Assembly (NCBI GenBank): GCA_032718475.1
Contig: JAUCBJ010005181.1
Coordinates: 17,657 to 81,656 of the forward strand
Direction of reading: 5' to 3'
Origin: Nemertoderma westbladi
Taxonomy: Eukaryota; Animalia; Xenacoelomorpha
DNA: 64,000 bases
The notes below the pieces were generated by a model, which was not told where the DNA came from, made no database searches, and saw only the letters and a list, made by a program, of their open reading frames with translations. Each line of letters begins with the position of its first letter. Within the stretch, counting starts at the first letter, position 1. This document shows positions 1 to 64,000 of this stretch, in pieces. The translations under genes and the position numbers were made by a program.

Positions 1-867
1 GGTGACATGGTAACCCTAAACAACCAACTGGCGTAACAAGGAAGTTTTTGGTGAACCGGTATTGCAATTGCTGGTGTGTTATCATAGTAGGCCTAAATAC
101 CTGCAGGCTACAAACTGAGGATGAGACGGGTCTATCTACATTACTACATTCAAACTGCCTAAGCATAGCCGCGGCCTACTAACTGCAGAACTGGACAGCA
201 CTGGAATTATTGTCTTAATAATTACATAACAGCATTACATTACACACGCTCTCTCCTACAAAAAGTACATATAAATGACATACATACCGAACATTTGCCA
301 CACTCACTTCACCCAACATACAGACATAACAGAGAGAGAGAGAACAGACAGACGTCCACGTCGTACTAAATTACATACAGTTCTGACTGATATTCTGATC
401 AACCACATTGTTTTTCCATTGTGCTGTCGTGTTGCACCACTGCTAGTGTAGCTTACCCCGACGGGGGGGGGGGGGGGGGGGGAAATATTATAATATACTG
501 GTGCACATTCAGACCTTTTGTTGCCTCTATTTATTAATTTACTACATACTATTATTATTGCCGATGCCGATGCCGCTGCCGTTGGTATCAGCAGGTAGCC
601 GTGCACCGTGTGGCTGTGGCTGGCTACCTGCCTGCCTGCTGAAAACATACTGACATACACCAGTCAGTACACGACGCGACGCCCGTCAGCATGTACCAGT
701 ACGTAGTACTGTAGTAGGCCTACACAGCTCTGCAGCTGGACGGAGCACAGGAGCAAGTACAGTACTGTGTAGTGGACTGCAGCAGTAGTAGTGCTAGGAC
801 TTTGGACTGTTAAGACTGAGAGGCACTGTATTGCTGTACCTTACAGCCTTAGTTTAGTACCTACCAC

Positions 868-3800
868 ATGGGATACAGAAATCTGGTAATGGCTAATCAT
901 TTAACAAGTAGACGACTGGCCGCGCAAGAATTTCTACTGAACATCTCCCTTGATGGAATGGTAGCTTCGAGTCGTGATAATAACATCAGCGAAAACAGCC
1001 GAAATTCCGTCAATCTAGATTCAATTTACAAAGATCTTTATCGAGAGATTCCTCTTCCCTCACAAAACGCGAACGAACCAACTAATAAACTTAGCAAAAA
1101 CGATTCCAAGTCTGCTGGTAAACATTTGTCTGTAGACACCCAATGTTCTATAGATACGGGCACTTCCTCCGGTGCAACTAGTTGCCTCACAACGCCGGTC
1201 CCCCGGTACGCGCCGGGTCTATTCGTTCCCAAAATATGTTTCCTCCCCGACTCGAAACACAATCAACTCGCGCGAACCTTCAAAGACGAAGTCAACAATA
1301 AACAAGCGCGTATCGCCATGGCTACCCGGAACCGGAATCCCTATCTAGTCTACTCAATAATTGCCTACGCGAAGTCGGACAGGGGCGATAAACCCTCGAG
1401 GCATTATTCTATTGTGAAGCCGGTCGAGTCGTCTGGGAGCTGTGGAGGGCTGCTGGCCGGGGTCGAACTCGGTACCTCCACTAAGGTTGTTTCCTACGCC
1501 GACTACCTACAACCTACAACGTTGTGGCAGGATCACACCGACAAACTGCCGTTTTATCAGGAACAGGTTGGCTATAATTGCGACTTTGCCATAAGTTGTA
1601 TTATTGTCTTGTAGTAAAAGTTGTTTCATCACTGCTTGGCAGCTTGGAGACTGTTCAGCTGTAGGATGGCTAAAACGTCTGTCCTTATCTGATCTGATCT
1701 GATCAAATAAAATAAGCTATAAATCTTAAATTTGTTTTTAGCGGCTGGTGCCAAATTTTGGTGCCCCTGTGAAGAATACCGCCCATGTGAAGAATACCAG
1801 GATTTCACTTTTCGGTCGACTTTTACTGGAATTTTATTTATGAAGATTTTAAAATTTATCTTTATTGAGTGTATTATAGAGCTTATTTATGTCTTATAAC
1901 CTGTAAATATACTAATTTGTTTATTGTTTTGGTTATATTCAGCCGTTCTGTAACCTGTGTTTTTGGTGAAAACCTGGTATTCTTCACATGGGGGTAACTG
2001 CAAAGTGAAATATAACGGCAGAAAGTCTGGTATTCTTCGCCCATGTAAAGAATACCAGGATTTCACTCTTCGGTCGATTTTTTATTGGTCGATATTTTTT
2101 ATTAAATTTATCTTTATTAAGTGTTTTATGCGCGTGCGCGATGTCCTTTATTTTTTGAGGGGGATGATCTATTGATCAGTCAGTCGGACGGTCAGTAAGA
2201 AGGTGGGTGTAAACAAGCCGACGCGGTAACCTGCTCCTTTCCCTCAATTTGTAGGTAAAACGTCGTTTATTGTTTTGGTTAGAAATTACAGCCGCTGTAA
2301 CCTGCTCTTTTCCTTCAATTGGAAGGTAACAACAACGTTTATTAATTCCCACATTCCCATCCACCTTCCCATATTCCTTCATCGTCTGAGTATAAACTCC
2401 ACTGTATCAGCTGGCAATATGGGGCATGTTAAGTGTTTCGTCATATACAATACATACACACTACACAGTAGGCCTAGAGAGATACCCCTTCCTGCCTTCC
2501 CTTTAGCTGTTTAGCGTAACAAACAAACAATAAATATTTTAAATGTAATGTATTAATAAGTATCAATACTTAATTAATAATATTAATTATAATTAATATA
2601 ATTAACTTTAAGGATTAATAGTGATAACTATTAACAATAAAGATTTACGAAAATATTGCAGCAAAGGCTGTATTGTTTTTAATACCGGTAAATGTTTAAT
2701 GTTTCAACACCAACTAAATCTACGAAAGTTGTTTACAACTGAAACTATCCATCTCTGCTGGGACAATCACACAACTTTCATACCCGCCATCCTTCATCCT
2801 ATATCACATTTTTTATATATATTAATATGCCTTTGTTCATTAGATGCATACCGGTATGCCTGTACTGCTATGTCATATGATGATAATACTGATACATAAA
2901 CAGGCAACGTGAAACGTGATCCCCTATTCAGCTATTGGTTATTTATCTAACAGACAGTTAGGTAAATATTATATCTCTTTCTCCTGATTGGTTAGGCCTA
3001 TAGGATCAGATGCTGTCAGATCAGATCAGATAAGGACAGACGTTTTATTCTACCTCGTTCAGCTGTTAGGCCTACCAATAAGAACCAGACATGCTAAGTG
3101 TAGCCTGTAATGTAGGGTATTGCTGTATTGGGAAGCTGGACAATTCCATAAATTAACATACGGTTTTGGGACAATTAATAGTCTCATAAAGGGGTATAAT
3201 TACTTATTGAGGGAAAGGAGCTAGTTACAGAGGCAGGCTTTTCTAACCAAAACAATAAACGGCCACTTTACTGCTTTCCCAATTGAGGGAAAGGAGCAGG
3301 TTACTGAGGCGGGATTTTCTAACCAAAACAATAAACGGCGACTTTACTGCTTTACCAATTAAGGGAAAGGAGCAGGTTACTGAGGCGGGATTTTCTAACC
3401 AAAACAATAAACGCCCACTTTACTGCTTTACCAATTGAGGGAAAGGAGCAGGTTACAGAGGCAGGCTTTTCTAACCAAAACAATAAACGGCCACTTTACT
3501 GCTTTACCAATTGAGGGAAAGGAGCAGGTTACCGGGTACTGAGGCGGGATTTTCTACCCAAAACAATAAACGGCCACTTTACTGCTTTCCCAATTGAGGG
3601 AAAGGAGCAGGTTACTGAGGCGGGATTTTCTAACCAAAACAATAAACGGCCACTTTACTGCTTTACCAATTAAGGGAAAGGAGCAGGTTACTGAGGCGGG
3701 ATTTTCTAACCAAAACAATAAACGGTCACTTTACTGCTTTACCAATTAAGGGAAAGGAGCAGGTTACTGAGGCGGGATTTTCTAACCAAAACAATAAACG

Positions 3801-6800
3801 GCCACTTTACTGCTTTACCAATTGAGGGAAAGGAGCAGGTTACAGAGGCAGGCTTTTCTAACCAAAACAATAAACGGCCACTTTACTGCTTTACCAATTG
3901 AGGGAAAGGAGCAGGTTACCGGGTACTGAGGCGGGATTTTCTAACCAAAACAATAAACGGCCACTTTACTGCTTTCCCAATTGAGGGAAAGGAGCAGGTT
4001 ACTGAGGCGGGATTTTCTAACCAAAACAATAAACGGCCACTTTACTGCTTTACCAATTAAGGGAAACGAGCAGGTTACTGAGGCGGGATTTTCTAACCAA
4101 AACAATAAACGCCCACTTTACTGCTTTACCAATTGAGGGAAAGGAGCAGGTTACAGAGGCAGGCTTTTCTAACCAAAACAATAAACGGCCACTTTACTGC
4201 TTTACCAATTGAGGGAAAGGAGCAGGTTACAGAAGCAGGCTTTTCTAACCAAAGCAATAAACGATCACTTTACCACTTTAGGGAAAGTAGCAGGTTACTG
4301 AGGCGGGATTTTCTAACCAAAACAATAAACGATCATTTTACCAATTGAGGGAAACATGGTCAGACAGTCAGTAGTCACTCTATAAGTACTGAAGTATAAC
4401 CAAACCAAATCAGGCAGTCAAGCAATAGGTACCGGTACGCAGTTGTAGAATGACAATTAGAAACGGCTGAAAAGGTCGCTCCCCAAAGTGACAAGACCCC
4501 CATAAAATATTATTTTTAATAATAACACTATATATTTCTTAGTTCGAAATGAATCCGCTACATTTCCTTAAGGATCGTTACGGATCCCAGCTAAACGTAT
4601 CCGATCCGTTACAATTCTACGATCCAACCTACCTCGACGACCCGTTACTCCAGAGCGGCAAACACAAAACCGTATGCAACTTCAGCTCCTACACCGTCTC
4701 TTTCATAGACTACGCGAAACCATGCGAACTCAAGAAGTCCCTCAACGCCAAGTTCAGGTCCCAGTTCCCGGGGATACAACTCTCGCTCACAAAGATACGG
4801 AGTCTCAAAAGGGAACTGGTTCGTATCGGTTCCTCGTGCGGTGTGGAACTAGCCGTAGTCGCACAGGGGTTCGTTTATTTCGAGAAGGTTGTGTTGCAGC
4901 AACGGGTGACGAAACAGAATAGAAAACTCGTAGCTGGTAGGTTAGGGAACAGAAAACTCGTAGCTGGTTGGTTAGGGAACAGAAAACTCGTAGCTGGTAG
5001 GTTAGGAAACGGAAAACTCGTAGCTGGTAGGTTAGGGAACAGAAAACTTGTAGCTGGTTGGTTAGGGAACAGAAAACTCGTAGCTGGTAGGTTGGGGAAC
5101 AGAAAACTCGTAGCTGGTAGGTTAGGGAACAGAAAACTTGTAGCTGGTTGGTTAGGGAACAGAAAACTCGTAGCTGGTTGGTTAGGGAACAGAAAACTCG
5201 TAGCTGGTAGGTTAGGAAACGGAAAACTCGTAGCTGGTAGGTTAAGGAACAGAAAACTCGTAGCTGGTAGGTTAGGAAACGGAAAACTCGTAGCTGGTAG
5301 GTTAGGAAACGGAAAACTCGTAGCTGGTAGGTTAAGGAACAGAAAACTCGTAGCTGGTAGGTTAGGAAACGGAAAACTCGTAGCTGGTAGGTTAGGGAAC
5401 AGAAAACTTGTAGCTGGTTGGTTAGGGAACAGAAAACTCGTAGCTGGTAGGTTGGGGAACAGAAAACTCGTAGCTGGTAGGTTAGGAAACGGAAAACTCG
5501 TAGCTGGTAGGTTAGGAAACAGAAAACTTGTAGCTGGTTGGTTAGGGAACAGAAAACTCGTAGCTGGTAGGTTGGGGAACAGAAAACTCGTAGCTGGTAG
5601 GTTAGGGAACAGAAAACTCGTAGCTGGTAGGTTGGGGAACAGAAAACTCGTAGCTGGTAGGTTAGGGAACAGAAAACTCGTAGCTGGTAGGTTGGGGAAC
5701 AGGAAACTCGTAGCTGGTAGGTTAGGAAACGGAAAACTCGTAGCTGGTAGGTTGGGGAACAGAAAACTCGTAGCTGGTTGGTTTAGGTAAGAGAACAGAA
5801 AACTCGTAGCTTGTAGGTTAGGAAACAGAAAACTCGTAGCTGGTAGGTTAAGGAACAGAAAACTCGTAGCTGGTAGGTTAGGAAACGGAAAACTCGTAGC
5901 TGGTAGGTTAGGGAACAGAAAACTTGTAGCTGGTTGGTTAGGGAACAGAAAACTCGTAGCTGGTAGGTTGGGGAACAGAAAACTCGTAGCTGGTAGGTTA
6001 GGGAACAGAAAACTCGTAGCTGGTAGGTTGGGGAACAGAGAACTCGTAGCTGGTAGGTTAGGGAACAGAAAACTCGTAGCTGGTAGGTTGGGGAACAGAA
6101 AACTCGTAGCTGGTAGGTTAGGAAACGGAAAACTCGTAGCTGGTAGGTTGGGGAACAGAAAACTCGTAGCTGGTTGGTTTAGGTAAGAGAACAGAAAACT
6201 CGTAGCTTGTAGGTTAGGAAACAGAAAACTCGTAGCTGGTAGGTTAGGGAACAGAAAACTCGTAGCTGGTAGGTTAGGGAACAGAAAACTCGTAGCTGGT
6301 AGGTTAGGAAACGGAAAACTCGTAGCTGGTAGGTTAGGGAACAGAAAACTCGTAGCTGGTAGGTTAGGGAACAGAAAACTCGTAGCTGGTTGGTTAGGAA
6401 ACGGAAAACTCGTAGCTGGTAGGTTAGGGAACAGAAAACTCGTAGCTGGTAGGTTAGGGAACAGAAAACTCGTAGCTGGTAGGTTAGGAAACGGAAAACT
6501 CGTAGCTGGTAGGTTGGGAAACAGAAAACTCGTAGCTGGTAGGTTAGGAAACAGAAAACTCGTAGCTGGTAGGTTAGGGAACAGAAAACTCGTAGCTGGT
6601 AGGTTGGGGAACAGAAAACTCGTAGCTGGTTGGTTAGGGAACAAACTCGTAGCTGGTAGGTTAGGGAACAGAAACTCGTAGCTGGTAGGTTAGGAAACGG
6701 AAAACTCGTAGCTGGTAGGTTAGGAAACAGAAAACTCGTAGCTGGTAGGTTAGGAAACGGAAAACTCGTAGCTGGTAGGTTGGGGAACAGAAAACTCGTA

Positions 6801-9800
6801 GCTGGTAGGTTAGGAAACGGAAAACTCGTAGCTGGTAGGTTAGGGAACAGAAAACTCGTAGCTGGTAGGTTAGGAAACGGAAAACTCGTAGCTGGTAGGT
6901 TAGGGAAACAGAAAACTCGTAGCTGGTAGGTTAGGGAACAGAAAACTCGTAGCTGGTAGGTTAGGGAACAGAAAACTCGTAGCTGGTAGGTTAGGAAACG
7001 GAAAACTCGTAGCTGGTAGGTTAGGAAACAGAAAACTCGTAGCTGGTAGGTTAGGAAACGGAAAACTCGTAGCTGGTAGGTTGGGGAACAGAAAACTCGT
7101 AGCTGGTAGGTTAGGGAACAGAAAACTCGTAGCTGGTAGGTTGGGGAACAGAAAACTCGTAGCTGGTAGGTTAGGAAACGGAAAACTCGTAGCTGGTAGG
7201 TTGGGGAACAGAAAACTCGTAGCTGGTTGGTTTAGGTAAGAGAACAGAAAACTCGTAGCTTGTAGGTTAGGAAACAGAAAACTCGTAGCTGGTAGGTTAA
7301 GGAACAGAAAACTCGTAGCTGGTAGGTTAGGAAACGGAAAACTCGTAGCTGGTAGGTTAGGGAACAGAAAACTTGTAGCTGGTTGGTTAGGGAACAGAAA
7401 ACTCGTAGCTGGTAGGTTGGGGAACAGAAAACTCGTAGCTGGTAGGTTAGGGAACAGAAAACTCGTAGCTGGTAGGTTGGGGAACAGAAAACTCGTAGCT
7501 GGTAGGTTAGGGAACAGAAAAGTCGTAGCTGGTAGGTTGGGGAACAGAAAACTCGTAGCTGGTAGGTTAGGAAACGGAAAACTCGTAGCTGGTAGGTTGG
7601 GGAACAGAAAACTCGTAGCTGGTTGGTTTAGGTAAGAGAACAGAAAACTCGTAGCTTGTAGGTTAGGAAACAGAAAACTCGTAGCTGGTAGGTTAGGAAA
7701 CGGAAAACTCGTAGCTGGTAGGTTAGGGAACAGAAAACTCGTAGCTGGTAGGTTGGGGAACAGAAAACTCGTAGCTGGTATGTTAGGAAACAGAAAACTC
7801 GTAGCTGGTAGGTTAGGGAACAGAAAACTCGTAGCTGGTAGGTTAGGGAACAGAAAACTCGTAGCTGGTAGGTTAGGAAACGGAAAACTCGTAGCTGGTA
7901 GGTTGGGAAACAGAAAACTCGTAGCTGGTAGGTTAGGAAACGGAAAACTCGTAGCTGGTAGGTTGGGGAACAGAAAACTCGTAGCTGGTAGGTTAGGGAA
8001 CAGAAAACTCGTAGCTGGTAGGTTGGGGAACAGAAAACTCGTAGCTGGTAGGTTAGGAAACGGAAAACTCGTAGCTGGTAGGTTGGGGAACAGAAAACTC
8101 GTAGCTGGTTGGTTTAGGTAAGAGAACAGAAAACTCGTAGCTTGTAGGTTAGGAAACAGAAAACTCGTAGCTGGTAGGTTAGGAAACGGAAAACTCGTAG
8201 CTGGTAGGTTAGGTAACAGAAAACTTGTAGCTGGTAGGTTAGGAAACGTAAAACTCGTAGCTGGTAGGTTAAGGAACAGAAAACTCGTAGCTGGTAGGTT
8301 AGGGAACAGAAAACTCGTAGCTGGTTGGTTAGGGAACAGAAAACTCGTAGCTGGTAGGTTAGGAAACGGAAAACTCGTAGCTGGTAGGTTAGGGAACAGA
8401 AAACTCGTAGCTGGTAGGTTAGGGAACAGAAAACTCGTAGCTGGTTGGTTAGGAATCGGAAAACTCGTAGCTGGTAGGTTAGGGAACAGAAAACTCGTAG
8501 CTGGTAGGTTAGGGAACAGAAAACTCGTAGCTGGTTTGTTTAGGAAACAGAAAACTCGTAGCTGGTTTGTTTAGGAAACAGAAAACTCGTAGCTGGTAGG
8601 TTAGGAAACGGAAAACTCGTAGCTGGTAGGTTAGGAAACAGAAAACTCGTAGCTGGTAGGTTAGGAAACGGAAAACTCGTAGCTGGTAGGTTAGGGAACA
8701 GAAAGGTCGTAGCTGGTAGGTTAGGAAACAGAAAACTCGTAGCTGGTAGGTTAGGAAACGGAAAACTCGTAGCTGGTAGGTTAGGAAACGGAAAACTCGT
8801 AGCTGGTTGGTTAGGGAACAGAAAACGTGTAGCTGGTAGGTTAGGAAACGGAAAACTCGTAGCTGGTAGGTTAGGGAACAGAAAACTCGTAGCTGGTTGG
8901 TTGGGGAATAGAAAATTTGTAGCTGGTAGGTTAGGAAACGGAAAACTCGTAGCTGGTAGGTTGGAGAACAGAAAACTCGTAGCTGGTTGGTTTAGGTAAG
9001 AGAACAGAAAACTCGTAGCTTGTAGGTTAGGAAACAGAAAACTCGTAGCTGGTAGGTTAGGAAACAGAAAACTCGTAGCTGGTAGGTTAGGAAACGGAAA
9101 ACTCGTAGCTGGTAGGTTGGGAAACAGAAAACTCGTAGCTGGCAAGTTAGGAAACAGAAAACTCGTAGCTGGTAGGTTATGGAACAGAAAACTCGTAGCT
9201 GGTAGGTTGGGGAACAGAAAACTCGTAGCTGGTAGGTTAGGGAACAGAAAACTCGTAGCTGGTAGGTTGGGGAACAGAAAACTCGTAGCTGGTAGGTTAG
9301 GGAACAGAAAAGTCGTAGCTGGTAGGTTGGGGAACAGAAAACTCGTAGCTGGTAGGTTAGGAAACGGAAAACTCGTAGCTGGTAGGTTGGGGAACAGAAA
9401 ACTCGTAGCTGGTTGGTTTAGGTAAGAGAACAGAAAACTCGTAGCTTGTAGGTTAGGAAACAGAAAACTCGTAGCTGGTAGGTTAGGAAACGGAAAACTC
9501 GTAGCTGGTAGGTTAGGGAACAGAAAACTCGTAGCTGGTAGGTTGGGGAACAGAAAACTCGTAGCTGGTATGTTAGGAAACAGAAAACTCGTAGCTGGTA
9601 GGTTAGGGAACAGAAAACTCGTAGCTGGTAGGTTAGGGAACAGAAAACTCGTAGCTGGTAGGTTAGGAAACGGAAAACTCGTAGCTGGTAGGTTGGGAAA
9701 CAGAAAACTCGTAGCTGGTAGGTTAGGAAACGGAAAACTCGTAGCTGGTAGGTTGGGGAACAGAAAACTCGTAGCTGGTAGGTTAGGGAACAGAAAACTC

Positions 9801-12800
9801 GTAGCTGGTAGGTTGGGGAACAGAAAACTCGTAGCTGGTAGGTTAGGAAACGGAAAACTCGTAGCTGGTAGGTTGGGGAACAGAAAACTCGTAGCTGGTT
9901 GGTTTAGGTAAGAGAACAGAAAACTCGTAGCTTGTAGGTTAGGAAACAGAAAACTCGTAGCTGGTAGGTTAGGAAACGGAAAACTCGTAGCTGGTAGGTT
10001 AGGTAACAGAAAACTTGTAGCTGGTAGGTTAGGAAACGTAAAACTCGTAGCTGGTAGGTTAAGGAACAGAAAACTCGTAGCTGGTAGGTTAGGGAACAGA
10101 AAACTCGTAGCTGGTTGGTTAGGGAACAGAAAACTCGTAGCTGGTAGGTTAGGAAACGGAAAACTCGTAGCTGGTAGGTTAGGGAACAGAAAACTCGTAG
10201 CTGGTAGGTTAGGGAACAGAAAACTCGTAGCTGGTTGGTTAGGAATCGGAAAACTCGTAGCTGGTAGGTTAGGGAACAGAAAACTCGTAGCTGGTAGGTT
10301 AGGGAACAGAAAACTCGTAGCTGGTTTGTTTAGGAAACAGAAAACTCGTAGCTGGTTTGTTTAGGAAACAGAAAACTCGTAGCTGGTAGGTTAGGAAACG
10401 GAAAACTCGTAGCTGGTAGGTTAGGAAACAGAAAACTCGTAGCTGGTAGGTTAGGAAACGGAAAACTCGTAGCTGGTAGGTTAGGGAACAGAAAGGTCGT
10501 AGCTGGTAGGTTAGGAAACAGAAAACTCGTAGCTGGTAGGTTAGGAAACGGAAAACTCGTAGCTGGTAGGTTAGGAAACGGAAAACTCGTAGCTGGTTGG
10601 TTAGGGAACAGAAAACGTGTAGCTGGTAGGTTAGGAAACGGAAAACTCGTAGCTGGTAGGTTAGGGAACAGAAAACTCGTAGCTGGTTGGTTGGGGAATA
10701 GAAAATTTGTAGCTGGTAGGTTAGGAAACGGAAAACTCGTAGCTGGTAGGTTGGAGAACAGAAAACTCGTAGCTGGTTGGTTTAGGTAAGAGAACAGAAA
10801 ACTCGTAGCTTGTAGGTTAGGAAACAGAAAACTCGTAGCTGGTAGGTTAGGAAACAGAAAACTCGTAGCTGGTAGGTTAGGAAACGGAAAACTCGTAGCT
10901 GGTAGGTTGGGAAACAGAAAACTCGTAGCTGGCAAGTTAGGAAACAGAAAACTCGTAGCTGGTAGGTTATGGAACAGAAAACTCGTAGCTGGTAGGTTGG
11001 GGAACAGAAAACTCGTAGCTGGTTGGTTAGGGAACAGAAACTCGTAGCTGGTAGGTTAGGAAACGGAAAACTCGTAGCTGGTAGGTTGGGAAACAGAAAA
11101 CTCGTAGCTGGTAGGTTAGGAAACGGAAAACTCGTAGCTGGTAGGTTGGGGAACAGAAAACTCGTAGCTGGTAGGTTAGGAAACCGAAAACTCGTAGCTG
11201 GTAGGTTAGGGAACAGAAACTCGTAGCTGGTAGGTTAGGAAACGGAAAACTCGTAGCTGGTAGGTTGGGAAACAGAAAACTCGTAGCTGGTAGGTTAGGG
11301 AACAGAAAACTCGTAGCTGGTAGGTTAGGGAACATAAAACTCGTAGCTGGTAGGTTAGGAAACGGAAAACTCGTAGCTGGTAGGTTGGGGAACAGAAAAC
11401 TCGTAGCTGGTAGGTTAGGAAACAGAAAACTCGTAGCTGGTAGGTTAGGGAACAGAAAACTCGTAGCTGGTAGGTTAGGGAACAGAAAACTCGTAGCTGG
11501 TTGGTTAGGGAACAGAAACTCGTAGCTGGTAGGTTAGGAAACGGAAAACTCGTAGCTGGTAGGTTGGGAAACAGAAAACTCGTAGCTGGTAGGTTAGGAA
11601 ACGGAAAACTCGTAGCTGGTAGGTTGGGGAACAGAAAACTCGTAGCTGGTTGGTTAGGGAACAGAAACTCGTAGCTGGTAGGTTAGGGAACAGAAACTCG
11701 TAGCTGGTAGGTTAGGAAACGGAAAACTCGTAGCTGGTAGGTTAGGGAACAGAAAACAAACTCGTAGCTGGTAGGTAAGAGAACAGAAAACTCGTAGCTT
11801 GTAGGTTAGGAAACAGAAAACTCGTAGCTGGTTGGTTAGGGAACAGAAAACTTGTAGCTGGTAGGTTAGGAAACGGAAAACTCGTAGCTGGTAGGTTAGG
11901 GAACAGAAAACTCGTAGCTGGTTGGTTAGGGAACAGAAAACTTGTAGCTGGTAGGTTAGGAAACGGAAAACTCGTAGCTGGTAGGTTAGGGAACATAAAA
12001 CTCGTAGCTGGTAGGTTGGGGAACAGAAAACTCGTAGCTGGTAGGTTAGGGAACAGAAAACTCGTAGCTGGTTGGTTAGGGAACATAAAACTTGTAGCTG
12101 GTAGGTTAGGAAACGGAAAACTCGTAGCTGGTAGGTTAGGGAACAGAAAACTCGTAGCTGGTAGGTTAGGGAACAGAAAACTCGTAGCTGGTTGGTTAGG
12201 GAACAGAAAACTCGTAGCTGGTTTGTTTAGGAAACAGAAAACTCGTAGCTGGTAGGTTAGGAAACGGAAACTCGTAGCTGGTAGGTTAGGAAACGGAAAA
12301 CTCGTAGCTGGTTGGTTAGGGAACAGAAAACTTGTAGCTGGTAGGTTAGGAAACGGAAAACTCGTAGCTGGTAGGTTAGGGAACAGAAAACTCGTAGCTG
12401 GTAGGTTAGGGAACAGAAAACTCGTAGCTGGTAGGTTAGGGAACAGAAAACTTGTAGCTGGTAGGTTAGGAAACGAAAAACTCGTAGCTGGTAGGTTAGG
12501 GAACAGAAAACTCGTAGCTGGTAGGTTAGGGAACAGAAAACTCGTAGCTGGTTGGTTAGGGAACAGAAAACTTGTAGCTGGTAGGTTAGGAAACGGAAAA
12601 CTCGTAGCTGGTATGTTAGGGAACAGAAAACTCGTAGCTGGTAGGTTGGGGAACAGAAAACTCGTAGCTGGTAGGTTAGGGAACAGAAAACTCGTAGCTG
12701 GTTGGTTAGGGAACATAAAACTTGTAGCTGGTAGGTTAGGAAACGGAAAACTCGTAGCTGGTAGGTTAGGGAACAGAAAACTCGTAGCTGGTAGGTTAGG

Positions 12801-15800
12801 GAACAGAAAACTCGTAGCTGGTTGGTTAGGGAACAGAAAACTCGTAGCTGGTTTGTTTAGGAAACAGAAAACTCGTAGCTGGTAGGTTAGGAAACGGAAA
12901 ACTCGTAGCTGGTAGGTTAGGAAACAGAAAACTCGTAGCTGGTAGGTTAGAAAACGGAAAACTCGTAGCTGGTAGGTTAGGGAACAGAAAGGTCGTAGCT
13001 GGTAGGTTAGGAAACAGAAAACTCGTAGCTGGTAGGTTAGGTAACAGAAAACTTGTAGCTGGTAGGTTAGGAAACGGAAAACTCGTAGCTGGTAGGTTAA
13101 GGAACAGAAAACTCGTAGCTGGTAGGTTAGGGAACAGAAAGGTCGTAGCTGGTAGGTTGGGGAACAGAAAACTCGTAGCTGGTAGGTTAGGAAACGGAAA
13201 ACTCGTAGCTGGTAGGTTAGGGAACATAAAACTCGTAGCTGGTAGGTTAGGGAACAGAAAACTCGTAGCTGGTTGGTTAGGGAACAGAAAACTCGAAGCT
13301 GGTAGGTTAGGGAACAGAAAACTCGTAGCTGGTAGGTTAGTGAACAGAAAACTCGTAGCTGGTTGGTTAGGAAACGGAAAACTCGTAGCTGGTAGGTTAG
13401 GTAACAGAAAACTTGTAGCTGGTAGGTTAGGAAACGTAAAACTCGTAGCTGGTAGGTTAAGGAACAGAAAACTCGTAGCTGGTAGGTTAGGGAACAGAAA
13501 ACTCGTAGCTGGTTGGTTAGGGAACAGAAAACTCGTAGCTGGTAGGTTAGGAAACGGAAAACTCGTAGCTGGTAGGTTAGGGAACAGAAAACTCGTAGCT
13601 GGTAGGTTAGGGAACAGAAAACTCGTAGCTGGTTGGTTAGGAATCGGAAAACTCGTAGCTGGTAGGTTAGGGAACAGAAAACTCGTAGCTGGTAGGTTAG
13701 GGAACAGAAAACTCGTAGCTGGTTTGTTTAGGAAACAGAAAACTCGTAGCTGGTTTGTTTAGGAAACAGAAAACTCGTAGCTGGTAGGTTAGGAAACGGA
13801 AAACTCGTAGCTGGTAGGTTAGGAAACAGAAAACTCGTAGCTGGTAGGTTAGGAAACGGAAAACTCGTAGCTGGTAGGTTAGGGAACAGAAAGGTCGTAG
13901 CTGGTAGGTTAGGAAACAGAAAACTCGTAGCTGGTAGGTTAGGAAACGGAAAACTCGTAGCTGGTAGGTTAGGAAACGGAAAACTCGTAGCTGGTTGGTT
14001 AGGGAACAGAAAACTTGTAGCTGGTAGGTTAGGAAACGGAAAACTCGTAGCTGGTAGGTTAGGGAACAGAAAACTCGTAGCTGGTTGGTTGGGGAATAGA
14101 AAATTTGTAGCTGGTAGGTTAGGAAACGGAAAACTCGTAGCTGGTAGGTTAGGGAACAGAAAACTCGTAGCTGGTTGGTAAGGGAACAGAAAACTCGTAG
14201 CTGGTTGGTTAGGGAACAGAAAACTCGTAGCTGGTAGGTTAGGAAACGGAAAACTCGTAGCTGGTAGGTTAGGGAACAGAAAACTCGTAGCTGGTAGGTT
14301 AGGGAACAGAAAACTCGTAGCTGGTTGGTTAGGGAACAGAAAACTCGTAGCTGGTAGGTTAGGGAACAGAAAACTCGTAGCTGGTTGGTTAGGGAACAGA
14401 AAACTCGTAGCTGGTTGGTTAGAGAACAGAAAACTCGTAGCTGGTTGGTTAGGGAACAGAAAACTTGTAGCTGGTAGGTTAGGAAACGGAAAACTCGTAG
14501 CTGGTAGGTTAGGGAACAGAAAACTCGTAGCTGGTTGGTTAGGGAACAGAAAACTTGTAGCTGGTAGGTTAGGAAACGGAAAACTCGTAGCTGGTAGGTT
14601 AGGGAACAGAAAACTCGTAGCTGGTAGGTTAGGGAACAGAAAACTCGTAGCTGGTTGGTTAGGGAACATAAAACTTGTAGCTGGTAGGTTAGGAAACGGA
14701 AAACTCGTAGCTGGTAGGTTAGGGAACAGAAAACTCGTAGCTGGTAGGTTAGGGAACAGAAAACTCGTAGCTGGTTGGTTAGGGAACAGAAAACTCGTAG
14801 CTGGTTTGTTTAGGAAACAGAAAACTCGTAGCTGGTAGGTTAGGAAACGGAAAACTCGTAGCTGGTAGGTTAGGAAACAGAAAACTCGTAGCTGGTAGGT
14901 TAGGAAACGGAAAACTCGTAGCTGGTAGGTTAGGGAACAGAAAGGTCGTAGCTGGTAGGTTAGGAAACAGAAAACTCGTAGCTGGTAGGTTAGGTAACAG
15001 AAAACTTGTAGCTGGTAGGTTAGGAAACGGAAAACTCGTAGCTGGTAGGTTAAGGAACAGAAAACTCGTAGCTGGTAGGTTAGGGAACAGAAAGGTCGTA
15101 GCTGGTAGGTTGGGGAACAGAAAACTCGTAGCTGGTAGGTTAGGAAACGGAAAACTCGTAGCTGGTAGGTTAGGGAACAGAAAACTCGTAGCTGGTAGGT
15201 TAGGGAACAGAAAACTCGTAGCTGGTTGGTTAGGGAACAGAAAACTCGAAGCTGGTAGGTTAGGGAACAGAAAACTCGTAACTGGTAGGTTAGAGAACAG
15301 AAAACTCGTAGCTGGTAGGTTAGAGAACAGAAAGGTCGTAGCTGGTAGGTTGGGGAACAGAAAACTCGTAGCTGGTAGGTTAGGAAACGGAAAACTCGTA
15401 GCTGGTAGGTTAGGGAACAGAAAACTCGTAGCTGGTTGGTTAGGAAACGGAAAACTCGTAGCTGGTAGGTTAGGTAACAGAAAACTTGTAGCTGGTAGGT
15501 TAGGAAACGGAAAACTCGTAGCTGGTAGGTTAAGGAACAGAAAACTCGTAGCTGGTAGGTTAGGGAACAGAAAACTCGTAGCTGGTTGGTTAGGGAACAG
15601 AAAACTCGTAGCTGGTAGGTTAGGAAACGGAAAACTCGTAGCTGGTAGGTTAGGGAACAGAAAACTCGTAGCTGGTAGGTTAGGGAACAGAAAACTCGTA
15701 GCTGGTTGGTTAGGAAACGGAAAACTCGTAGCTGGTAGGTTAGGGAACAGAAAACTCGTAGCTGGTAGGTTAGGGAACAGAAAACTCGTAGCTGGTTTGT

Positions 15801-18800
15801 TTAGGAAACAGAAAACTCGTAGCTGGTTTGTTTAGGAAACAGAAAACTCGTAGCTGGTAGGTTAGGGAACAGAAAACTCGTAGCTGGTTTGTTTAGGAAA
15901 CAGAAAACTCGTAGCTGGTTTGTTTAGGAAACAGAAAACTCGTAGCTGGTAGGTTAGGAAACGGAAAACTCGTAGCTGGTAGGTTAGGAAACAGAAAACT
16001 CGTAGCTGGTAGGTTAGGAAACGGAAAACTCGTAGCTGGTAGGTTAGGGAACAGAAAGGTCGTAGCTGGTAGGTTAGGAAACAGAAAACTCGTAGCTGGT
16101 AGGTTAGGAAACGGAAAACTCGTAGCTGGTAGGTTAGGAAACGGAAAACTCGTAGCTGATTGGTTAGGGAATAGAAAACTTGTAGCTGGTAGGTTAGGAA
16201 ACGGAAAACTCGTAGCTGGTAGGTTAGGGAACAGAAAACTCGTAGCTGGTTGGTTGGGGAACAGAAAATTTGTAGCTGGTAGGTTAGGAAACGGAAAACT
16301 CGTAGCTGGTAGGTTAGGGAACAGAAAACTCGTAGCTGGTTGGTTAGGGAACAGAAAACTCGTAGCTGGTTGGTTAGGGAACAGAAAACTCGTAGCTGGT
16401 AGGTTAGGAAACGGAAAACTCGTAGCTGGTAGGTTAGGGAACAGAAAACTCGTAGCTGGTAGGTTAGGGAACAGAAAACTCGTAGCTGGTAGGTTAGGGA
16501 ACAGAAAGGTCGTAGCTGGTAGGTTAGGAAACAGAAAACTCGTAGCTGGTAGGTTAGGAAACGGAAAACTCGTAGCTGGTAGGTTAGGAAACGGAAAACT
16601 CGTAGCTGATTGGTTAGGGAATAGAAAACTTGTAGCTGGTAGGTTAGGAAACGGAAAACTCGTAGCTGGTAGGTTAGGGAACAGAAAACTCGTAGCTGGT
16701 TGGTTGGGGAACAGAAAATTTGTAGCTGGTAGGTTAGGAAACGGAAAACTCGTAGCTGGTAGGTTAGGGAACAGAAAACTCGTAGCTGGTTGGTTAGGGA
16801 ACAGAAAACTCGTAGCTGGTTGGTTAGGGAACAGAAAACTCGTAGCTGGTAGGTTAGGAAACGGAAAACTCGTAGCTGGTAGGTTAGGGAACAGAAAACT
16901 CGTAGCTGGTAGGTTAGGGAACAGAAAACTCGTAGCAGGTTGGTTAGGGAACAGAAAACTCGTAGCTGGTAGGTTAGGGAACAGAAAACTCGTAGCTGGT
17001 TGGTTAGGGAACAGAAAGGTCGTAGCTGGTAGGTTAGGGAAGAGAAAACTCGTAGCTGGTAGGTTAGGTAACAGAAAACTTGTAGCTGGTAGGTTAGGAA
17101 ACGGAAAACTCGTAGCTGGTAGGTTAAGGAACAGAAAACTCGTAGCTGGTAGGTTAGGGAACAGAAAGGTCGTAGCTGGTAGGTTGGGGAACAGAAAACT
17201 CGTAGCTGGTAGGTTAGGAAACGGAAAACTCGTAGCTGGTAGGTTAGGGAACAGAAAACTCGTAGCTGGTAGGTTAGGGAACAGAAAACTCGTAGCTGGT
17301 TGGTTAGGGAACAGAAAACTCGAAGCTGGTAGGTTAGGGAACAGAAACCTCGTAGCTGGTAGGTTAGGGAACAGAAAACTCGTAGCTGGTTGGTTAGGAA
17401 ACGGAAAACTCGTAGCTGGTAGGTTAGGTAACAGAAAACTTGTAGCTGGTAGGTTAGGAAACGGAAAACTCGTAGCTGGTAGGTTAAGGAACAGAAAACT
17501 CGTAGCTGGTAGGTTAGGGAACAGAAAACTCGTAGCTGGTTGGTTAGGGAACAGAAAACTCGTAGCTGGTAGGTTAGGAAACGGAAAACTCGTAGCTGGT
17601 AGGTTAGGGAACAGAAAACTCGTAGCTGGTAGGTTAGGGAACAGAAAACTCGTAGCTGGTAGGTTAGGGAACAGAAAACTCGTAGCTGGTTGGTTAGGAA
17701 ACGGAAAACTCGTAGCTGGTAGGTTAGGGAACAGAAAACTCGTAGCTGGTAGGTTAGGGAACAGAAAACTCGTAGCTGGTTTGTTTAGGAAACAGAAAAC
17801 TCGTAGCTGGTTTGTTTAGGAAACAGAAAACTCGTAGCTGGTAGGTTAGGAAACGGAAAACTCGTAGCTGGTAGGTTAGGAAACAGAAAACTCGTAGCTG
17901 GTAGGTTAGGAAACGGAAAACTCGTAGCTGGTAGGTTAGGGAACAGAAAGGTCGTAGCTGGTAGGTTAGGAAACAGAAAACTCGTAGCTGGTAGGTTAGG
18001 AAACGGAAAACTCGTAGCTGGTAGGTTAGGAAACGGAAAACTCGTAGCTGATTGGTTAGGGAACAGAAAACGTGTAGCTGGTAGGTTAGGAAACGGAAAA
18101 CTCGTAGCTGGTAGGTTAGGGAACAGAAAACTCGTAGCTGGTTGGTTGGGGAACAGAAAATTTGTAGCTGGTAGGTTAGGAAACGGAAAACTCGTAGCTG
18201 GTAGGTTAGGGAACAGAAAACTCGTAGCTGGTTGGTTAGGGAACAGAAAACTCGTAGCTGGTTGGTTAGGGAACAGAAAACTTGTAGCTGGTAGGTTACG
18301 GAACAGAAAACTCGTAGCTGGTTGGTTAGGGAACAGAAAACTCGTAGCTGGTAGGTTAGGGAACAGAAAACTCGTAGCTGGTTGGTTAGGGAACAGAAAA
18401 CTCGTAGCTGGTAGGTTAGGAAACGGAAAACTCGTAGCTGGTAGGTTAGGGAACAGAAAACTCGTAGCTGGTAGGTTACGGAACAGAAAACTCGTAGCTG
18501 GTTGGTTAGGGAACAGAAAACTCGTAGCTGGTAGGTTAGGGAACAGAAAACTCGTAGCTGGTTGGTTAGGGAACAGAAAACTCGTAGCTGGTTGGTTAGG
18601 GAACAGAAAACTCGTAGCTGGTAGGTTAGGGAAGAGAAAACTCGTAGCTGGTAGGTTAGGGAAGAGAAAACTCGTAGCTGGTAGGTTAGGGTACAGAAAA
18701 CTCGTAGCTGGTAGGTTAGGAAACGGAAAACTCGTAGCTGGTAGGTTAGGAAACGGAAAACTCGTAGCTGGTAGGTTAGGGAACAGAAAACTTGTAGCTG

Positions 18801-20414
18801 GTAGGTTAGGAAATGGAAAACTCGTAGCTGGTAGGTTAGGAAGCAGAAAACTCGTAGCTGGTAGGTTAGGAAACGGAAAACTCGTAGCTGGTAGGTTAGG
18901 AAGCAGAAAACTCGTAGCTGGTAGGTTAGGAAACAGAAAACTCGTAGCTGGTAGGTTAGGAAACGGAAAACTCGTAGCTGGTAGGTTCGGAAGCAGAAAA
19001 CTCGTAGCTGGTAGGTTAGGAAACAGAAAACTCGTAGCTGGTAGGTTAGGAAACGGAAAACTCGTAGCTGGTAGGTTAGGAAACGGAAAACTCGTAGCTG
19101 GTAGGTTAGGAAGCAGAAAACTCGTAGCTGGTAGGTTAGGAAACGGAAAACTCGTAGCTGGTAGGTTAGGAAGCAGAAAACTCGTAGCTGGTAGGTTAGG
19201 GAACAGAAAGGTCGTAGCTGGTAGGTTAGGAAACAGAACTACCGTAAGTTCGTATAGAAAAACAATACATATTTTTTATAAGCATTTTGCTGATAATGAT
19301 GCACCTTAAGGGGGGTATCACCCCAAATCTATTTTTTTATTATTTTTATAGCTACTGTTCTGAAACTTTAACACAATTATCTGTGATCTTTAACTAAGAA
19401 AACTGAGATACCTTCGCAAACCATTTTGTTTGTAAAATATGGGACTTTTTGTGCAACAAGTCGGTTTTTTTCAAAATTTGTAAAGATTTTGAGGATTTTA
19501 ATGAAAAATATCTCATGTAGAAGGATCTGTAGTACCAACCGGGTTGCAGTTCTCGGTCCAAGAGTTTGGCCCAATGAACCTAGATTTTTTTTATGTAGGT
19601 TATCTTTTGTGAAAATTTCAACACAAAACTATTGGTATTTGAAAAATTTATGGGGGTTTTAGTATGTTCGGGCTATATTTCGGGCATCATATATTTTGAG
19701 ATAGACAAGAAGAAGCAATTACATAATGGATCATAGAACATCCAAATTGACATATGTTACAAAACCAATACTAAGGATTGTAGCCCTATAGATGCTGAAC
19801 ATTTTGGTATATGTTTGATAAAAATTGAGTGAAAAATAAAAAAGTAGTAGGGAATTTAGTGATGATAATCGGCAAACTGAGAAAAAGGTTGTTTTATGCA
19901 GAGAGTCATGAATATTAGCTATAAATTGTTATTGAAAAGTTCTGTTTTGTGGTGGAAAATTATTCAATGGTCAAAACCGATGTCACCACGTGAAAGCCCT
20001 TCTATCAAACCACAAAATTAGAAGAAAAAAAAATTTTCAGGAAATTTTAAAATTTTGCAGTCGCAGGGGGTGATACCCCCCTTAAAATCGGAAAACACAT
20101 TTAATAAATCTGATGAAAAAAAAAAGACTGGGGAAAGACTGGGGGATTTTTTACATTATTATTATTTACCGCCCATATTTCCTATCTATGTTTTCATCAC
20201 TCTAGGTGTCACCCTCATACTCTCGGCTAAGATGAACGACACACGCGGACCGGATTTGGTGAAACTCATAACTACCATATGTTCCACCTACCGTTGTAGT
20301 CACAGAGACCTCATAGCGATGGAGTTCCCCGTCATTGTTTCTTTAGAGTTTCGGTTATTAGTTCCACATTGGGAGGTTCTCTCCCATTATAATAGACTAA
20401 CACACCGCACCTAG
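868..20414 (+). CDS. CABLES: CABLES (CDK5 and ABL1 enzyme substrate) cyclin-box protein; exons 868-1566, 4543-4936, 20206-20414; ~433 aa
   Basis: N-terminal SRRLAAQEFLLNISLDG resembles the CABLES motif RRQAALSFLxNISLDG. Exon 2 has YDPTYLDDP..GKHKTV..SY..FIDYAKP.ELKK.LN..F...LSLTKIRSLKREL..FVYFEKVVL..KQNRKLVAG. Exon 3 has VTLILSAK..DLIAMEFPVIVSLEFRL..HYNRL. Splice sites are phase-consistent: CAG|GTTGGC..TTCTTAG| (phase 0) and GCTG|GTAGGT..TCTAG| (phase 1). AATAAA at 20510. Confidence 0.92.
1671..3047. repeat. 32-bp perfect inverted repeat pair in CABLES intron 1 (1671-1702 and 3016-3047)
   Basis: TAAAACGTCTGTCCTTATCTGATCTGATCTGA and its exact reverse complement ~1.3 kb apart; possible MITE, TSD unclear. 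Confidence 0.55.
3205..4352 (+). repeat. 76-bp tandem array (~15 copies) of a short interspersed element
   Basis: Unit AATTGAGGGAAAGGAGCAGGTTACTGAGGCGGGATTTTCTAACCAAAACAATAAACGGCCACTTTACTGCTTTACC, period 76; single diverged copies occur elsewhere in the window. Confidence 0.92.
4918..19238 (+). repeat. 30-bp minisatellite (~477 units) derived from the CABLES exon-2/intron-2 junction
   Basis: Consensus AACAGAAAACTCGTAGCTG|GTAGGTTAGGG = last 19 nt of exon 2 plus first 11 nt of intron 2, with few variant units. Confidence 0.97.
19310..20081. mobile_element. Kolobok-type non-autonomous DNA transposon (MITE), 772 bp
   Basis: 15-bp TIR GGGGGGTATCACCCC / GGGGTGATACCCCCC flanked by TTAA on both sides; purine (GG) termini with a TTAA TSD fit Kolobok rather than piggyBac (CC termini). 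Confidence 0.8.
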
Positions 20415-21417
20415 ACCATGATACATATATGCTGCTCTATTGTCAGCATTTATTTTTGTGCTAGTCTACAGTAACCCGCGTTTGGTGCTTATTTTTTTAC
20501 AAACATTCTAATAAATATGTCAATTTTATAATATATAATATATCTATGAATATCAACCGATCTCAACACTTTCATACAACAACAAGTTATTTTAACGGGC
20601 TGTTGAGGTAAGCTCTATTGAAGTAAGCTCTGGTGGGTCAATTAGCATTCTGGTTCAATCCAAGTGGTGTGGCATGCCTTATATTTATTATTCGTAGCCC
20701 CAACACGTGTGAGCCTTAGTAAATTCGTTATTCATGAACAAAATTGTCTCAAGTCAGCGGTTTATGTATTTCTGTGTATTTCAGTCAAGAGTTCTAAAGG
20801 ACATGCAGACTATGATCTTTATTAGTTTTGACAATTATGTTGTAATTGCCCGATGTTACATTACTGGCTAAATCTGAGTGAGAATTCTGCGATTATTAAA
20901 ATTGTTTGTTAGTAAAATTGTGGAAGTTACAAAAGAGCGAACAGATAATGAGAACAAAATAAGATTTATCAATTGCCAAATTTAAACCATCAGTAAAAAA
21001 CAGTTGAATTCCTTCCCAACAGTCCCTTTCCAATAACTGAATAATGTTGTAGTTCGAGTGGTCTAACATATCGTGTCTGCAGTGTGGTGTTGGGTTTGGC
21101 AATAAGCTTCTGCTACAGAGGTTATACAATGCCTCGTTGTGAAGTGAGCATAGCATCCTTCTCTCCTATGTCATGAACCCTGCGAGACATCCTGGTTTAT
21201 GGCCTGCCATCTGTATACCATCGAGGGATAAGGTGTGTATTTTTCATTGAGAGCCAGCATGGGCTACTCAGGTTCTACTGCTGCCTGAAATAATGAAATT
21301 CGCTGTTTCCATTACCACGTTATGATGGAAACAGCGAGAGACCCCTTGGTTTAATGGTTAACAACAGAGGGACCGAAGTAAAATACTGCACTGTATTCAT
21401 AATATGAAGGGGAGAAT

Positions 21418-22599
21418 CTTTCTTTTTGGCTCATTAAGCCAAGGAATGCCTGTTCACCACCATAGTTGATCTTCCACAGTAAACCCTTCCACTATGTTTC
21501 CTAAAGTAATGCCTGTTCACCACCATGGTTGATCTTCCACAGTAAACCCTTCCACTACGTTTCCTAAAGGAATGCATGTTCACCATCATGGGTGATCTTC
21601 CACAGTAAACCCTTCCACTACGTTTCCTAAAGGAATGCATGTTCACCACCATGGGTTATCTTCCACAGTAAACCCTTCCACTCTGCCTCCTAAAGAAATG
21701 CCTGTTCACCACCATGAAGGGTATTCTTCCACAGTAAACTCTTCCACGTTTCTTAAAGAAATGCCTATTCACCACCATGGGTGATCTTCCACAGTAAACC
21801 TGTCCACTGTGTTTCCTAAAGGAATGCCTGTTCACCACCTTGGGAGATCTTCCACAGTAAACTCTTCCACTCTGTTTCCTGAAGAAATGCCTGTTCACCA
21901 CCATGGGTGATCTTCCACAGTAAACCCTTCCAGTCTGTTTCCTAAAGAAATGCCTGTTAACCACCATGGTTGATCTTCCACAGTAAACCCTTCCACTCTG
22001 TTTCCTAAAGAAATGCCTGTTCACCACCATGGGTGATCTTCCACAGTAAACCCTTCCACTCTGTTTCCTAAAGAAATGCCTGTTCACCACCATGGGTGAT
22101 CTTCCACAGTAAACCCTTCCAGTCTGTTTCCTAAAGAAATGCCTGTTCACCACCATGGTTGATCTTCCACAGTAAACCCTTCCACTCTGTTTCCTAAAGA
22201 AATGCCTGTTCACCACCATGGGTGATCTTCCACAGTAAACCCTTCCACGCTGTTTCCTAAAGGAATGCGGTGATCTTCCATAGTAAACTCTTCCACTCTG
22301 TTTCCTAAAGGAATACCTGTTCACCACCATGGGTTATCTTCCACAGTAAACCCTCCCACTCTGTTTCCTAAAGGAATGCCTGTTCACCACCTTGGGTGAT
22401 CTTCCACAGGAAACCGTTCCACTCTGTTTCCCAAGTTGCTTTGGTTCCCATTTATCGACCAGTTAAGGATGAAAGCCAGGGTTGGGCTAGGCTGCAGCAT
22501 TTAAAGCACTGTGCCAAAACAGTGCTGACCTATCTAGGGATCGAACCAGTGCCTCCTGATTGGAAACCCAGGAATGTCACCACTAGACCAAGCTGCTGC
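21418..22599 (-). mobile_element. tRNA-derived SINE (Nin/Deu-like core) expanded by an internal minisatellite
   Basis: Minus strand: A box TGGTCTAGTGG (22580-22590), B box GGTTCGATCCC (22537-22547), then CTTTCATCCTT..GGTCGATAAATGGGAACCA resembling the Nin/Deu SINE core; A-rich tail near 21418-21428. Confidence 0.65.
21441..22432. repeat. 63-bp tandem repeat (~16 copies)
   Basis: Unit GGAATGCCTGTTCACCACCATGGGTGATCTTCCACAGTAAACCCTTCCACTCTGTTTCCTAAA. Confidence 0.93.
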
Positions 22600-22926
22600 A
22601 ATATAATAGTCAAATTAGGTATTTAGTAGGCCTATAAAATATTTTCAGATCGGCCTCACCTCGCAGCTATATTATACAGTATATAACATAGTTGTGTGGC
22701 AATTTTGGATAATGAGAAAGTAACAAGTGTCAACCCATTAACTGAAGTCCATTAATAAATTTATCGATACTGTAAGTAAAATATCACGATAACGTTTCGG
22801 CATCACGTAAAGAAAAAATAATGTGGTATCCATTAATTAATACACACTTTTGATATAGAATTTGGCATTTATTAGTATTAATTGCATTTGATATTTGCTT
22901 TCGCATAAATTTACTTCATTGTTTTC

Positions 22927-22933
22927 TATATAA
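22927..22933 (+). promoter_or_regulatory. Candidate TATA box of astacin copy 1
   Basis: TATATAA ~110 nt upstream of the ATG at 23036; also present in copy 2. Confidence 0.45.
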
Positions 22934-23035
22934 GAGGGTAAATTATCCAGTTGACACCATTGACATTTTTTGTTGCAAATTCGGGAAAATCTACAGTAAT
23001 AAATCTCGCTTTGTTAAAACTACCACAAAGACACC

Positions 23036-26000
23036 ATGAAGCTGTGCGCCTCGATTGTTTTAGCTTACCTGACTGTAGCTTATGCTGCTCGTAAGTATTT
23101 GTAATATCTCTCCTGATTGTAGCTCCTTTGCCCTCTTTAAGCTGCAAAGCTTTAGGGGTAATCCTATATGTTATGTTGGACAATACCTTTATACCGGTAC
23201 ATTGTTTGGTGTATTTGTTATTGTTTTTACATAATGTATAAATAAATCTATCTATCTATCTATATATCTCCTGTATCTGTCTTACTGCCCCTGCATGCTG
23301 TATGGCCTACTATAATAATGATAAAATATAAACATAAGTTCACTTTAAAGTGTATCCATTGCACACCCGCCCACTATATACAGTAGGTCTTATAGTATAA
23401 CGATATACCAAACGAGCCCGGTCATACGTACAGAGTACACAAGTTCTCAATTGCAGTTCTCTTTGTAAATTAATGTTAAATGGTTGAGTAGCGCAATTGT
23501 ATTTCAAAGAATTCTAGAATTCTACACCCATCGGGTAAAATATAACGATTTCGGCGAGGTTCTGCAGAAATTTGTTACATAAGATTAAATGATTTCATCA
23601 TTGTTTTTAGACCAGAATCAAAGGGTTTAACCAGCTGCCAACTCTGTTTTAGTGGGCATTGGACCACCGAAATTTTGGCCATTTCAGCGTATCTAGGACT
23701 GCCTATTGCTTTTAGATGGTGAACATGAATTGGTATAAGAAGTATGTCCCTGTCAAATTGGTACTGTATATAAGACGTATGTCCATGTCCAGTCGTTACA
23801 CTGTAGCACCACCCGTCACATGAACTCACTAATTTTCTAGAGGACCAACTGCAGAGACAACTGGAAGATACTGTGGGGCGTCATGCCGATCACTGTGGTA
23901 ACGACTTTGTGGCAGCGAACTGCGATGTTCAATGTCTGTTCGGCTGGAAGCACGATGACAACAACTGCCCAACATGCGCGTGTGTTACTGAGGGAGATGA
24001 GCCCTTGTACCAGGTAATAAACTCAGAGGTTATAGGCGATGGTGCCTTATTGTAAAAAGTTATTAGGTGGCATTTTATTCTATTAATAATTAATTAACAT
24101 ACATTTTTTAAACAGAAATAGAATTAAAAGCGACTAACTTTTTTTAAATAAGACGTATAAATGTATCTCGAGAAACTCAAATTATTAATTTAACATTATA
24201 GATTTTATTTACTAGACTTAATGGCTAATCATTACTAAATCATGGCTAAAGATATTTCTAGTAGGTCATGGGCTAATGTCGTTTTTTAATTCTTATACAG
24301 TATGTACAGTAGGGCATAGGTTACAATTCGCGTATCTCAAATAATTATTAATTGTACCTACACTATTATTCCTCAGGGAGACATCAAACTGTCACCGGAT
24401 GTAAAAGAAATACTCTCAGGGAGCGAAAGAGGAACTGTAAGCAACCTCAATTTGCGATGGACAGATTACCCCGATGGAAACGGAGTTAGTTTCACATAAT
24501 TAATATAATAGAATATAATATTAGTAGGGTTGTACATACTGTATGCCTATATTTCTCCAGTTAGTTGACGAGGATCTAACTCAAATGGGCAATCGATAAA
24601 TTTATTGATGACATGTTATAACTTCATATTCGCCTGCAGGGCTTATTCAACATACAGTATTTATGGATAAAACGTAAAGTGATCGGTGAACTTGTGTAAC
24701 GCGAGAGGTAACCCGAAGGGTCCTCTCTCTTGGCTGTTACCTATAAAGCAGGGGGGGATGCCGCCACTCTACACAGTATCTCCCAAGGGCGAACACTCGG
24801 TCAACATCCAACCATTTTTTTCTTTACTGAACAAGTAGAAGCCAGGTACCCAAACCGCTGGGTTGGCGAACCTGTTACGAAAATGTAACTGGCTCGGGAT
24901 CGAACCCGAAACCTCCCAGCTAGAAGCAAAGGGAGTAACTACTTTCCTGCTAGCTGGTGAGATTGTCGTGCGTTGTGGGGTTGAAACGTTCCGCGTACAA
25001 TTATAAATATTATTTAATAGCTTATCTCTACACTATCACTAAACTGTAAATTCCCTTAATTTATTACAGTACAGGCCACCAGAAAACGCAGATTTGTACA
25101 ATTGTGAACACATTTTATCAAATGTGTACCAGTGTAATATAATGTTGTTGAACGGGACAATTGAACATAATTGAATTGGCAACAATCAAAATTTTTTCGC
25201 CAAAGGATACAATTGAATACTTTTGAAACGCTTAGTAATCTGGAAACTCTCTGTAGTTTGCCGCGAACTGTCACTCACTGCAGCTGGAAATGCGATAAGG
25301 ATTTTGTTTACCTTTATAGTGTGCGGTTAATAGTGTCTAGTAGGCAGGCCTATAGTTAGTGATGTTAAGGCATCTTCTGGTGTTTCTCTGTGCCATCTCG
25401 GTGTCAGACTAATGGCGCGACATCTCCCTGCACTAAATTAATTATTCAATGGTCTAGGCTCCTCCATCCATATACCCATCCACTCCCATACACTCCATGA
25501 ACCTCCATGTGGTCTTGTATGTAGTTCTCTCTCTACCAATACAGCCCATGTCCGCAATGTTACGCCCTGGGGGGCTCTCTCATCTACCTGATATCAGACA
25601 TACAGGCGCACCTCACACAAAGCCTTTGTCGGTCCCAACAAGTTAGCCTCATGCTGTGCTCGCCATAACCTGCCAATCAGATGACTTGAACAAATGTGTT
25701 CACATGTGATCACATTGGATGAAATCTGCTTTTTCTGGTGGCCTGTACTGTAATTATGCCAACAACAATTAAGTATTAATATCCATAACTTCCCCCTAGA
25801 ACTACAACATCCCTTACATCGTATCAACTTCCAACGGTGACGTCCACTCTGTCGTTAATGCAGCTAAGGACTGGTTCGCCGCTAATACCTGCGTCAGATT
25901 GGTACCCCGAACTAACCATCAGAATTACGTTCAAGTGATCCTATACAACGGATGCTGGTCTCAGGTACTTCAATAGTTACTAAGTTATTGCATATTTATT

Positions 26001-27443
26001 ATTGGATTTAAATGTAAATTGATTAGGCTACTCTTTGTGCTCATCTTCCTCAAAGAAAAAATGTAATACATCAATCATAAATAGCTTAAGAGCCTGGCAC
26101 CTGACCTGTAAGTAAAAACAATCACTCAATACGGTATAGCCACTGTTAATGTCAAGGCCATGCATCTTGCCGACACGCCCCTAACTTCTGCTAGCTCTAT
26201 TAAACCCTCCATCTCTCACGATCTCGAGGTTGTTACGAAAAACAGAAAGTAAGCAGACACTTATATAGTCGGGAGACGACAATACATTTTCGTGTTCTAA
26301 AAATAGACCACCATAATATAAGCAACAACTACACTGTAGTAGTTGTAGTAGGCATATAACTGTATATCGAATCCTGGCATGCCATTTGATTGATTGATTG
26401 ATTGGTTTTTTTTTTACGCCATAAATATGGAGTACTCCAGATACAAATTACATAACAAAAAAATACATATTAATACTTACATAATTGGACAGACAGTAAT
26501 ATCCATACATGTCTTTAAAATCGTAAAAGTTAATGGCATCTACTTTATTATTTTAGAATTATTTTAATGAGAAATCATTAAAATTATTGCACCAAGAACA
26601 AAAAAGTGCATATATAGTTTATGCAAGGACTTTCTCAGTTTCTTTCCAGCTTTACAATTGATAAGCTAAACTTAAAAAATTAAAAATAGAAAAACAGATA
26701 AGCTTAATTATAATCAATGAATTTGGTTATTTTCTTCGCATTTATTGTGCAAAAATATACCAGCAGCGTGTTTCTTGGAACCGCATTGACAGCTTCTCTC
26801 TCAATTAAAATAGGTGGGTCGCGTTGGGGGAGTGCAACAGCTCTCGCTAGGTTACGGTTGCCATCTATCCGGCACCGCAATCCATGAGTTCCTTCACGCT
26901 GCCGGCGTCTTCCACGAACAAAGCCGACCCGACCGTGACAACTATATCCGAATTCTCTGGAACAATATCTCCGAATCGATGAAGTTAGTTCAAATACAGT
27001 AGTGAGGGGAGGGGGGGGGGGGGGGGGGCATGGGGGCAATCAAAATTCACCCCCTTTCTCTGGGGATATTGACGCAAATACAGTAACAACAGCTGATTAC
27101 CAGAAAAATGTAGGCCTACAGTTTAACCTGTACAATTGGCTCCCGTTTATTGTTTTGGTTATAAATAACGTTTGTTTGCAAGTTATTTTAATTTTAAAAT
27201 TAAAATCATTATTATTACAGTACAGAACGTATAGCTTTGGATATTTTCAGATACAATTTCAACAAACAAGCTATTGACTCCTTGGGAAGTCCTTATGAAA
27301 CAAAATCCATTATGCACTACTACAGCGGGGCTTTCGCTACCAGTGGAAACAGCATGGTAACCATTGATGGCGGGTACATTCCTTGGAACTACAACCCAAC
27401 AGCTGAAGACGGCAGGCAGATGAAGAAATTCTACGGATGTTAA
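23036..27443 (+). CDS. Secreted astacin (M12A) metalloprotease with an antistasin-like module in the pro-region, copy 1; exons 23036-23090, 23841-24013, 24377-24484, 25800-25964, 26814-26983, 27251-27443; 287 aa
   Basis: Signal peptide MKLCASIVLAYLTVAYAA; C-x8-C-x3-C-x10-C-x2-C-x-C module; YQGDI Asp-switch motif; IPY, TCVRLVPR, GCWS; zinc motif HEFLHAAGVFHEQSRPDRD; Met-turn SIMHY. All introns are GT-AG and phase-consistent (864 nt CDS). AATAAA at 27576. Confidence 0.92.
24668..24957 (-). mobile_element. tRNA-derived SINE in astacin intron 3 (copy 1)
   Basis: tRNA-like head with B box GGTTCGATCCC at 24896-24906, ~290-bp body, T-rich tail; second copy at 47091-47381. Confidence 0.6.
25067..25750. 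mobile_element. Tc1/mariner-pogo-type MITE, 684 bp
   Basis: 20-bp perfect TIR CAGTACAGGCCACCAGAAAA with TA TSD; the empty site (single TA) is visible in copy 2 at 47489-47490. Confidence 0.92.
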
Positions 27444-28229
27444 TTCTGAGCTGAAACAGTAAAGGTGTTGGGAATATAAACTGAATGATTATCATGTGTG
27501 ATTTGGGTTTACATTTTTGTGAAATTATTATTTTTGTGGTAAATATTGTTGTTTACAATAGTAATGATTTATTCAAATAAAACTCTTACTATACTGTATA
27601 ATAATTACAAATATTTCCCGTATGAATTTTATTTCTGAAAGTTTGGTTATTTACGAATAAAGGTACAGACAGTATCTACTTTCTAACAAAACAATAAACT
27701 AAAATTTTGGAACTCAGCTTACAGTATGTTTTTACTTTTACTAATTGTTGACAACCATTGTTAAAACAAATTAATGTTAATTATCAATTAAGGGAAAGGA
27801 TCGGGTTACAGGTTATTCTAACCAAAACAATAAGCAAGAGTCGCGAACTCAGGATACATTTTCATACTTCCCATTGTTAGAAGTGGTTGTCGGCGTAGCG
27901 TTTACACACAAAATTAAATGAATAATTATATAACGGTAATAATAAATTACCCCAAAATTGTTGTAAACAATACCAATAAAAAAACCAATACATATATCCC
28001 GCGGGGTTGATAAGCACATAATTGTGTTTCTTATTTAACTTTAGTAGTTATATCTAGGTAAGAGGTTGAACTAAGAAGTAAATTGATATTAATTGGCATT
28101 TATTACAATAAATTATTACAAAACAAATACAGTACAGTACTAAATTTATTACTATATATTAATTTATTTCATTAGTGGCCGAGGATAATAATTCATTCGT
28201 AAAGTTGTCCCAGCAATAAAATTCGTAGG

Positions 28230-28430
28230 CGCGGTCAATAATTTGTACGTGTAGTCGTCGCAGCGGTTAAACTCATTTTCACGGAGGATAATTCGTACGC
28301 GGCGTCGACGCAGCGGTTAAACTCATTGTCACGGAGTATAATTCATATTCATTAAATATTCATTAAACTCCTTGCCATGCTCGATAATTCGTATGCAGAG
28401 TCGATGCACCAGTTAAACTCATCCTCACAG
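28230..28430. repeat. Diverged ~49-bp tandem repeat (3-4 copies)
   Basis: ATAATTCGTACGCGGCGTCGACGCAGCGGTTAAACTCATT-like units. Confidence 0.6.
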
Positions 28431-28701
28431 CTATGAAACATCATCAGTGAGTTAGGGCATCATCCAGAGAATATTCATAGCCTTCAAACTTCACCCCAAA
28501 GTGAAGCAAACTCGAGTTATCGTCATTAAAATAATTAGCCAATCAAGTGCCATATCTAAAGCGTCCCCTTACACTTACATGCCTTAAGAACGGACAACAG
28601 GTAGGTACCGCGGCGCTGTACTGCTGTACCGGCCGTGGTTGTTCTCGGCAAGCACTGAAGCAGTGCATACTGGCATACAGCTCGGACTGACGGTACCATA
28701 G

Positions 28702-29620
28702 GGGTCCTACTAAATACCCAACTTTACCCAACTCCACCCAACTTTACCCAACTTTACCCAATTTTACCCAACTTTTTACCCAACTTTACCCAACTTTACC
28801 ACACTTTACCCAATACCACCCAACTTCACCCAATCAATTACCCAATCCACTTTACCCAACTTTACCCAATACCACCCAACTTTCAGACTTTACCCAATCA
28901 TTTCAATCCATCAATCCATCATCAGGCCTAATCAATTAGTTCAGTAGTTAGGCCTATCTACCATATCCAATCTGCCAATGGCTGATTGGAGTGGAGGCAA
29001 GGCTGCAGAGGGAAACTTGATGCATATCTCAACCTGAATGTTAAATTCTCAATTTAGGGAAAGGAACAGGTTATAGTGGCACGTTATTCTAACCAAAACA
29101 ATAAACTAAAGTCTATTCTATAGAACATCACTACCCCGAAATGCACCCTCATACAGCCATATTGATCATTTTATTGATGTCTGCATGTGTTATGTTATGA
29201 TTATAAGTACTGGCTGACTGGAGTATGACTACTGGACTATACAGCTATAAACATGAAGCCATAGCTGCATAGGCCTACACTGATACAAACCATTCCTACT
29301 ATGACCTACTGTATTACAGCTGTACAGTCTGACAGTCTGACAGTACTGCAGTATTAAACTGCCAGACAGACTGCTGGAATGCTACTGTCAGACAGTAGGC
29401 CTACTGGTCCGGTACTGTAGTAAGTAAGTAAGCCTTCTGCTGTACTGTATTGCATCACTGGTCGGCAGATAGGTAGTTGGGTATTCGATTGGGTAAAGTT
29501 GGGTGGTATTGGGTAAAGTGGGGTAAAGTTGGGTAAAGTTGGGTAAAAAGTGGGGTAAAGTTGGGTAAGTTTGGGTAAAGTTGGGTAGATTTGGGTAAAG
29601 TTGGGTAATTAGTAGGACCG
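28702..29620. mobile_element. Foldback/Mutator-like non-autonomous element with modular TIRs
   Basis: ~140-bp TIRs starting GGTCCTACTAA and built of 10-bp ACTTTACCCA subrepeats; flanked by the direct repeat (G)GTACCATAG (9-10 bp TSD). Confidence 0.85.
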
Positions 29621-29805
29621 GTACCATAGTGCATAGTGCACGTTCCTGGCAGGAGTGCTGGATACTTAATTTCATACTCAACCGGGGCGTTCGCCATCCG
29701 GGTATTAAGGCGGATTAGTCCGTCCTCTCTCCCATCATAGGTCTCAACTGGTAGACCGGGCTATCTGGTTTCAAGGTCTTGCCTGCACTGAGCTGTTCCC
29801 ATTCG

Positions 29806-31863
29806 TCAGGGAAACTTTCCTTTTGTACGTATCTCACAATACATTTTTCGGCAATAATGAGTTCCTGTACGCTCTGCTGTCTGCAGGTATGTATAGGTAT
29901 CAGTGGTTTCTTCCTTAACCCCGCAGAGCATCCACCCCATTATGGTGCGCTCTGCGTGGAAACCATCGTCCGGCTTCACGGAACGTGCAATGTCCCCAGT
30001 AGGTATATGTAACTCCAGTGTATCGAGTCTTATAAGTAGTGTTATTCTGTAGATGTCTAATGGTGGGCATCTTAGGTCTACATCCTTCCGATCCAGTTGT
30101 ATAAGGGGTGCATATTCGGAGGATTGTCGGAATCGCACTCTAAGATCGGTGTGTACCAGGGCGTTTTTAATGGTCAGTTTCACCCTTTCATAACCTGCCA
30201 TGACCCCTTCCACGCTGAGTTGCACCTCGTCGGATTCCACTTCTTTGTGGTCCGTAATAGTTTGTATGGGCCATTTACAAGGCTCATATTCTAGGCCCAG
30301 CTGTTCCAGAAAGTCCCTGTCAATTATGGTCCCATCTGACCCATTATCCAAGAATGCAAGTGTGGTCAGGGATTTCCCAACGCCTTGGATTCTCACCGGT
30401 ATCACTTTGGCGAAAACCATATACCGCCGATTGATCAGGTTGACAGTAGCCGATATACTGGTCACAGGTGCTACGTCAGCGGTAGCCTTGAACGGGTTTG
30501 TTTCTTTCCGCTGGATCATCCGAGAGCCCTTTGAGATATGGTTAGTCTCCCCTTTCCGCTTAGATTCAATACGGAATGGTAATGTAGTAAAGTCGAAGTT
30601 TGCAGGAATGTGGAGGAGCATGTGGTGTTGTAAGTCATTACAAACCGCACAACAGGACCTCTGTTCGCACTCCCTTACGTAGTGACCTGTTCCAAGACAC
30701 CGGAAGCATCCTCGGTGTTTCATTATCGCTTCAAAGCGAGAGACTAGTTCTGCAAACTGGAACTTCCTGCAGAATTCAACCTTGTGCTTATCCCCGCAGA
30801 AGAGACACATAAGGGAGGCCGTTGTTCCTTCCCTCTCGGGCGCCCAATTTGCCAGATAGCATGCCCATTCTTCTGCTGATGTCGGTTCCTCGTAATCCTT
30901 GTCATCCGAATCCATACTCACAGGGGGAGGGTGGAATCTTGGTTTTGAAGCGGGTGCCCTGCTCCGGTAAGTGCTCTCCATCCCATCCATTTTGGAGAGA
31001 CTTTGTTTAGAAAACATTGAGTAATTCATGGCCTCTGATATATCGTCTAGGAATGCTGACATTTCGAGAAAGGTAGGATCACGATCCGGGTGTCTTCACC
31101 AGAGATCCACACATTTGTATGCCCATTTACTCTGTAGCCATCCGGGAAATTTCCGGGCGATTTGTCGAAGATTTAAGATATTATTCACCTGTTCTTCCTT
31201 ATTCAATGGTTTTAGAGTATAATAAGCATCTTTCATTGAGTCTGAAAACTCTTGAATATTCTGTGGATCCCCCAGAGATCCAGCATCTTGTATCAGTCTT
31301 TCAAGCGTCTTATTAATTATGGTTCCGACGTTACCATATCTTTTATCGAGCGTTTTCCACGCATCGTGGTACGCCTCGTGGGATCCTCCTTCAAAACATC
31401 TCACGATGTGGCGTGGTTTGTCACCAAGATACTGGGACAAATATACCAGCTTTTGCGCGTCGGTAATGTCCGTCGATCCGATTTGAGCAAAAAACCGTTT
31501 TTTAAACCCAAGGTAGTCGATGGGGTCGCCCTCAAAGGTACGTATTTCCTTCTTAGGCATAGGCAGACGGTTCTCCAGGGCTCGTATGATGCCAACATTG
31601 TCTGAACCGGAATGACTAGGAGGCTCGTAATTACAAACGCTCTCTCCCACATTTGATGGATTGACAAGAGGAGGAGTTTTAATAACGACGCGGTTACGGA
31701 GCTTCGGAGTAGACGTAAATGGGTTAGTGGATCGAGGGGTGGTGTCACGTTCCGAGTCCTTTTCAGGCTCGTACTTTGAACACTCGGTGCTGTAGGATTG
31801 GAAGTGAAATGAGGTTCCGAAATGAAACGTAGTAGTTTTCACAACGACAACAATAACCAGCAC
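29806..31863 (-). mobile_element. BEL/Pao retrotransposon gag-protease fragment (one in-frame stop, 3' truncated)
   Basis: DUF1759-type gag (FEGDPIDYLGF..QKLVYLSQYL..AWKTLDKRYG); three Cys/His knuckles (CLFC..H..C, CFRC..GH..C, CAVC..HHMLLH); protease LDNGSDGT..GWML; the two ORFs share a frame across TGA 31096-31098. Confidence 0.88.
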
Positions 31864-32514
31864 GAGTCACTCCACTTTCTGTCCCAAGGGCTTAGATTTA
31901 CTTCAGGTTCTTACTGCAGAGGTAGGGCTACTTTCACAACTGCGACTAGCTACTGTAAACACACTTTAGTAGCAACATTCACCTATAAACGCACAAATTT
32001 CACACAATTGTCACAAATTGTACACATTCGGGCCATTTGTCCATTAGTCAAGTGCCTTCCAGAATGCCACGTTATTATTATGTATCCTTGGATACTAGCA
32101 GTGCGCTATTTATTCCGTATGCTATTCAATGGGGCAAGCTTTCTATTGTTCTTTTAACTCACTTCTAATTCTAGCGTGGTTGTTGCTATGGTGACATTAT
32201 GGGAAGCTAGCAGTAGAATTAGGGTAATTCTCATGCATACAGATCTGGGATGCTATTTAATAGTAATTCTTTAATTGTCAATATTCCCCCTTATACATGA
32301 TTTTATGAATTTTATCGGCTATTGACTATATATTGGAGATTCTCGCACACTAATATACTTAATAGGGTGAATCTCCGCTCCCATGATCTATTAATTAATA
32401 GAATTTTGGGAATGTTATAAATTGCATAAAATGACAATTTATCAAATTCATGAAAGAATATGAATTTAAAATTATTCCCGTAAATTTTATTATTTAATAT
32501 TAAAATAGACACAA

Positions 32515-32900
32515 TTTTATTCCAGAACATGTCTGGGGACTGAGATCCTTGAATCTAGGAAATTTGTCCTTTTAAGAGTATCGGTAAGTGCTACGATATC
32601 TTAATCAACTAGAATTTTAAAGGATCTAAATTTTAACAGATTTTGATTTATAAATTTTCTTGGTTTACAAACTCCTTAGAGTTTATTTGTATGCATTTAC
32701 TCTATTATAACATTTGTTTTAATAGATTTTTTTTATAAATATTAACTATGTAATATTTAAGATGGGCACCGATTTATTCCAGAACTTGTCTGGGGACGTT
32801 AACCACTGATTCTAGAATTTTGTCTTTCAAGTATATCGGTGGGTGCCACGATATCTTAATCGACTAGAATTACAGATGGTCAAAGGGTTTAACAGATTTA
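32515..32900. repeat. Two diverged ~130-bp direct repeats in non-coding retroelement sequence
   Basis: TTTATTCCAGAAC(A/T)TGTCTGGGGAC...CGATATCTTAATC(A/G)ACTAGAATT...TTTAACAGATTT at ~32515 and ~32773. Confidence 0.65.
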
Positions 32901-33404
32901 TTTGCGTTGTACGCTACTGTTAAGGGACATCACACTACTATATGTATTATTTAATATACGGTATGAGAGCAATATTGCAAGAAGCAATGTCAGTGAGAAG
33001 AGGCAAGTCGTTTCCAAGGTCTACCCAGAGCTTGGTTTAGCCAAGACACGAGGATCTGAACTTTGCATTCCTAATACTCTACTTACCAATAATACTTGAG
33101 TATAGTAGGAGCTTTATTGTACTTTAATAAGTACGGATATTTCATCTTACTGTAGTCACGCATTTATAATATGATACGGACAGTAAGGAAAGAGAAAAAA
33201 GAATTATTTCTCGCCGTTGCACTAAATATATAATATAAGTAATTAAGTAATAAACACGAGTATATATTGCACTAATTCTACTAAATAATCACTAAAATAA
33301 CATTCTACTAAATAAAATTAAAGAAAATGATTATTATAAAATTACATAATAATACATACTTAAATATAAAAATAATAAAAACGAATATAAAATAATATAG
33401 TCAC

Positions 33405-36400
33405 ACACCCACTCCAGACACTGTTACGTTGGGGAGTCCCTAAATGTTTGTTGGATTAGGGAGGTGGTCGTGGGAAGAGTATCTTGCCTTCCATAGTTTC
33501 CGGACAGTTCTCTGTCTCTTTCCAGTAAACATAAACGACCAACTGGGCGATTGAGCTGCTGTGTCTCGAAGACAATTCCCGGTTTCTTAAAGTTACGTCG
33601 CATGACGACGAGTTCTACCGATCGCACCAAACCATCATCCGAGATATGAGTCTCGATGATACGACCTATCTGCCACCGCTCTAGGTGAGAGTCCCTGCGA
33701 GACGTCTGGTGTTCCAGATTTCCAGTCTCTCTCTCTGATTTCCACGACAGGCTTATTTGTGGTGGGGGAGTTTAGATCCACAGCGTCGTCCCCGGAAATG
33801 TGTAGTACAGACAGATCTATCACGGGTTTAAATAACTTTGATTTACTCGTCCGGGTTTTAGGTTTGACTTTCTCCGCTCCCTTGGCTTGTCTAATCTCAG
33901 CCGTGGTAAGATGAGGAGCCATTCATCTTCTTCTTTACTTAGGAAGTCGGGTCCACCTAACCAGTCCGGAGTATCTATCAGTTCTTGAGGAGTTGCTCCT
34001 CTGGAGGCGATGTCGGCTGGATTAATCATCCCAGGGCAATGTCTCCATTGATCTACCTTAGTGCGACTAAGTATAATGGCTACTCTGTTGGTAACGAAGA
34101 CGCTGAACTGACAGACTTCATTGGTTATATACTCCAAAACGAGTAAAGCATCAGTCCAATAGACAGTTTTCTCCAGTGGATAGTCGATCTGTTCTGTTAC
34201 ATTCCGGCCGATGGCTGTAGCGTATAGAGCCACCTTTAACTCCGCTCGAGGAACTCGTAGTTTGTTGTTTACCAAGGCCTTAGAAGTAACCAAGGCGACT
34301 TTAATTCCATCCGGAGTTTCAACTCTCAAGTAGGCTACTATACCTATTCCCATATTGCTGACGTCTCCAAACACATGGAGTTGATAGGAATACGTGGGGA
34401 GAACGTGACCAAAATAGGAACGGGAAATCGTAAAGTTCTCGATGGATGGCAGAGAATCTTCCCATTTCATCCACTTCTTTAGCAGTTCTCCCTTAAGTGG
34501 ATCGTCCCACGAGTGGTTTTCAAGCCACATTTGTTGCACTAAGCTCCGAGCAACCAATATAACTGGGCTAATAAATCCCAATGGATCAAAATAAGTGCTC
34601 AGGATACTTAGACAAATCCATTTAGTTCGAATTGGATTATCTCGCTGTTTTAGCTGGAAAAACAGGATATCTCTCTCCGTGTCCCATTTCAAACCAAGCG
34701 TCTTGGTTTCTGGAAGATCGTCTTTGATTAGGTCCAGGTCTTTAACTCCTCGGTCTTCTACCGGGATCGATTCCAGAAACTCACGGGAGTTACTTGTGAA
34801 TTTAGTTAGTCGAAATCCACCACGTTTCAAACACTCTACCATTCCCTTGGCAACATCAATGGCTTCTTCCACCGATGGGAGGGACTTTAAATTATCGTCC
34901 ATGTATATATCCCGTTTGATGTTGTCGATAACCGCTTTAGAGAAGGCGTCTCGGTTGTCATCAGCAGTGGTGCGCACTACTGAACAGGCGTTCGAGGGGC
35001 TCGAGATGATCCCAAAAGCCTGGATGGTCATCCAGTACTCCACCGGTTTTTGATTGAGGTCTCCTTCAGGCCACCACAGAAATCGTAGGCTGTCTCGATC
35101 CCTATCCAGCGCCTTAACTTGTAAGAACATGCCTTCTATATCCGAGGCGAAGGCGATCGAATATTGCCGTAATCTTAAGAGTATTCCCAACAAGGATTGG
35201 AGTAAGTTGGGTCCCGGCAACAACTCAGAGTTAAGGGATTGGCCCATGTAAAGGGCGGAGCCGTCAAATACTACCCGAACTTCGTTGGGTTTACCGGGTT
35301 TGGGAACGTAATGATGGGTTAGATAATACGTTCTCTCAGTTATGGGTGTTTCTTCTGGTACTCGCTCCGCATATCCCTTATCGATGAATTTCTTCAGCTG
35401 GGTCTTGTACATCTCTTTAGCTGAAGCATTTGCCGTAAGGCGCCGATGTAGTTGCGCGATTCTCTTCTCCGCCAAAGGTCGGTTATTTATAAAGTTGGGT
35501 TCTCGCCTTCGGAATGGCAGACCAATCTCATACCTCCCTTGATCTCTAAGGAAACGTGTAGTCGTTTCCTGGATCTGCTTGGCTCTTTCCTCCTCGACCG
35601 ATAGTGCTTTGTCGTAGGAATTAGGCTCTACAGCTTCTTGAGTAAAGAATCGTACGGCGTGTTCGTCGCGAATCTTAGCGTTGTGTCGAGTTTGCACTTG
35701 GTGCACTTGGTTTCTCCAAGCTTCACTTTCAGTGAGGAGGTCGATTGTATTTTCCTCGTCAAATAATTGGGTAATATCGTCGTTATCTGAGGAGTATGGT
35801 GTTCCCTCAGGTGTGATTTCTCCCTCACTGATTTCTTCTTCCCATTCACTCACCTGATGTATTTGTTCAGTGGGTAATCTTTCCATGAGCGTTCTACGGG
35901 AAGGTCCAGTGAAGTACCAACCTACTCTAGTTCTTCCCGCATAGGTTTGCAATGGTTGCGGTCGAGCAGGTCGTTTCTCTAATGTCTCAAGCGCCTCATG
36001 CGCATTTTGGCCAATCAATATTTGCACCCATGGGTAGTCGGTGTTGAATCTAGGGATATTATGTTGCTGGGTAAAATCGTCTTCATCCCAGTTGTAAGGT
36101 TCTACTTGGCTGGTAGCAAAGTTCTTTATCGCCACCATTTTTACTGACCTTATGCTGTGTTCTCCTAGTTCGTCTTGGGGAGTGGACAACGCGCCTACAT
36201 AGTAGTCTGTAGCTACTGTAGATTTCCAAACCTGCATAATTCCTGAAAGGTTCAACTTAGTTCGGAACTTGGGTTGTCCAGCAAAGATGTCTTCGGCTAG
36301 TTCTTTGTCGATGAATGTTCCTGTGCTGCCGGAGTCCAGGAGGGCGTTGACTATAAAACTCTTACCTAATCCGTGGACTCTTAGCTGAACTACGGGGAAT

Positions 36401-39400
36401 TCCCGGATTCCGATGTTGGAAGTTGGCGCTTTCCAAGATAGTTGTCTGTCAGGAATAACCGGGTGCGCTTTGTTATCGGTTTCAGTCTCATACGTAAGCG
36501 CTCGGTACACCGCGGTGTTTATCATATAACAGGATTCGTTTTCGTCGGAGAATTCATCCGTATAAAATCCTTCCATCTCAGAACTTTGGTCAGTGTCGTT
36601 CACATCACTGAATTGGACATGTAGTTCGGACTCACTTACCTGACTCGGGCTGTTTCTTTCAAATTCGGTGTGCAGCAAGATATGATGTTTCGCGCCGCAC
36701 TTAGCACACCTCGCGTCGGAGTAACAGGTTCGCCGTTGGTGTCCTTGTCTGAGACAATTATAACACAACCTCTTATCCCACATGACTTCGCGTCTATCCT
36801 TTAAGGATTTCTTTAAGAATTCATCACACACACTTAAACGATGGGGACCGTCACACAATGCACATTTTGGTTTGATGTTACTTACTTTACCTTGGGTAGT
36901 GTTGTGCACACTCGTTCTTTCCTCGGGCTTTCTTCCCTGAATTCTCTTAGGAGACGTAGGAGGAGTTTTTGTTACCTGTTCTCTCCTGTCACTGGTTTGA
37001 GACTTAAATTTACTTACGTCTTTAGGTGCTTTGTTGACATAGTAAGATCTTTCGGTGTCTTTCCCGCTGTTCTCCTCTTGAGAGGTTTGGCTTTCGCCGT
37101 CGTCTGTATAACACACTGGTGTTACCTTTCTCCTAGAAACGGGTTTTTCACTCACCTTATTTTCCGGTGTCTTCTCTCAGGACTGCTTTAGGAGCTGTAA
37201 TTTTACCTCTCCATCTAAAAATGACATGAGATCAGTCATGGTAGGGTCTCTTTGTTGTTGTTCCATCATATATAGAACTCTTTTGTCCCAACGAGTACCT
37301 ACTCCACCCTTTGGCAAGGTAGATGCTACAGCTCCAATAACCATAGAACTCTGATATTCATGAGACTTACCTAGCCAATCTAATTGTCTACAGATCTCCT
37401 GGATCTCATCGGAAAATTCTATAATCCCACTGCTAAGAAACTTTCGGGGCGCTACCAATTTCGCATACAAATACCTAGCTATGTTAGTCCTATTACCATA
37501 CCTGATGTTTAGTGTATCCCAAACTTGTCTTAATCCATCTGGATGTCCAATAAACTTTAATGCCATTAACTTGGGAGATCCTTCCAAGCACTCGATGATG
37601 AATCTAAGTTTCTCTCCGTTAGATAGCACAGAGTTCTGTATGTTATCTTTATAATATTCATTAAAAGGTAACCATTTCATCTCATCTCCGTTGAACTTGA
37701 CGACTTTGACGCGTAAAACTTTCTTGGGCCATCGTATTATTTAATATCGAGTTAGATCGGTATATAAATTTCTCGGATTATGATCAGGTCTATATGGAAT
37801 ATCATTATCAACAGTTTTATAATTACCCTTAATAGGGTTTACTATAGGAGTTTCTACTTCACTAGCAGTATAGATGCGTGTAGGCTCCACACCTTGCGCA
37901 TGAAATACTTCAGACCTAACAGGTTGACACATTGTTACAGGGGGTGGTGGTATACCCCTTTGTATATTTACTAATTTATCGCGTTCTAACACGATACTCT
38001 GCTGCACTTCTTGCAACTCTAACCTACCTTCTCTTACTGTTCCCTTTAACTGTTGAACAGTCCCTTCCATCTCTCGGACCTGCTGGGAGGAACGCAATCG
38101 ATTTTCCTCCAATTGTCCGAGCAGGAGATCCATTCCCCGCCATCGCTCATCCACCCCCTCTACCGCCAAAGCGGGAGCCAGCAACATAGTAGCGGGTAGA
38201 CGAGGGACGACGGGCGACAAATCATTGATGTCTCGCTCGGCGTCCAGGACTGGGACAGATTCAGGGGCCATTCTACAGGGCACAGGTAATTTAGTACTGT
38301 GCAAAGGGAATTTAGAGTTCGGTTCTGGAAGTACAGGGGTCTCTATCACAGAGGGAGTGGCTTCGAGAACAGGCCTAATTATTTCAGGCTCATCTACTAT
38401 AGTAGGGAGTCTTTCTACTCTAATAATTTGGTCTGTGGGTTCTGTACTACCTAAGTCTACACTAACTAGTTGCCTTCTCACAGCTGGGGGCAAATTAGGC
38501 AATTTCTGACGGTGGGGCGTTCTTCTACGTCAGCTGGAAAGAGATCTATTTCCTCCACCTTCAGGATCTGTCATATCGCCTTCATCAGATGATGTAAATC
38601 CCTGTCTCTTGGGAGTAGATCGACTTATCATCTGCATATGACTAGCTGTTATCTGTTTATTTAAGTAGTCTTGCTTCTCTTGAAGATTTTCCAACTCTAG
38701 TTGGGTTGTCTCTTCAGATGCCCTCCGTTTTGTTTCCGCCACCGCCACTGCCGCCTTTCTTTCCACTTCTGCAGCTACTGCTGTCGCTTTTCTTTCCGCC
38801 TCTGCCGCTTTTCTTTCCGCTTCTGCAGCTGCTGCTGCCGCTTTTCTTTCAGCCTCTATCGCTGCCGCTTCCTGTCTGTCTTCTATCTGTTTTTTCTTTA
38901 GCTGTTTTTTCTTGGACCCTAACGATGCGGATTCTTTCATCAAATCTAGCTCGATCCACTGCTAACCTTTCCGCATCTAATGAGTCTAGCACAAATTTGG
39001 CTCCCTCACTATTAGGGTGAAGTCCAGCTAGCCATCTCCTTAACTCTTTGTCTCCTATAAATCGTTGATAGTCTGACAGATAGATGTCAATGGCATCCTT
39101 CTTCTGAGGTTTCTCTGATGTCGCTTCGCTTTCCACCTGAGAAAAGGTAGCGTCTGTTGATTCTCCGTGGGTCGAGCGCTCAGTTAGCTGAATTTTCCAT
39201 TGGGTCATTCCTAGGACTTTAAGACTCACCCGTTGGAACGAAGTATTTACGGCAACTTGCAATGACGTGTCTTGGCTTCTCTTCGAGGCTTCCTCAAAGG
39301 CTGAAAGGATTAGTCTGATTCTTAGGATTCGTTCTCGAACTTGATAAAGCAGCTCTCCCTGCTCTTGAGGTCCCTGGGGTTGTTGGAACAGTTGTTCCTC

Positions 39401-40051
39401 TAATCGCTCCAAAGAGCTGAAGAATCCCTGTACATATCCGGCTGCCGACCTCTTCCACACAGCTGGATCTCTAGTGTCCTTTACCACTCCCATCCTGTAT
39501 AAGTCCTCCCAGGCAGCTTCCGATAAGTTAAACAGGAGTCCAGGTCCGGGGAAGTTCCATTGCGTCTCGACAATAGACTTCAGTTCCTCCTTTGTGTATC
39601 CCGCATAACTGTCCTTGGTCGATCGCTTACTTCTCGCCCAATCGATTTGATGTTCCTCCACCGCAATCAATACTCTAGTGAGTACGGCTTCAGGAAGAAT
39701 GAGAAGTGGATCCGAATAAACCGCTTCTGCTATCTTTGCTCCACACTCGGGTGTCAACTCTACAGTATCTGAACTACTGGAGCTATCGGGCCACTGAGAA
39801 ATAAGTTCTCGGTTCGGGTGTTGCTGCTGTTTAACAGCTGCCTCTTGGTCCCGTTTGACTTGAGCCCGAGTGCCTATGATAGACCTATGATGCTTTACTA
39901 GCCTAGGATCTGATACTACTACTGGAGGGATGACCTTTCTTACAGTAGGAGGGGACTTGAACTTTGGTCTCAGATGTTCCGCACTCCTATCTGAATCGCA
40001 GACTGTTGTTTCTAGGAGACTATCTGACAGAGTTTGCTTTGTGTCAGCCAT
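33405..40051 (-). mobile_element. BEL/Pao LTR retrotransposon gag-pol, decayed and lacking integrase
   Basis: Coiled-coil gag (AERKAA repeats), DUF1759, Zn knuckles (CALC..H..C, CYNC..GH..C, CAKC..HHILLH), protease LDSGS, RT (RVVFDGS, SDIEGMF, YMDD), Pao RNase H (LHVFGD, YWTD, NPADIASRG), C-terminal DUF5641-like WQIGRI..DDGLVRSVEL..RPVGRLCLLE. One frameshift and three in-frame stops; purine-rich tract at ~33406-33416. Confidence 0.92.
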
Positions 40052-40169
40052 GTTTGATTGTACAGTTGAATGCCTACTACTATAACGACAGTTAAAGCAA
40101 ATCTAGTAATTTAGTATTAACTGTAAGCCTAGTAATTAATTACCGATATCGTTACTCAATGTAACGCGA

Positions 40170-40445
40170 TATATATAATATATTAGAATACCGGTATACA
40201 CTTATAGTATATATATAAGTATTAATATAGACTAGGGTTTGTCACAGAATACCGGTATATAATTTCAGCATAAATTTATATAAATATATATAATGAGCCT
40301 ACTATAAATACCAGTATACAGCATACACTTATAGTATATATAAGTATGATTATAGACTAGAATTAATTACAGAATACCGGTATATAATTTCAGCTTAAAT
40401 TTATAGAAATAAATATAATAAGCCTATCGTAAATACCGGTATGTC
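40170..40445. repeat. ~130-bp tandem duplication in the retroelement leader
   Basis: ATACACTTATAGTATATATAAGTA..TATAGACTAG..CAGAATACCGGTATATAATTTCAGC..AAATTTATA occurs twice. Confidence 0.7.
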
Positions 40446-43133
40446 AATTATTTTATAATAACTGAATTTCTGAATTTTAGGGTTACTTTTCTTTACTTTA
40501 TTACTGTTATTAAGCAGTAGTCAAACTGATATTAAGACCTAATTGATGGATAACAGGCCTACTATTTTATAAATCGGTTTGAGTTGATTTATAATATATA
40601 TATACCCGTATAATGTGTTTTTGTCAATGTTTGAAATAAATGTTATTATTTCTGGTAAGGAGTCACTACACAGAAGCTGAACGCTCTCAGTGGAGTGCTA
40701 CTTGTTGGACACTAAAACAAATAATTCTACTTGACTAAGTTACTTATTACTACAAATTACATACAATTACTGTGTGAGATTACAATCTCTAAATAAACAC
40801 AAAAAATTACACATACAAATTTCAGGGTAATTTTACAGGAAATCTACAAACCAGCCTAACAAGGAGTTAGAATTTCTGGTTCTTACAAACGGACAGGAAA
40901 CTACGGTATTTGAAAATAATTAAGCAGTAGTAAATAAATTGCGTTGTCCAGATAAGAAAATACCACCGTCTGACGACTTATAGTCTTTAGCTCTACAGCT
41001 CTATAAGTACTACGTTATGTACCCGGAGTGTCCTTACCTAGAAGTTAATTACCGCAGCCAACCAGAGCTAACGTGCCTATTAACCACTTTACAACACAAA
41101 TATACTGCCTATACACTAATTACCTTCGGAAAGTACTGTACACTAAACCCTAAATTAGGTACAAGTACTTATACAACAAATAACCAGCAGTTAAATATAC
41201 TTGTACAGCTAAAAGAACCACGGTATCTGCTGGAGTGACTAGAGCATAAAATCACCAGTCTTTACCTACGCCAAGCAGCCCTGATGTAGTACCGGGGTTA
41301 ATTTAACTATAACGGTATGTATAACAAGCACAATTACTGTAGGAATAAACTTAGGGAGTTATGTAGGTTGCGAATACTCGAATAGACTCTGAATAATAAA
41401 TATTACGCTATCCGTGCAGACTATACAAACAAAATACAGACCAAACGTTGGCAGACTACTATCAAGCCTAAATAAACTACAGTATATGCAGACTCCAAAA
41501 TGGTTAGTTAGTAGGCGTTCTAACCGAGTAGTATGACTTATTCTTTCGGGGGGGATTTACCTTACAGCACTGGATGCCCCCACCTTCCTAACTAGTACTT
41601 TATCGGACATACACTCTACACACACTGCAATCTCTTCAGACTTAACAACAGTCAGACAACAATCCAGCCTACAAATTATTTATACAATCTGAGCAGGCTT
41701 ACACGCCTTCTGCTCAATATTACACTTACATATAAATAAAACTGACAGAAATAAGTAAAATCCCAATAAAAAACCAGGGCGGCCGTCCCTGATTAAATAT
41801 CAAGACCTACCGGTATATAATTATCAAAATCGAATAATACTGCTGTATATGTAAGTACCGGTTCGGGTAGTCGGGCAGTTAGGCCTACAGCTTACCGTTC
41901 GACCGGTACTTTCGACTTTATTGCCTACGGTGCAATAAAGAATCTAAAATCTATTATTGTTCGCGCTTTCAGACCTTTAGCAGTTTAACCTGCCAATTTT
42001 AGGTGTCCTCTTGTTTATAAATCGACTTTAGCCTATAACAATTATTTAGTACACATGAAGTAACATTAGCCGAAGCCAGTCTATGCGCGATCATTCACCC
42101 ACAGTGTAGGGAGACTGGATTCGGGTGCTTTGAATTTATTGCGTTGCAGACCTACTGTATTATTCGATTGATTGTTACTATATAATCTCTGACAATATTA
42201 TTCACTTTCGGGGAAATATTAACAGTTCCTTTGGGACGTGGCGCTTTAAGTATAAAACAGAGTTATGACTTATACTAAACACAACGAGATGGCTACTGAT
42301 TTTCGTAAATAGCGCATTCTTTAGGAGATGCTTTATTATCTGTCACACTGCTGCATACGACTTCACACTGCTGCACACTGATCTGCCGATATTCACTGAA
42401 TTTGACCATATATAAGGAGGATAGCAACTGACACATGTAGGGATTATGAAATAGCATTTAATTCACACTAAAACCACTATAATGTAAGTCGCAATTGCTA
42501 CCGGTAACAGGTCCCTCTTACCTTCAGTAATCAAGAAGATTGGGGTTTTATGATTATTTATCGATATTCTCCAAATATAACAACATATCCATCAACATAT
42601 AACAATTAATAACAGACAGTAAACAGCAATGTTTCAGGTCAGATGTGTGACCGTAGTTTGACAAGTTGACAGGATAATAGATTTACGTTCTTATAATCAA
42701 AGCCGTCTAATGTTGGCCAAAGTCTGAAACTTCTAACACAGAAGTACAGAAGAATTTCCAAGTAGTTGTTCTCGCTCAGAAAGGTAAACAAAGACCGTAA
42801 TGCATTGCGCGGTTTTCCGTAGGCCTCTGTGCAAGATAAAATGAAAATCGCTCTGATTGGCTGAGCGATCTGAACAAAGAGGTTCCACATCGACAGTAAA
42901 TCAGCTGACAGATTTCGTCATCTGAACTACAATCTATTTAGAGTATTAGCGCATTGCGGCATAAAATGGCTTGTTATGTCCGCTAAAACACCTACAGGGT
43001 ACATTGAGGAGAAAATGGCTTGTAATGTCCACTAAAACAACTGAACAGTTCACTGCGGCGAAAAACGACTGGTTATATCCGCAAAAGCTTTTACAAAGTG
43101 GGTGGTGTGTTCTTCCATCCTGGGGTAGTTATC

Positions 43134-43405
43134 TTAATCGGTTACGAGAATGAGCTCCTGGTACGATTGAAACATCCGTTCATATCGGTGGAGGGTATTC
43201 CTGATCTTCTGGAGCTGAGTTTGTATATCACTGAGGGGGGTCTTGACTCCTTTTAGCTGTTTCTCGAAATGGTTATAGGCCCGAGTAACCCCGCCCTTGA
43301 GAGCACCCAACCGACGTGCCACGTTCTTTACATTCGGGACCTCGTCGGTTTATGAGTCTATATGAGGAACTGTTCCTTCAGTATCGTAGGCATTGTCCTC
43401 CATCA
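43134..43405 (-). pseudogene. Fragment of a third BEL/Pao gag N-terminus
   Basis: RRLGALKGGVTRAYNHF..helical segment resembles the KRG.IKG.LTR start typical of BEL gag; interrupted by stops. Confidence 0.45.
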
Positions 43406-44269
43406 TTCTAGACCTTCATTTATCGACAGGTATGCAATATCATAAAATAGCTCGTTGTATGTCTCATATTCTGCCTGAACCACTCGGGGGGTGATTCTAA
43501 ATCGTCCCACGTTGGTTCCCTGTACCTCAACTCTATCTGCCAGATTCCTGGTTCGACTTGTATTAGATCAATGGGTGTGATTGATAATTCTATTCCCTGC
43601 TAACGACTCTCTTCTAATGACCTGCCGACTACGACTTCTAGACTGTTTGTGTTGAGTTTGTGCATTAATTAAACCATGACTTTTTCTCAAATCAAATACC
43701 AGAGTTTCCTCGTAGTGGGTGCTGGTTAAGCACGTAGAGAGTTTGAAGAACACTTGCGGCTGTTCAATTCCCAACTTCCACCAGTTGAAATTGGCCGCGT
43801 ATTATTCTCAACTTTGTTGCCGTTATTCCCGACACCAGGGGGGGAAACGCCGATGCTGGAGGTGGAACTTTCAGACCGCTATGTCCCGGCCAGTCACCGG
43901 ATATTGGGAGTGGAGAAGGACGTTGTCTTAAATGCAGAGTAGAAAAGGAGTTTTGTTGGTTGGATATTAATCTTTATTTGATCGACACTCTGAACTCTAA
44001 TTTGCACTCTGAAATATTGCACTCTGTTACACTCTGATTGAGAATAATTTGGGCTTCCCCACACCAATATACCAAATATTCACAATAATACACAATATGA
44101 AATTCCTACAGTAAATTATTTAATTACCCTACTGTTTGCTTAACTTTCAGATTTTGACCTAACTAATGTTCCCCATTTTCCCTCAGTCCTAGTCCCGGTA
44201 CAGTAGTGTCAGCATCGGTCGATTCTTTGCTTGTCTGCTCCACCCTTCCTGATCCCATACGGGTCAGTC

Positions 44270-44930
44270 ATTAGGAAAGCGGCGCGGCTTAGCTAGGGAT
44301 TCTGTCGGTTCGTCGCAGGGTCCCAACTACCTATGCTTACCGACTCCAGGCTCCAGGCGCTTTCAGGCTCGTAATCACATTAGTAGTCGAGAACCCACTC
44401 CGAATAGTCGGTTTGCCAGTAAAGTCTGGTCCTCTGTCTTTCGACCCTGTCGCATGTCCATCCCACCCTTCCCCATCCCTAACAGGATCGGTCCTCAGGA
44501 AAGCGGTACGGCTTAGCTAGGGGTCTGTCAGCCCGTTGTGAGCCCCAACTGTCGGAGCTTTCCGAGTTCTTTTCAGGCTCGTACTAACGCCAGTCGTGGA
44601 GCCCACGCCAGGAAGTCAGTCCTCGTTGAACCCTTCCTTTCCGTCCAGTCATCGGCCCTTCATAAATCCCCGGCTTATCGAACGGCGTCCGAGTCCTTTT
44701 CAGGCTCAGTCGTCGCCAACAACCAGGAACCGTTCCAGACCTGTCAGTCGATTCTTCGCAAGTCCCCAATGCGAAAACTCCGCCCGAGTCCTTTTCAGGC
44801 TCAGTCGTAGCCAACGCACCAGGAACCACTTAGGATCTGTCGGTCCCTTCGCAAATCCCTAGCACATCGAGAAACGCCCGAGTCCTTTTCAGGCTCAGTC
44901 GCCACTGATGGCCAGGGACCGCTAAGGGCA
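44270..44930 (-). repeat. Five diverged units (~95-210 bp apart) with conserved core GAGCCTGAAAAGGACTCGG
   Basis: Cores (plus strand TTTCAGGCTC) near 44361, 44571, 44698, 44793 and 44887; the same motif recurs at 31751-31775. Confidence 0.75.
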
Positions 44931-45552
44931 GTCCTTGTCCCCAGACCTAGCGGGTTACCGACTACCGAAGTAGGTTGTCTAGGCCTATAGTAACTATCAG
45001 GCAACTCTGACAGCCGAGAGTTTTGCTTGATTTTACCCCCCACCCATGGTCCCCCCCCGTTTTTTCCCCCTAGGTCGCCCCCAGTCTATTGAATATACCC
45101 AAATTTTGTGTTCCCGCACCCACCACTGATATTGGCACATTCATAAAATAAGAAATCGAAAAATATGTAACTCGCGTTATGATAACTTAAAATAACGCGA
45201 ACAACATAGTTGTGTGGCAATTTTGGATAATGAGAAAGTAACAAGTGTCAACCCATTAACTGAAGTCCATTAATAAATTTATCGATACTGTAAGTAAAAT
45301 ATCAAGATAACGTTTCGGCATCACGTAAAGAAAAATAGTGTGGTATCCATTAATTAATACACACTTTTGATATAGAATTTGGCATTTATTAGTATTAATT
45401 GCATTTGATATTTGCTTTCGCATAAATTTACTTCATTGTTTTCTATATAAGAGGGTAAATTATCCAGTTGACACCATTGACATTTTTTGTTGCGAATTCG
45501 GGTAACTCTACAGTAATAAATCTCGCTTTGTTAAAACTACCACAAAGACACC

Positions 45553-48500
45553 ATGAAGCTGTGCGCCTCGATTGTTTTAGCTTACCTGACTGTAGCTTAT
45601 GCTGCTCGTAAGTATTTTGTAATATCTCCCATGTAGCTGTAGGTATTCCTCCTTTGCCCTCCTGTTCCTGTCTTACTGCCCTTGCATGCTGTATGGCCTA
45701 CTATTCAGTGATAAAATATAAACATAAGTTCACTTTAAAGTGTATCCATTGCACACCCGCCCACTATATACAGTAGGTCTTATAGTATAACGATATACCA
45801 AACGAGCCCGGTCATACGTACAGAGTACACAAGTTCTCAATTGCAGTTCTCTTTGTAAATTAATGTTAAATGGTTGAGTAGCGCAATTGTATTTCAAAGA
45901 ATTCTAGAATTCTACACCCATCGGGTAAAATATAACGATTTCGGCGAGGTTCTGCAGAAATTTGTTACATAAGATTAAATGATTTCATCATTGTTTTTAG
46001 ACCAGAATCAAAGGGTTTAACCAGCTGCCAACTCTGTTTTAGTGGGTATTTGGCCACCGAAATTTCGGCCATTTCAGCGTATCTAGGACTGCCTATTTCT
46101 TTTAGAATATTGTGAAAATGAATTGGTATAAAAAGTATGTCCCTGTCAAATTGGTACTGTATATAAGACGTATGTCCATGTCCAGTCGTTACACTGTAGC
46201 ACCACCCGTCACATGAACTCACTAATTTTCTAGAGGACCAACTGCAGAGACAACTGGAGGATACTGTGGGGCGTCATGCCGATCACTGTGGTAACGACTT
46301 TGTGGCAGCGAACTGCGATGTTCAATGTCTGTTCGGCTGGATGCACGATGACAACAACTGCCCAACATGCGCGTGTGTTGCTGAGGGAGATGAGCCCTTG
46401 TACCAGGTAATAAACTCAGAGGTTATAGGCGATGGTGCCTTATTGTAAAAAGTTATTAGGTGGCATTTTATTCTATTAATAATAAATTAACATACATTTT
46501 TTAAACAGAAATAGAATTAAAAGCGACTAACTTTTTTTTAAATAAGACGTATAAATGTATCTCTAGAAACTCAAATTATTAATTTAACATTATAGATTTT
46601 ATTTACTTGACTTAATGGCTAATCATTACTAATTCATGGCTAAAGATATTTCTAGTAGGTCATGGGCTAATGTCGTTTTTTAATTCTTATACAGTATGTA
46701 CAGTAGGGCATAGGTTACAATTCGCGTATCTCAAATAATTATTAATTGTACCTACACTATTATTCCTCAGGGAGACATCAAACTGTCACCGGATGTAAAA
46801 GAAATACTCTCAGGGAGCGAAAGAGGAACTGTAAGCAACCTCAAATTGCGATGGACAGATTACCCCGATGGAAACGGAGTTAGTTTACACATAATTAAAT
46901 TAATATAATATAATATTTAACAAGTTAATATGTAGGTTATTGTAGGGTTGTACTGTACATACTGTATGCCTATATTTCTCCAGTTAGTTGACGAGGCTCT
47001 AACTCAAATGGGCAAGCGATAAATTTATTGATGACATGTTTTAACTTCATATTCGCCTGCAGGGCTTATTCAACATACAGTATTTATGGACAAAAAGTAA
47101 AAGTGATCGGTGTACTTGTGAAACGCGAGAGATATGCCGAAGGGTCCTCTCTCTTGGCTGTTACCTATAAAGCAGGGAGGGATGCCGCCACACTACACAG
47201 TATCTACCAAGGGCGAATACTCGGTGAACATCCAACCATTTTTTTCTTTACTGAACAAGTAGAAGCCAGGTACCCAAACCGCTGGGTTGGCGAACCTGTT
47301 ACGAAAATGTAACTGACACGGGATCGAACCCGAAACCTCCCAGCTAGAAGCAAAGGGAGTAACTACTTTCCTGCTAGCTGGTAAGATTGTCGCGCGGGGT
47401 GGGGTTTAAATGTTCCGCGCACAATTGTAAATATTATTTAATAGCCTCTCTCTACACTATCACTAAACTGTAAATTCCCTTAATTTATTAATTATGCCAA
47501 CAACAATTAAGTATTAATATCCATAACTTCCCCCTAGAACTACAACATCCCTTACATCGTATCAACTTCCAACGGTGACGTCCACTCTGTCGTTAATGCA
47601 GCTAAGGACTGGTTCGCCGCTAATACCTGCGTCAGATTGGTACCCCGAACTAACCAGCAGAATTACGTTCAAGTGATCCTCTACAATGGATGCTGGTCTC
47701 AGGTACTTCAGTAGCTACTAAGTTATTGCATATTTATTATTGGATTTAAATGTAAATTGATTAGGCTACTCTTTGTGCTCATCTTCCACAAAGAAAAAAT
47801 GTAATACATCAATCATAAATAGCTTAAGAGCCTGACCCCTGACCTGTAAGTAAAAACAATAACTCAATACGGTATAGCCACTGTTAATGTCAAGGCCATG
47901 CATCTTGCCGAAACGCCCCTAACTTCTGCTAGCTCTATTAAACCCTCCATCTCTCACCATCTCGAGGTTGTTACGAAAAAACAGAAAGTAAACAGACAAT
48001 TATATAGTCGGGAGACGACAATACATTTTCGTGTTCTAAAAATAGACCACCATAATAAAAGCAACAACTACACTGTAGTAGTTGTAGTAGGCCTAATAAC
48101 TGTATATCGAATCCTGGCATGCCATTTGATTGATTGATTGGTTTTTTTTTACGCCATAAATATAGAGTACTCCAGATACAAATTACATAACAACAAAATA
48201 CATATTAATACTTACATAATTGGACAGACAGTAATATCCATACATGTCTTTAAAATCGTAAAAGTTAATGGCATCAAGGACAGTAATCAACTTTATTATT
48301 TTAGAATTATTTTAATGAGAAATCATTAAAATTATTGCACCAAGAACAAAAAAGTACATATATAGTTTATGCAAGGACTTTCTCAGTTTCTTTCCAGCTT
48401 TACAATTGATAAGCTAAACTTAAAAAATTAAAATAGAAAAATAGATAAGCTTAATTATAATCAATGAATTTGGTTATTTTCTTCGCATTTATTGTGCAAA

Positions 48501-49196
48501 AATATACCAGCAGCGTGTTTCTTGGAACCGCATTGACAGCTTCTCTCTCAATTAAAATAGGTGGGTCGCGTTGGGGGAGTGCAACAGCTCTCGCTAGGTT
48601 ACGGTTGCCATCTATCCGGCACCGCAATCCATGAGTTCCTTCACGCTGCCGGCGTCTTCCACGAACAAAGCAGACCCGATCGTGACAACTATATCCGAAT
48701 TCTCTGGAACAATATCTCCGAATCGATGAAGTTAGTTCAAATACAGTAGTGAGGGGAGGGGGGGGGGGGGGGGGGGGCATGGGGGCAATCAAAATTCACC
48801 CCCTTTCTCTGGGGATATTGACGCAAATACAGTAACAACAGCTGATTACCAGAAAAATGTAGGCCTACAGTTTAACCAGTACAATTGGCTCCCGTTTATT
48901 GTTTTGGTTATAAATAACGTTTGTTTGCAAGTTAGTTTAATTTTAAAATTAAAATCATTATACAGTATTACAGTACAGAACGTATAGTTTTGGATATTTT
49001 CAGATACAATTTCAACAAACAAGCTATTGACTCCTTGGGAAGTCCTTATGAAACAAAATCCATTATGCACTACTACAGCGGGGCTTTCGCTACCAGTGGA
49101 AACAGCATGGTAACCATTGATGGCGGGTACATTCCTTGGAACTACAACCCAACAGCTGAAGACGGCAGGCAGATGAAGAAATTCTACGGATGTTAA
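45553..49196 (+). CDS. Secreted astacin metalloprotease with an antistasin-like module, copy 2; exons 45553-45607, 46234-46406, 46771-46878, 47538-47702, 48561-48730, 49004-49196; 287 aa
   Basis: Same exon lengths and motifs as copy 1, intact frame; by eye 4 amino-acid changes (K>M, T>A, N>K, H>Q) and 5 synonymous changes. Confidence 0.92.
47091..47381 (-). mobile_element. tRNA-derived SINE in astacin intron 3 (copy 2)
   Basis: Homologous to 24668-24957; B box GGTTCGATCCC. Confidence 0.6.
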
Positions 49197-49995
49197 TTCT
49201 GAGCTGAAACAGTAAAGGTGTTGGGAATATAAACTGAATGATTATCATGTGTGATTTGGGTTTACATTTTTGTGAAATTATTATTTTTGTGGTAAATATT
49301 GTTGTTTACAATAGTAATGATTTATTCAAATAAAACTCTTACTATTCTGTATAATAATTACAAATATTTCCCGTATGAATTTTATTTCTGAAAATTTGGT
49401 TATTCACGAGTAAAGGTACAGACAGTATCTACTTTTCTAACCAAAACACTAAACTAAAATTTTGTAACTCAGCTTACAGTATGTTTTTACTTTTACTAAT
49501 ATTGAAATTTGTTACCTGCCCTTATCTTGCAGGAGGCGTAATCAATTATATTTGTTTACTAAAATGTCTAGTGTCTATGTGCGATACTACTGTAGAATAT
49601 TTCGGACAAAAAAATTTTTTAATTCCAATCCTCAAATTCCTGTTAAAATTTCCAGCGAATTTTTGACTAATTAAGTAACATTTTGTTGTAACCACTTGTA
49701 ACCACAAGTTCATTCATCAAACCATTTGTATTCTTGAACTGTTATTTTTTGCTCGAATATACCCCAAAATCGGGAGAAAAAGTTATAAAATTAAAATTTT
49801 AAAGTAAAATAAAATATTTTCGGCGAAATTTCTTAAATTTTATTACATGTGGTAAAAGAGCATCGAAGTAGAAAATGTTTGCACGTAATTTGAGCAAAAT
49901 CCCACAGTCCAAAGTTATTTCAACTTTAGGTGTCTACACTAAAAGTGCCTACTCCAAAGCGGAACTCAATATCCAATATTGGTTTATGTTGTTAA

Positions 49996-50150
49996 GGGGG
50001 GGGGGGGGGGGGGGGGGGGGTCTCCTTTTGATTAGTTTTTAAGATATGACGATTTTACTAAGGCATGATTGCATAAAAAATCAAAATTTATATTAATTTA
50101 CAGACAGACAGACAGACTGACTGACTGACTGACTGACTCACAGACTGACT

Positions 50151-50191
<41 letters not shown>

Positions 50192-51243
50192 AACAGTACT
50201 CATTTAGCTACAATTTACGGAAGGAAGAGATGATGAAACGTAAAAACGATGAAACGAAAAGAGATGGTGCCGAAACGAAAACTACCCTAGCCCCCATGAT
50301 GGGATCGAACCTACGACCCAAGTAGAACTGTGATTTCAATGCCACCGATTTAACCAACTACGTCAAGGTGGAATAACTTAAGTACTGTGATAGTAGTGAT
50401 CGTAAAACATAAATACAACGAAATACTGTTCAAAATTTATTTTCCAGTATAAACAATTTTCCGTGAACGTGGTACAGTATTTATGTTGTTAAAGAACTAG
50501 AAATTGGTAATTTTAACAAATTATGGTCATATGAACTTATAGGATATTAAATATACACTACTATACACACACCAAATATGCCTACTCAAAATATGAACAC
50601 TACTAAAGATATATCTAATAGTGATACTTAAGGTACATTGTGAAAGTGAAAGGTATATAAGCAATAAATATATTTATTGAATAAATACCATAAACAGTCA
50701 TTGGTCGTTGCTCTGTTTTTTCTAAACAAAATAACGAGTGCATAACGATTTCAAGTGAGTCCGTAACATTTTTTTCTGTGAGTCCGTAACGAACAATTTC
50801 TCTATAAATGAGGTTTACCACAATATGTTTCTGCTATTTACTTACAAATTTACAAAATTTGATGTATCTACCTCGCATTGTGAAAGTTATAACGTATGGC
50901 GTTAAAAATTTCAAGAGAATTTGTCAAAATAAAATTGGGTAATTTTTCTTTGTCCATTTGCATGTGAGTCCGTAACGGGCACTATATTTACAATATCCTA
51001 TGAATCTAATGAGATGCAACTTTTTTTAATAAGTCAAAGTAAAGATGTACCATTAATCCATCAGCCGATATAGGTAAATGTTATTTATATTGTAAAGTCA
51101 TTAATTAAATATGTCAATTAATTTCAAAAAATGAGTATGAATGTGAGTCAGTAACGATGGAATTGCCCTGTATTTATGCAATGTAAACTCTTTTAAACCT
51201 CCAAATACTGAAGGTGTCTCCAAAAGGTGAACCCCCCTATCCC
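49996..51243. mobile_element. Probable Kolobok-type element with nested insertions
   Basis: TTAA on both sides; left end poly-G-TCTCC versus right-end reverse complement GGGATAGGGGGGTTCACC (imperfect TIR). Confidence 0.45.
50101..50373 (-). mobile_element. tRNA-derived SINE with (TCTG)n/(TCAG)n microsatellite tail
   Basis: Minus strand: A box TGACGTAGTTGG, B box GGTTCGATCCC, TAAATGAGTAC core motif, tetranucleotide tail 50101-50192. Confidence 0.65.
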
Positions 51244-53096
51244 TTAAGCGGCCCTCTAGTTACGTTACGTAACAAATATTCGAGAACACCATAAATTATT
51301 TAACATTGAGTAAGGCAGCATCAGGAATTGAAGAGTACAATAATTTGAATTACAGTAACTATGGGAGCAATAGTAAAGTTCAATTTATTTGGTAAACACT
51401 ATATCGCTCTATATTTTATTAAAGAATTTTAAGCAACAAAAAAGTACAGTAGGCCTACCAACTTAAGAATATAGTATAATATTAGATATACATGGGAAAA
51501 AAACATAAAAATAAATGTAAATGTTTTTTTCAATATTCTCTCGTCCCTTAAATAACCTCGCTGATGCTCGGTAAATGAAACGCCTCGAGAATAGTGAAAA
51601 AAGTTCTACCTTTCACATGTAATAAATAATTATTGTTACCATTTTGGGTGGTGGAATATCCTAATATTCTGTAGGACACTTATTCACCCAACTGCTCTAC
51701 GAAACGTGACGTGGCTATTTATAATGCGGGCACAATAATCACAATAATTTATCTTTATTAATTATTAAATTACCTGCAACTCTATTGTAATAAGGAAAAG
51801 ATCTGAAACAATCCCACAGCTGCGAGATTATCGTTCTCGCAGCATATCTCGCATATCTCTTATCTCGCATATCTCTTATATCTCGCATTTCCCGCAAACT
51901 CAGCGAACTGAGTTTTATTTAGCTGCGTGTCCCCGAACCCGTAATGGTGGCCGGAGTGTAAAACATACAGTAGATCGGCCCCGTGAAGTCCTGGAGCCTT
52001 AGATACTAGCGATAGGGTTCGTTGCACAGTAGACTGTAAGGTCCTTCTTATACAGTAGTAGGCCTACATACTCTAATGGCTCGTTACTTCATATCAAGAA
52101 TTTGGTTGACTTACCATTAAAAATCAACTAGGTCCAAAATTTGAACTGCAACATCTGTTTTTATTTTCATTTTCGTTTATTGTTTTGGTTATAAAATACA
52201 TACCACTGCAACCCGCTCCTTTTCATTAATTTTTTAGTAGACTAAATACATTTTTTTAGAAATTAAGATCTAAAAAATGTTCGTTTCCATTCCATAGCAT
52301 ATCCAGAACCTACTGTATAATGGCACGAATGTAACGCTACTGAGACCAACACCACAAACATTGGTCCCATGTACCAATAATGCCAAATTCCGTTACGTAG
52401 GTATTGTACAGTAGCCGAGGTGTGTTGTTTAGCCCTCCAATATATTAATAAAAGTTTAACTACTGTATGATTATACTGTGCCTTAATAGGCCTACTATAT
52501 TACTTAGGCGAGCCAAATACTGTTCAATTTTACTGTAGTTACCCGCTGAGTCTCATATAAATTATTAAATTATCGTCATTTACTATACATATTTAGGTCC
52601 AAGACAAAGTCAATTAATTGTCCATTAATTTGCCATTGGGTACACTGCATATTATATATACAGAGGTTAGGAAAGGTCAAGTACTGTACTTATTGTAGAA
52701 ACAGCAATAGAAACCGCAATAATGGCAAGTAACGATAAATCGTGAAAAAATTGGGGTTCATTGAGCTCGTTTCCTTGGGAATGGATAAATTGTTCAAAAG
52801 AAGGTTATTGACCATTGCGCGCTTATTCATTTTACTTATGAATACATTTTGAACGATACATTCGTTGAACGACACATATTATAATTTAGTTCAATTTAAT
52901 TCATACATTTTGTATCAATATTTAGTATTATCAATTTAGTGTCAATTTTAGTACAGTATCAACTAATAACGATGTTTGCCATGCTGAATGTGCATTGCCA
53001 TGCTTTCGAGTGAATATTATTGGTCGTTTTAAATAATGTTTTTCAACTTAATTATTTCCCTTGGTATTATTATTGATCGATTTAAATGTAAATAAA

Positions 53097-55818
53097 ATGG
53101 CTTATAAACGTACCGCGTTGCTGGTATTTGTGATTCTATATTTTATGATAATAATGGATCCTGATACTGTATCGTGTTTGACTGCAGACCAAATATCGGC
53201 CTTCAATGGGGCGACATTGACTGTCAGTGCGTCCACTTTAAATCTAAGGTAACTGAAGTAACTACTGTAACTATAGCAAAATGGTCTGGCCGATAAATAA
53301 AATTAAGTGAATACGTCCGTAGGCCTATGTCAAAATTACATAATAGCTTCCGTGCTCCACTGGTAAGAAATACCGGTAAGTCATTTTGTTAACAAATATA
53401 AGATGGTGTCTCACGTATTAATACACATTTTTAGTTACATACAGTTGTTGATATGGTACCACACATTTTTACCCAAAGTAAGCAATCACAGGCCCCCACT
53501 CCCGCCTGACAAAAGTCGTATTTCAAAAGATGGAACATAGGACATACTGTATTGTAATCACTTTCGACTCATCATGGGTTGTAACTTACGAGTTATCATC
53601 AGTGAAGATACTCCCATTGAAACTAATTTTTTCGATGAGTTATTTTGCTATTTTGGTAGTGTTTAAAGTACTGAAGTATTGTGTGTACGTACTGTATAAC
53701 CTACTACGGTGTAACTTCTATTCACAGAAGTACTGGGACACAATATGGGCATACGATTGGTAGTTTTCCAAACAAGGGCAACCCCAACACTCCAACTACC
53801 CAGGACTATAATATCAACCTTCCCAATTCCCCAACCAAACAAGGTTCTCCACAATGTTTACCATTGGGACCCATTGGTTTTGCCACTAATGGTATCCCGA
53901 TATACAATGGTTAGATTTGTATAAAAATATATAGTCATACATGTCCTTGACTTAGTGGTGATTTATTTATATAGAGGTACAGGATAGAGGTACAAATAAT
54001 ATTAATTAATTTATATAAAAAATTAGACGTTTGCTGTCAATTTGCGCCATATTAGCTCAATAAGAGATTCACATAAAAAGTTATACTGTATTACGCTAGC
54101 AGATGCACAGCTTCTACTAAATAAAGTGGAGAGGGCTGCTAAGGAGGTTGGATTGCATATAAATGCTACCAAGACCGAATTCATGACCTTTAATGTTGAT
54201 GGAAACTTGACAACCATTGATAATAATCAACTAAGGAAGGTTGACGACTTCCAGTACCTTGGATCATGGATAGAGAGTAGCAAAAAGGACATAGAAGTTA
54301 GGAAAGCAAAGGCTTGGGTAGCTCTATCAAAAATGGATACCATCTGGAAATCAGATCTCTCCAGGCACCTGGACTACAGTACTAAGGGCAGCACTAAACA
54401 TCAGATGGAGACAACACACATGACAAACGCTGAGCTATATGGTACTAGTACTGTATACCACCTGTATCAAACACCCTCCGTGAACGCAGATTAAGATTCA
54501 GTGTGCACTGCTGGAGAAGTAAAAAACACGAGGTCATACCAGATCTACTTTTCTGGCAAACAACACAAGGAAAGCGTACCCGTGGACGATCGGCTATAAC
54601 ATATATAGACCAGCTTGAAAGGGATACTGAACTTGGTAGAAACGAAATTGCGACAACTATGGAGAATCTGGAAGTCTGGAAGGATCTCATTTCCACTGTC
54701 CGAGTTCGCTCGACCTAGTAGTAGTTAGTATTATAAGTTCCCACATAAATAGAGGCCGGCCTAACTGTAGAAGTTTTTAGCTCGAAATGCTGCAAGGTGC
54801 AAAATAGGCCACACGGAAATAAGTCGTCAGACACGTCATCCATGGCCTCTATCGGTCTGGGATAACTTCAATTATTTTTTTACACACTGTATTTCCTTAT
54901 GTACAGTATTATAATTATAATGTTTCTATTAATAACCAGCGTTCACAGCAGACATGACGGACGCGGTGGTAAACGAGATATTCGACTCGTGTAACGGCCA
55001 CCCAGACGACAGGGGGCGCTACCATTACCACCAGATACCGGTGTGTCTGCGCGACCAAGGTTCGGGTAACCAGAGACTACTGGGTGTCGCCCTCGATGGA
55101 TTCCCTATATACGATAACACGGACGAGGATGGAAAGACTCTCTTCGCTAAAGGTATACCATCAAAAGTCCCGAATAGTTCGCTTCCGATAACTTCAGCGT
55201 CTGTATAATCTAATCCGTGTAAGACTAATCCGGTTTTGCATACAGTTTTAATTAGGCTTTGGACCTGACCAACTGACCCTAACAAAAAAAACAAAGAAAT
55301 AAATCCAAGTTAAAGTGCTGTACGGCACGCTAGGACTACTGCAGTATTATTATACTGTAAGTCTATAGGGTGGGGGGCAGATTGGCCTTGGACAGTTTGG
55401 CGTGCGATGTTAGTTTTACTTTTACATAATAGGACTACCACATTATTATATGACCTATTATTGAATGGAATATTATTAATTAACGCCACATAAAATGAAT
55501 TTCTTTCATTATTATCATTGGTCTCCATTTTATGTTGCAGATTTGGACGAATGTAACGGCCGTATTGGGGCTGACGGGAGTTACGGATACCACATAACAA
55601 CCGATTGGCCTTACACTCTGGGCTGTTTCTCTGGGAGTCTGCATGTCGGCTACGTGACCCCTCGTGGTCCGTGTTCCTGGCCCAATGGTGTTGTCGCTAT
55701 GTCTGCCGTCTCACTGATGTCGCCTGTGGTTTTGATTGTTCACATTTTGTTATCCCTGTTGAAAATTAATACTATATTTGTTAAGTTACTGCCTAGTCGG
55801 CCCTCTATTTTCTACTAA
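53097..55818 (+). CDS. YHYH-domain protein, secreted, possibly GPI- or membrane-anchored; exons 53097-53248, 53728-53909, 54940-55152, 55541-55818; ~274 aa
   Basis: Hydrophobic N-terminus; H..GSFPN..NPN..QDY; LPLGPIGFATNGIPIYN; DSCNGHP..YHYH; LLGVALDGFPIY; DLDECNGR..YGYHIT..WPY..GCFSG; hydrophobic C-terminal stretch; GT-AG introns with phases 2,1,1. Confidence 0.87.
54085..54730 (+). mobile_element. 5'-truncated RTE-clade non-LTR retrotransposon fragment in YHYH intron 2
   Basis: AQLLLNKVERAAKEVGLHINATKTEFM..VDDFQYLGSWI..DIEVRKAKAW (RT C-terminus); GKRTRGRSAITYIDQL; (TAG)n tail. Confidence 0.8.
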
Positions 55819-56078
55819 GAATTTAGCAAGTACTTTGGAATTTTTACAAGCAATTAAACAGTACTTAGCAAATTTGAGAGTTTGTAACGTTCACTTGGTA
55901 CGGTTAGCAAGCCCAATATAAGTACTTCGTAAGTCTTCCAAGTTTATAGCAAGCACTTGATAAGTTTCACTGGATCATTCCATGCACTTATTAGGTTTTC
56001 CAAGTTTACAGCAAGTTTTATCAAGGCCATAAACAAGTACTTACTATGTCTCCCAAGTTCGGATGCCACATTTCACCC

Positions 56079-56345
56079 TTTGACAGGCTCATTATTAACA
56101 GAAAACATTAAATGATTATAACCTCATAGCAGTCAAATGCGTTTAAACATTTAAATGTTTTTCACCCAGGTGAAAAACATTTTTCACCCGGGTGAAACAA
56201 AGTTTATCACACGCGTGAAAAACATTTATCACCCGGGTGAAAAACATTTTTCACCCGAGTGAAAAACATTTAAATGTTTAAACGCATTTGACTGCTATGA
56301 GGTTATAATCATTTAATGTTTTCTGTTAATAATGAGCCTGTCAAA
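56079..56345. repeat. Perfect 87-bp inverted repeat (56079-56165 / 56259-56345) around palindromic subrepeats
   Basis: Arms are exact reverse complements; the 93-bp spacer is made of TTTTCACCCGGGTGAAAA-like units; a second cluster lies at 56408-56520. Confidence 0.93.
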
Positions 56346-56762
56346 AATTGTAGTTACTACAGTAGAAACTGCAGGCATTGCTGTTACTGTTAGTCACTGT
56401 GATAATAATGTTTTTCACCTGGGTGATAAATGTTTTTCACCCGGGTGATACATGTTTTTCACCCGGGTGATAAATATTTTCACCCGGGTGAAAAAGGTTT
56501 TTCACCCGGGTGATAAACATATTAAAAAATGCAAATGATTGGCCGCAATCAGCCACCGTAACAATAGTATATTATTTCAACAAAACATTACCGGTAATGA
56601 ATAAGAACAAAAACAAAATAATGAATCGCTGTTCAAGCAATAATAATATCCAACATAATAATTATATTTGTACAAAACATGAAGATCACAACATGAAAAG
56701 ATTACAACAATAAACATATGAGAACAAATAACATACAATAACATATGGGAACTCTGATTATT

Positions 56763-58973
56763 CTAGTCGTGCTCGGTATCGTTAATACATGGTACTGCAA
56801 ATATTCTTTTACGGTAATGTACTGCAATAAAGTAATTACTGAGTTCGGAAGCCAATAAAACTTTCTTTCCTGATGGTATAATTATATGTACAGGGCAGTA
56901 CTTTCTAAGACATTCACGAGATTTAAATTCTCGTGGCATACAGTCATTTGGAATAAAGTTTAGCAATAAGGAAGAGGAATAGGTAGAGCAAAGGCAATAA
57001 AAATTATCATCAGTTGATAAAATAATGTGCTCAATTTTAACAAATTGTTTCTGACCATCAACAATCGTAAATGCATAGTATGAGGCAGAATTTCTCTTGT
57101 AAGTGTATGTTGAAGAATGAAAAATTAAACTTTTCACACATATTCTATAAGCAATTCCTTTCAAATTATATAAATTTACTTTGTATGTATTTGCGACATC
57201 CGATGGCAAATATGATGCAGGCAAAAGCTTACCTATAAGAGAAACTTCAAACTCTCCAGAACTAAAATCACTGCGGAATTTATACCATTGTTCTTTCTTT
57301 ATATTCTTATATCTCAAAAAGTTCTTGGCTATTTGAACAGCCTCATTTGTGTTTCCTTGAACAAAGCGTTTAAGAAAGTGGAAGGCACTTTCAAACATAG
57401 ATGCCGAGGACGTGGACAACGAGCCGAAATACCCTACTTGTAGAGGTAAATGTTCAAGAGCGTGAACCGATAAGGTTTGGATTCCATCTCCAAATAATCT
57501 ATGAACGGCTTCCCTGAAACAAGTGATTAGAATTTCGGCGGCATCAACTTCAGTATTATCAACACTGTCATTCAATAGTAAATATAATACTGTCGAAAAA
57601 CATGCAATCGTAACAACGATTTGACTATCTACATCAGAAGAGTAAAATAAACTTACTGCAAAGTAAAGAAAGAAATTTTTGAGTTCTGTAGCTTTCCAAT
57701 GGCGGAGACGATCTAAGGATCGAGGAGAACGAGTAAAATGAACTGGGACTTTAATAACTTCTAGGATAGATGACATTGCGGTTAAGTTGATATGATGTTT
57801 CTTTGTTAGATATAATAATAGAGTCTTTCCAATCCCCAAATACAGCATATGCATTGGGTCAAAAGGAGCCGCTAACGGAGTATTTATCACCTCATTTAGA
57901 GGTGAAACACCTTTGACACCACATTGGGGATGTTGATTTGTAATAGCCCTAATGGCAGATTGAATATGTGACTCGTGGTCTCTTAGTTCTGCAGGGGAAG
58001 AACTAAATGGAAAAATCATTTTTTTCAAATTCTTATCGTAAACACCACAAACTAAACACCATGGGCACCCATAATATGCATTATAATGCATAATATTCAA
58101 TGCATCCGCTCTTGCGGGAAGATCTGCTACAAAAAGGACTAGCTTGATCACTATGAGTTCACCATTATGGTTAAGTTCAAATGCTTTAATTGAATCAATA
58201 GCCGTTGCCATTAGAAACAGGATGTCGGGTTTATTAATTCCATGATATAAAGAAACCAATAAAATGTTTTCAAATTTCCTACGCTGATATGGTGGGAGAT
58301 TAATTATGCTACACAAGACTGGCCACAATTTAAAACCTTTAGATTTGTGAACAGGTACCACGCCGTCGGTATTAATGTTTAAATATAATGTATTACTATT
58401 TAATGGGCCATTAAATAATTCACCTGATGTAATATCTGAATATACACCTGACATTGCACCACTCACAACTTCTTGCGGAGCACGACAAATATTTGGAAAT
58501 GCCATAAATAATGTTCTAACTTGTTCTTCTAGATTTACATTATAATAGGTACCATCATCCTTGTCTTTCTTCACAACATAAAAATCATTCAATTCTGTAG
58601 GTTTTTTTAAATCTCTAAAATTCGGACAGCTGTTGGGAGATGGCAAGCATTCAGTGATGAATTCTAAAATTTATTTTGCTCCACAATCAGTTATATGATG
58701 CTTTGAAATTAGAGTTTTAAAAGTTAATGAAAATGTGGAAACCAACATATCGGACCCTGAGAAAATGTAATCTGCATCATAAAAATCGCTTTCACATGAA
58801 GTGCTGCAGCCATCAAAACTCCGCGAAGAAACACTTTCAACAGATTCATCAAATGGGATAGGTGACGATGTTGTATATCTATCAAAATGGCAAAAATTTG
58901 AATATGATTCAACAGGCATTTCAGGTTGAGGTTCACGTTGCGCAAGGCTAGCACCGCTTGTCGTATCACTCAT
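56763..58973 (-). pseudogene. CACTA/EnSpm-type transposase with one in-frame stop (58671-58673)
   Basis: NINTDGV..LWPV..INLPP..NILL; FVADLPARA..YYGCPWC; GVKGVSPL; FDPMHMLYLG; RSPRSL..WKATELKNF; SVHALEHL..GSL..SASMFES; the upstream ORF 58671-58973 is in the same frame. Confidence 0.85.
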
Positions 58974-58992
58974 GCGATTGCTGTGATTGAGG

Positions 58993-59949
58993 TTACTTTG
59001 AACACAAACGAAAGAAACAAACGAAGATCAAATGTTTATTGTTTAGGTTAGGCATAGAATATAAGGCCAAGGCCACTGTAAAAAATTTGTTTAATTCAAT
59101 TCGATGCCAGTCCCTACTAACCTGACTCGGAGTATTAACACCAGTGTGACCTCCACGTGTCACCACACGAGAAACTCCCCTACCTCGAGAAACTCTTTGG
59201 GACCCTTCGTTATCGTTACTTTTACCACGTATTATTTTCTGAGCTAACTGACTTGTACGGCGCCTCTTAGAATTATATATGTCGTTCCCAAGTTGATTAA
59301 CAGCAACCACAGCTGATCTAATCTCACCAGCATCTATCTCCTCATCAAAACTAAACCTAGAAACAACAGCTTTCTTAAACAACCCAGAACGTGTCGGCGA
59401 ATGGGGTATCCGTTGAGTTGCCAAAATTCTCTGTGGGAATAATATGCCCTCCGCTAACTCTTTATCTGACCATAATTTGCGGGCCACCAACTGCCCATAT
59501 GCCACAGGGTCAAGATTTTTTGGCCCTATTGTGGCCAAATTTTTTCCATCGAATAGTACAGGATCGCCATCAGTAATGGTCGATGATCTAATGTTCCCTG
59601 GTGAAGAACTTGTACCGGTAGTTTCTCTTTTTATGAATCTCACTATCGATTTATGAAGTTTTTCAGTTTTCTTTAACTGCTTTTTTTGTACCGTTAACGA
59701 CTTTTGTAGTAGTCGGTTGTTATTTAACATAATCTTATACATGCGATTGCGATTATCACCACCGGTATCGGTAACACCAACATCCGAATCAACAATTGTG
59801 TCCGCTGTGTCATTGTCATCATTAATAGCACTACCGGTACTGGAATCATCCGACATGTCGGCGTCACCAGCACTACTATGTTCCCCACCTTCCGTCCACT
59901 GATGGGATAGTGGAAGATCGACATCAATATCAGGCAAGGTAAGACTTAC
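58993..59949 (-). CDS. Transposon accessory ORF (acidic linker, coiled segment, BEN-like domain), 5' end cut by the LINE
   Basis: YGQLVARKLWSDKELAEGIL..SPTRSGLFKKAV resembles a BEN domain; lies just upstream of the transposase on the same strand. Confidence 0.5.
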   Translation of the reverse strand, partial: VSLTLPDIDVDLPLSHQWTEGGEHSSAGDADMSDDSSTGSAINDDNDTADTIVDSDVGVTDTGGDNRNRMYKIMLNNNRLLQKSLTVQKKQLKKTEKLHKSIVRFIKRETTGTSSSPGNIRSSTITDGDPVLFDGKNLATIGPKNLDPVAYGQLVARKLWSDKELAEGILFPQRILATQRIPHSPTRSGLFKKAVVSRFSFDEEIDAGEIRSAVVAVNQLGNDIYNSKRRRTSQLAQKIIRGKSNDNEGSQRVSRGRGVSRVVTRGGHTGVNTPSQVSRDWHRIELNKFFTVALALYSMPNLNNKHLIFVCFFRLCSK

Positions 59950-60439
59950 GTTGAAGTTGAAGTTGAAGTTTTTTATTGGACGCCAAATTATAGTAATAGT
60001 GCCTACTGTAAAACGAACACAAAGCATATTAAAATTACGAAACATATTAAAATTGACAGCATAAATAGACATACTTAATGATCGGCCCTGCATAACGTTC
60101 CAGCATTCTGACAACATTTACAACAAAATTAAAAATAACGTTAACCTGTTAACACAGTAACACTATTTAAAAATAATATGGTGCACCTAGGATAGCCCCA
60201 TGAGGTTATACCTCGTTTCCATGGGGGTCCTATTTAAAATTCATTCTATTAATTAGCGCTCATCAAATACGGCATGAGAGTAAAAATTTAATTAAATAAA
60301 ATAAATAAAATAAAATATATGAAAAGTGCAATACAATGTAAGATTTAATTAAAATATCTAAAAATAATGATCTAGAAGCAGTAAAGAGACTGAGTTTATT
60401 TGTAAATATTTACTATGATTGTTAATTATCTAAAAGTTT

Positions 60440-63400
60440 TTAAAAAAAATAAATATAGTTTGATTTGTCGCCTGATAGTAGTTTAAAGAAGTAGTACTTT
60501 TTTACGCTATGTTTGAAGCTTTCTAGTGACACACTGTTTTTGATGTCATCAGGGAGCTTATTCCAGAGTTTTGGCGCCGCAAACGAGAAGCACTCTGTGC
60601 CTGATACGGTTTTACGGCGTGGGACGACGGCCCTGTGCGTGTTGCCTCTTAGATTGATGTTGGCCGTATTGAGTGTAACGAGGGATCTCAGGTAAGGCGG
60701 CGAAAGCTCTCGAGTAATGCGATACATATGGGTGACGATAGTTTGGTCGATACGGTAGTCTAAGGGTAGCCACGCCATCTCCGCGAAGTGCTGGACGGTT
60801 ACGTGCTCTCGCCGGTGTAAACTCAGACAAAATCGCACGCACTTTCGTTGAAGTGCATGTAATTGGCTTTTTAGCTGTTTGCTGGCACTGGAATACCAGC
60901 ATGATGCAACAAAGTCTAAGTGAGGTTGAATCAGGGTGTTACATAACAACCGTTTGGTTTCATAATCAAGCAGGGCACTCTTACGATAAAGAAAACGAAG
61001 AGTCGAGTTGCCTCGTTTAATCACCTTCGATGCCATAGGATTTCCTGATAGAGACGATTCCAACATACAGCCAAGATATTTCACTGACGTTTGTTGTTCT
61101 ATTTTTTTACTCGCACACTCGATGTCTAATGGTTCTGCAGAATTCACGCGTTGGTGGGTCCCAAACAGAATACTCTTTGTTTTTCCAAAGTTTAGTGATA
61201 GTTTATTGTCGGTTGCCCACATGAATATATTATTTAGTTTCGATGAGAGAACCGCAGAAATAACATTTGCATTGTTATGGGAATAGAGAACATTGGCATC
61301 ATCTGCGAGCTTCAGTGAGATGCAATTTGAGTCTATGACGATTCCAGTAGTGGATGTATGCTTAGTTATTGGAGGTCCAATGGATGTACATAGCGGCGGG
61401 CTGGGAAGAATTGCCAGATCCATGTCATTAACATATATGAGGAACAGTAGCACTGCGAGAAGAGCACCTTGTGGAACGCCAGCCTTTATTAAAGCCTCTG
61501 CGGAGTACACATTCCCAATAAATACGCGCTGTTTTCGATCTGAGAGATAAGAACGGAACCAATTCACTGCTGAAGCGTCGAACCCAATTAACCGTAGTTT
61601 CTCTAATAGGATTGTATGATCGACCGTATCAAAGGCCTTTTGTAAGTCAATAAGTAGAACTCCCGTCACCAACCCGTTGTCGACTGCTTCTCTAATGTAA
61701 TTGTTCATGAATAGTAGGCATGTCTCTACAGAATAGTTTTTGCGGAATCCTGATTGCAGTTGATCGAGGATATTGTGAAAAATCAAGAATTCGACAAACT
61801 GAATGAACACGACTCGTTCCAATACTTTCGATAAAATGACTAAGAGCGCCACAGGTCTGAAATTACCCTTTTGCAATCTGCAATCGCGTTTGAATAGTGG
61901 CTTTACTTTGGCAGTCTTATACGTAGTGGGAAAAGTTGATGATGAGATTGATAGGTTTACTAGATGGGTCACCGACTCAGCGATTACGGAGCTGCAGTCA
62001 CGCAGGAAGCCAGGACTGATTCCATCAATTCCAGAACTTTTATCCACTGCAAGTTCATTTAGAATAGTAAGAACCTCTGAGTTGTCCACAATTTTTAAGG
62101 TAAACGAATTAAGTGGGATTCCTTTGTCTCTGTAGAATTGATTGACAACATTTAAATTATATCTACCTGATGCAGCGGGTAATTGTTCCAATAGAGTACC
62201 TGCAATCGATGTAAAGTATTGATTGAATTCTTCCGCTATTGAAATGGGGTCAGTAATCAATACATTATTTGATCTGATACTAGTGATGCTAGAGTTCTTG
62301 GACACGTTTTTCTTTGATGGGGCACCAATAGCCTTTAGCTCCTTCCAGAGTTTCTTGGAATCGGACTTGTACATATGGAGTTTTTGCTTTATGTATGAGT
62401 TTTTCGCATTTGCAATTGCTGTTGCGGTGGATGAAGCAATATCTTTAAAATGTTGCTCATTTACAATAGTTTTATTACGTTTGAAGGAGTTTCGAGCATT
62501 ATTTCTTTCACTAATTTTTTTAAGAATTTCTGCGTTGATCCATGGTTCAGAGTCAATCCTAATACGAACTTTGTGCATCGGTGCCAGCTTGTCTAACACC
62601 TCTTGAAGTGTCTCAGTAAGTGCACGTGCCGCTTCGTTTACATTGGTCGCTGTTAACACGGTAGCCAGTTTGGTGTTGTTCATTAACTCATTGTGGGCAG
62701 ATTCTTTGGAATAATTTTTATATGATCTACAATCGCGGTAAGTGTGATTTCCTTTGGTCAGTTTTTGTTTCTTTCTAGTTAAATACACCATGTGATGGTC
62801 GCTAAGGCCCGTATTAATTACCCCAGAAGCTGCTACAAGATCCAGATTGGATGCAAATATATGATCAATTGTTGTGGAGGAGGAGGTAGTAACTCTTGTT
62901 GCTTCTTTGATTATCTGTTTCATTGACGATGAGTGGCAGAACGACATAAGATGTTGGACAGGAGCTGACGATGGTAGCACGCCACAATACTTGTATGCAC
63001 TACTGCAGCTAGTAGGTCCAGAATTAAGCTTCGAAGTATCTGCATTGGTATCACCTAGGATGTAGACTTCTTTGTATGCCGATGTGTCACCCAGGCAGTT
63101 ATCCAAGTCAAGGAAGAATTTACATGAGAATTCTGAGTGTGGATTGTATATTACTCCTACCAGAATAGGTTTGGTAGCTGGCAGATAAATTGTGCATATC
63201 AAAGATTCTATGCCACGACCTTCGTCATTGAGTTCATCATCTATAGTGTAATTAATATTGTCGGATATGTACATTGCCACACCCCCTCCTTGTCTGTTGC
63301 GATCATAACGAATTATTGAGTAGCCTGGAACACATATTTCATTGTCTGTAATGGTTTCATCAAGCCAAGTTTCAGATAAAGCTAATATATCAATTCTTTG

Positions 63401-63898
63401 GGAGGTGAGCATTAATCGAATCTCAGATAGTTTCCGTAGCAAACTAAGTATGTTATGATGTGCTATGTGTAGGCCGCGTTTGCTGAAAGTATCAAGCCAT
63501 GGGTAAGCAAGGAGTGATTTGTTAGGCCGGTTTGGCATTGATGACGCAGCCGGGGGCCGTGTGGGCGATGGCGACACAGCCGGGGGCTGCGCGGGTGAAG
63601 GCGACGCAGCCAGGGGCCGCGCGGGTGAAGGCGACGCAGCCAGGGGCCGCGCGGGTGAAGGCGACGCAGCCAGGGGCTGCGCGGGCGTAGGCGACGCAGC
63701 CGGGGGCCGCGTGGGCGAAGGCGACGCAGCCGGGAGCCGCGCGGGCAAAGGCGACGCAGCCGGGGGCCGCGCGGGAGAAGGCGACGCAGGCGGGGGCCAC
63801 GCGGGAGAAGGCGACGCAGCCGGGGGCCACGCGGGAGAAGGCGACGCAGGCGGGGGCCGCGTGGGCGAAGGCGACGCAGCCGGGGGCCGCGCGGGCAA
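60440..63898 (-). CDS. LINE ORF2: APE endonuclease plus reverse transcriptase; open reading frame continues to the window edge
   Basis: HHNILSL, LSETWL, RYDRNRQGGGVAMY, ILGDTN, TTIDHIF, LSDHHMV; FRPVALL..SKVLER, QSGFR, IDLQKAFDTVDH, GVPQG, LADD, KYLG. Confidence 0.92.
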   Translation of the reverse strand: MPARPPAASPSPTRPPPASPSPAWPPAASPSPAWPPPASPSPARPPAASPLPARLPAASPSPTRPPAASPTPAQPLAASPSPARPLAASPSPARPLAASPSPAQPPAVSPSPTRPPAASSMPNRPNKSLLAYPWLDTFSKRGLHIAHHNILSLLRKLSEIRLMLTSQRIDILALSETWLDETITDNEICVPGYSIIRYDRNRQGGGVAMYISDNINYTIDDELNDEGRGIESLICTIYLPATKPILVGVIYNPHSEFSCKFFLDLDNCLGDTSAYKEVYILGDTNADTSKLNSGPTSCSSAYKYCGVLPSSAPVQHLMSFCHSSSMKQIIKEATRVTTSSSTTIDHIFASNLDLVAASGVINTGLSDHHMVYLTRKKQKLTKGNHTYRDCRSYKNYSKESAHNELMNNTKLATVLTATNVNEAARALTETLQEVLDKLAPMHKVRIRIDSEPWINAEILKKISERNNARNSFKRNKTIVNEQHFKDIASSTATAIANAKNSYIKQKLHMYKSDSKKLWKELKAIGAPSKKNVSKNSSITSIRSNNVLITDPISIAEEFNQYFTSIAGTLLEQLPAASGRYNLNVVNQFYRDKGIPLNSFTLKIVDNSEVLTILNELAVDKSSGIDGISPGFLRDCSSVIAESVTHLVNLSISSSTFPTTYKTAKVKPLFKRDCRLQKGNFRPVALLVILSKVLERVVFIQFVEFLIFHNILDQLQSGFRKNYSVETCLLFMNNYIREAVDNGLVTGVLLIDLQKAFDTVDHTILLEKLRLIGFDASAVNWFRSYLSDRKQRVFIGNVYSAEALIKAGVPQGALLAVLLFLIYVNDMDLAILPSPPLCTSIGPPITKHTSTTGIVIDSNCISLKLADDANVLYSHNNANVISAVLSSKLNNIFMWATDNKLSLNFGKTKSILFGTHQRVNSAEPLDIECASKKIEQQTSVKYLGCMLESSLSGNPMASKVIKRGNSTLRFLYRKSALLDYETKRLLCNTLIQPHLDFVASCWYSSASKQLKSQLHALQRKCVRFCLSLHRREHVTVQHFAEMAWLPLDYRIDQTIVTHMYRITRELSPPYLRSLVTLNTANINLRGNTHRAVVPRRKTVSGTECFSFAAPKLWNKLPDDIKNSVSLESFKHSVKKYYFFKLLSGDKSNYIYFF

Positions 63899-64000
63899 AG
63901 GCGACGCAGCCGGGGGCCACGCGGGAGAAGGCGACGCAGCCGGGGGCCGCGCGGGCGAAGGCGACGCAGCCAGGGGCCACGCGGGCGAATGCGACGCAGC
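63540..64000. repeat. GC-rich 30-bp tandem repeat (~15 copies in window) encoding (PARPPAASPS)n
   Basis: Unit GCGACGCAGCCGGGGGCCGCGCGGGCGAAG. Confidence 0.93.

What the first reader, a model, noticed from the sequence alone, without database searches (positions are those of the whole stretch)
4918..19238. A 14-kb array of ~477 copies of a 5' splice site: the CABLES exon/intron junction amplified into a satellite
Seen: the unit is exactly the last 19 nt of exon 2 plus the first 11 nt of intron 2, so nearly every unit carries CTG|GTAGGT or CTG|GTTGGT. The unit is 10 codons long. The first 29 donors (4937+30k, up to 5777) are in frame and precede the first stop (TAA 5788-5790), so using them would insert 0-28 GRLGNRKLVA decapeptides into the cyclin box; later donors would include a premature stop. 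Established: the exon-3 sequence follows NRKLxAG directly in CABLES, so only the first donor gives the canonical protein. Inference: the spliceosome must pick one donor among ~477 near-identical competitors, or the array acts as a length-tunable isoform/NMD dial or a U1 snRNP sink.
Basis: partly seen in the sequence, partly recalled or inferred. Interest (0 to 1): 0.85.

Follow-up and report, generated by a model that had tools for sequence, protein, structure and literature searches.

The report
Giant splice-donor minisatellite in CABLES intron
A 30-base piece spanning the end of an exon and its splice signal is repeated 475 times into the next intron of an animal CABLES gene, but the one transcript assembly available splices at the first signal, so this is likely a large, tolerated case of a repeat type already known from human and lancelet genes rather than an isoform switch.

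Summary
The array is real: 4917-19238, 30-bp unit, 475 donor positions, 470 with GT, 365 identical to the true donor; only donors 1-29 keep an open frame. The gene is a three-exon CABLES (426 aa). One public run that behaves as RNA (two spliced junctions, untemplated poly(A), unique introns uncovered) joins exon 2 to exon 3 at donor 1, recognisable by a base that the exon has and the repeats lack. That junction contig is as deep as exon 2 (about 3,900); the only repeat contig is at 18; no later-donor contig was laid (contigs drop rare forms). DNA runs show the unit strongly amplified. The unit likely arose by slippage between two AGAA words 30 nt apart and grew by block duplication. This is a known kind: human F7, IFI6, CBS, LMNB2, PDGF, ABCA7 (up to about 427 copies) and lancelet 'mirages'. 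The scan has noted the same thing on other DNA: 21 notes from this genome, several from other animals. The isoform dial and U1 sink are not supported. What remains open is why this genome seems to seed satellites at exon edges so often.

The parts
889..1566 (+). CABLES exon 1, coding part (start ATG inferred; phase-0 donor after 1566)
   Evidence: ORF; N-terminal motif aligns with lancelet and fish CABLES; exon 1 end joined to exon 2 in X4 contig
4543..4936 (+). CABLES exon 2 (394 nt), first part of the cyclin box, ends ...NRKLVA-G
   Evidence: 426 homologues with E<=0.001, best 51% identity; both ends spliced in X4
4934..4942 (+). Authentic 5' splice site CTG|GTAGGT (intron starts 4937), the donor seen in use
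   Evidence: X4 loose ends at 4938 and 20205
4917..19238 (+). 30-bp junction-spanning minisatellite, 475 donor positions, 58 unit types, mean pairwise identity 93%
4937..5790 (+). In-frame stretch of the array: donors 2-29 would add GRLGNRKLVA-like decapeptides; stop TAA 5788-5790 in a 36-nt variant unit
7391..11023 (+). Exact 1,843-bp block repeated at an offset of 1,790 bp (60 units): recent block duplication or assembly over-expansion
19221..19238 (+). Last donor and array end; intron bases +15..+18 (AGAA) match exon bases -16..-13, the likely slippage seed
   Evidence: X2 contig bridges array end into unique intron, 19184-19301
19306..20085 (.). TTAA-flanked, high-copy element with short G/C terminal inverted repeats filling most of the rest of intron 2
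   Evidence: ends; depth in the thousands in DNA runs
20206..20560 (+). CABLES exon 3: coding to stop 20412-20414, 3' UTR, poly(A) added after 20560
   Evidence: weak Cyclin_N hit E 0.005; alignment; untemplated A-run in X4

Best explanation
The array is a junction-spanning ('mirage') minisatellite: a 30-base piece across the CABLES exon 2 donor, likely first duplicated by slippage between two AGAA words and likely expanded by repeated block duplication, which the gene likely tolerates because splicing uses the first donor, as seen in the one transcript assembly. Shown: the unit, its copy number and variant blocks, the AGAA match at a 30-nt distance, and the donor-1 junction. Inferred: (1) origin by microhomology slippage at the DNA level, not through cDNA, since no unit carries the spliced exon 2-exon 3 junction; (2) growth by unequal exchange or conversion; (3) donor 1 wins because it is transcribed first and closes a 394-nt exon (exon definition or 5'-to-3' scanning, as shown experimentally for human F7); the 769 UAGG and 190 UAGGGA words in the array would be hnRNP A1-type sites that could add to decoy silencing; (4) the 10-codon, stop-free frame is a coincidence; (5) the array is close to neutral, having swollen an intron of about 200 nt to 15.3 kb together with one inserted element.
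For: X4 holds an exon 1-exon 2 contig (depth 3,874) and an exon 2-exon 3 junction contig (depth about 3,914 by arithmetic) whose exon side carries the exon-specific T at -17, i.e. donor 1. All 10 pieces laid for X4 on 4360-4977 are accounted for; the only array piece is a 90-nt pure-repeat contig at depth 18.4, about 0.5% of exon depth although many units collapse into it. Only donor 1 gives the spacing seen in homologues: 117 of 120 have NRKL followed 12 residues later by AAKI, the other 3 lack the literal NRKL. A 60-unit exact block recurs, against at most 7 units in 200 shuffles of unit order. No selection signal on donors: 7 of 35 variant alleles fall in the 9 donor positions (p 0.27) and 15 of 35 in the 16 exon-derived positions (p 0.24). 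0 copies of the spliced-junction motif in the array. Precedents: F7 uses only the most upstream of 5-9 identical donors; lancelet mirages do not disturb splicing; ABCA7 donor VNTR reaches about 427 copies.
Against: One RNA-like sample, listed as 'DNA?' with no library record, of unknown tissue and unknown array length; contigs drop rare variants and their depth is a poor measure of expression (tool caveats). The two X4 contigs break exactly at the donor (overlap 4908-4937), which implies an unlaid side branch there. NMD would hide donors 30-475. In IFI6, CBS and ABCA7 the second or third donor is used at a detectable level, and ABCA7 length changes exon skipping 3-4-fold, so 'neutral' is not guaranteed. 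The selection test has little power (35 alleles). The seed microhomology is only 4 exact bases. F7 and hnRNP A1 data are mammalian. The best AG in the array has 12 pyrimidines in 20 upstream bases, the same as the true exon 2 acceptor, so recursive removal is not excluded.
Confidence: 0.8

Rival explanations
1. The decoy donors stay unused, but array length tunes CABLES output indirectly, as the ABCA7 VNTR does, by slowing transcription or splicing of intron 2, promoting exon 2 skipping, or binding hnRNP A1-type proteins.
For: ABCA7: exon skipping rose 3.2-4.1-fold with allele length while use of the cryptic donor did not change. The array makes up 14.3 of 15.3 kb of the intron and holds 769 UAGG words, a motif reported as the hnRNP A1 site; intronic hnRNP A/B sites affect splicing of enlarged introns (abstract).
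Against: X4 shows the canonical three-exon message at even depth on exon 2 and the junction, and no skipping contig among the rows shown. No allele-length data.
Confidence: 0.12
2. The array is an isoform or NMD dial: donors 2-29 insert 1-28 decapeptides into the cyclin box and later donors send the message to decay.
For: Unit is 10 codons and stop-free in the exon frame; 29 donors give a full ORF; 365 donors have the same 9-mer as the true one; downstream donors are used in IFI6, CBS and ABCA7.
Against: No X4 contig links exon 2 to the array or a unit to exon 3; repeat depth 0.5% of exon depth. No insertion at this site in the 117 of 120 homologues scored. A unit length divisible by three has a one-in-three prior; the five unit lengths stated in the same-genome notes (52, 67, 44, 47, 29, unchecked) are none of them multiples of three.
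Confidence: 0.04
3. The nascent array acts as a U1 snRNP sink that changes splicing of other genes.
For: 470 GT donors per nascent transcript, 365 with 7 of 9 consensus matches; CABLES appears well expressed in X4.
Against: Repeat RNA is scarce at steady state in X4. One locus with a few nascent transcripts binds at most thousands of U1 against a pool recalled as about 10^5-10^6 per cell (from memory, mammalian figure).
Confidence: 0.02
4. The array is wholly or largely an assembly artefact.
For: An exact 1,843-bp block occurs twice; no read spanning the array was seen; X1 gave only about 11 times single-copy depth at the array end.
Against: X2 (same sample as X1) gave about 180 times and X3 about 385 times single-copy depth (rough, the tool warns this is no copy number, and one of these samples may be the assembly's source). 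An X2 contig bridges the array end into unique intron; X4, from a third study, holds three tandem units. 58 unit types in nested blocks are not what a collapsed or looped assembly produces.
Confidence: 0.02

Closest known systems
Human F7 intron 7 37-bp VNTR (PMC1557585; read: abstract, Introduction, Discussion), and the IFI6/6-16, CBS, LMNB2 and PDGF cases as described in its Introduction only
   Same: First unit spans the exon/intron boundary, so the donor is reiterated identically; only the most upstream donor is used in F7, LMNB2 and PDGF.
   Different: 5-26 copies there, 475 here; unit here is in frame; IFI6 and CBS also use two downstream donors, not seen here.
Human ABCA7 intron 18 25-bp VNTR (PMC5954066; read: 8 passages and the splicing results section)
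   Same: Each unit repeats the donor GT of the upstream exon; alleles up to 10,678 bp (about 427 copies), the same scale as this array.
   Different: ABCA7 unit starts at the GT and holds no exon sequence; it is out of frame; the second donor is used at a low level and length raises skipping of the next exon. No length effect could be tested here.
Amphioxus 'mirage' minisatellites: Adh3, troponin C, globins BflGb6/BflGb9, PGBD5 (PMC3087553, 6 passages; PMC3902484, 1 passage)
   Same: Invertebrate tandem duplications of exon/intron boundaries, 10-160 bp units, recurring in several genes of one genome, normal splicing, concerted turnover; generating mechanism stated as unclear.
   Different: 3-6 copies in BflGb6 against 475 here; nested higher-order blocks up to 1.8 kb here.
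Satellite-filled giant introns of Drosophila Y-linked fertility genes (PMC6508621, PMC11207136; search listing and abstract start only)
   Same: Intron swollen by tandem repeats yet spliced.
   Different: Megabase scale; that their satellites are simple sequences not derived from the gene's own splice junction is recalled, not read here.

Membership tests
Junction-spanning ('mirage') minisatellite | Tandem unit spans an exon/intron boundary and the first unit holds the authentic site | tested here: met
   Consensus matches junction -20..+10 at 29 of 30; donor 4937 confirmed by spliced contigs
Junction-spanning ('mirage') minisatellite | Minisatellite-sized unit (about 10-160 bp in the published cases) | tested here: met
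   Period 30; 440 of 474 spacings are exactly 30
Junction-spanning ('mirage') minisatellite | Many copies keep the splice signal | tested here: met
   470 of 475 keep GT
Junction-spanning ('mirage') minisatellite | Regular splicing at the authentic site is undisturbed | tested here: met
   One RNA-like run, contigs only: donor-1 junction at exon depth
Junction-spanning ('mirage') minisatellite | Concerted turnover within the cluster | tested here: met
   60-unit repeated block against at most 7 in 200 shuffles; further exact blocks of 312-650 bp
Junction-spanning ('mirage') minisatellite | Length instability between alleles or cells | tested here: inconclusive
   Depth ratios differ between runs, also between two runs of one sample (11 and 180 times); no allele lengths obtainable
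Alternative-donor VNTR (IFI6, CBS, ABCA7 type) | Downstream donors are used at a detectable level | tested here: inconclusive
   No such contig among 10 pieces laid for X4, but contigs drop rare forms
Alternative-donor VNTR (ABCA7 type) | Array length changes isoform ratios | not testable with these tools
   Needs matched allele lengths and RNA
CABLES (Cdk5 and Abl enzyme substrate) | C-terminal cyclin-like box homologous to CABLES1/2, with the N-terminal conserved motif | tested here: met
   426 hits among 558 candidates; named top hits are CABLES; three exons align end to end with 7 homologues; Pfam Cyclin_N only weak, E 0.005 on exon 3

The most novel reading that the evidence does not exclude
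This animal has a splicing-coupled mutational process (for example breaks or R-loops where the spliceosome assembles on nascent RNA, repaired by microhomology duplication) that seeds tandem repeats preferentially at exon edges and lets them grow to hundreds of copies. The CABLES array would be one of dozens of products, and the genome a natural experiment on how one splice site is chosen among hundreds of identical ones and on intron growth and gain.
Probability: 0.2. Interest if true: 0.7.

Novelty: new member of a known kind. Interest (0 to 1): 0.25.

Why it matters
As a single locus it extends a known rule, that the most upstream of identical donors wins, to 475 competitors in an invertebrate, about the size of the longest ABCA7 alleles. 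It would be a clean reporter for 5' splice-site choice: deleting donor 1 should hand splicing to the next units and add in-frame decapeptides. The larger question lies at genome level. If exon edges in this animal are true hotspots for satellite birth, that would link splicing to local mutation and explain the lancelet mirages, whose origin the literature calls unclear. That could not be tested from this window.

Tried and rejected
No whole genome is held, so no genome-wide scan for the unit or for junction enrichment was possible. The run search listed no holder on record as RNA; this blank is no evidence, and X4 was judged RNA only from what it showed when laid. X1 showed no cover on exon 2; a filter can cause this, so nothing is drawn from it. 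Depth as a copy-number estimate was tried and kept only as order of magnitude, because two runs of one sample differ 17-fold. A processed pseudogene as the source of the spliced X4 contigs was rejected: X4 has zero depth on unique flanks (4507-4527, 20623-21430) that a DNA run would cover. A cDNA origin of the unit was rejected: 0 spliced-junction motifs in the array. Selection for or against donors: no signal, low power; donor types are evenly spread over five fifths of the array. The other three CABLES junction flanks are not repeated in the window. Three-tier G-quadruplex motifs: 0; two-tier motifs: 124, not pursued. The in-frame repeat peptide hits only a compositional Pfam model below cut-off (HC2). 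Paper searches found no report of an invertebrate genome with junction arrays of hundreds of copies (0 papers; 2 unrelated; 14 listed, none opened; only the F7 and globin papers); the library lacks most subscription journals and bioRxiv supplements, so this is weak. Findings searches near this place and by sequence returned nothing. The species was not determined.
Full report
Observation. Tandem Repeats Finder gives one array at 4917-19238, period 30, 475.3 copies, 91% matches. Parsing on the donor motif gives 475 donor positions from 4937 to 19221; 440 of 474 spacings are 30 nt, the rest 27-36. 365 read CTG|GTAGGT, 76 CTG|GTTGGT, and 470 of 475 keep GT. 194 donors are in frame with exon 3 but only the first 29 (4937-5777) give a stop-free ORF; the first stop is TAA 5788-5790.

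The gene. Exon 2 (4543-4936) finds 426 homologues among 558 candidates; the named top hits are lancelet and fish CABLES at about 50% identity. Exons 889-1566, 4543-4936 and 20206-20414 give a 426-residue protein that aligns end to end with seven homologues and has no gap at the exon 2/3 joint. In 117 of the 120 listed homologues NRKL is followed 12 residues later by AAKI, the same register as donor 1 gives; 3 lack the literal NRKL. No close relative was found and the species was not determined.

Which donor is used. The run search listed eight runs, five holding the stretch or part of it, from three studies, none on record as RNA. Laid on 19179-21430, run X4 showed a loose end before 20205 that is the end of exon 2 including the exon-specific T at -17, and an A-run after 20560 that is not in the DNA. 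Laid on 4360-4977, X4 showed a 690-nt contig joining exon 1 to exon 2 (depth 3,874) and a loose end after 4938 that is exon 3. X4 has zero depth on unique intron and downstream DNA, so I treat it as RNA. From the binned depths the junction contig stands at about 3,914. All 10 pieces laid for X4 are accounted for: six belong to a dispersed repeat at 4407-4487, two are the spliced contigs, and two are the halves of one 90-nt pure-repeat contig at depth 18.4, 0.5% of exon depth. No contig runs from exon 2 into the array, and only one contig has a loose end at the acceptor. Any message using donors 2-29 would carry the exon-to-array path and would not be an NMD target, so a common ladder of isoforms is unlikely in this sample. 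Limits: one sample, contigs that drop rare forms, depth a poor measure, 13 and 462 loose-end rows not shown, and an unexplained contig break exactly at the donor.

Is the array real. At the array's last two units, summed depth was 4,946 in X2 and 13,232 in X3 against 27 and 34 on single-copy DNA; X1, the same sample as X2, gave only 346 against 32. These are order-of-magnitude figures, and one of the two DNA samples may be the assembly's source. An X2 contig bridges 19184-19301 from the array into unique intron, and X4 holds three tandem units, so, leaving out a possible source, two studies still hold the tandem unit. The length is unverified: an exact 1,843-bp block recurs at an offset of 1,790 bp, which could be a recent duplication or over-assembly of about 59 units.

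Origin and growth. After the last donor the sequence runs 18 bases in register and then becomes unique. Intron bases +15..+18 (AGAA) equal exon bases -16..-13, exactly 30 nt apart in a single-copy junction, and intron base +14 is the C that the units carry at '-17'. Slippage at this 4-base microhomology would produce precisely this unit (inference). No unit contains the spliced junction, which argues against a cDNA template. The 474 full units fall into 58 types whose order repeats in blocks of up to 60 units, against at most 7 in 200 shuffles: ordinary minisatellite turnover. Variant alleles are not depleted or enriched in the donor 9-mer (7 of 35, p 0.27) or the exon-derived 16 bases (15 of 35, p 0.24). 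Without the array and a TTAA-flanked element at 19306-20085, intron 2 would be about 200 nt instead of 15,269.

Why donor 1 would win (inferred). It is transcribed first and closes a 394-nt exon. [quoted passage not shown] The array also holds 769 UAGG and 190 UAGGGA words, reported hnRNP A1 sites, and hnRNP A1 favours the distal donor (PMC9634572, passages; PMC1326234, abstract); whether this applies here is untested. The array is 66% purine, but its best AG has as many upstream pyrimidines (12 of 20) as the true exon 2 acceptor, so recursive removal is not excluded.

Comparison with what is known. The F7 paper lists IFI6 (25 pseudo-donors, two used), CBS (15-20 repeats, two used), LMNB2 and PDGF (only the true donor used). 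Lancelet 'mirages' are the invertebrate form, do not disturb splicing, and have an origin described as unclear (PMC3087553; PMC3902484). The ABCA7 intron 18 VNTR repeats the donor GT in alleles of up to about 427 copies, with low use of the second donor and length-dependent skipping of the next exon (PMC5954066). So both the design and the scale have precedent. Searches found no paper on invertebrate arrays of this size, within a library that lacks most subscription journals.

Earlier notes of the scan. My reading was fixed before I opened them (stated). They list 21 distinct same-genome notes on junction-spanning arrays, with up to about 1,300 copies and up to ten junctions in one gene, and similar small arrays in other animals. 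They gave me the 'mirage' lead, whose papers I then read. I could not check those loci; they are AI notes, not independent evidence. One (GALNS) reports splicing from a variant copy inside the array, a reminder that use of internal donors can occur.

Verdict. A real, large but ordinary member of a known kind, most likely a tolerated passenger (0.8), with an indirect length effect the main rival (0.12). The isoform dial (0.04), U1 sink (0.02) and artefact (0.02) are poorly supported. Interest 0.25 for the locus. The bolder reading, a splicing-coupled process that seeds satellites at exon edges across this genome, stays open at about 0.2 and would deserve 0.7.

Noticed in passing
window 19306-20085: 772-bp high-copy element with TTAA target duplication and 15-bp terminal inverted repeats starting GG; the 'Kolobok-like' label is recalled, not tested. 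Depth in the thousands in DNA runs.
   Followed up: partly
window 3206-4331 and 2218-2322: 76-bp tandem array (14.7 copies) in CABLES intron 1 with an inverted, about 80% identical partial copy 900 bp upstream and a further partial match at 29046-29106; looks transposon-derived and is not a junction copy.
   Followed up: partly
window 5777-5790 and nine other units: Ten extra donor-like sites TAG|GTAAGA, nine in a 36-nt variant unit that also carries the first in-frame stop; they score as high as the true donor by consensus count and would be out of phase with exon 3.
   Followed up: no
window 4908-4937 (run X4): The exon 2 contig and the junction contig break one base earlier than an unspliced branch would predict, suggesting an unlaid low-level branch such as an alternative acceptor or an error tip.
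   Followed up: no
window 4937-19238: 191 units contain the telomere-type hexamer TTAGGG; 124 two-tier but no three-tier G-quadruplex motifs. Possible aid to instability.
   Followed up: no
window 21441-22431: 63-bp tandem array (about 15 copies) downstream of the CABLES poly(A) site.
   Followed up: no
window 22685-27745 and 45203-49500: About 4.3 kb of sequence duplicated at 95-97% identity in three blocks.
   Followed up: no
window 29809-40102 (-): Two BEL/Pao-type LTR retrotransposon remnants; Pao peptidase and aspartyl protease hits.
   Followed up: partly
window 56766-58670 (-), 60443-64000 (-), 54936-55205 (+): CACTA-like transposase fragment (below cut-off), a LINE endonuclease-reverse transcriptase ORF with a 30-bp coding repeat at its start, and a YHYH-domain exon.
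   Followed up: partly
window 889-20560: CABLES here has only two coding introns; vertebrate CABLES genes are recalled as having about nine, not checked.
   Followed up: no
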